Shown here piece by piece: positions 1 to 54,232 of a stretch of DNA of 54,232 nucleotides (the stretch's first letter is position 1; the number at the start of each line of letters is the position of its first letter). The DNA comes from an uncultured Spirochaetota bacterium. Lineage in GTDB: Bacteria > Spirochaetota > Spirochaetia > SZUA-6 > Fen-1364. The notes beneath the pieces were generated by a model that did not search any database, was not told the origin of the DNA, and saw nothing but the letters and a program-made list of their open reading frames with translations. Location: contig CAVUXE010000049.1 of assembly GCA_963745235.1 (NCBI GenBank), positions 1 to 54,232 of the forward strand. Reading direction: 5' to 3'. Made by a program: the position numbers and the translations under genes.

Positions 1-1109
1 CCGTTATTCAGCGCTATCCCGTAGGCTCCGCTCCCCGCATTCACCGTCATCGCGCTGCTGTACAGCGCTCCCCCGAAGGTCACCACCCCGGTGGAGCTGA
101 TCGTCGCTGCAAACGTCACCCCACTCAGCGGCGTCCCCACAGAACCCACATTCCCGCTGAAGCTCAGCCCCCCCGTGCCCACATTCGTGATCGTCAGCGT
201 GCTCGCACTCGTCGGTATGTAGCTGGCTATCGTGGAGGCGCTCCCCGCCGTCGTGTTGATCGTCAGATTGCCCACCGCAGGGGCCGTCACCGCTGCCACC
301 ACCACCGCCGCCGCACTCCCTGCGCCCACCGTCAGCGTCACCCCTGAGGCGATACTGGTCGGCCCCAGGCTGATCTGCCCCGTGGAGCTGCCCCCGATGG
401 TCGCCGTCCCCGTGACACTCACCCCCGCCGCGGCGAAGTTCAACACCCCCGTGCCCGCCGCCGTCACCGTCCCCGCTACACTCACCCCAGAGGGCGCTGT
501 GGCCGTCACCCCTCCCGTGAACCCAAACCCACTCCCTATCCCCAGCGTCCCCGTGTTGGCAAACACAACCGCGTTCGTTACTGTCCCACCGTTATTCAGC
601 CCTATCCCGTAGGCTCCGCTCCCCGCATTCACCGTCATCGCGCTGCTGTACAGCGCTCCCCCGAAGGTCACCACCCCGGTGGAGCTGATCGTCGCTGCAA
701 ACGTCACCCCACTCAGCGGCGTCCCCACAGAACCCACATTCCCGCTGAAGCTCAGCCCCCCCGTGCCCACATTCGTGATCGTCAGCGTGCTCGCACTCGT
801 CGGTATGTAGCTGGCTATCGTGGAGGCGCTCCCCGCCGTCGTGTTGATCGTCAGATTGCCCACCGCAGGGGCCGTCACCGCTGCCACCACCACCGCCGCC
901 GCACTCCCTGCGCCCACCGTCAGCGTCACCCCTGAGGCGATACTGGTCGGCCCCAGGCTGATCTGCCCCGTGGAGCTGCCCCCGATGGTCGCCGTCCCCG
1001 TGACACTCACCCCCGCCGCGGCGAAGTTCAACACCCCCGTGCCCGCCGCCGTCACCGTCCCCGCTACACTCACCCCAGAGGGCGCTGTGGCCGTCACCCC
1101 TCCCGTGAA
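1..1109. repeat. Tandem 588-bp (196-codon) repeat: one full unit plus most of a second
   Basis: Position 1 'ccgttattcagcgctatcccgtagg' recurs at 589. Shadow ORFs at 232 and 820 are identical and 588 bp apart. Identity ends at about 1109. Confidence 0.95.
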
Positions 1110-4100
1110 CGCCGTCGTCCCTCCCGCAATCGTCAGCGTCCCGGTATTCCCGAAAGTCGTCGCACCGGCGATGCTGTTCGTCGCGCCACCGAGCCGAACG
1201 TTGTATGTGTGCGCTGTCCCCGCCGCGCTCATACCCGTCGTGACCGTCAAGTTCCCCTGCAAGTCGACTATCGTTCCCGATGAACTGTCCGAAATACTCA
1301 CCGTCCCCGCGCTTAAGGCGCTGGAGAAAACGGTCCCCCCAGACTGCGTCACCGTCACTCCGCTCAGTGTCGAACCAAGATTGTTCACCGTCACCGACGA
1401 GGGACCGCCATTATTGACTACCAGGCTTCCTGTAAGGTTTGAGCCGCTGAAGTCCGCTGTCTGAACACCTGTCCCGTTCAGCGTCACCGTCCCCGTGGAG
1501 GTGGCCAGACCTCCCGCCTGCGTGATGTTCCCCGCTACGCTCAGCCCGTTGCCCCCAGCCGCAAGGGTCCCGCTTGCCAGGCTCAGTGTGCTTACGCTCA
1601 GCGCACTCCCCAGGCTGACCGTGTTCCCCCCTCCCGCTTGCACCGTCAGGTTCCCGATGCTCGTTCCCAGCGATGAGCTGACGCTCTTCCCCGCACCGCT
1701 CATCACCCAGGTCGTGTTGCTCGCGTTCCCGAATACAGCCGTCGCCGCTACCACCAGGTTCCCCTGCACCCCCACCGAGCCACTGCTGCTGGCGTTCACC
1801 GTCCCGTTGATCGTCACTCCCGTAACCTGCGTCGTGGCCGCGCTCAACCCCCCAACGTCCAGGTTGAACGAGCTGCCGTTGTTGATCGTCACGTTATCCG
1901 TGCTGTTCGGCACATACCCGTTGGACCAGTTGCCCCCGTTGTTCCACGAGATGGACACCGCCCCCGTCCATGTCAGGGCTGAGGAGCCGAAGATCCAGTT
2001 CGTGTTATCCGCCGGCGTCACGTCCGCACTGTTCGTCGCCGTGATGGAGGCCACGTTGTAGCTGCTGTCGCTCACCGATGCGTAGTCGACGCTCTTCGCC
2101 CCACCCACCGAGAAATACCACGGGCTGCCACCCGTCTGACTCTGCAGGTTGATCAGGTTCCCGCTTCCCCCGGAGGCTCCCGTGATCGTGAAGCTGCCCC
2201 CGATCGCAGAAATGTTGCCCACCCCTGCCTGAAACTGGATGGTCTTGCCGGGAGTAATGCAGCTGAAGTTGTTGAAGCTCGTCGTCCCGTTTATCTGGCT
2301 GATCTGCGTGTTGTCGTTGAACACAACCGTTCCCGCACCGCTGCCGCTGTAGCCCGCAGCTCCCCGATTGTTAGTCCAGTTACGCCCCACCGTGATCGTG
2401 TTCGTCCCCCCAGCCAGGCTCCCCGTCACCGCGTTGATCGTCAGGTCGTGCACCACCCCAAGGTTCCCTCCCAGCGTCACCGGCTGGCTCACCACCACAT
2501 CGTAGAAGTTATAGGCTCCCGGGCTCACCGTCCCCCCGCCAAAGCTCACCTGAGAGTTGGCCGCCGTGAACCCGGTTATCGACCACCCACCTCCTGCGCT
2601 GATCGTCTCAGTTCCCGTTGCCGTAAGGGACCCCGTTCCCGTCACCGCCCCTCCCACCACCAGATTGCTGCCCCCAAGGCTCAGGCTCCCGCTCACACTC
2701 AGGGCCCCGCTCAGCGTCGTCGTTGCCCCGCCCAGTGTTGCCCCTGCGGCGTTGCTCACCGTCAGGTTGGCCAGCGTCGAGGTCGACAGATCCACATTCT
2801 GCGCCACGCTCCCGTTCAGCGTCACCGTCCCGCTGGAGGTGATCAGACCGCTGGTCCTCGATATGTTCCCCCCCACGTTCAGCGCCAGGGCCCCCATGGG
2901 CAACGTCCCCGCCGTCAGTGTCAGATTCCCGGGAACCGTGATCGTTCCCGCTGTGCTGATTGTCCCGCTTGTATTCAGCGTCAGGCTGCCGGTTCCCGCC
3001 CCTGTGATCGTATTCACAGAGACAGCATTATTGATCCCTGTCCCGAGTGTCAGCGTTGCCCCTGAGGTGATACTGGTCGGCCCCAGGCTGATCTGCCCCG
3101 TGGAGCTGCCCCCGATGGTCGCCGTCCCCGTGACACTCACCCCCGCCGCGGCGAAGTTCAACACCCCCGTGCCCGCCGCCGTCACCGTCCCCGCTACACT
3201 CACCCCAGAGGGCGCTGTGGCCGTCACCCCTCCCGTGAACCCAAACCCACTCCCTATCCCCAGCGTCCCCGTGTTGGCAAACACAACCGCGTTCGTTACT
3301 GTCCCACCGTTATTCAGCGCTATCCCGTAGGCTCCGCTCCCCGCATTCACCGTCATCGCGCTGCTGTACAGCGCTCCCCCGAAGGTCACCACCCCGGTGG
3401 AGCTGATCGTCGCTGCAAACGTCACCCCACTCAGCGGCGTCCCCACAGAACCCACATTCCCGCTGAAGCTCAGCCCCCCCGTGCCCACATTCGTGATCGT
3501 CAGCGTGCTCGCACTCGTCGGTATGTAGCTGGCTATCGTGGAGGCGCTCCCCGCCGTCGTGTTGATCGTCAGATTGCCCACCGCAGGGGCCGTCACCGCT
3601 GCCACCACCACCGCCGCCGCACTCCCTGCGCCCACCGTCAGCGTCACCCCTGAGGCGATACTGGTCGGCCCCAGGCTGATCTGCCCCGTGGAGCTGCCCC
3701 CGATGGTCGCCGTCCCCGTGACACTCACCCCCGCCGCGGCGAAGTTCAACACCCCCGTGCCCGCCGCCGTCACCGTCCCCGCTACACTCACCCCAGAGGG
3801 CGCTGTGGCCGTCACCCCTCCCGTGAACCCAAACCCACTCCCTATCCCCAGCGTCCCCGTGTTGGCAAACACAACCGCGTTCGTTACTGTCCCACCGTTA
3901 TTCAACGCGATACCGAAGGCATTCCCCAATACAGCCAGACTCGTCGCCGTCAGGGACGTTGTCGAAAAAGTGACCGACCCGGCCGTGTCGTTCAGATTCA
4001 CGGTTGCAATCAACGTTGCCGGAGGCGTCACTGTCACAGTCCCGCTTGCACTCACCGTCAACGTTGTAAGGCTCGAGCCGGTAAAGTCTGCTGTTTGAGT

Positions 4101-7100
4101 CCCCGTCCCGTTCAGCGTCACCGTCCCACTGGAGGTGATCAGACCCGTTCCCCGCGTGATGTTGCCCGCTACACTCAGCCCGTTTGAACCCATGGATAGG
4201 GTACCAAGCGTCAAGGCCAAGTTGCCTCCCATGGTGATGGGTTGCGCTGCACTGACTTGAGGTGGGGTAGCAAAGTTGTTGCTCACGGTAATGTTGAAGA
4301 AGCTCTGGGCGTTGGAGGTCACTGTCTGCGCTGCATTGCCGTCGAAGGCGATGGTGCCGCTGTTGGCAGTCAGGGTGGTCACATCAAAGTTGCCTGCAAC
4401 GAACAGGGTTCCCGCAGCGGCAGACAGGGCGTTGAGCACCGTTCCGGCGGTCCCCACGTACCCGCCCACGGTCACGCTGTTGGCACCAGCCACTACGTGC
4501 GCGTCCAAGGTCCCTGCCCCACTCACGTTCCCGCCAATTGACTGCGTCCCCGCAACATTTGCCAGCGCCAACGTGGAGCTCCCGAGAAATGAAAGGTTGC
4601 CTGTCACGCTAAGAGCTCCGGCACCCGTTGCAAGGGTATACGTCCCGCCACCTGTGAACCCAAGGTTCCCGGGGTATGTCATGCCAAGCAGAAGACTTGT
4701 ATAGCTGGCGGCGCCGTTGTACAGGACCGTCCCCAAAAAGGAGGTGGAACCCGCGGTGATCGCCTGCCCCGCTTGCCCGGCCAACTGGAGTGTTCCTCCT
4801 GCCTGGAGGGCCAGCGCGTTTGTCACTGCCAGGTTGAAGCCGACAAGGTTGAGGTTCCCGGTTGTGATAGTGAGCGAGGCGACTCCGACGTTTGATGTCA
4901 GCGACGGACTGTTCGTGGCGCTGGGGATGGTCACCGGGCCATCCTGCAGACCCGGCACGCGGCTACCTGTCCAGTTGCTTCCGAGGTTCCAGTTTGTGCC
5001 GTTTGTGCCAGCCCACGTGATGGTGCCTGAGCCTGCACCGAAGTTCCACCCTGTGTTAAAGCCCAAATTCGTATCGTTGTTGGCGGGGACAGCGCTGATG
5101 GGCGTATTGGTGCCAGTTGCGGTACTGTACTGAATTTCTGCCCAGGTGACCGCTGCGGTACTTGTCCCAAGAAGACTCAGGTTCCACACGGCGGTGCTCG
5201 AACTGAGCAGGCTGATCTGATTTCCCGACCCGCCCGTAATTGTGAAGACGCCCCCAGTGGCAATCGACTGTGTAGAACTGGCCGTGAAAATGAGCGTGGC
5301 CCCAGTGGTGGTGCAGGTGAAGTTGTAGAATGTCGTGTTCCCCGTGATCGTGGCAGAGGAACCCGTCGGGGCGAAGGTGACCGTGCTCGTCCCAGCCGTG
5401 AATGTCCCTGAGTTGCTCCAATTGCCGTTAACGGTGATCGCGCTGCTCCCCGCGGTCAAGGTGCCGCTTATCGTGGTGTTCCCGCCGATAGTCAGGCCGA
5501 AATTGGCAGTGCTCAGCGTTCCGTTAATCGTCATGGACCCGGTAATTGTAAGAGCGTCGTAAAGCGTCAGCGAACCTGTTCCGCTTATCTGGATGTTGCC
5601 GATGGTCGTCAGGGTGCCCGTGGACATTCTGTGGGTGCCTGTGAAAGTGAAGGTCGATGTGGTCAACGCAGTCAGTGTTGTGAGTTGGACGTTCCCTGTG
5701 AAAATGGCGCCACTGAGATCGACATCACCCCCGTTCGCAACCCCATTCTGCAGGGTTATGGTGAAGCTGCCCATGTTGAAGCTGGACCCAGCATACCCCG
5801 AGGAGATTCCGCCGAAGTTTGCGTCGGTACCTGTGATGGTAAAGCTGTCCAGGAGTGTCAAGCTCCCGGGAACAGCAACGGTGCCACTGCCAACGCGGAT
5901 GGAGTCAATGTTTTGGCCACCTGTTTTGAAAGTGGACGTTCCGGCGAAAACCCACACCGAGCTATTGGCAGTGTATGTGAGCCCGCTGAGATCGACATTG
6001 CCCGTGCAACGGAAAACCCCCTGGGTGCCCGCCTGAAAGTTCCCGGAGGTCCCTCCAATGCTGTTGACGGCCAGGGTCGTTGTATACCGGTGGTTGCCCC
6101 GGAGTAATTCAGCGTGCCGCCGGAGAAAGTAAGGCTCCGGCTCCTCCGCTTGCCTGAACGGAATGGTTTCCGGTGGTGAACGTCCCACTGGTACTGAGTG
6201 TGGTCGATCCGGCGACCTGGACGAGGTACACAGTCCCGCTTGTGGTATACCCCGTGAGACCGGAGGTGCTCAGCGCAGCGGCCGAAGCGCCGCCTCCAAT
6301 GGAAAGACTTCCACCCACGCTGAGGCGGAGCGAATCCGCCGTTGTCCCGCCGCCGTTGAAAGTTCCTCCGCTGAGCGTCCCTTGCGTGATGGCCAGGTTG
6401 TTGCTGACCGTCAGCGGATTTCCTACGGCAAATGTCAATGTCACGGTGGATGCGGGCGCATTGATAGTGAGGTTGTAGAAGGTCTCGAAGGCCTGAATGC
6501 TTCCGCTTGCCGTGAACGTGACTGTGCCGTTTTCAGGAATGAAGTTGCCCCCGCTGGTGTTCCAGTTCGCATTCACACCGGCGACGCCTGCAACGGTGAT
6601 CGGATAGTTGTTCCCCGCGCTGACGTCCAGTGACCCGCCTGTTATTGCAAAAGAACCCACGGTGATACCGACTGCCACTGAATTGTTCAACGTGATCGAC
6701 CCGCCGCTTATCGTCAGGCCGGTGATGGTGGAGGAAGAGCTGAGCGTCGCTCCCGCCCCGCTCATGTTCAAGGCGAGGTTTGTGGCAGTACCGGTGATCG
6801 ACACGGTGGCCCCGGCGTTGGGGTTGGTGTTTCCAGTGACGGGGAAATTGAAGTTGCCCCCGCTCAGCGTGGCCCCCGTCTGGACGGTGAGACTATTGAA
6901 GTTCGGCAGGGGAGTCGAGCCGGCGGTAATCGTGCAGACTGAACCGGTCTTGATGACGATATCCTGGCCAGCTACCGGAATCCCCAGGCTCCACGCGGCG
7001 CCTGTGCCCCAGGTGGTGCTGGCCGGACCGAAGAAGTTGGTCGCCGAGAAGGCGCTTGTCGATGCGATCAGGAAAGCTGCGCAGCAGAGGCTGGCCGCCC

Positions 7101-7110
7101 TTGTGGTCAC
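1..7110 (-). CDS. Giant secreted beta-strand-repeat surface protein/adhesin (>2300 aa in the window; 3' end beyond the left edge; two apparent 1-nt frameshifts near 6135 and 6088)
   Basis: ORF 6109..7215 gives a signal-peptide-like VTTRAASLCCAAFLIASTSAFSA (GTG at 7110, purine-rich RBS) followed by G/T/S/N-rich beta repeats. Manual translation continues ...TFSGGTLNYSGATT / YTTTLAVNSIGGTSGNFQAG... in shifted frames. No terminated long minus ORF is listed for 1..6080, consistent with an open frame to position 1. The Pro/Val/Thr-rich + strand ORFs here are antisense shadows. Confidence 0.85.
3061..3905. repeat. Second block of the same 588-bp repeat (partial plus full unit)
   Basis: 3307 aligns with position 1 and 3061 aligns with 343. 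Shadow ORF 3538 matches those at 232 and 820. Confidence 0.95.
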
Positions 7111-7239
7111 CTGGAACCCCTTCCGCTCATCCCTTCCCTGTAGAGTATATTTCCCTTTGAAGCAATCCTCAACGAGGCGACTGGAGCCTGGGGTTGCGCA
7201 TGAATGAAGAAACATTCAGCGCGTGGTACCATTGCCGGC

Positions 7240-8272
7240 ATGAAAAGAATCGTGCAACTGCTTTTGAAAATTGCCATGCCGCTCCTTGCTACTGTCACTC
7301 TGATTGCACTCGCGGGATGCAAGATGTCTCCCGGACCAGCCACTCTCGCAACCGGATCTACACGGCGGGCTTTTACAATAACGGCAACGGCACTTCAACC
7401 ACAGCCTGCTACTGGACGAATGGAGTCAGAACCGACCTCGGAGGCACCGGGATTTCTACAGCCAATCCCGCACGTTGCGACTTCAATCTTCGCCGCCAAC
7501 GGAAACATCTATGTCGGAGGCTACTACAACAACGGCTCGGGCTACGTGGGCTGCTACTGGCTGATCGACGCGAACGGCGTCACAAAGACGGATCTCCCCG
7601 GGACGGGCGCGAATGTCAACGCCATTTTCGTCTCTGGCGGAACGATCTACATGGCGGGGTACTACAACAACGGCTACAAACGTCGCCTGCTACTGGACCG
7701 CAGTTGGGAACTCCCCGTCAAGCCCGGTAGACTTACCCAGCGCGGGCATCTCGCTTGCCACCTCTGTCTACGTGTATGGCAGTACCATCTATGTCGCTGG
7801 ACAGGATAGCTTCACTACGGCCTGCTACTGGACCATAGCGGGGGCACCGCCACCCAGACGGCCCTGACCAGCTCTGGTGGCTGCTTTGCCAACTCCATCT
7901 TCGTGTCTGGGAGCATCATCTACATCGCTGGGACAAGACACCTCGAACGCCTGCCTCTGGACAATGGCGCTAAGGCGACGCTCCCCAGCACTGGGCGAAT
8001 CGCTAACTCCATCTATGTGTCTGGTGGCACGGTCTATACCGCTGGGCAGGACACCTCCAGTGGGGCTGCCTACTGGGTGGGGAGCACCGAAACTACCTTG
8101 CCCGGCACCAGCGGGATTGCAAACTCCATTTTCGTCTCTGGGGGGTCAATCTACACCGCGGGCTACTACAACAACGGCTCCGGCGAATGTGGCGTGCTAC
8201 TGGACAGGTACGACAAAAACCGATCTTCCCGGATCGGGCGGACAAGCCACCGCGGTGACTTTCCTGCAATAA
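7240..8272 (+). CDS. Lipoprotein with 'IFVSGGTIYxAG...ACYW' repeats (beta-propeller-like); several frameshifts
   Basis: MKRIVQLLLKIAMPLLATVTLIALAGC lipobox. Repeat segments are spread over ORFs 7194, 7204, 7613, 7903 and 7877 in different frames. Confidence 0.7.
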
Positions 8273-8382
8273 AGGGCCTGTTTCGGCGCGTTTTCCCAAC
8301 TGGATAAAAATCGGAACACGCGCTATATTTCTTCCCTAAGACCAGTCAGTGTTGCAAATGTTCGTAACGGGGAGGCCGTAGG

Positions 8383-10291
8383 ATGAGAAGAAGCATAGTA
8401 TCTCTGTTGTTCGTCGCTCCGCTTGTGCTCTTTCTGGCTGCGTGCCCGATGGCGAACATGAGCCACACGTCCCAGCCAGGCGCACCCTCCGCTGGAGGGA
8501 CCCAGGAAGCGACCCCCACCATCCAGACAGACACCTCCCGCAACCAGGGCGTCCTTGTCACGCCAAGCGGCGCAAAGCTTGACATCGCGAGCGTCGCAGA
8601 CGATGGCACAACGGTCAATTGCGTCGCCCCAGTCAGCATCGCGCCGATAAGCGACCCATCGAACGCAAAATCGCTTTCAACCAATTACACTTCTATCATA
8701 GTGGGAACCCGGGGAGACGGAAATCCCGGCGCCTGGGTGTATTCGTCGGGCAAGATTCAGGGGGTCATAGACGAGGACAGCGGACAGCTCACATCGCGGC
8801 TTCCCGACTCACCCGAGCAGAATGGCGCCTTCCGGGGGCAGTTCGGATGGGTCTACTACGTCCAGGGGGTCAGCGCGGACGGCAAGGTTATCGTCGGATA
8901 CGCCCTGAACAAGAAGGGAATCAATTTCGGCACAATCCAGGTAGATCCGGGAACGACAATCGGGGTCTACTGGCGAGTCACCAGGCACCCGGTCAGGCCA
9001 TTCTTCCTGGCCTCCCACGCGCATATCATCGGGACACTGGATCAGTCAAAAATCAATCAGACCAACAAGTGGCTGCGGCACCTGATCAGTGCGATTCTCC
9101 AGCATTCACTGGGACAACTCAATTTGCTCTTGATAAACTATCTCAACTCCTACCTCATCATGGTGGACAAGAACGGGGTCACGTTCGATGCCACGGACAA
9201 CCTGTATCTCGTGACTGGAACGGACCAGAATGACCAACCGGTCAACGGCTTCCATAAGTCAGCAGGGCAACATCACAATAACGGAAACCACCACGAATAC
9301 CGGCCCCACGGTCTACGCCGCCGGCTTCTACCCCAACGGCACTTCAACCACAGCCTGCTACTGGGCGAACGGAACCAGGTTCGACCTCGGAGGCACCGGG
9401 ATTTCTACGGCCAATCCTGCACATGCGACTTCGATCTTCGCCGCCAGCGGAAACATCTATGTCGGAGGCTACTACAACAACGGCACGGGCTACGTGGGCT
9501 GCTACTGGGTGATCGACGCGAGTGGCGTCGCAACAAAAACTGACCTTCCTGGGGCGAACGCGAATGTCAACGCCATTTTCGTTTCGGGCGGAACGGTCTA
9601 CACGGCGGGGTACTACTTCAACGGGACGCAAAACATTGCCTGCTACTGGACCGCCGCGGGGAACCCGGTAAGCTTGCCCAGCGCAGGCATCTCATTTGCC
9701 ACCTCTCTTTACGTGACTGGCAGCACCATCTATGTCGCTGGACAGGATAGCTTCAGTATCGCCTGCTACTGGACCATAGCAGGGACAACGGCCCCCGCCC
9801 AGACGCCCCTGACCGTCACTGGCGCTGGCGCTGCCATTGCCAACTCGATCTCCGGGTCCGGCACTTCCATCTCTATCGCGGGACAGGACACTTCCACCAG
9901 CGGGACCCCTACCGCTGTGTACTGGACAGGCAGCAACCTGGCGGAGATCAGTCTCAACCTGGCTAACGGCTCCGCCAACTCCATCTTCGTCTCGGGCGGG
10001 GCTATCTACATTGCGGGTCAATACAACGACCTCTCCGCGAATCCCGTTGGCTTCTATTGGAGCGGAGCGGAAACGGATCTGACGGGTCCCGGCGGAACGG
10101 CTGCCTCGACCATCTCGGGCGGGATAAATGCCCAGTCAGTCTACGTCTCTGGTACAACGGCCTATGTGGCTGGGTACTACGGTTCCCCGGCCACGGCCAG
10201 CTATTGGACGATAGCAGGGTCAACCATCAGCCAGGCGCTGAATCTCTCCGCCGCGAACAGCGGGCAGGCTGTCGCAATCGTCGTGCAATAG
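8383..10291 (+). CDS. Lipoprotein with an unknown N-terminal domain and C-terminal 'IYVAG...ACYW' propeller-like repeats; frameshift near 9245
   Basis: MRRSIVSLLFVAPLVLFLAAC lipobox and GGAGG RBS. ORF 8383..9543 joins ORF 9230..10291. Confidence 0.75.
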
Positions 10292-10315
10292 AAACGCGCC
10301 TCAGCGAGGAACGGC

Positions 10316-10346
10316 AGGAGGCTTCGCGCAGGGGAAGCCTCCTTTG
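10316..10346. terminator. Hairpin between convergent genes (putative terminator)
   Basis: aggaggcttc-N8-gaagcctcct followed by tt. Confidence 0.55.
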
Positions 10347-10396
10347 CGTTCAAGCCCGCAGGGTGCCCACCCGACCGCTCGAGCTTTCCATCTCGT

Positions 10397-11317
10397 TCAG
10401 CTCTTCAGCGCGACGACGCGGCTGAGCACACCATCGAATCCGGCCTTGTCGATATCCAGAATGAGCTTGACGCCGGTCCCGCGCTGGGTGATGCACGCTC
10501 CGCGCAAGGCGTTCTGTCCGAGCTCCATGCGAAGGCCGGTCTCAACAAGCCTTCCGGCGATCCCGGGATGAATGAGCCACGCAGCGGCAAGCGGATCAGG
10601 GAGCATGGTGACTCGCGCTCCACGCGATTTCTCGATGAACCCGAATACCGTCTGCTGGAGATCCAGGACCAGCTTCCCGGACGCAGACGTGGTCATGCCA
10701 AGCGCCTCCAGCTCAGCTTCCGTGTGCGCGGCTTTCAGCGTCGTGTCCCAGGTCAGAAGAGAGAGAGGTATGCCGGCATCCAGAACGCTCTGAACGGCCT
10801 CGGGGTCCGCGTGGAAGTTGAACTCCGCAAACCGCGTGACATTCCCTGTTTCGATGGCGCCGCCCATTGTCACGATTTCGGAGATCAGTCCTCTCAGCTC
10901 GGGGTAAAGGTTCAGCGCAATGGCGATGTTGGTAAGAGGGCCAAGGGTGAGAAGGGTGAGGCCGGGATTTTCCCTGGCCAGGCGCGCAATCCCTTCCGGC
11001 GCTCTCTCCAGCTGCTCCTTCATGTGAGGTAAGGGCAGCTGCACTCCGCCAAAGCCGTTTTTGCCGTGCACGTCCACCGCGAGGTGGGGCGGCTCCACCA
11101 GGGGCCGCGAAGCGCCGCGGAAAACCGGAATGCCGGTCCGGCCGAGAAAGCTCAGGAGCCGAAGCACGTTGTCGATCACGTTTGCAAGGGGCGCGTTCCC
11201 CGAGACGGTGGTGATGCCAAGGACGGAAACCTCGTCGGGACTGGCAAGAGCCATCATGATTGCAATGGCATCGTCCACACCGCAGTCGGTATCGATCAGG
11301 ACCTTCCTGCTGTTCAT
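10397..11317 (-). CDS. Inosine/uridine-preferring nucleoside hydrolase (Rih family)
   Basis: DTDCGVDD motif, HGKNGFG, LGPLTNIA, GNVTRFAEFNFHADPEA, PDPLA. Confidence 0.93.
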   Translation of the reverse strand: MNSRKVLIDTDCGVDDAIAIMMALASPDEVSVLGITTVSGNAPLANVIDNVLRLLSFLGRTGIPVFRGASRPLVEPPHLAVDVHGKNGFGGVQLPLPHMKEQLERAPEGIARLARENPGLTLLTLGPLTNIAIALNLYPELRGLISEIVTMGGAIETGNVTRFAEFNFHADPEAVQSVLDAGIPLSLLTWDTTLKAAHTEAELEALGMTTSASGKLVLDLQQTVFGFIEKSRGARVTMLPDPLAAAWLIHPGIAGRLVETGLRMELGQNALRGACITQRGTGVKLILDIDKAGFDGVLSRVVALKS

Positions 11318-11336
11318 GGCGGGAGTGTAGCGCCTC

Positions 11337-11365
11337 TTGACGACCGCCGCAATATCCGCTATTAT
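11337..11365 (+). promoter_or_regulatory. Sigma70-type promoter of hgcC-like/arsM
   Basis: TTGACG (11337-42), 17-bp spacer, TATTAT (11360-65). Confidence 0.7.
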
Positions 11366-11378
11366 TGCATTATCGGAT

Positions 11379-11398
11379 TTTTCAGAATATTCTGAAAA
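11379..11398. promoter_or_regulatory. Perfect 20-bp palindrome, candidate repressor operator
   Basis: TTTTCAGAAT|ATTCTGAAAA lies between the -10 box and the start codon. Confidence 0.65.
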
Positions 11399-11408
11399 GG
11401 ATACATGA

Positions 11409-11657
11409 ATGGCAAAGACAGCGAAAAGCGACGGCTGCTGCTCCGTGGAGGCCGTGGTGACCGTGGATTCCCGCGGTCAGATCGTCCTGCCCAAGGAGCT
11501 TCGCTCCGCGGCCGGAATCAGGGCCGGGGACAAGCTTGCGGTTGTGATCATGCAGAGCGGGGGAAGGGTATGCTGCCTCTCGCTCATGAAAGTCGAGCAG
11601 CTTGCGGGCACGGTCAGGGACATCCTGGGTCCCGTTGCGCGCGAGCTTGCCGGGTAG
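11409..11657 (+). CDS. hgcC: AbrB/MazE/SpoVT-fold protein with two Cys-Cys pairs; HgcAB-associated HgcC-like
   Basis: GCCSVEAVVTVDSRGQIVLPKELR...IRAGDKLAVV...VCCLSLMK; located next to arsM and hgcA. Confidence 0.75.
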   Translation: MAKTAKSDGCCSVEAVVTVDSRGQIVLPKELRSAAGIRAGDKLAVVIMQSGGRVCCLSLMKVEQLAGTVRDILGPVARELAG

Positions 11658-11679
11658 AAAAAGGAAGGGGGGTATCTTT

Positions 11680-12504
11680 ATGGCAACAGACATGAGGGCG
11701 GAGGTCCGTCGGCACTACGCGAAGGCGGCCACGCAGACGGGAGAGAGGGTGGGCCCCTGCTGCGGGACAGACTGCTGCGGCGGCGGCAAGGCCAAAGCCC
11801 AGAGCGAGCGCGTGGGATACGACGGCAGCCAGCTCGCCTCCATTCCCGTCGAGGCGGACCTGGGCCTGGGATGCGGCAACCCCACGGCGCTGGGAGAGCT
11901 TCGCGCGGGTGAAACCGTGGTGGACCTCGGGTCGGGAGGCGGGATCGACTGCTTTCTTGCGGCACGGAAGGTGGGTCCCGACGGCAAAGTGATCGGGGTG
12001 GACATGACTCCGGAAATGCTGGACAGGGCGCGGGCAGCGGCACGCTCGGGAGGTTACGGAAACGTCGAGTTCCGGCTCGGGGAGATAGAAAGCCTGCCCG
12101 TTGCGGATGCGAGCGCTGACGTGGTCATCTCCAACTGCGTGATCAACCTGTCCACGGAAAAAGCGCGCGTGTTTCGGGAGGCGAACCGGATCCTGAAGCC
12201 GGGCGGCCGCGCCGTGATCTCCGACATCATGTTGCTGGAGAAGCTCCCGGAAAGGCTGATGTCCAACGCGGCGCTTTTCGCGGGATGCGTGTCAGGGGCC
12301 ATCCTCAGGGATGAGTATCTCTCCCTGATGAGGGAAGCCGGATTCACGGACGTAAGGGTGGAACGGCAGAAGGAAAGCTCCGAAATGTTCGGTCCCGAGG
12401 ATGAAGCCGGGCTGATGGCGCAGGCACCTGACCTTTCCCGGGAAGAGCTTTCCATGCTGGGAAAGACCATCGTGAGCGTTCAGCTCACCGCTCGAAAGAA
12501 GTAG
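11680..12504 (+). CDS. arsM: Arsenite S-adenosylmethionine methyltransferase
   Basis: N-terminal [29 protein letters not shown] and GCVSGA (the conserved Cys set). ATG at 11680 after a purine-rich RBS. Confidence 0.93.
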
Positions 12505-12507
12505 GAC

Positions 12508-13560
12508 CTACAGCCTGCCGCCGTGGCTCAGCTTTGAAAGCACGGCGGCAGCCGTCGTCAGCACTCCGGCCCCAACGAAAACCGGAATGGCCGTGCGGAT
12601 TTCCCGGCGCACGCCGGAGCGGCTCGTGAACGTGGTGGCTCCCGTGAAAGAAAGGGCCAGGAAACCGGCGGCAGCGGGGAAGAAAGCCCAGCAGGTCACG
12701 AGCAGAAACGGGTCCATTCCCTCAGCCAGCCCGGCGATGTGCAGGAGCACCGCATTTATAATTGCCCCAAGCAGCCATCCCTTCGCAGTGAAGGCCTGAA
12801 ACGGAACGTAGGGGAGAAGGAGAGGCGTGAGGACGGAGCCTGCAAGCACGGCGCCGAGCCCCAGGGCGAACAACGGCCACACGCCGGCCCATGCCTTTTG
12901 CAGCACCACGCCTCCCGGAGTCAGCCCTGCGTAGAGGATGGCCACGAAGGCAAAAACGAAGAAGAGCTTGAGTGACTTCCCCAGCTCCATTGGAACGAGG
13001 ACAAGCCTGTCCCGGAGGCTGAACTCCACCCTGCGCATTTCCGGGGAGGCCTCCCCGGAAGCCAGGTAAGAAGGCAGGTCCCTCGAGCGCGCAGGGCCGA
13101 ACCTGACGCGAAACCCGGTCTGCTTCTGCACCAGGTGCGCCTTGACCCCCGGTGCGCTGAGCTGCGGGAGGGTCAGCTCGCGGTGCCGCACCACTTCCGC
13201 CAGCCGAACTTTGCCAACCCTCGTGACAAGCTCCTCCGTACCGAAGGCCCCTTCAGCGGCGGCACACCACACATTGATGCCCTTGGTCTCAACAACGAGG
13301 ACCCAGAGGTCAATCCCCGCCAGGTCCTTTCTCAAGATGTCAAAAGTGAGCTTGTAGCTCGCCGTCACGACCACGGGAGAATCAGGGCCCGGGCGTCCCA
13401 GGGCGTAGAGCCCGGGGGCGACGCTGTAGCGCATGCGGGACCTGCCCAGCCTGCACAGAACAGCTCCGCGGCGGTCCTCCCATGTCCACAGCGAGTGGAT
13501 GCGGGTAAAGCCCGGCGGCTCTCGGATGGCGGAGCCCGGGCCGCGGCCTTCCGCCGTCAT
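12508..13560 (-). CDS. hgcA: HgcA-like corrinoid membrane protein (mercury-methylation family) with variant cap helix
   Basis: C-terminal 350 aa of ORF 12508..14544: YSVAPGLYALG, PVVVTASYKLTFD, ETKGINVWCAAAEGAFGTEEL, LPQLSAPGV, then several TM helices and FTGATTFTSRSGVRRE. The ATG at 13560 overlaps the MFS stop (ATGA). Confidence 0.85.
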   Translation of the reverse strand: MTAEGRGPGSAIREPPGFTRIHSLWTWEDRRGAVLCRLGRSRMRYSVAPGLYALGRPGPDSPVVVTASYKLTFDILRKDLAGIDLWVLVVETKGINVWCAAAEGAFGTEELVTRVGKVRLAEVVRHRELTLPQLSAPGVKAHLVQKQTGFRVRFGPARSRDLPSYLASGEASPEMRRVEFSLRDRLVLVPMELGKSLKLFFVFAFVAILYAGLTPGGVVLQKAWAGVWPLFALGLGAVLAGSVLTPLLLPYVPFQAFTAKGWLLGAIINAVLLHIAGLAEGMDPFLLVTCWAFFPAAAGFLALSFTGATTFTSRSGVRREIRTAIPVFVGAGVLTTAAAVLSKLSHGGRL

Positions 13561-14831
13561 CCCGCGGGCACCGCTTCCCGGGCCTTCCGCGTGTATCGTC
13601 GCAGCCCAAGAAGCGCGGCAAATGAGGCCGCGGAGGCGAACAGCAGGCCCGCGCTCAGCAGGAAAAGCGCCCGGAACCCGGCGGCACGGATGATGTATCC
13701 GCCCCCGAGGGCGGAGGCGGCAAGACCCAGGGTGCTGGCCATGTTCGCAGCCCCGGACATGAGCGCGCGGTACCTGGTTGCGACAATGTCCAGGATGAAC
13801 ACCTGCATTGCGGCCTCGTTCATGGAATTGGCCGCGGTCATTCCCGCCCAGCCGATCGCAGCCGGCGGCCAGCTCATCACGAGGGCCAGGGGAAGCACGG
13901 CTATCCCCATGGCCAGAAGCCCTGCCAGAGACGTGCGGCCCGTCCCCCACCTGCGCGCAACGATGGGCATGAGGGGCGTGAAGACGATGGAGGCGATTGC
14001 AGAGATGCTTACCAGGACGCCTATCGAAGGCGTGGGGAGGCGCAATGCGGTATCCAGGTAGACGTTGAAGAACGTCAGGACGCCGCCGTAGCCGTATTCC
14101 CGCAGAAATCGAACCACGATGATCACGGCGATGAGCGCCATGGGCACGCGGGAGGCCGCGCGAACATCCTCCTTCGGCATTCCTTTGCCCGTCTCCCGGA
14201 AGAACCCGAGCAGGACCAGGCCAGGGGCCAGGATGACCACGGCCGCCCAGAGAGAGAACCCGTACGGCAGCGAGGAGGAAATGCTCGATCGGGCAATAGC
14301 TCCGAACAGGTTCGGGAGAAGACCGCCGCACAGGCTGCCCAGGAACGTGGTCAGGGAGATCACCGTCCCGTTGAAAGCGAACGCATACGTGCTTGCTCCC
14401 GGCTCGACGGCGCCCATGAGCGCGGGATTTGAGTTGACGATGAAAAGCGCGCCCCCGAGAGCGCTGATGACCCGCGAGGCAACGAGGGCAGCAAGGCGCA
14501 GCGAGGGAGCAAGGATGAACGACGCGGCGGGAGCAACTGCCCATCCGACAAGGGCCAGGACGCCGCCCAGGATCATGGCGCGCCTGCTCCCCGTGATCAT
14601 CCCGAGGGCGCCCGCGGGAATGCTGAACGCCGTCACAAGGAGATAGAAGAGGAAGTTGAGATTTCCGATTACCTCGGTCCCATATCCGAGGCGGAGCAGG
14701 AAAAGGTTCGTCAGAAGGTAGGTGATGCCCCAGTACGTGAATCCAAGAAGCCCCGCGGTGATGAAAAGAAGGTAGGCGTTGCGGTCAAACCCGCCAACCG
14801 CTTGCAACCAGCTCGTGTGGTCCCGTGACAA
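13557..14831 (-). CDS. MFS transporter
   Basis: About 12 hydrophobic helices in ORF 13557..14900, with MFS-like GALGMITGSRR and ARRWG loops. The start is uncertain; TTG 14831 follows GAGGGG. Confidence 0.85.
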   Translation of the reverse strand: MSRDHTSWLQAVGGFDRNAYLLFITAGLLGFTYWGITYLLTNLFLLRLGYGTEVIGNLNFLFYLLVTAFSIPAGALGMITGSRRAMILGGVLALVGWAVAPAASFILAPSLRLAALVASRVISALGGALFIVNSNPALMGAVEPGASTYAFAFNGTVISLTTFLGSLCGGLLPNLFGAIARSSISSSLPYGFSLWAAVVILAPGLVLLGFFRETGKGMPKEDVRAASRVPMALIAVIIVVRFLREYGYGGVLTFFNVYLDTALRLPTPSIGVLVSISAIASIVFTPLMPIVARRWGTGRTSLAGLLAMGIAVLPLALVMSWPPAAIGWAGMTAANSMNEAAMQVFILDIVATRYRALMSGAANMASTLGLAASALGGGYIIRAAGFRALFLLSAGLLFASAASFAALLGLRRYTRKAREAVPAG

Positions 14832-14944
14832 CCCCTCGACCTCTGGGATGATTATCCCGAGCCGCCGGCGGGAAGTCAACACCGACGAACCTGTCAACAT
14901 CGACGACCCTTGACTTTCCTGGAATTCATGGCTCCTTTGAGGGC

Positions 14945-15901
14945 ATGAAGCATCGTGACCCCGTGATTTTCATCTCCGAACCGTTGAGCGACGAGCAACG
15001 CGCGGAGTTGCTCCGCGCCGCCCCCAGCGCGCGGATCGTGGACCAGGCCGCCCTGGCCACGGACGCTTCGCTTGCGGAGCGCATCGACGTTTGCTATTCC
15101 GCCCTGCCAGCCGGCCTGTGGGGGAAAGCGAAAGGCCTTTCGTGGCTGCAGGTGAAGTGGGCGGGGGTTGACACGCTCCTGGCGCTCCCCCAGGTCGTGG
15201 CGCATCGTGCCACGATTACCAACGTGCATATCCACGGAAACGCGGTGTGCGAGCACCTGTGGGGCATGACCCTCATGTTGACCAGGAACCTCAAGCGCGC
15301 CGTCATCCGCCAGGAGGAGGGGCGGTGGGACGAGAGCCTGAAGGACGGCCTCGCGACGCTTTCGGGAAGGACACTGTGCATCGTGGGGCTGGGAGCCATT
15401 GGCGCAAGCTGCGCCGCTGTCGGCAGGGCGCTTGGAATGCGCGTTGTGGGAATCCGGCGTCACGCGGCTGCCAGCCCCGCGGCGGACAAGGTTGTCGGCC
15501 CCGAGCGGCGGCTTGAGGTCTTTGCGGAATCCAGGGTCATCATGGTCCTCCTTCCCGATACCGGGGATACTCGCGCTTTCATCGGCCAGGAGGAGCTTTC
15601 CGCCATGCGAGGGGCATTCCTCCTCAACGGCGGACGTGGACGCAGCATTGATACGGCTGCCCTTGTGGATGCCCTTCGCGCGGGAAACGTCCGCGGCGCC
15701 GGGCTGGACGTGACAGATCCCGAGCCCCTTCCGCCGGGACATCCCTTGTGGGCGATGCCGAACGTCGTTATCACTCCGCACTATGCCGGCAATCACCCTG
15801 GGTATGACGGGGAGGCTTTCAGCGTGTTCGTCGACAACCTGGCCCGTTGGGTGCGGGGAAAACCTCTTCGAAACGTCGTTGAGCGGGACGCCGGCTATTG
15901 A
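14945..15901 (+). CDS. D-2-hydroxyacid dehydrogenase (NAD(P)-dependent)
   Basis: GLGAIG, NGGRG, LDVTDPEPLP, ITPHYAG. Confidence 0.92.
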   Translation: MKHRDPVIFISEPLSDEQRAELLRAAPSARIVDQAALATDASLAERIDVCYSALPAGLWGKAKGLSWLQVKWAGVDTLLALPQVVAHRATITNVHIHGNAVCEHLWGMTLMLTRNLKRAVIRQEEGRWDESLKDGLATLSGRTLCIVGLGAIGASCAAVGRALGMRVVGIRRHAAASPAADKVVGPERRLEVFAESRVIMVLLPDTGDTRAFIGQEELSAMRGAFLLNGGRGRSIDTAALVDALRAGNVRGAGLDVTDPEPLPPGHPLWAMPNVVITPHYAGNHPGYDGEAFSVFVDNLARWVRGKPLRNVVERDAGY

Positions 15902-16713
15902 TGGACGCGCCCCCGACCGCCGAGAAGCCGCGTCTTCTCATAGGCACCAGCGGGTATTCCTACGAGGACTGGGTTGGCCCTGTGTATCCCCCTGGCTCCC
16001 GCAAGGAGGACTTTCTTTCCCTGTACTCACAGGAGTTCCCCGTGGTGGAGCTGAACTTTTCCTACTACGCGCAGCCCGTCCCCCGGACTCTTGAGAGGAT
16101 GCTCAGCGTGACTCCCCCGGCGTTTCTTTTCGCTTTGAAGGCGCACAGGAGCATGACGCACGACATCGGCCCGGATTGGGAAAAAGACATCGGCGTGTTC
16201 CGCTCCGGCCTCACACCGCTCGTGGAAGCTGGCCGGCTTGCCGCGGTGCTCCTGCAGTTTCCTTACAGCTTCGGGTACACCACGGAATCCCGCGAACGCC
16301 TTGCAACCCTCTGCGACCGGCTGGAAGGCCTCCCGCTTGCGGTGGAGTTTCGCAAAAGCGACTGGCTCCGACCCCAGGTCTTCGAGGGCCTGCGCGAGCG
16401 AAGGGCCGCCGTAGTGAGCGTGGACGAGCCCGACCTCCCCCGGCTCTTGCGGCCAATTTCGGATGTCACCTCGGACCTTGCATACGTGCGGTTCCATGGG
16501 AGGAACAAGGAAAAGTGGTGGACCGGGGACAACGCCTCCCGCTACGATTATCTCTATGACGCGGCGGAGCTGGAGGGATGGGTGGAAAGAGTGCGGACAA
16601 TCCTTTCCCGGGTCCACGTCATGCTGATCTTCTTCAATAATCACTGGCGCGGGAACGCCGCACAGAACGCGCGCATGTTCAGGGAAATCCTTCGCCAGAG
16701 GGAACTCTTTTGA
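15901..16713 (+). CDS. DUF72 family protein
   Basis: IGTSGYSYEDW, VELNFSYY, LLQFP, YVRFHGRN, YDYLY, FFNNH. Confidence 0.92.
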   Translation: MDAPPTAEKPRLLIGTSGYSYEDWVGPVYPPGSRKEDFLSLYSQEFPVVELNFSYYAQPVPRTLERMLSVTPPAFLFALKAHRSMTHDIGPDWEKDIGVFRSGLTPLVEAGRLAAVLLQFPYSFGYTTESRERLATLCDRLEGLPLAVEFRKSDWLRPQVFEGLRERRAAVVSVDEPDLPRLLRPISDVTSDLAYVRFHGRNKEKWWTGDNASRYDYLYDAAELEGWVERVRTILSRVHVMLIFFNNHWRGNAAQNARMFREILRQRELF

Positions 16714-16714
16714 C

Positions 16715-17284
16715 TCACGCGAACCACTTGCTCACAAGGCGCGGTGGCTCGAACCCCCCAATACGCCGCATTGCCTCTGCGGGGTCGGGGACGAGGGCCA
16801 GGACGCTTGCCATTTCCGGCTTTGCAAACTTCTCACGGTAGAACTTCTCGAAGACTGCGGCCAGGGGGTCGAAGAATCCCAGCGTGTTGACCAGCACGAG
16901 GGGCCGAACCAGGATCCCGAACTGGAGCTGCGTGATCAGCTCGGAGAGCTCCTCCAGCGTTCCGAATCCGCCCGGAAGGGCCACGAAAGCCTCCGAGGTC
17001 CCCATCATCATGGCCTTGCGCTCCCGCATGTCCGCGGTGATCGTGAGCTCGTCACACTTCTCATAGGCCACGGCTTTGCGGTGCATGAAGTCGGGAATGA
17101 TACCGATGACCCGCCCGCCGTTGCCGTGAACGGCCCTGGCCACGGCCCCCATCATCCCCACCTTGCCGCCGCCGTACACCAGGGTGTGTCCCTCCATGCC
17201 GATCAACGCGCCCATCTCCGTGGCCGCGGCGAAGTAAGCGGGATCCACGGCATCACTCGAGGAACAGAATACACAGATCTTCAC
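16715..17284 (-). CDS. LOG family nucleotide phosphoribohydrolase (TIGR00730-like)
   Basis: ICVFCSSS, LVYGGG, MRERK, PGGFGTLEE. Confidence 0.92.
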   Translation of the reverse strand: MKICVFCSSSDAVDPAYFAAATEMGALIGMEGHTLVYGGGKVGMMGAVARAVHGNGGRVIGIIPDFMHRKAVAYEKCDELTITADMRERKAMMMGTSEAFVALPGGFGTLEELSELITQLQFGILVRPLVLVNTLGFFDPLAAVFEKFYREKFAKPEMASVLALVPDPAEAMRRIGGFEPPRLVSKWFA

Positions 17285-17389
17285 CCCTGCCCTCCGTCCG
17301 CCAATGTACGATGGTACCGTCAGGCATGGCAAGACGGCAGGTCCCCCCGGGAAAAATGTCCCCTGCCCCCCTTGACGTCCTGGCCATCT

Positions 17390-17428
17390 TACGTATATCT
17401 ATCCAGTCACGATGAATAAATATTCCAC
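17390..17428. promoter_or_regulatory. Tandem ARG-box-like operator overlapping the argR start codon
   Basis: TACGTATATCTATCCAGT-cac-GATGAATAAATATTCCAC: two 18-mers with a 3-bp spacer resembling WNTGAATWWWWATTCANW. TTGACG at 17372. Confidence 0.55.
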
Positions 17429-17921
17429 GGGGGCCCGCCGCCGGGGAACAAAGACGGAACGGCTTTCCGCCATCAGACGGATCATTGCCCGCGGCGTTGT
17501 GGACAGCCAGGAGACCCTCATATCTCTGCTGCGGAGGGAGGGATTCGCGGCCACGCAGGCCACCCTCTCGCGGGACTTGAAGCGCCTTGGCATTGGCAAA
17601 GCCCCCCGGCCTGACGGGGGCTACACGTACGTCCTGGCCTCCGAGGAGCCCGTGCCCGCCACGGACCAGATATTCATCCAGGACTTCAGAAGGGGATTCC
17701 TGTCCCTGGAGTTTTCCGGGCCGCTGGGGTTGATCCGCACGCTTCCCGGCCATGCAAACAGCGTCGCCGCGGCGCTTGACCACTTGCGCGTTTCGCACGT
17801 CCTCGGCACGATCGCGGGAGACGACACGATCCTGCTCGTTCCTCGCAATGGCGTGTCGCCGTCGCGTCTTGTGAAGGCCATGAAAGCCCGGATCCCGGGC
17901 TTCAAGGAGGGGACAGAATGA
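17412..17921 (+). CDS. argR: Arginine repressor
   Basis: ATQATLSRDL, RTLPGHA, GTIAGDDT. Confidence 0.95.
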   Translation: MNKYSTGARRRGTKTERLSAIRRIIARGVVDSQETLISLLRREGFAATQATLSRDLKRLGIGKAPRPDGGYTYVLASEEPVPATDQIFIQDFRRGFLSLEFSGPLGLIRTLPGHANSVAAALDHLRVSHVLGTIAGDDTILLVPRNGVSPSRLVKAMKARIPGFKEGTE

Positions 17922-18967
17922 AAGCTGCGGTCCTTGGTGCAACCGGTTACACGGGCGGGGTCCTCCTGCGCCTGCTCGGGGCGCATCCCGAAGTCAGCCA
18001 GATCATTGCCGTCTCATCTTCTCAGGCGGGTCAGTCCGCTCGGGCGGTGGATCCCGGGCTCTCCCCTGCGGTGGAAGAAAAGATGGGACGCCAGGACGGC
18101 AAGCTCGTGACCCTGGACCAGGCGGTGAAGGCCGTCTCTGCCGGGGAGGTGGACGTGGTGTTCTCTGCCCTTCCCCACCTGAAGTCGGCGGAAGTCTGCG
18201 CTCCTTTCCTGGGAAAGACGGTCTTGATCGATCTTTCCGCCGACTTTCGGCTCAAGGATCCCGCCGTCTTCGCAAAGGCATACGGGGCGGCCATGCCACG
18301 GCCGGACCTCGCTTCGCGCGCCGTGTACGGCCTTGCGGAGTGGCACACGGAGCAGATCCGCAGCGCGGACATAATCGCCGTCCCCGGCTGCTACCCCACC
18401 GCGACGCTCCTTCCGGTCCTGCCACTGGCCAAGGCGGGCATGGTGCAGGGCACGGTGATCGTGAACGCGATCTCCGGTATCTCGGGCGCGGGAAGGAAGG
18501 AGAAGATGGACCTCCTGTACGTTGAGCGGTCGGAGAACGTCAACGCGTATTCGCCGGGCACTTCGCATCGTCACGTACCGGAGATCGCCCAGGAGCTCGG
18601 CGCGGCAAACAAGGCCCTCTCACTCCTGTTCACTCCCCACATGGCCCCCCTGCGCAGAGGGATGGCCGTGACGACCGTGGTCGAGCTCGCCGTCAAGGTT
18701 TCCTCCGAGGTCGTTGCAGGAGCGTATCGCAACGCGTATGGCGGCCGGCCGTTCATTTCTCTGGCCGCGGACCGGGTCCCGCAGACGCGGGAAGTATGGG
18801 GGTCGAACCGGTGCGACATCGGCTGGAAGATCGAGGACGGTCATCTCATGCTCTTCTCGGTCATTGATAACCTCGTGAAAGGAGCTTCCGGCCAGGCCGT
18901 GCAGGACATGAACATCAGGTTCGGGATCGATGAATCCGCAGGGCTTCCCGCGGGGGGAGAGCTGTAG
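17918..18967 (+). CDS. argC: N-acetyl-gamma-glutamyl-phosphate reductase
   Basis: GATGYTG, IDLSADFRL, PGCYPT, DNLVKGASGQA. Confidence 0.96.
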   Translation: MKAAVLGATGYTGGVLLRLLGAHPEVSQIIAVSSSQAGQSARAVDPGLSPAVEEKMGRQDGKLVTLDQAVKAVSAGEVDVVFSALPHLKSAEVCAPFLGKTVLIDLSADFRLKDPAVFAKAYGAAMPRPDLASRAVYGLAEWHTEQIRSADIIAVPGCYPTATLLPVLPLAKAGMVQGTVIVNAISGISGAGRKEKMDLLYVERSENVNAYSPGTSHRHVPEIAQELGAANKALSLLFTPHMAPLRRGMAVTTVVELAVKVSSEVVAGAYRNAYGGRPFISLAADRVPQTREVWGSNRCDIGWKIEDGHLMLFSVIDNLVKGASGQAVQDMNIRFGIDESAGLPAGGEL

Positions 18968-18968
18968 C

Positions 18969-19751
18969 GTGAAGACGGGACTTGTCCTGGTGAAGATCGG
19001 CGGGAAAGCGGCCGAGAACGCGGCCGCCCTGGCCTGCCTGGCTGACGAGATGCTGTTCCTCTCGAAGGGCTACCGGTTCCTCCTTGTCCACGGGGGCGGC
19101 GCGGAAGTGACGGCTCTGTCCCGGAAACTGGGAATAGAACCTGTCTTTGCGAACGGGCTCCGCCAGACAACGGCCTCGGAGATGGACGTCGTTGACATGG
19201 TGCTCGCCGGCAAGGTCAACAAGCAGCTCGTTCGCCTGCTTCGCGCGCGGGGGCTAGACGCTGTCGGCCTGAGCGGCGCTGACGGCGCCATCCTCACGGG
19301 CAAGTCCGCGGGGATACTGCCGGACGGCTCCCAGTCCCGCACGGGAGACGTGGATGAGGCGGACGGGAAGCTCCTGACCCTCCTTCTCGACAACAGCTTC
19401 CTGCCAGTGATCTCCTCTCCCGCCATGGACGGTACAGGTCTCGCGCTGAATCTCAACGCGGACACCGCTGCATTCGCAATCGCGGTCCGCCTCTCCTGCT
19501 CCGCGCTGGTTTTTCTCTCCGATATCCCCGGCATCCTCGCGGACGGCGGCGTCATCCGCGAGCTTTCCGCGGCGCAGGCGGGGACACTCACCGCCACTGG
19601 CGTGATAACCGGCGGCATGGTCCCGAAGGTTTCTGCATCCCTGGACGCGCTGGATCGGGGCGTGCAGACCGTCATCATAGGTCAGTACGAGGAGGCAGGC
19701 TCTCTGGCGCAGCTCCTCGAAGGCAGAAAAGGAACCAGGATATGGAAATGA
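18969..19751 (+). CDS. argB: Acetylglutamate kinase
   Basis: VKIGG, VHGGG, NLNADTAA, TGGMVPK. Confidence 0.95.
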   Translation: MKTGLVLVKIGGKAAENAAALACLADEMLFLSKGYRFLLVHGGGAEVTALSRKLGIEPVFANGLRQTTASEMDVVDMVLAGKVNKQLVRLLRARGLDAVGLSGADGAILTGKSAGILPDGSQSRTGDVDEADGKLLTLLLDNSFLPVISSPAMDGTGLALNLNADTAAFAIAVRLSCSALVFLSDIPGILADGGVIRELSAAQAGTLTATGVITGGMVPKVSASLDALDRGVQTVIIGQYEEAGSLAQLLEGRKGTRIWK

Positions 19752-20941
19752 AAACCAAAGACCCCGCTGTCGCGACGAACCTTCCCTTCCCGCGTCAGTA
19801 CGGCACGGAGCTGCTTGTCATCGCGAGGGGCAAAGGCGTCTGGCTCCAGGACATCGCGGGCAAGAAGTACCTGGATTTTGCCGGCGGCATCGCCGTGAAC
19901 GCCCTGGGATACGGCCGGGCTGACCTGGCCCGCACCGCCGCTGACCAGATGCGCAAGCTCAGCCACATCTCCAACCTTTTCACCACGGAGCCCGCGCTGG
20001 CCCTTGCGCGGCTCATGCTGGCAAAGGGTCCGTACAAGTTCGCCTCCGTTTTCTTCGGCAACAGCGGCACCGAGGCAAACGAGGCCGCCCTGAAGTACGC
20101 GCGGCTGTACGCGCTTCGCACAAGGGGAACCGGCCATGAGAAGCTCCTGTGCTTCGAGAATGCGTTTCCACGGGAGGACCCTGGGCGCGCTTTCCTGCAC
20201 GCCCAGCGCAAAGTACCAGGAGCCCTACCAGCCCCTCCTGCCGGATGTCGTCGTGGCGCCGTACAACGATGTCGCGGCGCTGCAGAACGCGCTGGATGAC
20301 CGCGTTGCAGGGGTGATTGTCGAAGTGGTCCAGGGAGAGGGCGGGCTGGGAACCATGACCCCGGAGTTCGCCCAGGCGCTGAACGAGGCCTGCCGGAAAA
20401 CCGGGGCCATCCTGATCGCGGACGAGGTGCAGACAGGCATGGCCCGCACGGGCACTTTCTACGGCTCAGAAGGCGTCGGGCTGGAGCCGGACATCATCAC
20501 CCTGGCCAAGCCGCTGGCCGGCGGGCTTCCCCTTTCCGCGGTGCTGATCCCGGAGAAGGTCAACAATCTCATCCACCTGGGCGACCACGGGACCACGTTC
20601 GGCGGCGGGCCGGTGACAACCGCCGTGGCGGCACGCGTGTGGAAAGTGATCTCGCAGCCTGGGTTCGCGGAGCGCGTTCGCTCGCGCGGCGAGTTCCTGC
20701 GGAAGCAGCTGGAAGCTCTGAAGGACCGCAAGGCAAGCGTCGGAGCGCTGTTCGGCCGCGGCCTCCTGCAGGGATTCGAGTACAAGGGCGGGAGGTGAAG
20801 GACCTGCTTGCACGCCTGCAGGCCGCGGGCTCCTGGCGCTTCGGTCCGGGACCAACGTGGTCCGCCTGGCCCCGCCTCTCGTCATCAGCGAAGCGGAAAT
20901 CAACGAACGGCATCGACATCATAGAGGAGGCACTGGAATGA
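19742..20941 (+). CDS. argD: Acetylornithine aminotransferase (several apparent frameshifts)
   Basis: [50 protein letters not shown] and VRLAPPL, distributed over several frames. Confidence 0.9.
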
Positions 20942-22184
20942 GCGAAGGAAACGGCATTCGATCCGGCATCGTCAAGAAGAACGTGAAGAAGATCGTCCTG
21001 GCGTACTCGGGCGGGCTGGACACCTCCATCATCATCCCCTGGCTCAAGGAGAACTACCCGGGGGCGGAGGTGGTGGCGGTCTGCACGGACGTCGGGCAGA
21101 ACGAGGACCTCACGGGCCTGGAGGCAAAGGCCAAGGCCTCCGGCGCCTCGAAGCTGTACCTCCTGGACCTGCGCGAGGAGTTCGCCCGGGACTACCTCTT
21201 CCCGATGCTGCGCTCAGGGGCCATCTACGAGGGCAAGTACCTCCTGGGCACCTCCATCGCCCGGCCGCTGCAGGCCAAGGCGCAGGTGGAGGTTGCGCTC
21301 AAGGAAGGCGCGGATGCGGTGGCGCACGGCTGCACCGGCAAGGGCAACGACCAGGTGCGGTTCGAGCTGGCCTACAAGGCGCTGGCGCCGCAGCTCGCCG
21401 TCATCGCCCCCTGGCGGCTGTGGAACATCCGCTCCCGCGAGGAGGCCATCGACTACGCGAAGAGCCCACGGCATCGACCTGGGCAACATCTCCAAGAAGA
21501 ACATCTACTCGCGGGACATGAACGCCTGGCACATGAGCCACGAGGGCGGAGACCTGGAGGACCCGTGGAACAGGCCGCAGGAGCCGCTGTTCCAGCTCAC
21601 CAAGTCCCTGAAGGACGCCCCGGACCGGGAGACCGAGGTCACCATCGACTTCGAGAAGGGGATTCCCGGTCGCGGTGGACGGGAAGAAGCTGCGCCCGTT
21701 CGAGATCCTCACCACGCTGAACGCGCTGGGCGCGGAGAACGGCATCGGCCGGACGGACGCGGTGGAGAACCGCCGGGTGGGCATGAAGAGCCGCGGCGTC
21801 TACGAGACCCCGGGAGGCACGATCCTCTACACCGCGCTTCGCGAGCTGGAGATGCTCACGCTGGACACGGACTGCCTGCACTTCAAGCAGAACGTCGCCC
21901 AGACCTACGCCGACCTCGTCTACGGCGGCAAGTGGTTCACGCCGCTGCGGGAGTCCCTGGAAGCCTTCATGGAGAAGGTTTCCGAGTACACGACCGGGAC
22001 GGTGCGGCTGGTCCTGTACAAGGGGAACATCGTCATCGCCGGGCGGAAGTCGCCCTACTCGCTGTACCTGAAGGACCTCGCTTCGTTCGGCGCCTCCAGC
22101 TACGACCACGCGGATGCCACGGGCTTCATCAACCTGTACGGGCTTCCGGCGATGGTCGCCTCGCTGGTGCACGGAAAGAAATAG
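20938..22184 (+). CDS. argG: Argininosuccinate synthase (two apparent frameshifts)
   Basis: [47 protein letters not shown]. Confidence 0.93.
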
Positions 22185-22294
22185 CATCGTACGTGACAGC
22201 TCGCGGCAGGGCACGCTTGCCGCGTTCCTCTCGCCAGCACGTCCGCCGTTCGTCGACTAGCGGCGAAACCGTCGATACAGCGGGAAAAAAATGC

Positions 22295-22323
22295 TTGCGT
22301 GCTGAATAAAAACCAGCTAAAAT
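22295..22323 (+). promoter_or_regulatory. Sigma70-type promoter upstream of the RRM gene
   Basis: TTGCGT, 17-bp spacer, TAAAAT; leaves a leader of about 90 nt. Confidence 0.55.
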
Positions 22324-22416
22324 CAGCCTGCTTTGGTCACGAGTCCTGCTGCTTTTCGAGCTTGTCCCTACCCGTTCGTGTCCCAAGAATCCCGATTTCT
22401 CGGAAAAGGAGTGTCT

Positions 22417-22723
22417 ATGGCTGTGAATCTGTACGTAGGGAATCTTCCCTACCGGATTGACGAGGATTCCCTGCGTCAATTGTTCACCCCTTACGGGAAT
22501 GTCGAGACGAGCAAGGTCATCAAGGATCGACAGACCGGAAGGTCAAAGGGCTTCGGGTTCATCGAGATGGCCAGCCAGGCCGAGGCGGAGGCGGCGATCA
22601 AGGCCCTGAACGAGACCGCCGCTGGACGGGCGGAACCTGAAGGTGAACTTTGCCAAGCCCAAGGAGCCGCGCAGGGGCGGCTACGACGACACAGTAAGAG
22701 GCTCATTCCCGGGAATCCAGTAA
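22417..22723 (+). CDS. RNA-binding protein (RRM); frameshift near 22620
   Basis: RNP2 NLYVGNL and RNP1 KGFGFIEM. Continues LDGRNLKVNFAKPKE in a shifted frame. AAGGAG RBS. Confidence 0.9.
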
Positions 22724-22768
22724 GGCTGTCCTCCGTGGGGCAGCAGGCTCAGGACGGCCTCTTTTTTT
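22723..22768 (+). terminator. Rho-independent terminator
   Basis: aggctgtcct...aggacggcct hairpin followed by a T-run. Confidence 0.6.
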
Positions 22769-24416
22769 TCCGGCACACGTTCACGACCAGGACAACCAGA
22801 AGCAGAAGCGATCAGGAGCCCGGGGAAACCAGTCGCCAAAGCGCGTGTAGGGGGTGAGTGTTTTCTCCTTGTAGACGGGAACATCGCACCGTCCGCCAGG
22901 CCTGCTCGAAGAACGGCATCCGCGCCCATACCTCTCCCCAGGGGCCGACCACAGCCGAAAGCTCCGCCGTTGGTGGAGCGGACCAGCACCCGGCGGTTCT
23001 CGATGGCCCTGAAACCGGGCGACTGCGAAATGCTGGATCTCGGATGACCAGGTCTTGGACCACGAGTCGTTCGTGATGTTGACCAGCATATCGGCCCCGC
23101 GCAGGATGAACCCCCGGCAGAGGTCGGAGAAAGCGTCCTCGAAGCAGATCGGAGTTCCGAAATGCAGGCTTCCCCCTGCCTGGAGGGGAACGCTGAAGAT
23201 CGTGTAGCGGCTTCCCGCTGACCCACGGGTTCCAGATGCCCACCACGTTACGGAAAAACTTCTGCACGGCTGGGAATTCGAAAAACGGAATGCTTTCCGC
23301 AAAGGGCACCGGATGCATCTTGCCGTACGTGTCGATGACCTTCCCCTGCGGGGAGACGAGGATGGCGGCATTCATGTACTCCCGCTGGTTGTAGTCCACA
23401 ACACCACCCCGCCGAAGAGAATGGGAATACCGGTCGTCTTGAAGAACGGCTCCAGCGGATTGTTCCGGGGGATTGAGACGGTTGTCGCTGTCTACCCACG
23501 CGTTGTTGACGGAGCTTTCACTCCAGACGGCAAGATCCGGTGTGGAGCGCGAAGCGCGAATGCCCTGGAGTGTGAGATCCATATTCGCTTGCACGCTGGC
23601 GACGTTGGCTTTTCCTCCCTCTTCCCAGGGGTTTGAGTTCTGCTGCACGAGGAGGAGGGACGCTTGCGCCGCAGCCGGGATGGGAGTGGCAAGTCGAATG
23701 AGCCCGTAGGTGAGAGCGCACGCAACCAGGAAAGCCCCGAAGACCGCCTGCCGCATGAAAAGGAGCCTGCGCTCAAAGAGGGCGAGCTTCGGCAATCAGC
23801 GCGTTGATAAGCGCCATGAGGAAGGAGAGTCCCCAGACCCCGGTGACGTCGACGAACTGGATGAATGGGAGAAACGCTCCGGCGGGATACCCGACAAGCC
23901 CCCAGGGATAGCCAAGGAAACCGATGGACTTGAAGTACTCGTACACGCACCAGGCTGCGGCAAGCAGGAAGGGACGAAACCGGCCGCCGAGCCTCGAACG
24001 CCCCGCAGGAACGGAAAAAGGAGCGCGTTATACCCCATGTAGCCGAGGACTGTGCCTCCCATCGTCCAGATGGTGTACCCTTGAAAAAACATGAGCCAGT
24101 AGTTGGCGAGAGCGGTGGAGACTCCGCCGAAAATGAGCCCAAGAATGGAGGCGAAACCAAAGGTCGGCGCCCGGGAGACAGCGTAGAAAACCGGGGCAAT
24201 GCACACGAAACCCAGGACGGCGTTTCCCCAGAAGAAGCTCTCATCCGGCGTGAGCCCGAGGAGGCGGATGGTTGCGCCGAAAAACTCGCTCGGGAGCGCC
24301 AGCGGCAGGAGCACGGAGGATGCCAGCACCAGGAGGAGGAGCCGAAGCCTGGGCTCCGCCACGGGACGGGACGCGGGAGTCGGGACGCGGAAGATCACCT
24401 GCCGAGCCATGGCCAT
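22749..24416 (-). CDS. lnt: Apolipoprotein N-acyltransferase (multiple apparent frameshifts; ends approximate)
   Basis: N-terminal TM region, LVQQNSNPW, WSES, YGKMHPVPFAE, PICFEDAF, NITNDSW, RAIENRRVLVRSTNGG and YTRFGDWF across ORFs 23796, 23492, 22812, 22781 and 22681. Confidence 0.88.
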
Positions 24417-24535
24417 CAATTCCAAGTTAGCGCAACGCCCGCGTGTCATCAAGACCGCTGGTCAGCGGCACTCTGCGCGGGGGCGGATGCCGGCGCATCT
24501 GCGGCCCACGGCAACTCACCGCACCGCGGCTCACC

Positions 24536-24564
24536 TTGACATCGATGTCAGCTGATGTTAGATT
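24536..24564 (+). promoter_or_regulatory. Sigma70 promoter of tRNA-Pro
   Basis: TTGACA, 17-bp spacer, TAGATT, with an extended TGn. Confidence 0.75.
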
Positions 24565-24576
24565 TCGGGCCAAAAT

Positions 24577-24651
24577 CGGGCTGTAGCGCAGTTGGTTTAG
24601 CGTACTTGCTTGGGGTGCAAGGGGTCGGCGGTTCAAATCCGCCCAGCCCGA
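24577..24651 (+). tRNA. tRNA-Pro (anticodon GGG); CCA not encoded
   Basis: CGGGCTG/CAGCCCG acceptor stem, anticodon arm CTTGC-TTGGGGT-GCAAG, T arm GGCGG-TTCAAAT-CCGCC. Confidence 0.95.
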
Positions 24652-24679
24652 TTTTCTCATCAGCGACCGGTCAACAGGT

Positions 24680-24845
24680 AAGCGATCTTCGAATCATGAA
24701 CACCCACCGACAACGTGGTCACTGACACGGGACTTGCACGCGGAGTGCGAATGCTACGACCGTTCATGTCCACGCGTGATCTCTGAAACCTGGCTGGCCG
24801 ACATTCCTTCAATCCCCAGGGCCTCGGCCAGGCGTTCCACTACGA
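24680..24845 (-). mobile_element. Degenerate IS256-family transposase relic
   Basis: Minus-strand VERLAEALGIEGMSASQVSEITRG resembles the IS256 'STRKV..L...LGI..LS.SQVS.I' segment, then decays with stops and shifts. Confidence 0.55.
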
Positions 24846-25031
24846 CGATCCCCTCTCCCCCATTTACCACAGCGGCGAGATATTTGCTGCCATCGAAAGC
24901 CTTCATAATCAAGCCTTTTGACTCGTACTTTAAGACATTCCGATTATAACTAAGGATAAAATGGACGTTGTTTATGACGAACCAGACTTTAGTGCTTGAC
25001 CATTCCGGCATTCTTGGATAAGAACTTACCT

Positions 25032-26272
25032 ATGTCCGAAACACTTGCTTTGTTTGGGGGAAAAAAAACCAAAACGACCCCATTCGGCACCGGGCACGGC
25101 TCGGCGCGCGCGAGCTGGCCGAGGTCACCGAGGCGATTCAGAGCGACATGCTGTTTTACGTCTTCGGGGAAAAAGTAAAGACCATGGAAAGCTCGATGAG
25201 GACGATGTACGGCATGAGGTTCTGCAACGGGTGCTCATCGGGAACCGCCGCCGTTCATATCGCCCTTGGAGCCCTGGGGCTTGCTCCAGGCCGCGAGGTG
25301 ATCACATCGGCCATCACCGACATGGGCACCCTCACCGGCGTGCTCTACCAGCTCCTCGTTCCGCGCTTTGCGGACATCGATCCGCGGACATACAACATGG
25401 ACCCGGACAGCGTTGAGGATCTCGTCAACGAGCGCACGGGAGCCATCCTCGTCGTCCACCATGCGGGACTTGCCGCGGACATGGATCGGCTCCTGGCCAT
25501 CGCGCACACCCACAACCTTCCGCTCATCGAAGACTGCGCGCAAGCCCACCGCACGACCTACAAGGGCAGGCTGTGCGGGACCATGGGAGACATATCCTGC
25601 TTCAGCCTGAACCATTTCAAGCACATCACGAGCGGCTCCGGCGGCATGGTCATGACGAAGCGGGAAGACCTCGAGGAAGTCGTGAAACTGTTTGTCGACA
25701 AATGCTATTTTCGGGACGGACGCAAGCGCAATCCCTACTTCCTGGCGCCGAACTACCAGATGACCGAGCTGCAAGGCGCGGTCGCTATCGCCCAACTCGA
25801 AAAGGTCGAATCGATCGTGACGGCGAGAGTCGAGCGGGGAAGGCGTCTTGCGCGTGGCCTGGGCAAAATCCCGGGGATCATGCCGCAGGAGATACCTGAA
25901 CATTCGCCGCACACGTTCTTTCTCTACGTGGTGCGAATCGACCCGAAGATCGTCCACTGCTCACCGAAGGAGTTCACGGACGCGCTTGCCGCGGAAGGGA
26001 TCCCCGCAGAGCCGAACAAGATCACCGGAGGGATGCCGGTGTATCTCTACGACATTTTCCAGCATCAAAGCGCGTTTCCCGGCAGCCGGATGCCGTTCGT
26101 ATCAAAAGAGCTGGGAACGAACGCAAGCTATCCGAAAGGTCTCTGCCCTCGCGCCGAAGAGGCGTTTGAGACAACGTTCAATTTCAACATCACGGAGTTC
26201 TATACGGAGCGCGATATCGATGAAATGGTAGAGGCCACCGCGAAAGTCGCCGCCTACTACCGGGAGAAGTAA
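25032..26272 (+). CDS. DegT/DnrJ/EryC1/StrS PLP-dependent sugar aminotransferase (frameshift near the N-terminus)
   Basis: SSGTAAVH, EDCAQAH, FSLNHFKHITSGSGG, NYQMTELQGA. The N-terminus MSETLALFGG is in another frame. Confidence 0.9.
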
Positions 26273-27316
26273 TGGAGGCGCCTGGCATTGGAATCGTTGG
26301 TCTCGGCGCCGTGTCTGATATTCATGCGGCGGCCATCCGCGCAATCGGGGAGAAACGCCTGGTCGCCTGCTGCTCACGCGACGCCGCAAAAGCCGCTGCG
26401 TTTGCGGCAAAATACGGATGCGTTGCGTATTCTTCGCTGGAAGAGTTTCTTTCCCACCGGGGGCTGGACATCGTCGCAATTACCACTGCCTCAGGCTTTC
26501 ACCTCGAGCCCGGCCTTGCCGCAATTGCCGCGGGAAAGCACCTCGTTATCGAAAAGCCTCTCGAGATCTCCCTTGCGCGATGCGACCAGCTCATAGAGGC
26601 GGCCGAGCGTCGCCGCGTCATCATCGGCGGGATATTCCAGTCGCGCTACCATCCGGTATCGCAGGCAATCAAGGATGCGCTGGACCTCGGACGTTTCGGC
26701 CGTCTCGTGCTCGGCGACGCGTACGTGAAGTGGTTCAGAAACCAGGCCTATTATGACCGGACGGCTCAGCGAGGCACGTGGGCGTACGATGGCGGGGGAG
26801 CCCTCATGAACCAGGGGATCCACGCCGTGGACCTGCTGCAGTGGTACATGGGTCCGGTCAAGTCAGTCCAGGCCTATGCCGCGACCGTCGGCCACGAGCG
26901 CGTGGAAGTCGAAGACAACGCGGTGGTCGCGGTCCGCTTTGAAAACGGCGCATTCGGCGTCATCGAGGGCTCGACCTCCATCTACCCCGGCTATCCCAAA
27001 CGCATCGAGATATCGGGAACCCTGGGAACCGCGATCCTCGAAGAGAATACTCTTCGTGCATGGGAGTTCGCCAAAAAGGACCCACAGGACTCTGCAATGC
27101 TCAAAAAGTATGGCTCGAATGAAGCTCCGTCAGGGGGCGCCGCCGACCCCATGGCAATCAGCTTTTCCGGGCATCAGCGTCAGTACGAAGAGATGATCCG
27201 GTGCATTCGAGCACGGAGGCGCGCCCCTTGTTGACGCTCGCGAGGCACGAAAGTCCGTTGCCATCATCCTCGCCGCCTATCACAGCGCCCGCGTGCACGC
27301 CGAAGTGGAGGTATAG
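26272..27316 (+). CDS. Gfo/Idh/MocA family oxidoreductase (frameshift near the C-terminus)
   Basis: GIVGLG, EKPL, DGGGALMNQGIHAVD. The shifted tail EARKSVAIILAAYHSA ends at TAG 27316. Confidence 0.9.
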
Positions 27317-27322
27317 GAGCTC

Positions 27323-28519
27323 ATGGCGGATTTCACCATCAAAGAAATCGCGGTGCTCCGTGCCCTGTACTCCCTTGAGTCTCCCACACGGACGGCCATC
27401 TCCCGGGCATGCGGCATGAGCCCTGGCCTGACGTCGTCCATCCTTGACGCGCTTCTCAAAAGGGAAGCCATCACCAGAATCGGAAGCTGCACGCCGGCCA
27501 TCGGGCGCCCCTCTCCCGTCTACGGAATCCACCCCCAAGTCGGATTTGCAATTGGCATCGCGTTGGATACTGCTTCGGTGGCCATTGTGGCAGTCGATGC
27601 TTCCAAGACACTCATTGCCAAAGATATTGTCCCTATTGACCTCATGAGCGACGACCCGATACGGAACATCATTCTTCTCTGCGACGAGTTTCTTGCGCGG
27701 AAGAAGCTCACCCCCGACTCGCTCCTCGCCATTGGGCTCGGCCTGCCCGGAACGGTGAATCCACGGACGGGCGTCTGGATTCGGGGGCTCCGTGTGGCGG
27801 GAATCGAACAGGTGAACGTCCGCGGGGCAATCTCGGAATACTATGGGGTTTCAGTCTCAGTCGACGACGTGGCGCGAACCATCGCCACGTATGAAAAGAC
27901 AGTGGGGATCGGACGCAGCCTGAAGGACTTTGTGGTGCTGCACCTCGGCGAAGGCGTCGGTGCGGGCGCGATTGTCGGGGGCAAGCTCTACGGGGGGCAT
28001 CGCGGCCTGTCTGCGGAGATCGGGCATCTCACCGTGGATCCGAACGGTTACCGCTGCATCTGCGGCAACGTGGGATGCCTGGAGACCATCGCATCAACGC
28101 CAGGGATCCACCGGCTTTTCAAGGATCGAATTCGGGAAGTCGGCGAGCAGGCTCTGGCCGGCCACTACCTCGGCAGCGTGGAAGAGCTCTCGATAGCGAA
28201 TATCCTCGAGGCTGCCCGCGCAGGGGACGGCTTCACTCGATCGATCCTGTTCGAAATCGGCTCGTACATCGGGGAGGCGAGCACGAACCTCGTCTTCCTC
28301 TACGATCCGCAGCAGATCATCGTGAGCGGCGCCGGCGCGCTCCTTGGAGAATACCTCATCGACGCAATCCGACAGTCGCTGGCAAAGCGTATTTCTGCCT
28401 CGCTCTATGAGGACTTCGAAGTAGTATTTTCGAGGTATGAGCCCACCCATGAATCCCATGGCGCGGCACTTCTCGCGACGTCGGCCTTCTGGGAGGTGGC
28501 GGCCGACGGAAGGAGGTGA
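27323..28519 (+). CDS. ROK family transcriptional regulator
   Basis: N-terminal HTH with GRP, GEGVGAG, AEIGH, CICGNVGCLE. Confidence 0.92.
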   Translation: MADFTIKEIAVLRALYSLESPTRTAISRACGMSPGLTSSILDALLKREAITRIGSCTPAIGRPSPVYGIHPQVGFAIGIALDTASVAIVAVDASKTLIAKDIVPIDLMSDDPIRNIILLCDEFLARKKLTPDSLLAIGLGLPGTVNPRTGVWIRGLRVAGIEQVNVRGAISEYYGVSVSVDDVARTIATYEKTVGIGRSLKDFVVLHLGEGVGAGAIVGGKLYGGHRGLSAEIGHLTVDPNGYRCICGNVGCLETIASTPGIHRLFKDRIREVGEQALAGHYLGSVEELSIANILEAARAGDGFTRSILFEIGSYIGEASTNLVFLYDPQQIIVSGAGALLGEYLIDAIRQSLAKRISASLYEDFEVVFSRYEPTHESHGAALLATSAFWEVAADGRR

Positions 28520-28610
28520 GACGCACAGGTAATGGTCCCTCAGAGTCTTTCATGAAAAGCGCAGCCAGCCGCCCTGAGGAGGACGGACAACGTGGCTAAG
28601 GAGGGTATCT

Positions 28611-29916
28611 ATGGCAAAGCACCTGCTCTTTTTTTTCGTTGTCTTGACGATTCCCATGCTTGCGTTCGCCGGTGGAGCACAGGAGAAACAGGCGGCAGGA
28701 CCGGTGACGCTGACTCTCTGGTTCCCCGCGGGAGAGATCACGTCGGACACGCTTCCGTTCCGCAGCGGCACGGATCCCTTCGCGGAGTTCGAAGCGCAGA
28801 ACAACTGCAAGATCAACCTCGTTCCCGTGGACTACGACACGATGAGGCAGAAAATCCTCACCGCCCTTGCGGGCGGCAAGGCACCTGACCTCGGCTTCGT
28901 CGACGATTCCTGGATCGGCGTTTATATCTCGGACGGCTCGATTGTCCAGATCCCCGACGCCGATGCCAAGGCCTGGCTCTCCGCTGTTTCCCCCGAAATT
29001 GTGGCGCTCTCTGACACCGGCGGCGGAAAGATGTACGGGTACCCGTCGTGGGGAATCGACGCGTACGCGCTCACCTGGAACAAAGATGTCTTCCAGGAGG
29101 TGGGGCTCGACCCGAATACTCCGCCCAAGTATTGGCAGGACTTCCGGGATGACTCGAAAAAGACGGCAATCGCGAACCCCGACGGCACGATGAAGCGGGT
29201 CGGATACGCCATCCGCCACCTTGGCGAACCGGCGGGGATCGTGGACAAGTGGGACTGGCTCATCGAAGGGGCGGGCGGAAAGCTCAACACGGACCCGACC
29301 GCGCTCAAAGGCGGAAGCGTCCTGCTGGACACCCCTGACATGGTTGCCGGCTTCCAGATGGCCCATGACATGGTCTGGGTCGACAAGTCCACCAGCCTGA
29401 ACTTCCCCGATCCCCGTGACGCGTTCCTGAAGGGAATCGCCGCGTTCCAGATCAGCGAGCTCGTGAGCATACAGACCCGCCAGCCCAAGGAGGCGCCGAC
29501 GCTGAATTGGGGATTCGCGCCTGCTCCCGCGAAGGCGCCCGGGCAGCAGCCCTTCGGTCCACATTTCCGCGTGGGACACAGTCGTGTTCTCCCAGTCGGC
29601 CAGCAGGAGTCTCGCCCTGAAGGCGATACAGTGGTACAACAACGTCGACAATGACTACGCGCAAGCGAAGCAGTACAATTCCACACCGCGCTATCTCGCG
29701 AACTGGAACAAGGCGCCCTTCACAACCGATGCGATGGCGCAGCAGTTCAAGTCACTGCTTCCCTACGGGCACCCGTATCCGTTGACTCTTTCGTTGAGCC
29801 ATATCATGGATGGGACCGGCACGGCGATCCAGAAGATTCTCCACAACGAGGAGCCCGTCGAGCAGGCGCTCAAGGAAGCGCAGGACAACGGCAACGCTGC
29901 GCTGCGGCAGCAGTAG
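28611..29916 (+). CDS. Carbohydrate ABC transporter substrate-binding protein (frameshift near 29570)
   Basis: LAFAGGAQE signal, LAGGKAPDL, WNKDVFQEVGLDP. The C-terminus is in ORF 29584..29916. Confidence 0.88.
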
Positions 29917-29976
29917 CACGCAATTGGCGAAGAGGGCGTCGCGGGACGCGATGCCCTCTCCGTTTGAGGATATCAA

Positions 29977-30870
29977 ATGGGTGGACTGCTGGCTCGCGCA
30001 AGACGTGAAAAATGGATATATGCCTACGCCTTCGTCGCGCCGATTGTGGTGGTTTTCGGTCTGTTCAGGATCTTCCCCTCGATCGAAACCCTCGTTTTCA
30101 GCTTCTATAACGTCAATGTCGTAACGAAGAAATTCGTCCCGGTGGGGCTCAGGAACTTCACGGGCCTCCTGCAGGACCAGTCGTTCCTCCTGGCCATGAA
30201 AAATACTTTCATCTTCGCCGTTGCCATCGTCGTGGTCGCCACTGTGCTGGGGCTGGTGCTCGCATCGATGTTCAACTCCAGAATCCGATTCGCGCCGCTC
30301 TTCCGCGCGGTCTACTTCGCTCCGTATGTCACGAGCACTGTAGCGGCGGCGGTCGTGTGGAGCTTCCTTTACGATCCCACCTTCGGGCTTTTCAACTATC
30401 TGCTCACAATGGTGGGCCTCCCGCCCCGCGGCTGGATAGCGTCCACCAAGGACGCGCTTTCAAGCGTGATCATCTTCAGCATCTGGAAGACGATCGGCTA
30501 CAACATCGTGATCTACATCGCGAGCCTCCAGAACATTCCCGATATCTACTACGAGGCCGCGACCATTGACGGGGCGGGAGCGCTCAAGAAGTTCTTCAAG
30601 ATCACCATGCCGCTCCTCGCCTCCACGACGCTCTTCATCGTCATCTACAATACGATCCTGGCTCTTCAGGCATTCGATCAGGTCTTCGTTCTCACCGCCG
30701 GCGGCCCGGCGGACGCGAGCACTGTAGTAGTGCTTCAGATTTACAAGCAGGCTTTCCTCAACTATCAGTTCGGCTACGCTTCGGCAATGGCCTTCGTGCT
30801 CTTCCTCTTCCTCATTGTCGTTACGGTGCTGCAGTTCAGGGTCGGGCGGAGGTGGGAGGTGGAAGAATGA
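29977..30870 (+). CDS. Carbohydrate ABC transporter permease 1
   Basis: YYEAATIDGA (EAA motif), FGYASA. Confidence 0.93.
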   Translation: MGGLLARARREKWIYAYAFVAPIVVVFGLFRIFPSIETLVFSFYNVNVVTKKFVPVGLRNFTGLLQDQSFLLAMKNTFIFAVAIVVVATVLGLVLASMFNSRIRFAPLFRAVYFAPYVTSTVAAAVVWSFLYDPTFGLFNYLLTMVGLPPRGWIASTKDALSSVIIFSIWKTIGYNIVIYIASLQNIPDIYYEAATIDGAGALKKFFKITMPLLASTTLFIVIYNTILALQAFDQVFVLTAGGPADASTVVVLQIYKQAFLNYQFGYASAMAFVLFLFLIVVTVLQFRVGRRWEVEE

Positions 30871-31739
30871 GCGAAGGCGTCAATCGAGCCGTCAGCGCGA
30901 CCGCTGCCTTGGAAAAAAGCGGGCGTGTCCTCGGCCGCGCCGTGATGTATATCGTGCTCATCGCCCTCGGGCTTCTCATGATTCTGCCTTTCTACTGGAT
31001 GATCGTGGAATCGTTCCAGAGCCCGCAGAATCTTGTCGCATTCCCGCCCAAGTGGCTTCCCCACCCTGCCGTCACTCAGCATTACATCGACGCGATGAAG
31101 CAGGCCCCGTTCCTCGTCTACTACCGCAACAGCATTGCCGTGGCTGCGGTATCGGTCGGGCTTTCGATCGTGTTCGGGCTCTTTGCGGGATATGCCTTCG
31201 CCATGTACCGCTTTCCGTTGAAGAATGTCCTCTTCATCCTCATTTTGAGCACGCTCATGGTTCCCATCCAGGTGACCTCCGTAGCGCTGTACATTCTGAT
31301 GGCGCAATTCAGGTGGGTCGATACGTTCATGGGAATCCTTGCCCCGAACCTCGCAAGCGCGTTCAGCGTCTTCTTCCTGACACAAACGATCCGCGGCATG
31401 CCCAAATCCCTCATCGACGCGTCAAGGATCGACGGAGCGGGGGAAGTGCGGATCGTGGTCACCATCGTCGCCCCACTTATCAAGGGAGTCGTCGCGACCG
31501 TTGCGCTCATTCTTTTCATCGGCTCGTGGAACGACTTCCTGTGGCCCGTCATTGTCATCAACTCGCAGCGCCTCCGAACGATACCGGTCGGCATCGCATT
31601 CTTCAAAGATCCCTATCACATCTCGTTCGGTCCGCTCATGGCGGCCACCTCGATCGCCACTCTGCCGATGATCGGCATCTACCTTTTCGTGCAGCGCTAT
31701 ATCATCAAGGGGATTGCCGCCACCGGGGTCAAATACTGA
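30867..31739 (+). CDS. Carbohydrate ABC transporter permease 2
   Basis: IDASRIDGA, WNDFLWP, QRYIIKG. ATGA overlap with permease 1. Confidence 0.93.
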   Translation: MSEGVNRAVSATAALEKSGRVLGRAVMYIVLIALGLLMILPFYWMIVESFQSPQNLVAFPPKWLPHPAVTQHYIDAMKQAPFLVYYRNSIAVAAVSVGLSIVFGLFAGYAFAMYRFPLKNVLFILILSTLMVPIQVTSVALYILMAQFRWVDTFMGILAPNLASAFSVFFLTQTIRGMPKSLIDASRIDGAGEVRIVVTIVAPLIKGVVATVALILFIGSWNDFLWPVIVINSQRLRTIPVGIAFFKDPYHISFGPLMAATSIATLPMIGIYLFVQRYIIKGIAATGVKY

Positions 31740-32554
31740 TGCGAAGATCGGCCGTGCTCGCCATTGTCCTGGCCGTGCTCGCCGTCGCGGCCGCGGGACT
31801 GGCCTTTCTCTGGGCGCGCGCGCCGGCAGCCTTATCCTTCGAGGTTCGCGACGCGGCGTCAAAATCCTCGGTATGGGATTCAACCGTCAGATTGCAGAAT
31901 CGCGTGATACGGGGTTTTTACTCCACCTCATACCGCTTTACCCATCTTCGTCCCGGCACTTTCGACCTCACGGTCAGCGCGCCGCACTATGAACCGGCCA
32001 GCGTGCGCGTCCGCATTCGAACCGGTCGGACCAACACAATTGCGCCGATCTCCCTCGTCGGGTATGAGATCCCCGATTTCTCGCGGCTCACGGTGGCTGC
32101 CAAGAGGGGAGCGCGGGGGCTCGAGCTCCAGATGACCGCCGTGGATACAGCCGGAGATCTTATCAAGGTGTTCCCTTGCATCGATGTGAGAATCGCGGTC
32201 CGGGTCTCCGTCCAGCTCAAAGGAGGCGCTCCGGCCCTCACTCCCAGCAAGGAAGGCGCCGAACGCGGAACAAGGCTTTTCCAAGGAAAAGTGGACTGGA
32301 CCTGGAACCCTGCCGCAGATGCCGTGTATCGATATGATGCTGTCGTTCCTGGCATTCCCCCAGATGCTGGCCCGTACGTCGTCGTGGATTACGTCGTTCT
32401 CATCCCGGACCCCCGGAAAATCTCGTCCCAGGAGGTCGACGCCCTCACGAGCGAGCTCTTGCAGATCAACGACGCACGCGCTTTAGGCGTCTCCTTGAGG
32501 CCGTACATGAACAAAGTTAAGATGGAAAGCGGCTCTTTATGGAATATTCGGTGA
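31739..32554 (+). CDS. Membrane-anchored exported protein with a carboxypeptidase-regulatory-like beta-sandwich
   Basis: MRRSAVLAIVLAVLAVAAAGLAFLW anchor, HLRPGTFDLTVSAPHYEP. TGATG overlap with the upstream gene. Confidence 0.65.
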   Translation: MRRSAVLAIVLAVLAVAAAGLAFLWARAPAALSFEVRDAASKSSVWDSTVRLQNRVIRGFYSTSYRFTHLRPGTFDLTVSAPHYEPASVRVRIRTGRTNTIAPISLVGYEIPDFSRLTVAAKRGARGLELQMTAVDTAGDLIKVFPCIDVRIAVRVSVQLKGGAPALTPSKEGAERGTRLFQGKVDWTWNPAADAVYRYDAVVPGIPPDAGPYVVVDYVVLIPDPRKISSQEVDALTSELLQINDARALGVSLRPYMNKVKMESGSLWNIR

Positions 32555-33498
32555 TAAAGACGATTGCGCTCACCAAAAGGTACGGGAGCCTCAGCGCGGT
32601 TGAAGAGCTTTCACTCGAAGTCCACACGGGGGAAATCTACGGATTCCTGGGTCCGAACGGATCGGGGAAAACCACGACCATGCGCATGCTTCTCGGAGGC
32701 GTGACTCCGACCTCGGGGGAGATTTATCTTTTCGGCGAGCGTTTCGACCCGAACAAGCTGTCGGTGCGAGCGCGCATCGGCCTTGTGCCCGAACGCCAAC
32801 CGCAAGGCGCCTGGAGCTGGATGACCGGACTGGAGTACCTGTTGCTCTTTGGCGACCTGTTCGGCGTGCCACAAGCGCGAAAACGGGCCGGGGATCTTAT
32901 CGACCGCGTCGGTTTGTCGGACGCAAGAAATCGCCGGATGGCCGGCTACTCCCACGGCATGCTGCAACGCCTCAACATTGCCCGCGCGCTGCTGCATGAT
33001 CCCCGGCTCCTGTTCCTCGACGAGCCGACCGGAGGGCTTGATCCAATCGGCATCAAGCAGATGCGAGACCTGATCCTCGAGGAGAACAGATCGGGCCGGA
33101 CCATTTTCGTCTCGTCACACCTCCTGTCGGAAATGGAGAGAATCTGCCACAGGATCGCGATCATCCACCAAGGACGCCTGCTTGCCGAAGACCGCATGAG
33201 CACGCTCCTCGCGCGATTTGCCCCTGACAGCGAGATCCAGGTGGAGCTGGAATCGATTCCGGCAGGTCTGGTGGCGGAGATCGAGGCGCTGCCCTTCGTT
33301 CTTTCGGTCAACGCCATCGGGTGCTCCCTTCGCGTGCGGGTCGACAGGGGGAGCGACCACAGACGCGATCTCTCCGAGCTCGTGATCCGCAGGGGGCTTG
33401 TGCCGCTGCGAATCGACGAACGGGAGACGACGCTGGAGGAGGCATTCATCACGATCACGAAGGACAACGTAGAGCAGCTCGCCGGGGCGACGCAATGA
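32551..33498 (+). CDS. ABC transporter ATP-binding protein (ABC-2/DrrA type)
   Basis: GPNGSGKTT, YSHGMLQR, FLDEPT, SSH, TLEEAF. Confidence 0.93.
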   Translation: MIKTIALTKRYGSLSAVEELSLEVHTGEIYGFLGPNGSGKTTTMRMLLGGVTPTSGEIYLFGERFDPNKLSVRARIGLVPERQPQGAWSWMTGLEYLLLFGDLFGVPQARKRAGDLIDRVGLSDARNRRMAGYSHGMLQRLNIARALLHDPRLLFLDEPTGGLDPIGIKQMRDLILEENRSGRTIFVSSHLLSEMERICHRIAIIHQGRLLAEDRMSTLLARFAPDSEIQVELESIPAGLVAEIEALPFVLSVNAIGCSLRVRVDRGSDHRRDLSELVIRRGLVPLRIDERETTLEEAFITITKDNVEQLAGATQ

Positions 33499-34406
33499 GC
33501 AGCAGCGCCGCACCCGTAGACGAACGAACGCAGAGGAGCGCCTCGCTCCGTTTCCGAGCCGTGCGCGTGCTGGCCGGGCGACGCCTGATGGAGCATCTTC
33601 TCGCACCCGCAACGTGGGTGCTCGCCGCCTTTGGGCTCGTTCTCGCATTCCTGATTGTGCAAGGATTCGTGAGGTCGGTTGACTCCAGCGGTTTCGATTT
33701 TTCGCTCCACCCGCTCTACGAGATAATCTACGGCATCATTGGCAGCGCCTTCGGCGTCACCTACGTTCGGCAGCTCTTTGGCGACGGCCCTTTCGCTTTT
33801 GCATGTTTGGTAGCCTTTGCGCCAGTTCTTCTGTACTACTGCCTCACCTCGATTCAGCGCTTCGGGCACGAGAGACGCTCCGGCGTGGTGGACCTCGTCG
33901 CGGCCGGGCCGGCCGATGTCCCCGCCTATCTTTTCTCATTCGGGGCCGCAGACACTGTTGCCGTCGCCGCCCACCTGGCCCTGACGGGACTTTTTCTCGC
34001 AGTCAGCGGGATTGTGTGGAATCTCGCGGTCGGGTTGACGCTCGTGGCCTACCTGCTTGGGCTTCTGTTCTTCGCGGCATCTCTCCTGGGGCTTGCGCTC
34101 CTCCTCGTTTCACTTCTTCGCCAACCAGCCTCCGCAGTTGCGCTGTTTCTGGTGGTTGCCGCGGCCCTTGCTTCCGCAGAAGTCGTCTCGTTCGCCATGG
34201 TTGGTGGAGGGCCGGGCAGCGGGGCTGTTGTCGCGTCATGGGTGCTGCGCTGGCTGTCTCCCTTCTATTATCTCGATGTGGCGCGAATGGCTGCCCGGTC
34301 CAGACAGACTCCGCAGTTCTTCTCTGCTTTGCTTGGGCAGGCGGTTCTCTGCGCAGCTTTCCTTACCGGCGCCTATGTGACGGCCAGATCACGGGGGACC
34401 CAGTGA
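33495..34406 (+). CDS. ABC-2 type permease
   Basis: About 6 TM helices, ERRSGVVDL loop, WLSPFYY. ATGA overlap with the ATPase. Confidence 0.75.
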   Translation: MSSSAAPVDERTQRSASLRFRAVRVLAGRRLMEHLLAPATWVLAAFGLVLAFLIVQGFVRSVDSSGFDFSLHPLYEIIYGIIGSAFGVTYVRQLFGDGPFAFACLVAFAPVLLYYCLTSIQRFGHERRSGVVDLVAAGPADVPAYLFSFGAADTVAVAAHLALTGLFLAVSGIVWNLAVGLTLVAYLLGLLFFAASLLGLALLLVSLLRQPASAVALFLVVAAALASAEVVSFAMVGGGPGSGAVVASWVLRWLSPFYYLDVARMAARSRQTPQFFSALLGQAVLCAAFLTGAYVTARSRGTQ

Positions 34407-35782
34407 GCTCGAGGGTGGCCGTGGTGCTCCTTGCGAGCGTGCTCTTGCTTGCGCCCGGCAGAGCCGCAACGGGCCTTTGGCCCGATGTTCCCCAAAAGCA
34501 GGAGCAGGTCGTGTATTCAGTCCTCACCTATGACGGAGCGGCCCTTCAATCGACATTTGCGACCGAGCACTCGGACACGATCTACCTTCTGGCAGGAGTC
34601 GACAGCTTTGTCTCGGTCTGGAAGACGTTCGTTTACTATTGGCCTCTAGCCAGAGAATGGAAGACCGACAGCGACACGCTGAATGAGCAGTTGACGGGAT
34701 CTCTCGTCATCTCGGGAGGACAGCATCGGGTCCTCCTCCCCGTCGATTACACCTATCGAAGCACGACCAGCCCTTACGGGATCTCCTGGGAGAGCCACAC
34801 GGATGAGCAAGCGCGTCAGGAAGCTTCCGAGTATCAAAGCGCGTCGGATGCCCTTGCGCGGGCAACAATCGCATATACGAACACGGAGAATCGATTGAAT
34901 GCCGAGCGCGGACGACTGATCGACGTCATCCGCTCACTCGTCCGGGCGGGCAAGACTGCGGAGGCGCAGCGTGTGGTCACGCAGTACAACTCCCTGGTCG
35001 AGCCTGTTGCGCCTGCACCGCTTGGATACGAAGTCCGCCCCCTCCAGAAGGCGTTCGACGTGAACCTGCCGCCGGGAACCTATTCCATGCGCCTCGGGGA
35101 CCGGTCCGGAGGGACGCTGGAAGGATCAGAAAAGCGGCTTGTGGTCTTTTCTCCACCGAGCGCCGGCGTTACAGGCTACGACATCATCCCCGGCGACCGT
35201 TGGACTCGTCCTCAGGAGTCCAGTAGTGTCGTGGATGCCCTTTACGTGAGTGGCACGTCCGACCTTTACCTGCGCCCTTTTGAGGAGACCGAGCTCAATG
35301 ACCTGGATTACAGCAGGATGGTCGATAATCAGTCACTTGGAAGCCCGCGGCTCTTTCGCTGGGTGCGGACCCGACAGATCCAGAGCTCTGTCCTGCACGT
35401 GCGCTCGGAAGGAGCGGGTTCACACTCAGCGGAAGCTCCGAGCACGGTTCTCGAACAACCCTACTTTGTTCATCAAGTACCGGGCTCGAGCCTGGGGTAC
35501 CAAATCGTTCCCTTCGATCAAAACCAGCCGGATCAGCAGGGCCATGATCCGAGCCTGGTGGCGTTTCACCTCCCAAGCGGGTCCGGACACTTGCGTTTCT
35601 ACCTCAGTCGGCCCGACGGGACGCCCTACCCCGGGAGCGAGCGTGAAGTCCGCGTGTTGAGACAGGACCGTCATGGAAACGGCCTCTTTCTCCTTGCTCT
35701 GGTTCCGCTTCTCGGGCTCGGCCTGCCTCTTGTGCGGCGCCTCAAGAGCGGAAAGACGGAGCGCGGAGGGCGCTGCGGCTGA
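34403..35782 (+). CDS. Hypothetical exported protein with a C-terminal TM anchor
   Basis: GTG start overlapping the upstream stop, signal peptide, soluble body with a helical stretch, and a GLFLLALVPLLGLGLPLVRR tail. Confidence 0.7.
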   Translation: MSSRVAVVLLASVLLLAPGRAATGLWPDVPQKQEQVVYSVLTYDGAALQSTFATEHSDTIYLLAGVDSFVSVWKTFVYYWPLAREWKTDSDTLNEQLTGSLVISGGQHRVLLPVDYTYRSTTSPYGISWESHTDEQARQEASEYQSASDALARATIAYTNTENRLNAERGRLIDVIRSLVRAGKTAEAQRVVTQYNSLVEPVAPAPLGYEVRPLQKAFDVNLPPGTYSMRLGDRSGGTLEGSEKRLVVFSPPSAGVTGYDIIPGDRWTRPQESSSVVDALYVSGTSDLYLRPFEETELNDLDYSRMVDNQSLGSPRLFRWVRTRQIQSSVLHVRSEGAGSHSAEAPSTVLEQPYFVHQVPGSSLGYQIVPFDQNQPDQQGHDPSLVAFHLPSGSGHLRFYLSRPDGTPYPGSEREVRVLRQDRHGNGLFLLALVPLLGLGLPLVRRLKSGKTERGGRCG

Positions 35783-36096
35783 GCGTGGCACTCCTCAGTG
35801 TTTTCCCTCACGACACGCCATGCCTCGGAGATGTTGCTCGGTGCCTCCGCGAGAGACAACACGCATAGAAATTTGGTTGCGGCGCATCGCTTCGAATCTG
35901 GTCGGCACCTTTCCCGGACTCGGCAGAAAATTCCGCAGTCTGCGTGCGTCCCCCAAGAGACCGGGCGGACTCTCGGCGTGCGGTAGTGCGGTAAGGGCCG
36001 GTTTGACTTGACGAGAGGCGTGAGTTAGCCTACCGGGTGCCGTCACGGCTCGACATGGAATGCTGGATGGTTCGGGCGCGAAATGAGAACGAGATA

Positions 36097-37188
36097 ATGG
36101 AAGCGAAACCTGAAAAAATTCTGTGGATCTCGCTCCTGATCGCTATTCCAGTTGCGGTCTTCGGCGCGGCCGTGACCCTCTTGAATCTGCTTCACACTCC
36201 CTATGCCGTGTGGCTGCAGGTGGAAGCACCTCCCTACGCGGTCGTCGGGGGCACTCTCGACATCGGGATAACGCTCGGACAAGTGCCCGAGCCGTCCTTT
36301 CTCGTCGTGGACCTCTACCAGTTTGAAAAAGACCACAGGGCGATCAGCGACCACCCTTCTCTGAGCCGGTCTCTCTCTGTACACAACGGCGTCAACTATT
36401 CGCTCCGGATGGAAGTCAAGGAAGTGGAGAAGCTGGCCTTCCTTCAGCTGGTCATCTACCTGTCGCCGACGGGGGATTGGCGGACCAGGACCCACGCGGC
36501 CCGCTCTCAGGTCATCCCGGTCAAGATTCAGGCGGACCAGGCAGGCGGTCCTGCCATGAGGAGAATCCGTGCGTTCATCATCAGCAGGTCGCGGAGTCGC
36601 GATATCCCTTTCCAGCCGGGCGGGAGTCTGGCCAAACGCGCGTCCGTTTACCCGACGGCCGCGTTCCGGATATTCCTGATAGGCTTGCTCGTCGTGGGAT
36701 GCCTGGTTTGCCTGATCCGCTCGACCCGTTTGCGCCTCCTCGCAAACCACCGCGCGACCCGCAAAGAGCTTTTTTGGCGAGGCGCCCCGATCCTGCTCTT
36801 CCTGGCATTTCTCTGGGAGATCTTGCGCCTGGAGGAGCGGGTCTCCGAGTGGGGCAGAAGAGTCGTCTCAGGCCTGGACCTCTATTATTCCCGCCAGTCG
36901 TATCAGAAGGCCGCCCTCGCCCTTCTCGCGGCCGCATTTGCCGTTTTACTCGTTATTTCCTTCAGGGCGGTCTCGCGGAACCGGGCCCGCCTCTATCCTG
37001 TGCTCGCGGGAATCGCACTGGCTGGCTACACAAGCGTGTCGCTCGCCGCAGCGCTTTCCTTCCACTCCATTGACTTGCTCGAGCTGACTTCGGTGGCCGG
37101 GGCTTCCGTGGTTGACCTGGCCAAGGCGGCCTGCGCCGCGGCGTTCCTGATCATGGTCCTCGTCGCCCCCCGGCCAAGCGAGAGATAG
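36097..37188 (+). CDS. Hypothetical membrane protein
   Basis: N-terminal TM, a soluble domain and several C-terminal TM helices. Start uncertain. Confidence 0.6.
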   Translation: MEAKPEKILWISLLIAIPVAVFGAAVTLLNLLHTPYAVWLQVEAPPYAVVGGTLDIGITLGQVPEPSFLVVDLYQFEKDHRAISDHPSLSRSLSVHNGVNYSLRMEVKEVEKLAFLQLVIYLSPTGDWRTRTHAARSQVIPVKIQADQAGGPAMRRIRAFIISRSRSRDIPFQPGGSLAKRASVYPTAAFRIFLIGLLVVGCLVCLIRSTRLRLLANHRATRKELFWRGAPILLFLAFLWEILRLEERVSEWGRRVVSGLDLYYSRQSYQKAALALLAAAFAVLLVISFRAVSRNRARLYPVLAGIALAGYTSVSLAAALSFHSIDLLELTSVAGASVVDLAKAACAAAFLIMVLVAPRPSER

Positions 37189-37241
37189 GCTCGCTCAAGA
37201 ATTGCTGGTTGTCTGGCGCGGCCGCACAATCTCCATCCGTC

Positions 37242-37844
37242 TCAGACGAATCGCGCTGCTTCGAGAACCTTGCCGTTGCTTTGTCCTTCGACAGCCGCGA
37301 CGTACGCTTTCGCTACGTCCGAGGCTGCCAGGCCATTCGACTCATCCATCTTCATTGATCGCAGCGTTTCTTTCACCCATGGTGGGCTCACGACGTTGAC
37401 GCGCACGCCGCGCGTCATCTCCAGTCCCGCCGCGCGCACAAAACCTTCGAGGCCCGCGTTCACCAGAGAGACCGCGGCGCTTCCCGGCGTCGGCTGGGTT
37501 GCCAGAACACCGCTGGTGACCGTAATAGACCCTCCTGCGTTAACCTTGTCCGTCGCCACACGAACAACATTGACCTGGCCCATCAGCTTGTAGCGGAGCG
37601 AAAGCGCGAAATCATCATCGGTAAGGTTCCCGAGCGGACCCCACCCCGCTCCGCCGGCGCAACAGACAACCGCGTCAACATTCTTGGTCCCGTCGAAGAG
37701 CGCCTTTACGGTGGCAGTGTCTTCGATATCAACTCGCACTGCCGACTTGCGAGATGCGCGTATGACTTCATGCCCGCGTTTGGCAAGGGCGTCCGCAACT
37801 GCCTTGCCGATTGTCCCAGTTGCTCCGATGACGACGATTTTCAT
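37242..37844 (-). CDS. Short-chain dehydrogenase/reductase (short type)
   Basis: GATGTIG, KLMGQVN, VNAGLEGF, RVNVVSPPWV. Confidence 0.9.
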   Translation of the reverse strand: MKIVVIGATGTIGKAVADALAKRGHEVIRASRKSAVRVDIEDTATVKALFDGTKNVDAVVCCAGGAGWGPLGNLTDDDFALSLRYKLMGQVNVVRVATDKVNAGGSITVTSGVLATQPTPGSAAVSLVNAGLEGFVRAAGLEMTRGVRVNVVSPPWVKETLRSMKMDESNGLAASDVAKAYVAAVEGQSNGKVLEAARFV

Positions 37845-38265
37845 ATGCCCCCCTTGGCCTTTGATTGCTCTCCAAATAGACAGCCGAGACGATGGTAATA
37901 TAATCAATGCCCGTCGACAAGAATGCAGCTGACATGGGACTGACACCGCTCAAGTGGCTGGTGCCAGATCACCAAAGGATGGCAACCGGTGCAAAAATGT
38001 TCAGCAGGGGTTACAATTGAGCCGAGTGAGCGTCGGGCATCTGCGGGTACTTTGCTGAAATTGACCGCAAAGCACCGCGCTGCCGTAGGATTGCAAAGAA
38101 TAATTACCTCGAGGCCGCCAAGGACAAGCTGGCCGAGCGATACATACCGCGAGAACTCCGTCGTCGTTGGTGATGCAACGCTCGGTTTCTGGCGGAGGGC
38201 CTGCACCTGAACGCGGTCATGTTTCTGTCTTTGAGCGACAGGGTCGCCGAAAGGAGAACGTCAAG

Positions 38266-38877
38266 GTGAATATCGTTCTACTCGGAGATTCGATCTTCGA
38301 CAACTCGAGTTACGTTCCTGGTGAGCCATCAGCTATTGAGCAACTTCGGTCGCTTCTTCCAAGCGGTTCCACCGCGACGCTGCTCGCAGTAGATGGGAGC
38401 GTAACCAACGAAGTCGTCAAACAGGCGGCAAGACTGCCAGCAGATGCATCCCATCTGATCGTGAGCTCCGGAGGCAACGACGCCCTTCATGCCAGCATTT
38501 TTTTGGACCAGCCAGGCAACCTCTTGGCGATGCTCGCGGTTGCGCAGGAAGAGTTTCGGATAGACTACCGACGGCTCCTGCAAACGCTCAGGAAGACCTC
38601 CAAGCCGACAGTGGCGTGTACCATATACGACTCGATACCTGCTCTGGCGAGCGAGAAGAAGACTGCCCTTTCGATCTTCAACGACGTTATCGTTTCTGAG
38701 GCTTCGCGGTTCGGGTTCCCCGTGATCGATCTGCGGCCGTTGTGCAACGAGACGGGGGACTACTCCGCGCTTTCTCCTATTGAACCGTCTTCCCGAGGAG
38801 GAATGAAAATCGCGACGAGGATCGCGCGTGTCGCCCAGGGGTTTGGCTTCAAGTTTCCTTGGACGATCCTCCTTTAG
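38266..38877 (+). CDS. SGNH/GDSL hydrolase family protein
   Basis: LLGDSIFDN, SSGGND, IEPS. Confidence 0.85.
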   Translation: MNIVLLGDSIFDNSSYVPGEPSAIEQLRSLLPSGSTATLLAVDGSVTNEVVKQAARLPADASHLIVSSGGNDALHASIFLDQPGNLLAMLAVAQEEFRIDYRRLLQTLRKTSKPTVACTIYDSIPALASEKKTALSIFNDVIVSEASRFGFPVIDLRPLCNETGDYSALSPIEPSSRGGMKIATRIARVAQGFGFKFPWTILL

Positions 38878-38886
38878 GTCAAAGCT

Positions 38887-39204
38887 GTGAACCTGAGACA
38901 CAAGTTCCTTGGGGCAATGGTCGGCGGCGCTCTTGGCGACGCCATCGGTGAAATAGTCCTCTCCAAAGCGCGCCGGGGACCCATCGACACAGACCATCAG
39001 TTTCTCTCCGTCGGCAAGGATGCTCTCCTGGAGCTTCTCAGCGAGTTTCCGCAGGACAAGTACACGGACGATACAGCAATGGCGATCGGGATCCCCGAGA
39101 CCCTTATTGCCAGGCATGGGATAGAGCTCCAGTACTTGGGTGACAGGTTCCGCTGGAACCTGAACAACGAGCCATGGCGAGGGTACGGCACCGGGCGGCC
39201 ATGA
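38887..39204 (+). pseudogene. ADP-ribosylglycohydrolase N-terminal fragment
   Basis: GALGDAIG, YTDDTAM and RGYG, but only 105 aa with no recognisable continuation. Confidence 0.7.
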
Positions 39205-39264
39205 TCTTCCTGTCGGTTTCGTCCAACGGATCGTGCGTATATTGAAATCGAGCAGCTCAAGACC

Positions 39265-39837
39265 ATGAAGCTTCTTCTCGCAAGTGATCTCCACAGCCTC
39301 CCCAGAGCCTTCGAGCAGTTCACGGAAACTCTCAAACGCTACGACGTTGGCATCATCGCTGGCGATATTGTCGATGAGTACGTCCCCGATCAGCAGCTCA
39401 TCGAGATGCTGAACCTTAGCCCAGATGACTTTCTGGATGAGCTTCCCGCTCCTGAAGAAACGGCCGACGAAATTGTCAAGAAGCACCTTCTTGTCTACTT
39501 GATATACTGCCCGTATATTTTCCCTGGAGGGCTTTATCAAGGCATGAAGAAGCCCATCGTTCCTGTGCTGGTCTTGACAATTGCCTCCTTCACACTTGCG
39601 GAGTTGAGCGGCAATATCGATTGGTCAGCGTCCACGCCGAGCCTTCAGCAAGTCCAAAACCAGATTAGCACGTGGAAAAGTGAATACTCGATTATCAGCG
39701 CAACGAGATTTGAATCCAAGAAAATGAAAGAAGTCTTTGCGTTTCAAAGTCCTTCCATCTCTCATCTTTCAATACCATATCTGACGCTGCTGGACATTCA
39801 ACTAGAGGCAGCAAGCCTTAAAGGACACGGGCAATAG
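39265..39837 (+). pseudogene. Metallophosphoesterase N-terminal fragment in frame with an unrelated signal-peptide-bearing fragment
   Basis: ASDLH and AGDIVD are present but the later GNHD/H motifs are absent. An internal MKKPIVPVLVLTIASFTLA starts at 39544. Confidence 0.5.
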
Positions 39838-39894
39838 CGGGGAAGGCAAGCCGTGAAGACAGCAGAACGGCGAGCCGCGACGGTAGTGGAGGGT

Positions 39895-40299
39895 TTACTT
39901 CTGGGGCTTCGCCCGCCGTCCGACAGTCTTTGAATTGCCCGGACTTCGTTTTGGCGCTGCATCGTTCCTTGTCGCCTTCGCTTTCGAAGGCTCCCTTGCT
40001 GCCATCGTCAAATCCAGGACGGAGTCATCGCTTCCGAAGTCGTTGGCAACGTAGGCGTCGGCTTCGTTGTCGTTGAGCCAGCGTCCCTGGTTGTCATGGT
40101 AGCGGAAGCGATACGATTTCCCTTCATCCAGCACTAACGTAGCGACCCATGTACCGTCCGATTCCAGAGTGAGCGGAATGCCTTTGACCTGCCACCCGTT
40201 GAAGTCTCCGCAGAGATAGAGCTCCACGACGTCGTCCATTGGCGGCATCCTGAAAGTGACTTCAACCTTCCGACCTGTCAAACCCTTCTTCTGGAGCAT
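39895..40299 (-). CDS. Isoamylase early-set / CBM48-like glycogen-binding domain protein
   Basis: CGDFNGW, YRFRY, WLNDNEAD, NDFGSDDSVL, basic tail. Confidence 0.85.
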   Translation of the reverse strand: MLQKKGLTGRKVEVTFRMPPMDDVVELYLCGDFNGWQVKGIPLTLESDGTWVATLVLDEGKSYRFRYHDNQGRWLNDNEADAYVANDFGSDDSVLDLTMAAREPSKAKATRNDAAPKRSPGNSKTVGRRAKPQK

Positions 40300-40418
40300 A
40301 TGCGCCTCCTCTTACGCGACTGCACCGACACCCTGCCAGGAGCCGTACCGACCCACGGCGTTGAACTGCCTGAATACCCTGAGTTCATTGTACCGCTTGC
40401 CCCGCCGGTCGGATAGAG

Positions 40419-40946
40419 TCAGAAAAAAGAATAGCCGCCCAGGATTGCGAAGCTGTAGGTTCCCAGGGGAACAGGCGTCCCTTTGAAGCCGGTTGATGAG
40501 AAGAACCTGTAGAGGCCTCTCCCCTGGATGAAGATGCTGCCAACGTGCGCCGTGGCCTCAAGACCCGTCTGTGCCGCGACGCCGTTGACGCTGACGTGGT
40601 AATCTTGAAAGCCCAATCCGCCAAGAAGGAAGGCAAACTCGACGGGTCCCACAGAGGGGAAGTGATAGGAGATATCGGTCCCGAAAAGCAGCACCGGACC
40701 AGCGGCAAGTCCGTTCGCGTACGCGCTATTGTCAGCGGGCAAACTGGCGATGACGAAGTCCAGTCCGAAGCTTTCCCATGAGTTGACGCGGTACAAGCTC
40801 TCCACAAAGACTTGAGGAGCTATTTGAGACAGAGGAGCGCCTCCAGCCTCAAATGCTGCTCCGCAGCCAACGTTGATTTCCGCAGACGCCACCGCGGCTC
40901 CCAGAGAAATCAATGCAAAGATCACAAGATACCTTGCTTTCATCAT
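40419..40946 (-). CDS. Putative small outer-membrane beta-barrel protein
   Basis: Signal peptide, amphipathic beta strands and a C-terminal aromatic GYSFF. Confidence 0.6.
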   Translation of the reverse strand: MMKARYLVIFALISLGAAVASAEINVGCGAAFEAGGAPLSQIAPQVFVESLYRVNSWESFGLDFVIASLPADNSAYANGLAAGPVLLFGTDISYHFPSVGPVEFAFLLGGLGFQDYHVSVNGVAAQTGLEATAHVGSIFIQGRGLYRFFSSTGFKGTPVPLGTYSFAILGGYSFF

Positions 40947-41176
40947 TCCTCTCCTTGGGTTCATCCTGGCATCAGATCTTGCTTGGGGTGATTATATCAT
41001 CTCTTCCGTCAACGCGTTGCCCCGCTGTTGCCCGGGTTTTTCCTGGTCGTTACTTTCGCTGCGGAAACTGTTTCTTTGATGGACTATTTTTCACGCGTGG
41101 ATAGGGTCAGCAACCCGAAGCGGAAGGATATTTCCACTGTCATGGGGCTCCATTCACTCGAGGGCGCGAAGCCAGA

Positions 41177-41464
41177 GTGAAGCTCACACGGATACTGCTC
41201 AAAAGCCCGGAACCGAATGAGTTCGGTCTCCCCAAGAGGCTTGCCGTCTATCAGCTTGGAGAACCCCGCAGGGTCGGAAGCTACTTCAACGTGCCCGTCT
41301 TCACTCTGAGGGAAAACGGGCTCCAGGTGCCGCCTCCTCCCGTTCTGCTCCAGGTAGCGTCCGCCCAAGCGGCTCTCGACACCGCCATTCGCCACTATCA
41401 AGAGCAAGCTGGGAAGCTGGGTCTCTCCATCAAGGTCTCGGATCTCCCTGAGCAGGAGCCGTAG
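41177..41464 (+). CDS. Hypothetical protein
   Basis: 95-aa ORF in an intergenic gap, upstream of the response regulator. Confidence 0.45.
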   Translation: MKLTRILLKSPEPNEFGLPKRLAVYQLGEPRRVGSYFNVPVFTLRENGLQVPPPPVLLQVASAQAALDTAIRHYQEQAGKLGLSIKVSDLPEQEP

Positions 41465-41559
41465 CCCGTTGCCGGACGCGGCCGCGACGAGCCTGCTCTG
41501 AGGGAACCCTGCATCCACGTGAGGGGACGCCAACCGCCGGACGGAGCCCGGGGGGAATC

Positions 41560-42252
41560 ATGAATGTCCTTGTGATTGAGGACGCCGAGGAAGTAGTTGA
41601 AAGCATAACGCTCTGCCTGACCATGCGCTGGCCCCGGTGCGTGGTGCAGTCCGCCGCAAGCGGAAAGACTGGTCTCATGCTCCTGGCGGAAGGGCCACCT
41701 GATCTCGTTCTTCTGGACCTGACGCTGTCCGACGGACAAGGCCTCACCCTCCTGGATGAGATTCGAACGATTTCCAATGTTCCCCTCCTCGTCATCAGCG
41801 GGACGGCGGACGAAACAACGCGCGTGAAGAGCCTCGAGCACGGAGCCGATGACTACATCACGAAGCCCTTTTCCCATACTGAGCTCCTTGCCAGGATCAA
41901 CGCGGTGCTGCGGCGAAGCGGCATGCAAGGGCATGCGGAGAAGCGGAAAATACTCGCAGGAGGCAACCTGGTTGTCGATCTTTCCTCAGGGCGTGTCTTT
42001 GCCTCGGGACAGGAAGCAAAGCTCAGCGGGACGGAATGGCGTGTGCTGGAGTTCCTGACGCAGAACGCCGGGCGGGTGGTCCCCGCGGCGGCCCTTGCAA
42101 CCCATGTCTGGGGCAGCAGCCCCCTGGGCAGGTCGACAATCAAGATGTGCATCAGGCGCCTGCGGCAAAAGCTCGGCGACAGCACACGGACTCCGCGCAT
42201 CATCCGCGGTCATCGCGGCAGAGGATACAGCCTCGACCTCAATCCCCCATGA
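41560..42252 (+). CDS. OmpR-family response regulator (paralog A)
   Basis: VIED, LLDL, DDYITKPF, and a winged helix IRRLRQKL...RGRGY. Confidence 0.93.
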   Translation: MNVLVIEDAEEVVESITLCLTMRWPRCVVQSAASGKTGLMLLAEGPPDLVLLDLTLSDGQGLTLLDEIRTISNVPLLVISGTADETTRVKSLEHGADDYITKPFSHTELLARINAVLRRSGMQGHAEKRKILAGGNLVVDLSSGRVFASGQEAKLSGTEWRVLEFLTQNAGRVVPAAALATHVWGSSPLGRSTIKMCIRRLRQKLGDSTRTPRIIRGHRGRGYSLDLNPP

Positions 42253-42292
42253 GAGCCTGCGGCGTTCCCATTCCGTCCCGCGCCGCAGCTTT

Positions 42293-42982
42293 TCAACGGT
42301 TCACCTCCAGGCTGTACCCGCGCCCCCGGAAACTGCGGATGACCCGCGGCGACTGGGTGTTGTCCCCCAGCTTCTTTCGAAGCCGACGGACGCACATCTT
42401 GATTGTCGAGCTCTCGACATAGTTCAACCCCCAGACGTTGAGGGCGAGCGCCTGGGGCGATATGACCTTTCCGGCATTACGAACGAAATAGGAAAGGAGC
42501 TTCCATTCCGTAGCGCTGAACTCGGTCTCGGCGCCGTCCACGTGGGCGCGGCCTGAGGCCATGTCGATGGAGGCTCGACCGACCTTGACCACCCCCTCGT
42601 CCTTCCAGAGCGCGGGCATATGGGCCCGCCGGAGCACCGCACGGATGCGAGCCAACAACTCGGTGTGAGAGAAAGGCTTCACGATGTAGTCGTCCGCCCC
42701 GTACTCCAGCCCCTTCACCCTGCTCATCTCGTCAGCTTTCGCGCTCACGATGAGAACAGGTGTATCCGAGAAGGTCCGGATTTCCTTGAGGAAATCCATC
42801 CCGTACCCGTCCAGGAGGGCAAGGTCCAGGATCACGGCATCCGGTGACTCGCTTTCCAGCATCTTCACCCCGGTCTTTCCGTTGGGGGTCGAGAGGATGA
42901 CACACTCCGGCCACCGTATGGAAAGGCAGAGCTTGATGCTCTCCACGACCTCCTGCGCATCCTCGATCACAAGCACCTTCAC
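42293..42982 (-). CDS. OmpR-family response regulator (paralog B)
   Basis: VIED, ILDL, DDYIVKPF, VRRLRKKL...RGRGY. Confidence 0.93.
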   Translation of the reverse strand: MKVLVIEDAQEVVESIKLCLSIRWPECVILSTPNGKTGVKMLESESPDAVILDLALLDGYGMDFLKEIRTFSDTPVLIVSAKADEMSRVKGLEYGADDYIVKPFSHTELLARIRAVLRRAHMPALWKDEGVVKVGRASIDMASGRAHVDGAETEFSATEWKLLSYFVRNAGKVISPQALALNVWGLNYVESSTIKMCVRRLRKKLGDNTQSPRVIRSFRGRGYSLEVNR

Positions 42983-43989
42983 CGCCGGTCACCTGCCTTT
43001 CCACGCGGGGGACGCAGAGGAAGCTCGACGCGGAAAAGGCTTCCCTTGTCCACCCCACTGTCTAATGTAATAAAACCGTGGTGCTGTTGAACAAGCTCCT
43101 TGCACAAGGCGAGCCCGATGCCAAGCCCGGGAATGTCGATGGAGCGGCCCTGCCCCCGATAGTTGGGTTGCCAGATCTTCAGCCGTTCCCACAATGACAC
43201 CCCGGGGCCGTAGTCCTGGACCTCGATACACAGAGTCTTTCCTTTGACAGATGCTCGAACATCGATGCGGCCGCCTTCTGCCCCGTACTTCAGCGCGTTG
43301 TCCAGGAGATTGCTCACGACCTGCTGGAGGCGATCAGGGTCGGCGAGGAGGGGAGGAATTTCCCCGGAGACCGTCAAACGCAGTTGGACGTCGGAGGACC
43401 CGGCCGAGGCGCGCTCGACGGCTCCGGCCAGCAGGGCCGGCACGTCGACGCGCCGGGGGTGAATGCTGAGGGCGCCGGTCTGAAACCCGACAAGGTCAAG
43501 GAGATCGTCAGCGCGGGCCCGAAGGATGTCGATGCTCGTCTGGATGTTTGCGAGGAGCCTCCCCTCGTTTGACCCCGGAGCCGAATGGAGGACCTCGGCA
43601 AGCATCCCCATGGAGTTGATCAGGCTGGTGAGGGGGGTACGGAGCTCATGGCTCACGGCCGCCGCAAACTGCATGACGTGGGTGATGGAGGCGCTCGTTT
43701 CCTTGAAACCGCGCAGGGCCATCTCGAAGGGAGACAGAGTCTCACAGAGAAACGTCGTGGACGCCTCAACGGCCTGCTCGGGGTCTTCAATACCTCCGGA
43801 TCTCAACATCGCCGCGAGGCTTTCCTGATGGATGACCACGACGTCGAGCAGCCCCAGGCCTTCCGCTATTGCCTGACGGCCGAGTGCGCCGGCTCGCACG
43901 AGCCTGAGCTCGTTCTTCTCGGACAGGTAGGCCATCAGGGCGGCAGCGTAATCTTCACGGAGGAGTGTCCTTGTGTCGGCCATGCTCAC
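42979..43989 (-). CDS. Cytoplasmic histidine kinase with an N-terminal RsbU_N-like domain
   Basis: YAAALMAYL...LGRQAIAEGLGLLDVVVIHQESL...FLCETLSPFEM, then SHELRTPL, NLLDNALKY, DYGPG and GLGIGL. No TM segment. Confidence 0.85.
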   Translation of the reverse strand: MSMADTRTLLREDYAAALMAYLSEKNELRLVRAGALGRQAIAEGLGLLDVVVIHQESLAAMLRSGGIEDPEQAVEASTTFLCETLSPFEMALRGFKETSASITHVMQFAAAVSHELRTPLTSLINSMGMLAEVLHSAPGSNEGRLLANIQTSIDILRARADDLLDLVGFQTGALSIHPRRVDVPALLAGAVERASAGSSDVQLRLTVSGEIPPLLADPDRLQQVVSNLLDNALKYGAEGGRIDVRASVKGKTLCIEVQDYGPGVSLWERLKIWQPNYRGQGRSIDIPGLGIGLALCKELVQQHHGFITLDSGVDKGSLFRVELPLRPPRGKAGDRR

Positions 43990-44603
43990 GGACCCGTGTA
44001 TCGGGCAACCAGAACGAGCGCGTCGTCCGTCGCGAGGGCGTAGCGGGAGATGATGCGCTCCGCAAGGGCCTGGGGTGCGCCGTCGAGCCGATCCTCCGTC
44101 GTGAACTCGATCCCGACGCCGTCTGTGGCCAGAATCATGGTATCACCTTTCACCAGGGGATGGGCGGTGGCGCGCACCGGAGGCATGATGTGGCCCACAA
44201 CTCCGCCGCGGAGGAGGAAGAAGTCCCGCTCCGCCTGGGATTCGCCGGGGGACTGGCGGATGATCATGCCCTGCACGTTTCCTACGCCCACCGAAAGGGC
44301 CCTCCCCGAGGCGGGCGCCAGGGAAACGATGGTCATCACGACGCCGCGGCTCTGGCGCAGCTCGCGGTGGCACTGTGCCACCAGCTCCTCCGGGTCGTTC
44401 GTCGGGGAGGCTTCGACAACGCCAACCGCTATTTCGGCCGCTCGCGCGGCTTCGCTGCCGTGTCCCAGCCCGTCAATGACGGAGAGGAGCACACCCTCCG
44501 GATGTTGCTTGACGACGTATCGGTCCCCATGCGCGGGCTCACCGCCGAGAGCCATCATTGCAACGCCATATGTCAGCCACCGGTTGCTTTGTGATACGGA
44601 CAT
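43986..44603 (-). CDS. rsbX: SpoIIE/PP2C phosphatase, RsbX-like
   Basis: HGD, IDGLGHG, GVGNV, ATDGV, DDALVL; downstream of rsbT. Confidence 0.8.
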   Translation of the reverse strand: MSVSQSNRWLTYGVAMMALGGEPAHGDRYVVKQHPEGVLLSVIDGLGHGSEAARAAEIAVGVVEASPTNDPEELVAQCHRELRQSRGVVMTIVSLAPASGRALSVGVGNVQGMIIRQSPGESQAERDFFLLRGGVVGHIMPPVRATAHPLVKGDTMILATDGVGIEFTTEDRLDGAPQALAERIISRYALATDDALVLVARYTGP

Positions 44604-44616
44604 TCCCTCACTCCCG

Positions 44617-45039
44617 CTACCGGTGCGTCAGCCACTTTTCCACGGTCACGGTTGTGCCCTTCTGAAGCGCGGAAACGATGGTAAAGTCATCCATCAACCG
44701 CCTGATGCCCGGCAGCCCCATCCCCAGCCCGCCGGAAGTGCTGTAGCCGTCCAGCATCGCTTTCTGGACGTCCGGGATGCCAGGCCCCTCGTCCCGCGCG
44801 ACGATGAGGAGGCCCTGCCGGTCCCCCTTTTTCAACCGCTGCACGACAAGCTCGCCGCGACCGGCATAGGCAAGCATGTTGCGGGCCATCTCGGACAGCG
44901 CAGTGACGATCTCAACGGTCTGCGTGACGGAAAATCCAAGCTCGAGTGCCAGAGCTCGCACGGACTGCCGGACGGAGAGCAGATCGCCGTCCGATGCGAT
45001 TGTTACGCGAATCTCGCCGTGCGGTCCCTCATTGCTCAC
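44617..45039 (-). CDS. rsbT: Stressosome Ser/Thr kinase
   Basis: SEMARNMLAYAG, DEGPGI, GYSTSGGLGMGLPG, GTTVTVEKW. Confidence 0.9.
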   Translation of the reverse strand: MSNEGPHGEIRVTIASDGDLLSVRQSVRALALELGFSVTQTVEIVTALSEMARNMLAYAGRGELVVQRLKKGDRQGLLIVARDEGPGIPDVQKAMLDGYSTSGGLGMGLPGIRRLMDDFTIVSALQKGTTVTVEKWLTHR

Positions 45040-45424
45040 CAGTTTGCCCTCTGGCCCGGGGGACCTCGCGGGGACGAGTCTTCCTTCCGAGATAGATGAG
45101 GCCTTCCTCCAGGTCGAGCGCCGTGGCGATATCAGGAAGCGAGAGACCGAGCTGCACCATCGTGAATGCAACCTCCGGCTGCATTCCCACGATCACCGTC
45201 TCCGCGCCACGCAGGCGGATCATGTGGGCCGTGTCACGGAGTGTGCGCGTCGCAAACGAATCCAGGATGTCGAGAGCAGTGAGATCGATGATCACCCCGC
45301 GCGAGCGAAGCCGGCCGACCCGTTCCACCAGGGCGTCCCTCAGCTGCGCCAGATCGGAATCCGACAAGGCAGACTGGATGGAGGCGATGAGGTAGTTGCC
45401 TTGCTTGAGAATAGGGACTTCCAC
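45029..45424 (-). CDS. rsbS: Stressosome STAS protein
   Basis: VPILK, IASIQ, LDILDSF (phospho-Ser), GMQPEVA, TALDLEEG. Confidence 0.9.
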   Translation of the reverse strand: MEVPILKQGNYLIASIQSALSDSDLAQLRDALVERVGRLRSRGVIIDLTALDILDSFATRTLRDTAHMIRLRGAETVIVGMQPEVAFTMVQLGLSLPDIATALDLEEGLIYLGRKTRPREVPRARGQTGEQ

Positions 45425-45436
45425 CTGGCGGCGCCT

Positions 45437-46399
45437 CTATCCCTCGACTCCTTCGCTCACGGGGGAGACCTTGTAGCCCAGGATATGCTCGGCTTCCTCG
45501 ATCCCTCCCTGCAGATCGCCAACCGTGTTCATCTTGCCCAGGTCCACGCCGATGTTGACCAGCGTCTGGGCGATGTCCGGCGAGAGGCCGGTGACGATGA
45601 CCGTTGCGCCAAGAAGGCGTGAGGCTTCCACCGTCTGCACGAGGTGGTTCGCAACGTTGGTATCCATGACGGGGACGCCGGTGATGTCTATGACGACCAC
45701 CCGTGCCCTGTTGGACCGGATGGCGACAAGCAGCTGCTCGGTTATCTGGCGTGCCCTCTGGGGATCGATGAGGCCGATGATGGGCAGGATGAGAAGCCTT
45801 TCACGAACCTGGAGGACCGGGGTCGACAGCTCGCGGATGGCTTCCTGCTGCTCGCGGATGACACGCTCCCTCTCCTGGACGAACCCGACGGCTACCGTGA
45901 TGGCGATGCGGTTCGCCGCCGGCTCGTACGCATCCAAAATCTCGTTCAGCTTGTCGAGATTGCTGTGATATTTGATGAACAGCGCGCGGGCCAGGACGTC
46001 GCGCAAGAGCAGAACAATTCCAACGACCTCGTTCGTTTCGACGCCACGGGGAATGATTCGCTCGGAAAGGTTCTGTGCGTAGGCCTGGAGAGCCTCGAAA
46101 GCCCCCGCCTCGAGGGCTTCCACGTACTGGTCGTAGATCGATGTTGCCTCCGCGTATATCTCGTCGCGGCTCATGGCGGTGAGGAGGCGCGCCTCGATTA
46201 TCCTGCGCAGCCACTCCTCCCTCAGTTGAGTCCGCTGGTCGCGCAAATGCGCAACCAGCTCCCGAAGGAGCTCCGCCGTCTGGGCATCCCGCGGTGGTTC
46301 CGGCAGGGCCTGTGTTATCGGCGGGTTGATTTGCCGTCTCTGACCGGCCTGCCCTCGCGGGCTCGAGGGACGGGTCTTGCTCGACTCATGGTCACTCAT
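45437..46399 (-). CDS. rsbR: Stressosome STAS protein with a helical (RsbRD_N/globin-like) N-terminal domain
   Basis: QQEAIRELSTPV, DITGVPVMDT, GLSPDIAQTLV. Confidence 0.9.
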   Translation of the reverse strand: MSDHESSKTRPSSPRGQAGQRRQINPPITQALPEPPRDAQTAELLRELVAHLRDQRTQLREEWLRRIIEARLLTAMSRDEIYAEATSIYDQYVEALEAGAFEALQAYAQNLSERIIPRGVETNEVVGIVLLLRDVLARALFIKYHSNLDKLNEILDAYEPAANRIAITVAVGFVQERERVIREQQEAIRELSTPVLQVRERLLILPIIGLIDPQRARQITEQLLVAIRSNRARVVVIDITGVPVMDTNVANHLVQTVEASRLLGATVIVTGLSPDIAQTLVNIGVDLGKMNTVGDLQGGIEEAEHILGYKVSPVSEGVEG

Positions 46400-46927
46400 T
46401 GTTCCCTCCACGCGTTTCAGAGGACGTTAATGTGACCGGGTAACTGCCATGATCACAAGAATAACAAGAAAGGAACAACCGGGCCACTTCCCAGTCCGAC
46501 GTTTCTTCATCTCTCGATCTGGACTTTGAGCCCCCGTTGCTCGGCAAATGACGTGTAATGCCGGACAGCGAGCCTCAGAGCCTTGTCGGGGGATTCAGCG
46601 AGCAGCTGCAACGGCACACGCGGGGCCTGAATGTCGTGCTCCCTCAGCACGAGAGCGGCGACGCAGTAGTAAAGGCCGATTTGTCGCGCCTCGAGGTGGT
46701 AGATGGCAAGCTTCCTGGGGAAGCCGAACTCCGTGTGGTCCTTGCTGACGAGGACGACAGTCGCAGAAGCAATCTTTTCCTAGGACCCGGAAACAATACA
46801 GGTCGCAATGGTAACACGCAGGTACTCACTTGGATACTAGGCAGCTACAAAAGGGGTTCGCTTGTGCATTTGACACAGGCCCCGACACGAAACATACTTC
46901 CCGTCAACCAAGGCGGGGTCTGGTGGG

Positions 46928-47959
46928 ATGAGCAAGGACGAAGCGAGTGATCTGAAAAGAAGGATCGAAAAGCTCGAAGAAGCTGTGGCGCGGCTGCAAA
47001 CGGAAAATGAAAGCCTCCACGTCAGCGACGAGCGCTACCGGGCCTTGTTCGAGGCCCTGCCCGTGTCCCTCCAGGTGGTGGACCGCGACGGCCTGATCCT
47101 TGAGGTAAACCCTTTCCACGTTGCCCACATGGGCAACGGCCGCACCACGCTGGCGGATTATCAGGGGCAGAATATCACCACACGAAGGAGCGTCGCTGCG
47201 GCGGGCCTCACGCAGGAGTACAGCAACGTGCTCAGGGGAATGCCGTTCGAGAGATCAGAAGTGCTGTACCCTGCCCTCTCTGGCGGCGGGGAGGGCTACT
47301 TCAACGTGCGCGGAGTCCCTTTGAAGAAGGGCGGTGAAATTGTCGGGGCAATCTACATCCTGGAGGACGTTTCCGTCCTGAAGAGGGCAAAAGACGAGCT
47401 GGTTCGCGCGAATGACAGGCTCAAGGCGCAGATGGAAGAGATCCGGCAGCTTCATTCGGACTTGAGTGAACAGGTGATCAGGGATCCTCTGACCGCTTTG
47501 CACAACCGCCGCTACCTGAATGAAACTCTTGACCGCGAGCTGGTCAGAGCGGGTCGTGAGGCGTACCGCGTCGGCCTGGTGATGATCGATATCGACAACT
47601 TCAAGGAAATCAATGACAGCTACGGCCACGACGCGGGGGACCAGGTGCTGAAGAACCTGGCCTGCCACCTGGCCGGGCGGGCCCGCAGAAGTGATCTGGT
47701 CTGCCGGCTCGGCGGTGATGAGTTCCTGCTCGTCATGCCCAAAGCAGATGGCGCAAATACCTTCAAACGCGCCGAGCAGCTTCGCAGATCCTTTGAAGAC
47801 TCGACGGCCATCATCAATGGATCGGAAGTTCGATCAACACTTTCTGCGGGAGTAGCCCTGTTCCCTGATCAGGGATCTACCAGCGGGGAGGTCATTGCGG
47901 CCGCCGACCGGGCCTTGTATGAGTCGAAGAGAAGCGGCCGCAATCGAACCAGCGCCTGA
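46928..47959 (+). CDS. PAS + GGDEF diguanylate cyclase
   Basis: Coiled coil, PAS-like region, DPLTALHNRR, DIDNFK, RRSD I-site, GGDEF. Confidence 0.92.
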   Translation: MSKDEASDLKRRIEKLEEAVARLQTENESLHVSDERYRALFEALPVSLQVVDRDGLILEVNPFHVAHMGNGRTTLADYQGQNITTRRSVAAAGLTQEYSNVLRGMPFERSEVLYPALSGGGEGYFNVRGVPLKKGGEIVGAIYILEDVSVLKRAKDELVRANDRLKAQMEEIRQLHSDLSEQVIRDPLTALHNRRYLNETLDRELVRAGREAYRVGLVMIDIDNFKEINDSYGHDAGDQVLKNLACHLAGRARRSDLVCRLGGDEFLLVMPKADGANTFKRAEQLRRSFEDSTAIINGSEVRSTLSAGVALFPDQGSTSGEVIAAADRALYESKRSGRNRTSA

Positions 47960-47966
47960 GCGTCCC

Positions 47967-48650
47967 CTACTCTGACCCTGTCTCGAGTCGCTCGAGTGCC
48001 TCCGTGCCTTCCAGGAAATGGTTGTACAGCCCGTAATCGAGGGCCGCGTATCCCGCGTTGTTCCGTGCCTTTGCGTCCGCGCCGGCCTCCAGCAGTGCCA
48101 TGACGACGCCAGGGCTGTGGTTCCTGCTTGCGGCTTCCATCAGGGGGGTCCACCCGTAATGGTCCTTCTGATCCACATCTTCGCCGGCTTTCAGGAGCCT
48201 CGTGATGACCTCCGGGTTCCCGTTGTACTCAGCCGCCATGAGGAGCGGTGTGAAACCATCCTGGTCAACGACACGGTCGTTTGCACCGGCCGTGAGGAGC
48301 GCGGTGATCACCTCGGGGTTCGCGTTCGACTGGGCGGCCCACATCAACGCCGTCCATTTGTAGTCTCCGCCGTCCGGCACGGCCTCGATATCCGCGCCGG
48401 CCTTCAGCAGCACGGAAATCACCCCGGGATCCTCGTTGTCTTTCGCAGCGACCAGAAGCGGGGTGAAACCCCTTTCCTCCCGCGCATGGACGTCCGCCCC
48501 CCTGCTGATGGCGCTTTGCACATCCCGTGAGGTTCCGTTGGCCGCCAGGTCGAAGAAATCCGCCGCATTTGCAATTGTTGCACATCCGTCCAGGGAAACG
48601 AGAGTTGTCAGTGCTGAAAAGGCGCCGACGAAAAACCAACGACCTTTCAC
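47967..48650 (-). CDS. Exported ankyrin-repeat protein
   Basis: Repeated GFTPLL.AA..N..P.VI..LL.AGAD units and a hydrophobic N-terminus with a Cys. Confidence 0.88.
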   Translation of the reverse strand: MKGRWFFVGAFSALTTLVSLDGCATIANAADFFDLAANGTSRDVQSAISRGADVHAREERGFTPLLVAAKDNEDPGVISVLLKAGADIEAVPDGGDYKWTALMWAAQSNANPEVITALLTAGANDRVVDQDGFTPLLMAAEYNGNPEVITRLLKAGEDVDQKDHYGWTPLMEAASRNHSPGVVMALLEAGADAKARNNAGYAALDYGLYNHFLEGTEALERLETGSE

Positions 48651-48756
48651 AAGACCTCCTGATCAATAGGCTCGTTGACGCATGCCGTCCTGGTCAACCC
48701 CTTTGCCGCGGGAGGGCCGGCAGGCTATCTTCAACTCTGCAAAGGAGAGAACCGGC

Positions 48757-49491
48757 GTGGATTTTTCAGGAAATGAAGTCCTCATCACGGGCGGCGCAAC
48801 CGGCATAGGGCTCGGGTTGGCTGAGAAGTTCCTGGCCGCGGGCAGCCGGGTGGCGATATGCGGCCGAAGGAAAGAGGCCCTGGAGGAAGCCGCAAGGAAG
48901 CACCCGGGCCTGGTCACCTGCCCGTGCGATCTCACCAGGGAATCCGAAAGACTCAGCCTCTCGCGGTGGATCATCGGGAAGCTTCCCCGGCTGAATGTCC
49001 TGGTGAACAACGCGGGAATCCAGCAGCGTATGAGGGTCGACCAGGAGGACTTCTGGCCCCGGGCAAAGGAAGAAATCGCCATCAACTGGGAAGCACCCGT
49101 CCACCTGACGTGCCTTCTCCTGGAAACGCTGAAAAAATCCGGCAAGGCCAGCCTCATCAACGTCACGTCCGGCCTCGCCTTCGTTCCCCTGGCTGGCGCC
49201 CCGGTCTACTGCGCAACGAAAGCTGCCTTTCATTCCTTCACGCGTTCGCTGCGGCCTCTCCTCGCGGGCAGCGGCATCGAAGTCATCGAGATCATACCTC
49301 CCGCGGTCAACACGGACCTGGGCGGCGTAGGCCTGCATACCACGGGAACGCCCCTGGAGGAGTTCATCTCTGCCGTGGCGCGGCAACTGCAGGAGGGAAA
49401 AACGGAGGTGTCGTACGGCTTCAGCGAAAAGGTGAGCCACGCCTCGCGGGACGAGCTGGAACAGACCTTCCAGAGAATGAACTCACGATGA
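48757..49491 (+). CDS. SDR oxidoreductase (DltE-like)
   Basis: TGGATGIG, NNAG, SGLAFVP, YCATK. Confidence 0.9.
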   Translation: MDFSGNEVLITGGATGIGLGLAEKFLAAGSRVAICGRRKEALEEAARKHPGLVTCPCDLTRESERLSLSRWIIGKLPRLNVLVNNAGIQQRMRVDQEDFWPRAKEEIAINWEAPVHLTCLLLETLKKSGKASLINVTSGLAFVPLAGAPVYCATKAAFHSFTRSLRPLLAGSGIEVIEIIPPAVNTDLGGVGLHTTGTPLEEFISAVARQLQEGKTEVSYGFSEKVSHASRDELEQTFQRMNSR

Positions 49492-51322
49492 AAAGGCTCT
49501 CTTTGCTGCCTCTCGCCCTCCTCCTCCTCGCAGGGCCGCCCTCTTCGGTCTCGGCACAGGTGCGTCACGTGTACGACCGCGGATCCGCCGGGGTGCTCCA
49601 GAGGATCGAGGAGCTGCGCACAACGGCAAGCGTGCTGCTGATTGGCGCGCACCCCGATGATGAGGATTCCGCCTTTATCGCCCGCGCGGCACGGGGTGAC
49701 CATGCTCGAGTTGCATACCTGTCGCTCAACAGGGGGGAAGGCGGTCAGAACGTGATCGGGCCCGAGCAGTACGACGCGCTTGGCGTCATCAGGACAGAAG
49801 AGCTGCTCCAGGCGCGCGCGCTTGACGGAGGCCAGCAGTTCTTCGCCCGCACCTATGACTTCGGATTCTCCAAGACGCTTCAGGAAGCCTCCCGCCTCTG
49901 GGGGGACCAGGAGGTACTTCGGGACATGGTGCGGGTCATTCGGACCTTCCGCCCGCTTGTCGTGTATTCCATCTTCAGTGGAACTCCTGCGGACGGCCAT
50001 GGGCACCACCAGCTTTCGGGCAAGCTGGCGCCGCTGGCGTATCGGGCAGCCGGAGATCCCGCCCAGTTTCCCGAGCAGATTGCCGAGGGCCTGAGACCAT
50101 GGCGGCCTTTCAAGTTGTACCGCGCCGCTCTCCCTGATGAGACTCCGACCACGCACGTGCAGACCGGCGAGCTCGATCCGTTGCTCGGCCGCACCTATGC
50201 CGAGATAGCCGCGGAAGGACGAAGCCAGCACAAGTCACAGGCCCAGGGGACCCTGGAAGAGCGCGGACCCGAGGAATCGACCCTCGTCCTCCTGGACTCG
50301 ACCGTGAAGACGCAGCCTTCGGAGACGAGCGTATTCGATGGCATCGACACTTCCATTCCCGGCCTTGCACGACTGACGGGGCTGGCGCCCGGCGCGCTTT
50401 CGGCCGAGCTGGACGCAATAGACCTTGCCGAAGGAAAGGCCCTTGGTGGGTTCGACCTCCGGGAGCCTGCGCGCTCGGTGAAGGACCTGGCGGAGGTCCT
50501 GGATGCAATCCGAGCTGCCCGGGAAGCGCTGAAAGCAGGCGCAAATGCAAGCGCCAGGGCGGATGCTGACTTCATCCTGGCCGACAAGGAAAGGCTCGCG
50601 GTCCTGGCTCTCCGCGAGGCCTCGGGTACCGTGATAGATGCAATCTCCGCCACCGAGACAGTCGCGCCGGGAGAGTCATTCTCATCGACCGTACGGGTCT
50701 TCCTTTCGCAGCCGTCAGTCGTCAAGATCACACGCGTCAGCCTGAGGACACCGGAGGGCTGGCTTGTCCGGTCGGTGAAAGCGCTGCCTTCCAAGCCTTC
50801 GATGGCCGGGATGTTCGAGATCCGAGAGGCGGCAAACGAAGAGGATTCCTTCATGATCTCTGTTCCCGTGGATGCCCGGCCCACCCAGCCGTATTGGCTG
50901 ACCGCGCCGCGCCAGGGCTTTCTCTACACGTGGCCTGACGGATCGCCCAAGGGGGCGCCATTCGGTCCGCCTCAGGTCGTCGCCGAGGTCCAGGCGGTGA
51001 TTGGCGGCGCCCAGGTGTCCCTGACCCAGCCTCTGCAGTACCGCTTCGTGGACCAGGCCCGCGGCGAGCTTCGCCGCGACGTGGACGTCGTGCCCTCCGT
51101 CACCGTTGCGTTCGACTCGCCGCTGGAAATAGTGCCCCTCGTGAAGGCAGGGCAGCCCCGGCGGGTCGTCGTACGCCTCCAGTCAAACGCGCAGGCGGCG
51201 ATATCCGGTAACGTGATGCTCCAGGCGCCGGCGGGGTGGAAGGTGAGGCCACCTACCGAGCCGTTTGCCCTTGAAAGAAAGGGTGAACACTCCGCTGTCG
51301 CCTTCGAGGTTACTCCGGGCAA
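49488..51322 (+). CDS. Secreted PIG-L/LmbE family deacetylase, 3'-truncated by a chimeric junction
   Basis: Signal peptide, AHPDDED, RGEGGQN, DFGFSK, HGHH, and NEW3-like PEGW/PAGW segments. Abrupt switch to AT-rich DNA at about 51323. Confidence 0.88.
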
Positions 51323-52229
51323 GGGCCGAATTTACACTTAATTCTAACCAAATTGAGCTTGTGTTGAATAGCTGTGAGCAAGAAAAGGATGTTGAATTTT
51401 TTATTTTATTTATACAGCCAAATATATAATCACATTGCAGTGGAAAGGGACCATGTGGAAAGAGATTTGTTCATTATATAAACATTTGGAAATGAATTCT
51501 CGTAACCATCTCAGCCTGTTAGTACCAATGTACTTTAAATCTGATTTTGGAAAGAGTCTTGAACTCGTTAAAAAAGTCCTGGACAAGTACAAGTATTATA
51601 ACATTGAATTGGATTCAGATTCAGTGAAGATAATCGTCTGCCATTTTATTCAAATGGGAAATTTAGATTGTGCTAAAAACTTACTTCTAAAATTAATACA
51701 ACAAGGCTGTCTGGTGCAGGTTGATGCTATGTGTTCTGATTTGATAATCTATTTTATTTATAAGGCAGTTAATTGTTAAGCTGAGGAATTTTTTGATAAA
51801 AATGTGAAAGTTTGTTTGGAATTATTCAAGAATTTGGAAACTATTCCCAAACAAGCAACTGAAGTATTATTTGATTCAGTTGTTGACAAGTTTTTGCTGT
51901 ATGAATTGAAAGAATTGCTGGAGATTGTTGGAACCAGTGATAATTTATTTCAAACTGTTAATATTTATAAATTATTGGACTGTACTTTGAAATATCAAGA
52001 TTATCCAACCTGCATTGAATTCTTGATTCAATTAATCAATTCTGGTGCTACACTTGAGGCTCATCATTTTTCGTATATTTTTGATTCAATTGTTGAATTT
52101 AATCCCTATTCAAACAGGGATCCTAATTAAAATTTGAGGATTTGAAAAGGTTTTTGATACAGTTGAAGGATAAGGCACCAGTTATTGCAGGGACTGAGAG
52201 AAGTAAGAGAAGGAATTACGAAAACTTGC
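51323..52229 (+). other. Foreign AT-rich fragment (helical-repeat coding, probably eukaryotic or a low-GC organism); likely chimera
   Basis: Sharp compositional switch. ORFs 51435 and 51804 are Leu/Ile/Lys/Phe-rich. No recognisable mobile-element ends. Confidence 0.7.
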
Positions 52230-52250
52230 ACTAAAAATTGAGGCCCGAAG

Positions 52251-54224
52251 GCAAGTTTTCGTAATTCCTTCTTTTACTTCTCTCAGTCCCTGCAATAACT
52301 GGTGCCTTATCCTTCAACTGTATCTAAACCTTTTCAAATCCTCAAATTTTGAATAGGAATCCCTGTTTAATGGGATCAAATTCAACAATTGAATGCAAAA
52401 ATATACGAAAAATGATGAGCCTCAAGTGTAGCACCAGAATTCATTAATTGAATCAAGAATTGGGTGGATAATCTTGATATTTCAAAGTACAGTCCAATAA
52501 TTTATAAATATTAACAGTTTGAAATAAATTATCACTGGTTCCAACAATCTCCAGCAATTCTTTCAATTCATACAGCAAAGCTTCTCAACAACTGAATCAA
52601 ATAATACTTCAGTTGCTTGTTTGGGAATAGTTTCCAAATTCTTGAATAATTCCAAACAAACTTTCACATTTTTATCAAAAAATTCCAGATAAAAATTAAC
52701 TGCCTTATAAATAAAATAAATTAAAATCAACCTGCACCAGACAGCCTTGTTGTATTAATTTTAGAAGTAAGTTTTAGCACAATATTAAATTTCCCATTTG
52801 AATAAAATGGCTAATGATCATCTTCACTGAATCTGAATCCAATTCAATGTTATAATACTTGTACTTGTCCAGGACTTTTTTTAACGAGTTCCGAGAGAAC
52901 AAAATCAGATTGAAATGGATATTGCGTACTCAACAGGCTGATATGGTTTCCATAATTCATTTCCAAATGTTGTAAAGTACAACTTAATAAAATTTGTTCC
53001 AGATGGTCCCTTTCCACTGCAATGTGATTAGATATTTGGGCAGGAGAAAAGAAAAGAGAAAATTCAACATCCTTTTCTTGCTCACAGCTATTCAACACAA
53101 GCTCAATTTGGTTAGAATTAAGTGTAAATTCGGCCCTACCCTCGAAGGCGACAGCGGAGTGTTCACCCTTTCTTTCAAGGGCAAACGGCTCGGTAGGTGG
53201 CCTCACCTTAAACCGGCGCCTGCGACATCACGTTACCGGATATCGCCGCCCCGCTAGAGGCTTGACGACGACCGAGCCGGGACTACCCTGCCTTCACGAG
53301 GGGCGCTGTTTCCAAGAAACAACGCAACGGTGACGGAGGGCGCGACGGGGAGGAAGCTCGCCGCCAGCGAAGCGGTGGGGGAGGGACACCTGGGCGCCGC
53401 CAATCACCGCCTGGACCTCGGCGACGACCTGAGGCGGAGCCGAATCGCGCCCCCTTAGACAATGCATCAGGCCACGTGTAGAGAAAGCCCTGGCGCGGCG
53501 CGGGGGCTCGGCAACGGGCGTCCACGGGAACAGAGATCATGAAGGAATCCTCTTCGGGGGAAGCCTCTCGGATCTCGAACGTCCCGGCCATCGAAGGCTT
53601 GGAAGGCAGCGTTTTCACCAGAAGACAAGCCAGCCGACCGGTGTCCTCAGGCTAGACGCGTGTGATCCTAGACAACTGACGGCTGCGAAAGGAAGACCCG
53701 TACGGTCGATGAGAATGACTCTACCAGCGCGACTGTCTCGGAGGCGGAGATTGCATCTATCACGGTACCCGAGGCCTCGCGGAGAGCCAGGAAAGCGAGC
53801 CTTTCCTCAGCCATAAATAACATCCGCCCCGTCGGGGTGCGCCTGCTTTCAAGGTTTCCCGGGCAGCTCGGATTGCATCCAGGACCTCCGCCAGGGGTAG
53901 CTTGGCCGAACAAACCGGAGTCGAACCCACCAAGGGCCTTTCCCTTCGGCAAGGTCTATTGCGTCCAGCTCGGCCGGAAGCGCGCCGGGCGCCAGGCCCC
54001 GTCGGTCGGGTCCCGACTCCGCCGGGAATGGAGATGTTGATGCCATCGAATACGCTCGTCTCCGAAGGCTGCGTCTTAGCGGGTCGAGTCCAGCAGGACG
54101 AGGTCCTCCTCGGGTAACTCTTCCAGGGTCCCCTGGGCCTGTCACTTGTGCTGGCTTCGTCCCTTCACGGCTATCTCGGCATAGGTGCGGCCGAGCAACG
54201 GATCAAAGTCACAGGTCTGCACGT
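52251..54224 (-). repeat. Noisy reverse-complement copy of 50155..52229 (fold-back artefact)
   Basis: ...ggaattacgaaaacttgc [21-nt loop] gcaagttttcgtaattcc.... Minus-strand ORFs 52850-54145 are corrupted copies of the PIG-L and AT-rich sequence. Confidence 0.95.
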
Positions 54225-54232
54225 AGCAATGT

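Follow-up and report, generated by a model that had tools for sequence, protein, structure and literature searches.

In HgcAB of Pseudodesulfovibrio mercurii ND132 (model 9a0b), HgcA combines a B12-binding Rossmann domain with five membrane helices. Without HgcB, expressed HgcA was insoluble and contained no cobalamin (PMC11588087), which makes it probable that HgcA depends on a partner. What hgcAB does for the microbes that carry it is a long-standing question, and mercury methylation is not considered a means of detoxification (PMC7305189). The genes often neighbour ars genes and respond to arsenic in ND132 (10.1101/2022.10.17.512643, PMC7438021), and HgcC, a PrlF-like AbrB regulator, is encoded beside hgcAB (NF040962; PMC10349881). 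Among the relatives of HgcA, fused HgcAB-like proteins (NF043039; Pyrococcus furiosus type) have variant cap helices and are not known to methylate mercury (PMC4646819, PMC10087281). A few unbinned open-ocean contigs carry hgcA-like genes with cap-helix substitutions, a membrane domain and no downstream hgcB (Podar et al. 2015, PMC4646819). The CFeSP large subunit (AcsC/CdhE; PF03599; 2ycl, 2h9a) has the same B12 fold.

Here we analyze an hgcA-like gene, hereafter hgcA*, in a 54,232-nt stretch of DNA (the window) from the genome of an uncultured Spirochaetota bacterium. Its product resembles ND132 HgcA in domain structure. Unlike hgcA of HgcAB, however, the gene has no adjacent hgcB in its clade, Gly96, Lys97 and Ala153 (ND132 numbering) are changed, a second, canonical hgcAB co-occurs, and some relatives have an eroded motif or no longer have the gene.

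Locus organization

Profile matches and coordinates confirmed the four genes named in the preliminary description. On the forward strand, hgcC (11409-11657; NF040962, 107 bits, cut-off 70), encoding an AbrB-type regulator with two Cys-Cys pairs, is followed by the arsenite methyltransferase gene arsM (11680-12504; NF008823, 328 bits, cut-off 263), the second gene of the hgcC-arsM unit. On the reverse strand, an MFS gene (13557-14831; PF07690, MFS_1) precedes hgcA* (12508-13560; 350 aa; NF040863, 385 bits, cut-off 275), and, as first described, the MFS stop overlaps the hgcA* ATG (ATGA). The stop codons of arsM and hgcA* converge, with 3 bp (12505-12507) and no terminator-like site between them; the region 11200-15100 holds five such sites against 3.9 by chance, which is not above chance. 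No CxxCxxCxxxC motif occurs in the six frames of the whole window, bearing out the earlier remark that it encodes no 2x[4Fe-4S] ferredoxin, and no Rfam family, riboswitches included, reached its gathering score in 10000-17500. An open frame of 758 codons running from hgcA* back across the MFS gene was taken as a shadow frame; it is shorter in most relatives.

The window's genome is 86% complete with 5.9% contamination, and argD and argG in the window have apparent frameshifts. Both points would fit an assembly or binning artefact, either a misjoin that removed hgcB or a bin that mixes the hgcA copies of two organisms. Against this, contigs of 3 of 4 public runs (three studies) span the junction at 12505 without an indel, the convergent arrangement recurs in four further genomes, and 14 genomes have both hgcA loci together with their conserved neighbours. 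The bridging contigs and the recurrence of the loci rule out the misjoin considered in the preliminary description and leave an artefact with practically no probability.

Sequence and predicted structure of the hgcA* protein

The cap helix of hgcA* reads NVWCAAAEG, as against the canonical NVWCAAGKG, and fails the high-stringency motif N(V/I)WC(A/S)(A/G/S)GK (PMC10087281). The protein passes the curated whole-protein profile NF040863, which each of the 57 clade members aligned also matches at E<=1e-20. The substitutions (ND132 numbering) are Gly96>Ala, Lys97>Glu, Ala153>Ser and Arg250>Gln, the last at a position that is Arg in 96% of canonical rows. As in ND132 HgcA, Asn90-Val-Trp-Cys93 is retained, with Cys99 of hgcA* corresponding to Cys93, and, besides the Cys, 8 of the 10 residues modelled to contact B12 are identical (contacts from Cooper 2020 Suppl. 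Table 3). Five C-terminal hydrophobic segments correspond to five predicted membrane helices, placed at 182-346 in a structure model with a mean pLDDT of 86.7; Foldseek aligned hgcA* to 9a0b_A with E 3e-19 and 41% identity.

The other relatives are more distant. CFeSP is a soluble protein with N-terminal Fe-S and middle domains; like hgcA* it has Ser in place of Ala153, but it has neither a membrane domain nor the cap-helix Cys. The B12 folds superpose with an rmsd of 1.3 A over 126 columns, the sequence match is limited to residues 46-168, and hgcA* scores 73 with NF003195 (cut-off 306). Unlike the fused HgcAB-like proteins, hgcA* has no fused ferredoxin, scores 192 with NF043039 (cut-off 285) and nests inside true HgcA. 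By their published description, the marine sequences differ from the hgcA* clade, which is genome-resolved, syntenic and accompanied by a canonical pair.

Across 73 clade rows, which include database copies of the same genomes, Lys97 is never found (91 of 93 canonical rows have it) and Ala153>Ser occurs in 67. Cys93 is kept in 62, and all 11 losses are to Ser; Trp92 is lost in 24. In the window's subclade Trp is kept in 25/25 and Cys in 24/25. Tyr69, Leu71, Gly104, Pro132, Gly155 and Pro156 are 100% fixed across the clade, and Val97 and Asp74 reach 99%, whereas Asn90, Trp92, Gly96 and Lys97 drift, giving natural cap-helix variants such as AAGAG, AAAEG, ACGVETG and SAAASG. Lys97>Glu alone is seen in hgcB-linked HgcA, both at 5 loci of our locus survey and in Cooper's paired HgcAB alignment, where 67 rows have it; the combination with Gly96>Ala occurs in no row of that alignment. 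The literature covered yielded nothing relevant on HgcA Gly96 or Lys97.

A canonical hgcAB in the same genome

A search of the rest of the genome located a canonical hgcB with the CMECGAC motif (NF040864, 111 bits, cut-off 99) on another contig, directly beside a canonical hgcA (NVWCAAGKG) that is 47% identical to hgcA*. The suggestion of a split hgcA/hgcB methylator thus holds in modified form. hgcB does lie elsewhere, but it adjoins a canonical hgcA of its own, which makes hgcA* an additional, altered HgcA that may use the same HgcB.

Within the genus, this second locus has the order marR-hgcA-hgcB-arsC and is distantly related to the copy at the old site. An hgcB was found elsewhere in 14 of 17 hgcA* carriers; the three carriers lacking one are 70-89% complete, and in one of them the contig ends just past the marR of the canonical locus. 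The response-regulator neighbour of the canonical locus had no match in five genomes, in a search run without a positive control.

Distribution and phylogeny

hgcA* is present in 17 of 21 genomes of the genus, never with an adjacent hgcB (0/17 loci), and is cleanly deleted in 4/21; these deletions fall on the eroding-subclade side of the species tree. Its site is fixed (arg-LOG-DUF72-dehydrogenase, beside the arg operon), and two sister genera (genomes G023 and G024) have an intact hgcA+hgcB at the same chromosomal site. The four-gene synteny whose conservation the preliminary description proposed to test is found at only 5/17 hgcA* loci. Outside the hgcA* clade, hgcB lies directly downstream at 95 of 97 judgeable loci. 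No conserved alternative partner gene was found beside hgcA* at the loci compared. Among 20 weak HgcA-like hits in other spirochaete families there was no further independent degenerate hgcA lineage; the hits were fused HgcAB-like proteins, members of a distant GK-motif HgcA group (some with hgcB), or one frameshifted canonical gene.

In a tree of 52 rows, with midpoint rooting only, hgcA* forms one clade (support 100/99) within the HgcA of the sister genera (100/99) and so nests among hgcB-linked HgcA. The preliminary description had seen such nesting, together with a normal hgcB elsewhere, as evidence against its proposal, and this is largely what we found. The genus's canonical copies form a separate group (100/100), and joining them with hgcA* is rejected (p-AU 1.2e-7).

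Because duplication within the genus is rejected, we infer that hgcA* is the ancestral copy and that its hgcB was lost after the arrival of a second hgcAB. It would be the family's ancestral hgcA, still at the old chromosomal site; the genus would have gained the marR-hgcA-hgcB-arsC locus, after which the old site lost hgcB. Changes near the B12 site would then have been fixed, with Lys97 lost in all members and Ala153 replaced by Ser, and Gly96>Ala probably came later, in the window's subclade.

Selection on hgcA*

The dN/dS of hgcA* in 11 genomes was 0.144 (0.126-0.165), and a value of 1 was rejected by 610 log units. In 16 of the 17 carriers no stop interrupts the match (identity 45-77%), and these open frames together with the dN/dS speak against a pseudogene. 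The G008 copy is frameshifted, as are neighbouring genes there. Among the strain differences listed inside hgcA*, 6 of 7 are synonymous. For the B12-domain core of the window's subclade, dN/dS was 0.066, compared with 0.071 for the canonical HgcA of the same 5 genomes, and for the B12 domain of other subclades, with Trp92 or Cys93 lost, 0.18-0.34, all of these values being point estimates from 3-6 sequences each with far diverged synonymous sites. Two subclades combine raised dN/dS with long branches and stepwise motif erosion; Cys-less lineages still have open frames, a dN/dS of about 0.19 and the promoter-like site. Judging from these sequences, hgcA* is under purifying selection and is kept intact in the window's subclade. 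Taken together, however, the clade is not constrained to HgcA chemistry: other subclades have lost Trp92 or Cys93 and evolve at higher dN/dS, and the four deletions lie on their side of the species tree.

The hgcC-arsM unit, the MFS gene and regulation

Beside hgcA*, hgcC-arsM is found in 5 of 17 carrier genomes, facing it from downstream on the opposite strand; it is absent from the other 12 loci, and 4 other genomes carry the two genes as a unit on their own. In each of the 9 family genomes where hgcC passes the cut-off, the gene order is hgcC-arsM, whereas HgcC has been described beside hgcAB; an ars gene next to an hgcA-type gene matches the known ars-hgcAB neighbourhoods (PMC7438021). In G015 the arsM beside hgcA* is frameshifted, and 6 of the 17 carriers, whose genomes are incomplete, have no arsM at E<=1e-50. 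The hgcC-arsM pair is probably a separate unit for arsenic methylation that ended up downstream of hgcA* in one subclade. The MFS gene adjoins hgcA* at 8 of 17 loci and also precedes ordinary hgcAB in G023; among 151 genomes of the class, its close relatives occur in only one other genus. The protein has one cysteine and matches no ars transporter model in NCBIfam; NCBIfam, Pfam and Atlas return generic MFS_1 only.

The two gene pairs have separate promoter-like sites. Upstream of MFS-hgcA* lies a sigma70-type TTGACT-17-GATAAT (14851-14879, reverse strand), recognized by consensus match and conservation and found upstream of the operon at 13 of the 16 hgcA* loci compared; at loci lacking the MFS gene it lies immediately ahead of the start codon. 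Upstream of hgcC-arsM lies TTGACG-17-TATTAT (11337-11365, forward strand), aligned at 9 hgcC loci. Immediately past its -10 element, a repeated ATCNGA-N4-TCNGA box (11372-11398) contains a perfect 20-bp palindrome (11379-11398), and a similar box is aligned at the 9 hgcC loci. We regard this box as a candidate operator that HgcC may bind.

Proposed function of hgcA* and alternative explanations

A complex model of hgcA* with the HgcB of its genome gave an ipSAE of 0.67, compared with 0.00 for the best of 3 controls, although close cousins of true partners pass too (10 of 12 colicin pairs). At least 89% of contacts recur between runs, with a partner pLDDT of at least 74; of 157 solved complexes, 116 reach the ipSAE mark, as do 2 of 215 mismatched pairs. 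A computed HgcAB model (9a0b) is also in the PDB; on both counts, the passing cousins and this model, the complex score may mirror family likeness alone. Two modelled HgcB-contact positions that are conserved in canonical HgcA differ in hgcA*, Gly96>Ala and Arg250>Gln.

We favour, with a probability of about one half, the reading that hgcA* is a second corrinoid subunit with changed chemistry, served in trans by the one HgcB of the cell. The window's subclade would then still have a working membrane corrinoid protein, most likely binding cobamide through Cys99; HgcB would reduce the cobalt, and SAM would then methylate it, as in HgcAB. The two HgcA subunits of the cell would differ in activity, substrate or cobamide preference. 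Against a change in chemistry, Lys97>Glu by itself also occurs in hgcB-linked HgcA. More tentatively, hgcA* may have left mercury-type chemistry while staying under strong selection in the window's subclade, as an exchangeable subunit on the shared HgcB that acts on the family's native substrate or a new acceptor. If so, comparing the two subunits of one cell would tell apart the residues needed for the native role and those needed for mercury methylation.

It is rather unlikely, in our view, that hgcA* is no methyltransferase with HgcB at all and serves instead as a membrane-anchored cobamide-binding store, sensor or trafficking protein, or as a weak decoy tempering canonical HgcAB. Such a role would suit the fixed pocket and fold residues beside a drifting cap helix, the uniform replacement of Cys by Ser together with the CFeSP-like Ser at Ala153, and the persistence of Cys-less lineages, but the window's subclade keeps Trp and Cys at a canonical level of constraint and no alternative partner gene adjoins. 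Less probable again is a redundant remnant in slow decay, under weak constraint that only avoids a misfolded membrane protein. The deletions, the eroding motif on long branches and the frameshifted G008 copy are what decay would produce; the open frames of 16 carriers, a dN/dS far below 1 that equals that of canonical HgcA in the window's subclade, and the mostly synonymous strain differences are not.

Improbable, too, is a second ordinary mercury methylase with HgcB in trans and neutral motif changes: the profile score, the retained Asn90, Trp92 and Cys93, the Lys97>Glu of hgcB-linked HgcA and the complex model agree with it, yet the motif fails the high-stringency list, the double change is missing from paired HgcA, and Lys97 is absent throughout the clade. 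Slightly more doubtful still is the other proposal of the preliminary description, an HgcB-independent corrinoid methyltransferase that acts with the MFS exporter and ArsM on arsenic or another metalloid. In its favour, 5 genomes of the best-conserved subclade share the arrangement, and hgcAB is known beside ars genes; the scattered occurrence of hgcC-arsM and the MFS gene and their separate strands and promoter-like sites speak against it, and a single four-gene metalloid system is not supported.

Consequences for surveys of hgcA

A canonical HgcAB together with a selected, hgcB-less HgcA in graded cap-helix variants forms a ready allelic series with an in-cell control, and hgcA* of this soil or peat genus could help show what the HgcA family does besides methylating mercury. 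The window's protein passes the HgcA profile and its clade matches it, and profile-only counts can therefore count the genus twice; motif filters discard the clade unseen. We found no description of the clade in the literature covered, which included few subscription journals. A metagenome search recovered at least 4 further clade loci, all with <400 bp of downstream sequence. A near-identical partial hgcA* sequence is present as row M4000 in the HgcA alignment of Cooper 2020 and absent from the paired HgcAB alignment.

A second, hgcB-less hgcA in the genus

All four genes of the locus lie where the preliminary description had placed them: hgcC (11409-11657, + strand; NCBIfam profile 107 bits, cut-off 70), arsM (11680-12504, + strand; 328 bits, cut-off 263), the hgcA-like gene, here hgcA* (12508-13560, - strand; 385 bits, cut-off 275), and an MFS gene (13557-14831, - strand). 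The stop codons of arsM and hgcA* are indeed 3 bp apart, and CxxCxxCxxxC, the motif of a 2x[4Fe-4S] ferredoxin, was absent from all frames of the window. hgcB is absent from this locus but not from the genome, in which another contig, C97, carries a canonical hgcA (NVWCAAGKG; 47% identical to hgcA*); hgcB comes directly after it, and an arsC-like gene then converges on the pair.

Across the 21 genomes of the genus, two conserved sites were found. Site 1 consists of marR-hgcA-hgcB, in most cases with arsC next. Site 2 adjoins the arg operon, LOG, DUF72 and 2-hydroxyacid dehydrogenase genes, and contains hgcA* in 17 of 21 genomes and hgcB in none of these 17; among the carriers, hgcA* is frameshifted in G008, like its neighbours, and divided between two contigs in G001. 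The gene is missing from the assembled site in G005, G017, G018 and G019. In sister-genus genomes, site 2 holds canonical hgcA and hgcB (G023 and G024) or a near-canonical hgcA at a locus cut by the contig end (G022). Among the loci listed, an hgcB-type motif lay downstream of hgcA in 95 of 97 judgeable loci outside the hgcA* clade and in 0 of 12 inside it, the latter overlapping the genus genomes and thus not independent. Within the family, hgcB matches number one per canonical hgcA, except for a broken remnant in G023. Fourteen of the 17 carriers have hgcB; the other three genomes are 70-89% complete, and site 1 of one (G004) is cut by the contig end right after marR.

The canonical pair of the window's own genome (C97:18414-19730; L001:8415-9731) directly follows eda and lacks marR, which has no match elsewhere in that genome. 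A marR encoding a Cys-Cys pair is upstream in 16 of 18 other canonical loci fetched, and a genus-conserved MarR-type regulator of hgcAB is a testable lead. G005 (L069) and G011 each have two canonical-type hgcAB, and the canonical hgcA of G016 (L063) contains an in-frame TAG. At about 34000-38900 of G023:C3 (L051), a broken hgcA 3' fragment, whose nearest relative is G023's own intact copy, and a frameshifted hgcB lie near a transposase-like gene.

Origin of hgcA*

In a tree of 52 HgcA rows (omitting the partial G001, frameshifted G008 and stop-bearing canonical G016 sequences, with other canonical copies subsampled), hgcA* formed a single clade (100/99) nested in sister-genus HgcA (100/99), far from the separate group of the genus's canonical copies (100/100). 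A topology joining both genus groups was rejected (p-AU 1.2e-7), so that duplication within the genus is ruled out as the source of hgcA*. In the simplest history consistent with synteny and the midpoint-rooted tree, site 2 would be ancestral; site 1 would have been acquired along the stem of the genus, after which site 2 would have lost its hgcB, an order that we infer. All titled records of the clade are from Spirochaetia or Spirochaetota metagenome-assembled genomes.

Changes around the B12 site

The gene described earlier as full-length and hgcA-like passes the HgcA cut-off, but its cap helix, NVWCAAAEG, is not canonical and falls outside the high-stringency motif list of PMC10087281. In the clade alignment with database homologues (73 rows, some duplicating the same genomes), Lys97 (ND132 numbering) was present in 0/73 rows versus 91/93 canonical rows. 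Ala153 was replaced by Ser in 67 rows, and Trp92 was altered in 24. Cys93 was lost from 11 rows, with Ser in its place each time, whereas residues of the pocket and the fold remained fixed. Lys97 and Ala153 both contact B12 in the model of the reference ND132 HgcA (Supplementary Table 3 of PMC7305189), and eight of the ten contacts listed there, plus the Cys, are retained in the window's HgcA* when mapped by eye onto the ND132 row. The predicted fold (mean pLDDT 86.7) is HgcA-like, the best match being 9a0b_A from a computed HgcAB model (E 3e-19), followed by CFeSP.

Selection on hgcA*

In 11 genomes carrying both copies, dN/dS was 0.144 (0.126-0.165) for hgcA* and 0.107 (0.093-0.123) for canonical hgcA; four housekeeping neighbours gave 0.086-0.118 (9-10 genomes each). 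A ratio of 1 for hgcA* was rejected by 610 log units. Constraint is uneven within the clade. For the B12-domain core, the window's subclade gave 0.066, and canonical HgcA from the five genomes concerned gave 0.071; the two eroded subclades gave 0.338 (canonical 0.094) and 0.180 (canonical 0.055, for which the genome set differed in part). Each of these subclade values is based on 3-6 sequences and is given without an interval. Trp is kept in 25/25 and Cys in 24/25 rows of the window's subclade. The four deletions lie on the eroded subclades' side of the species tree.

A sigma70-type site was counted, without shuffle control, upstream of the operon at 13/16 hgcA* loci and 3/3 sister loci. Where MFS is missing, it lies immediately before the hgcA* start codon, suggesting a leaderless mRNA; at L039-L047 and L050, with no MFS ahead, the hgcA or hgcA* start codon is 6-7 bases past the -10 element. 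Purifying selection and the promoter-like site, together with deletion in four genomes, argue that hgcA* is no pseudogene, yet dispensable.

hgcC-arsM and MFS as neighbours

Among 25 family genomes, hgcC exceeded the cut-off in nine, always with arsM directly after it, but the pair adjoins hgcA* in only five (arsM being frameshifted in one), which argues from gene order that hgcC-arsM is an independent arsenic unit. HgcC (window 11337-11657; L072-L080) heads this unit in all nine genomes and contains two Cys-Cys pairs. It appears to be a regulator of the AbrB type that controls arsM in response to arsenite, and not an accessory of hgcAB; a conserved repeated box just past the -10 element at hgcC loci is likely an autoregulatory operator. 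No terminator was found between the convergent stops, and arsM transcription may affect hgcA* in those five genomes. The MFS gene is present at 8/17 hgcA* loci and also upstream of ordinary hgcAB in G023; its product has one cysteine and no match to a specific family. The synteny check thus does not bear out a four-gene hgcC-arsM/MFS-hgcA system. A second ArsM-like methyltransferase (G000:C9:142004-142507) is encoded elsewhere in the genome, with 40% identity across 168 residues.

Possible role of HgcA*

In HgcAB, cobalt is reduced by HgcB and methylated by SAM, and the methyl then passes to Hg; HgcA produced without HgcB was insoluble and cofactor-free (PMC11588087). We give a probability of about 0.5 to HgcA* being an alternative HgcA subunit with changed chemistry, which would pair in trans with the HgcB encoded at the genome's single hgcB locus. 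The complex model of HgcA* with this HgcB scored 0.67 (best control 0.00; contact agreement at least 89%, partner pLDDT at least 74). Because close cousins of true partners also pass the score mark, which 116/157 solved complexes and 2/215 mismatched pairs reached, the model indicates likeness to HgcAB, not proof of binding. The modelled interface (133-142, 176-180, 249-257, 303-321) is largely retained in the window's subclade, with Arg250 changed to Gln in the window's HgcA*, and eroded in the Cys-less subclade.

A non-catalytic cobamide binder or decoy is a less probable, still arguable role, and slow decay of hgcA* appears rather unlikely. That HgcA* is a plain second mercury methylase is quite improbable: Lys97>Glu alone occurs in hgcB-linked HgcA (67 rows of the paired HgcAB alignment; at least five loci among those listed), a caution against reading too much into this change, but combined with Gly96>Ala it occurs in no paired row. 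Coupling to ArsM is harder still to credit, with hgcC-arsM beside only 5/17 hgcA* genes and no arsM at E<=1e-50 in six of the 17 carriers; three more carry a different arsM, which belongs to a unit of the arsR-arsM-acr3 type. An assembly artefact can practically be dismissed, since contigs of three of four public runs bridge the arsM/hgcA* junction without indels. Elsewhere in the window, argD and argG (19742-22184; argD whole in relatives) and a repeat-rich lipoprotein gene (7194-8307) were called in pieces, probably owing to assembly indels.

Relation to described HgcA proteins

The preliminary interpretation is supported in part: the locus reveals a real and apparently undescribed clade of HgcA paralogues rather than a novel system for methylating metalloids. 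Already on record are fused HgcAB-like proteins and a small number of marine contigs that lack hgcB (PMC4646819); surveys discard HgcA motif variants (PMC10087281), and row M4000 of Cooper's HgcA alignment (PMC7305189) is a near-identical partial copy of the window's protein. No account of a conserved hgcB-less HgcA paralogue beside a canonical pair was found in the literature searched, whose coverage mostly excluded subscription journals. Other spirochaete families contain a distant HgcA group (L275-L282), mostly with NVWCSSGKG, that scores 145-185 bits on NF040863 and would be overlooked by profile cut-offs; hgcB and then an arsR-like gene follow several members. Fused HgcAB-like genes (L283-L293) are common in related spirochaete families, and several are preceded by a SAM methyltransferase gene or form a fusion with one.
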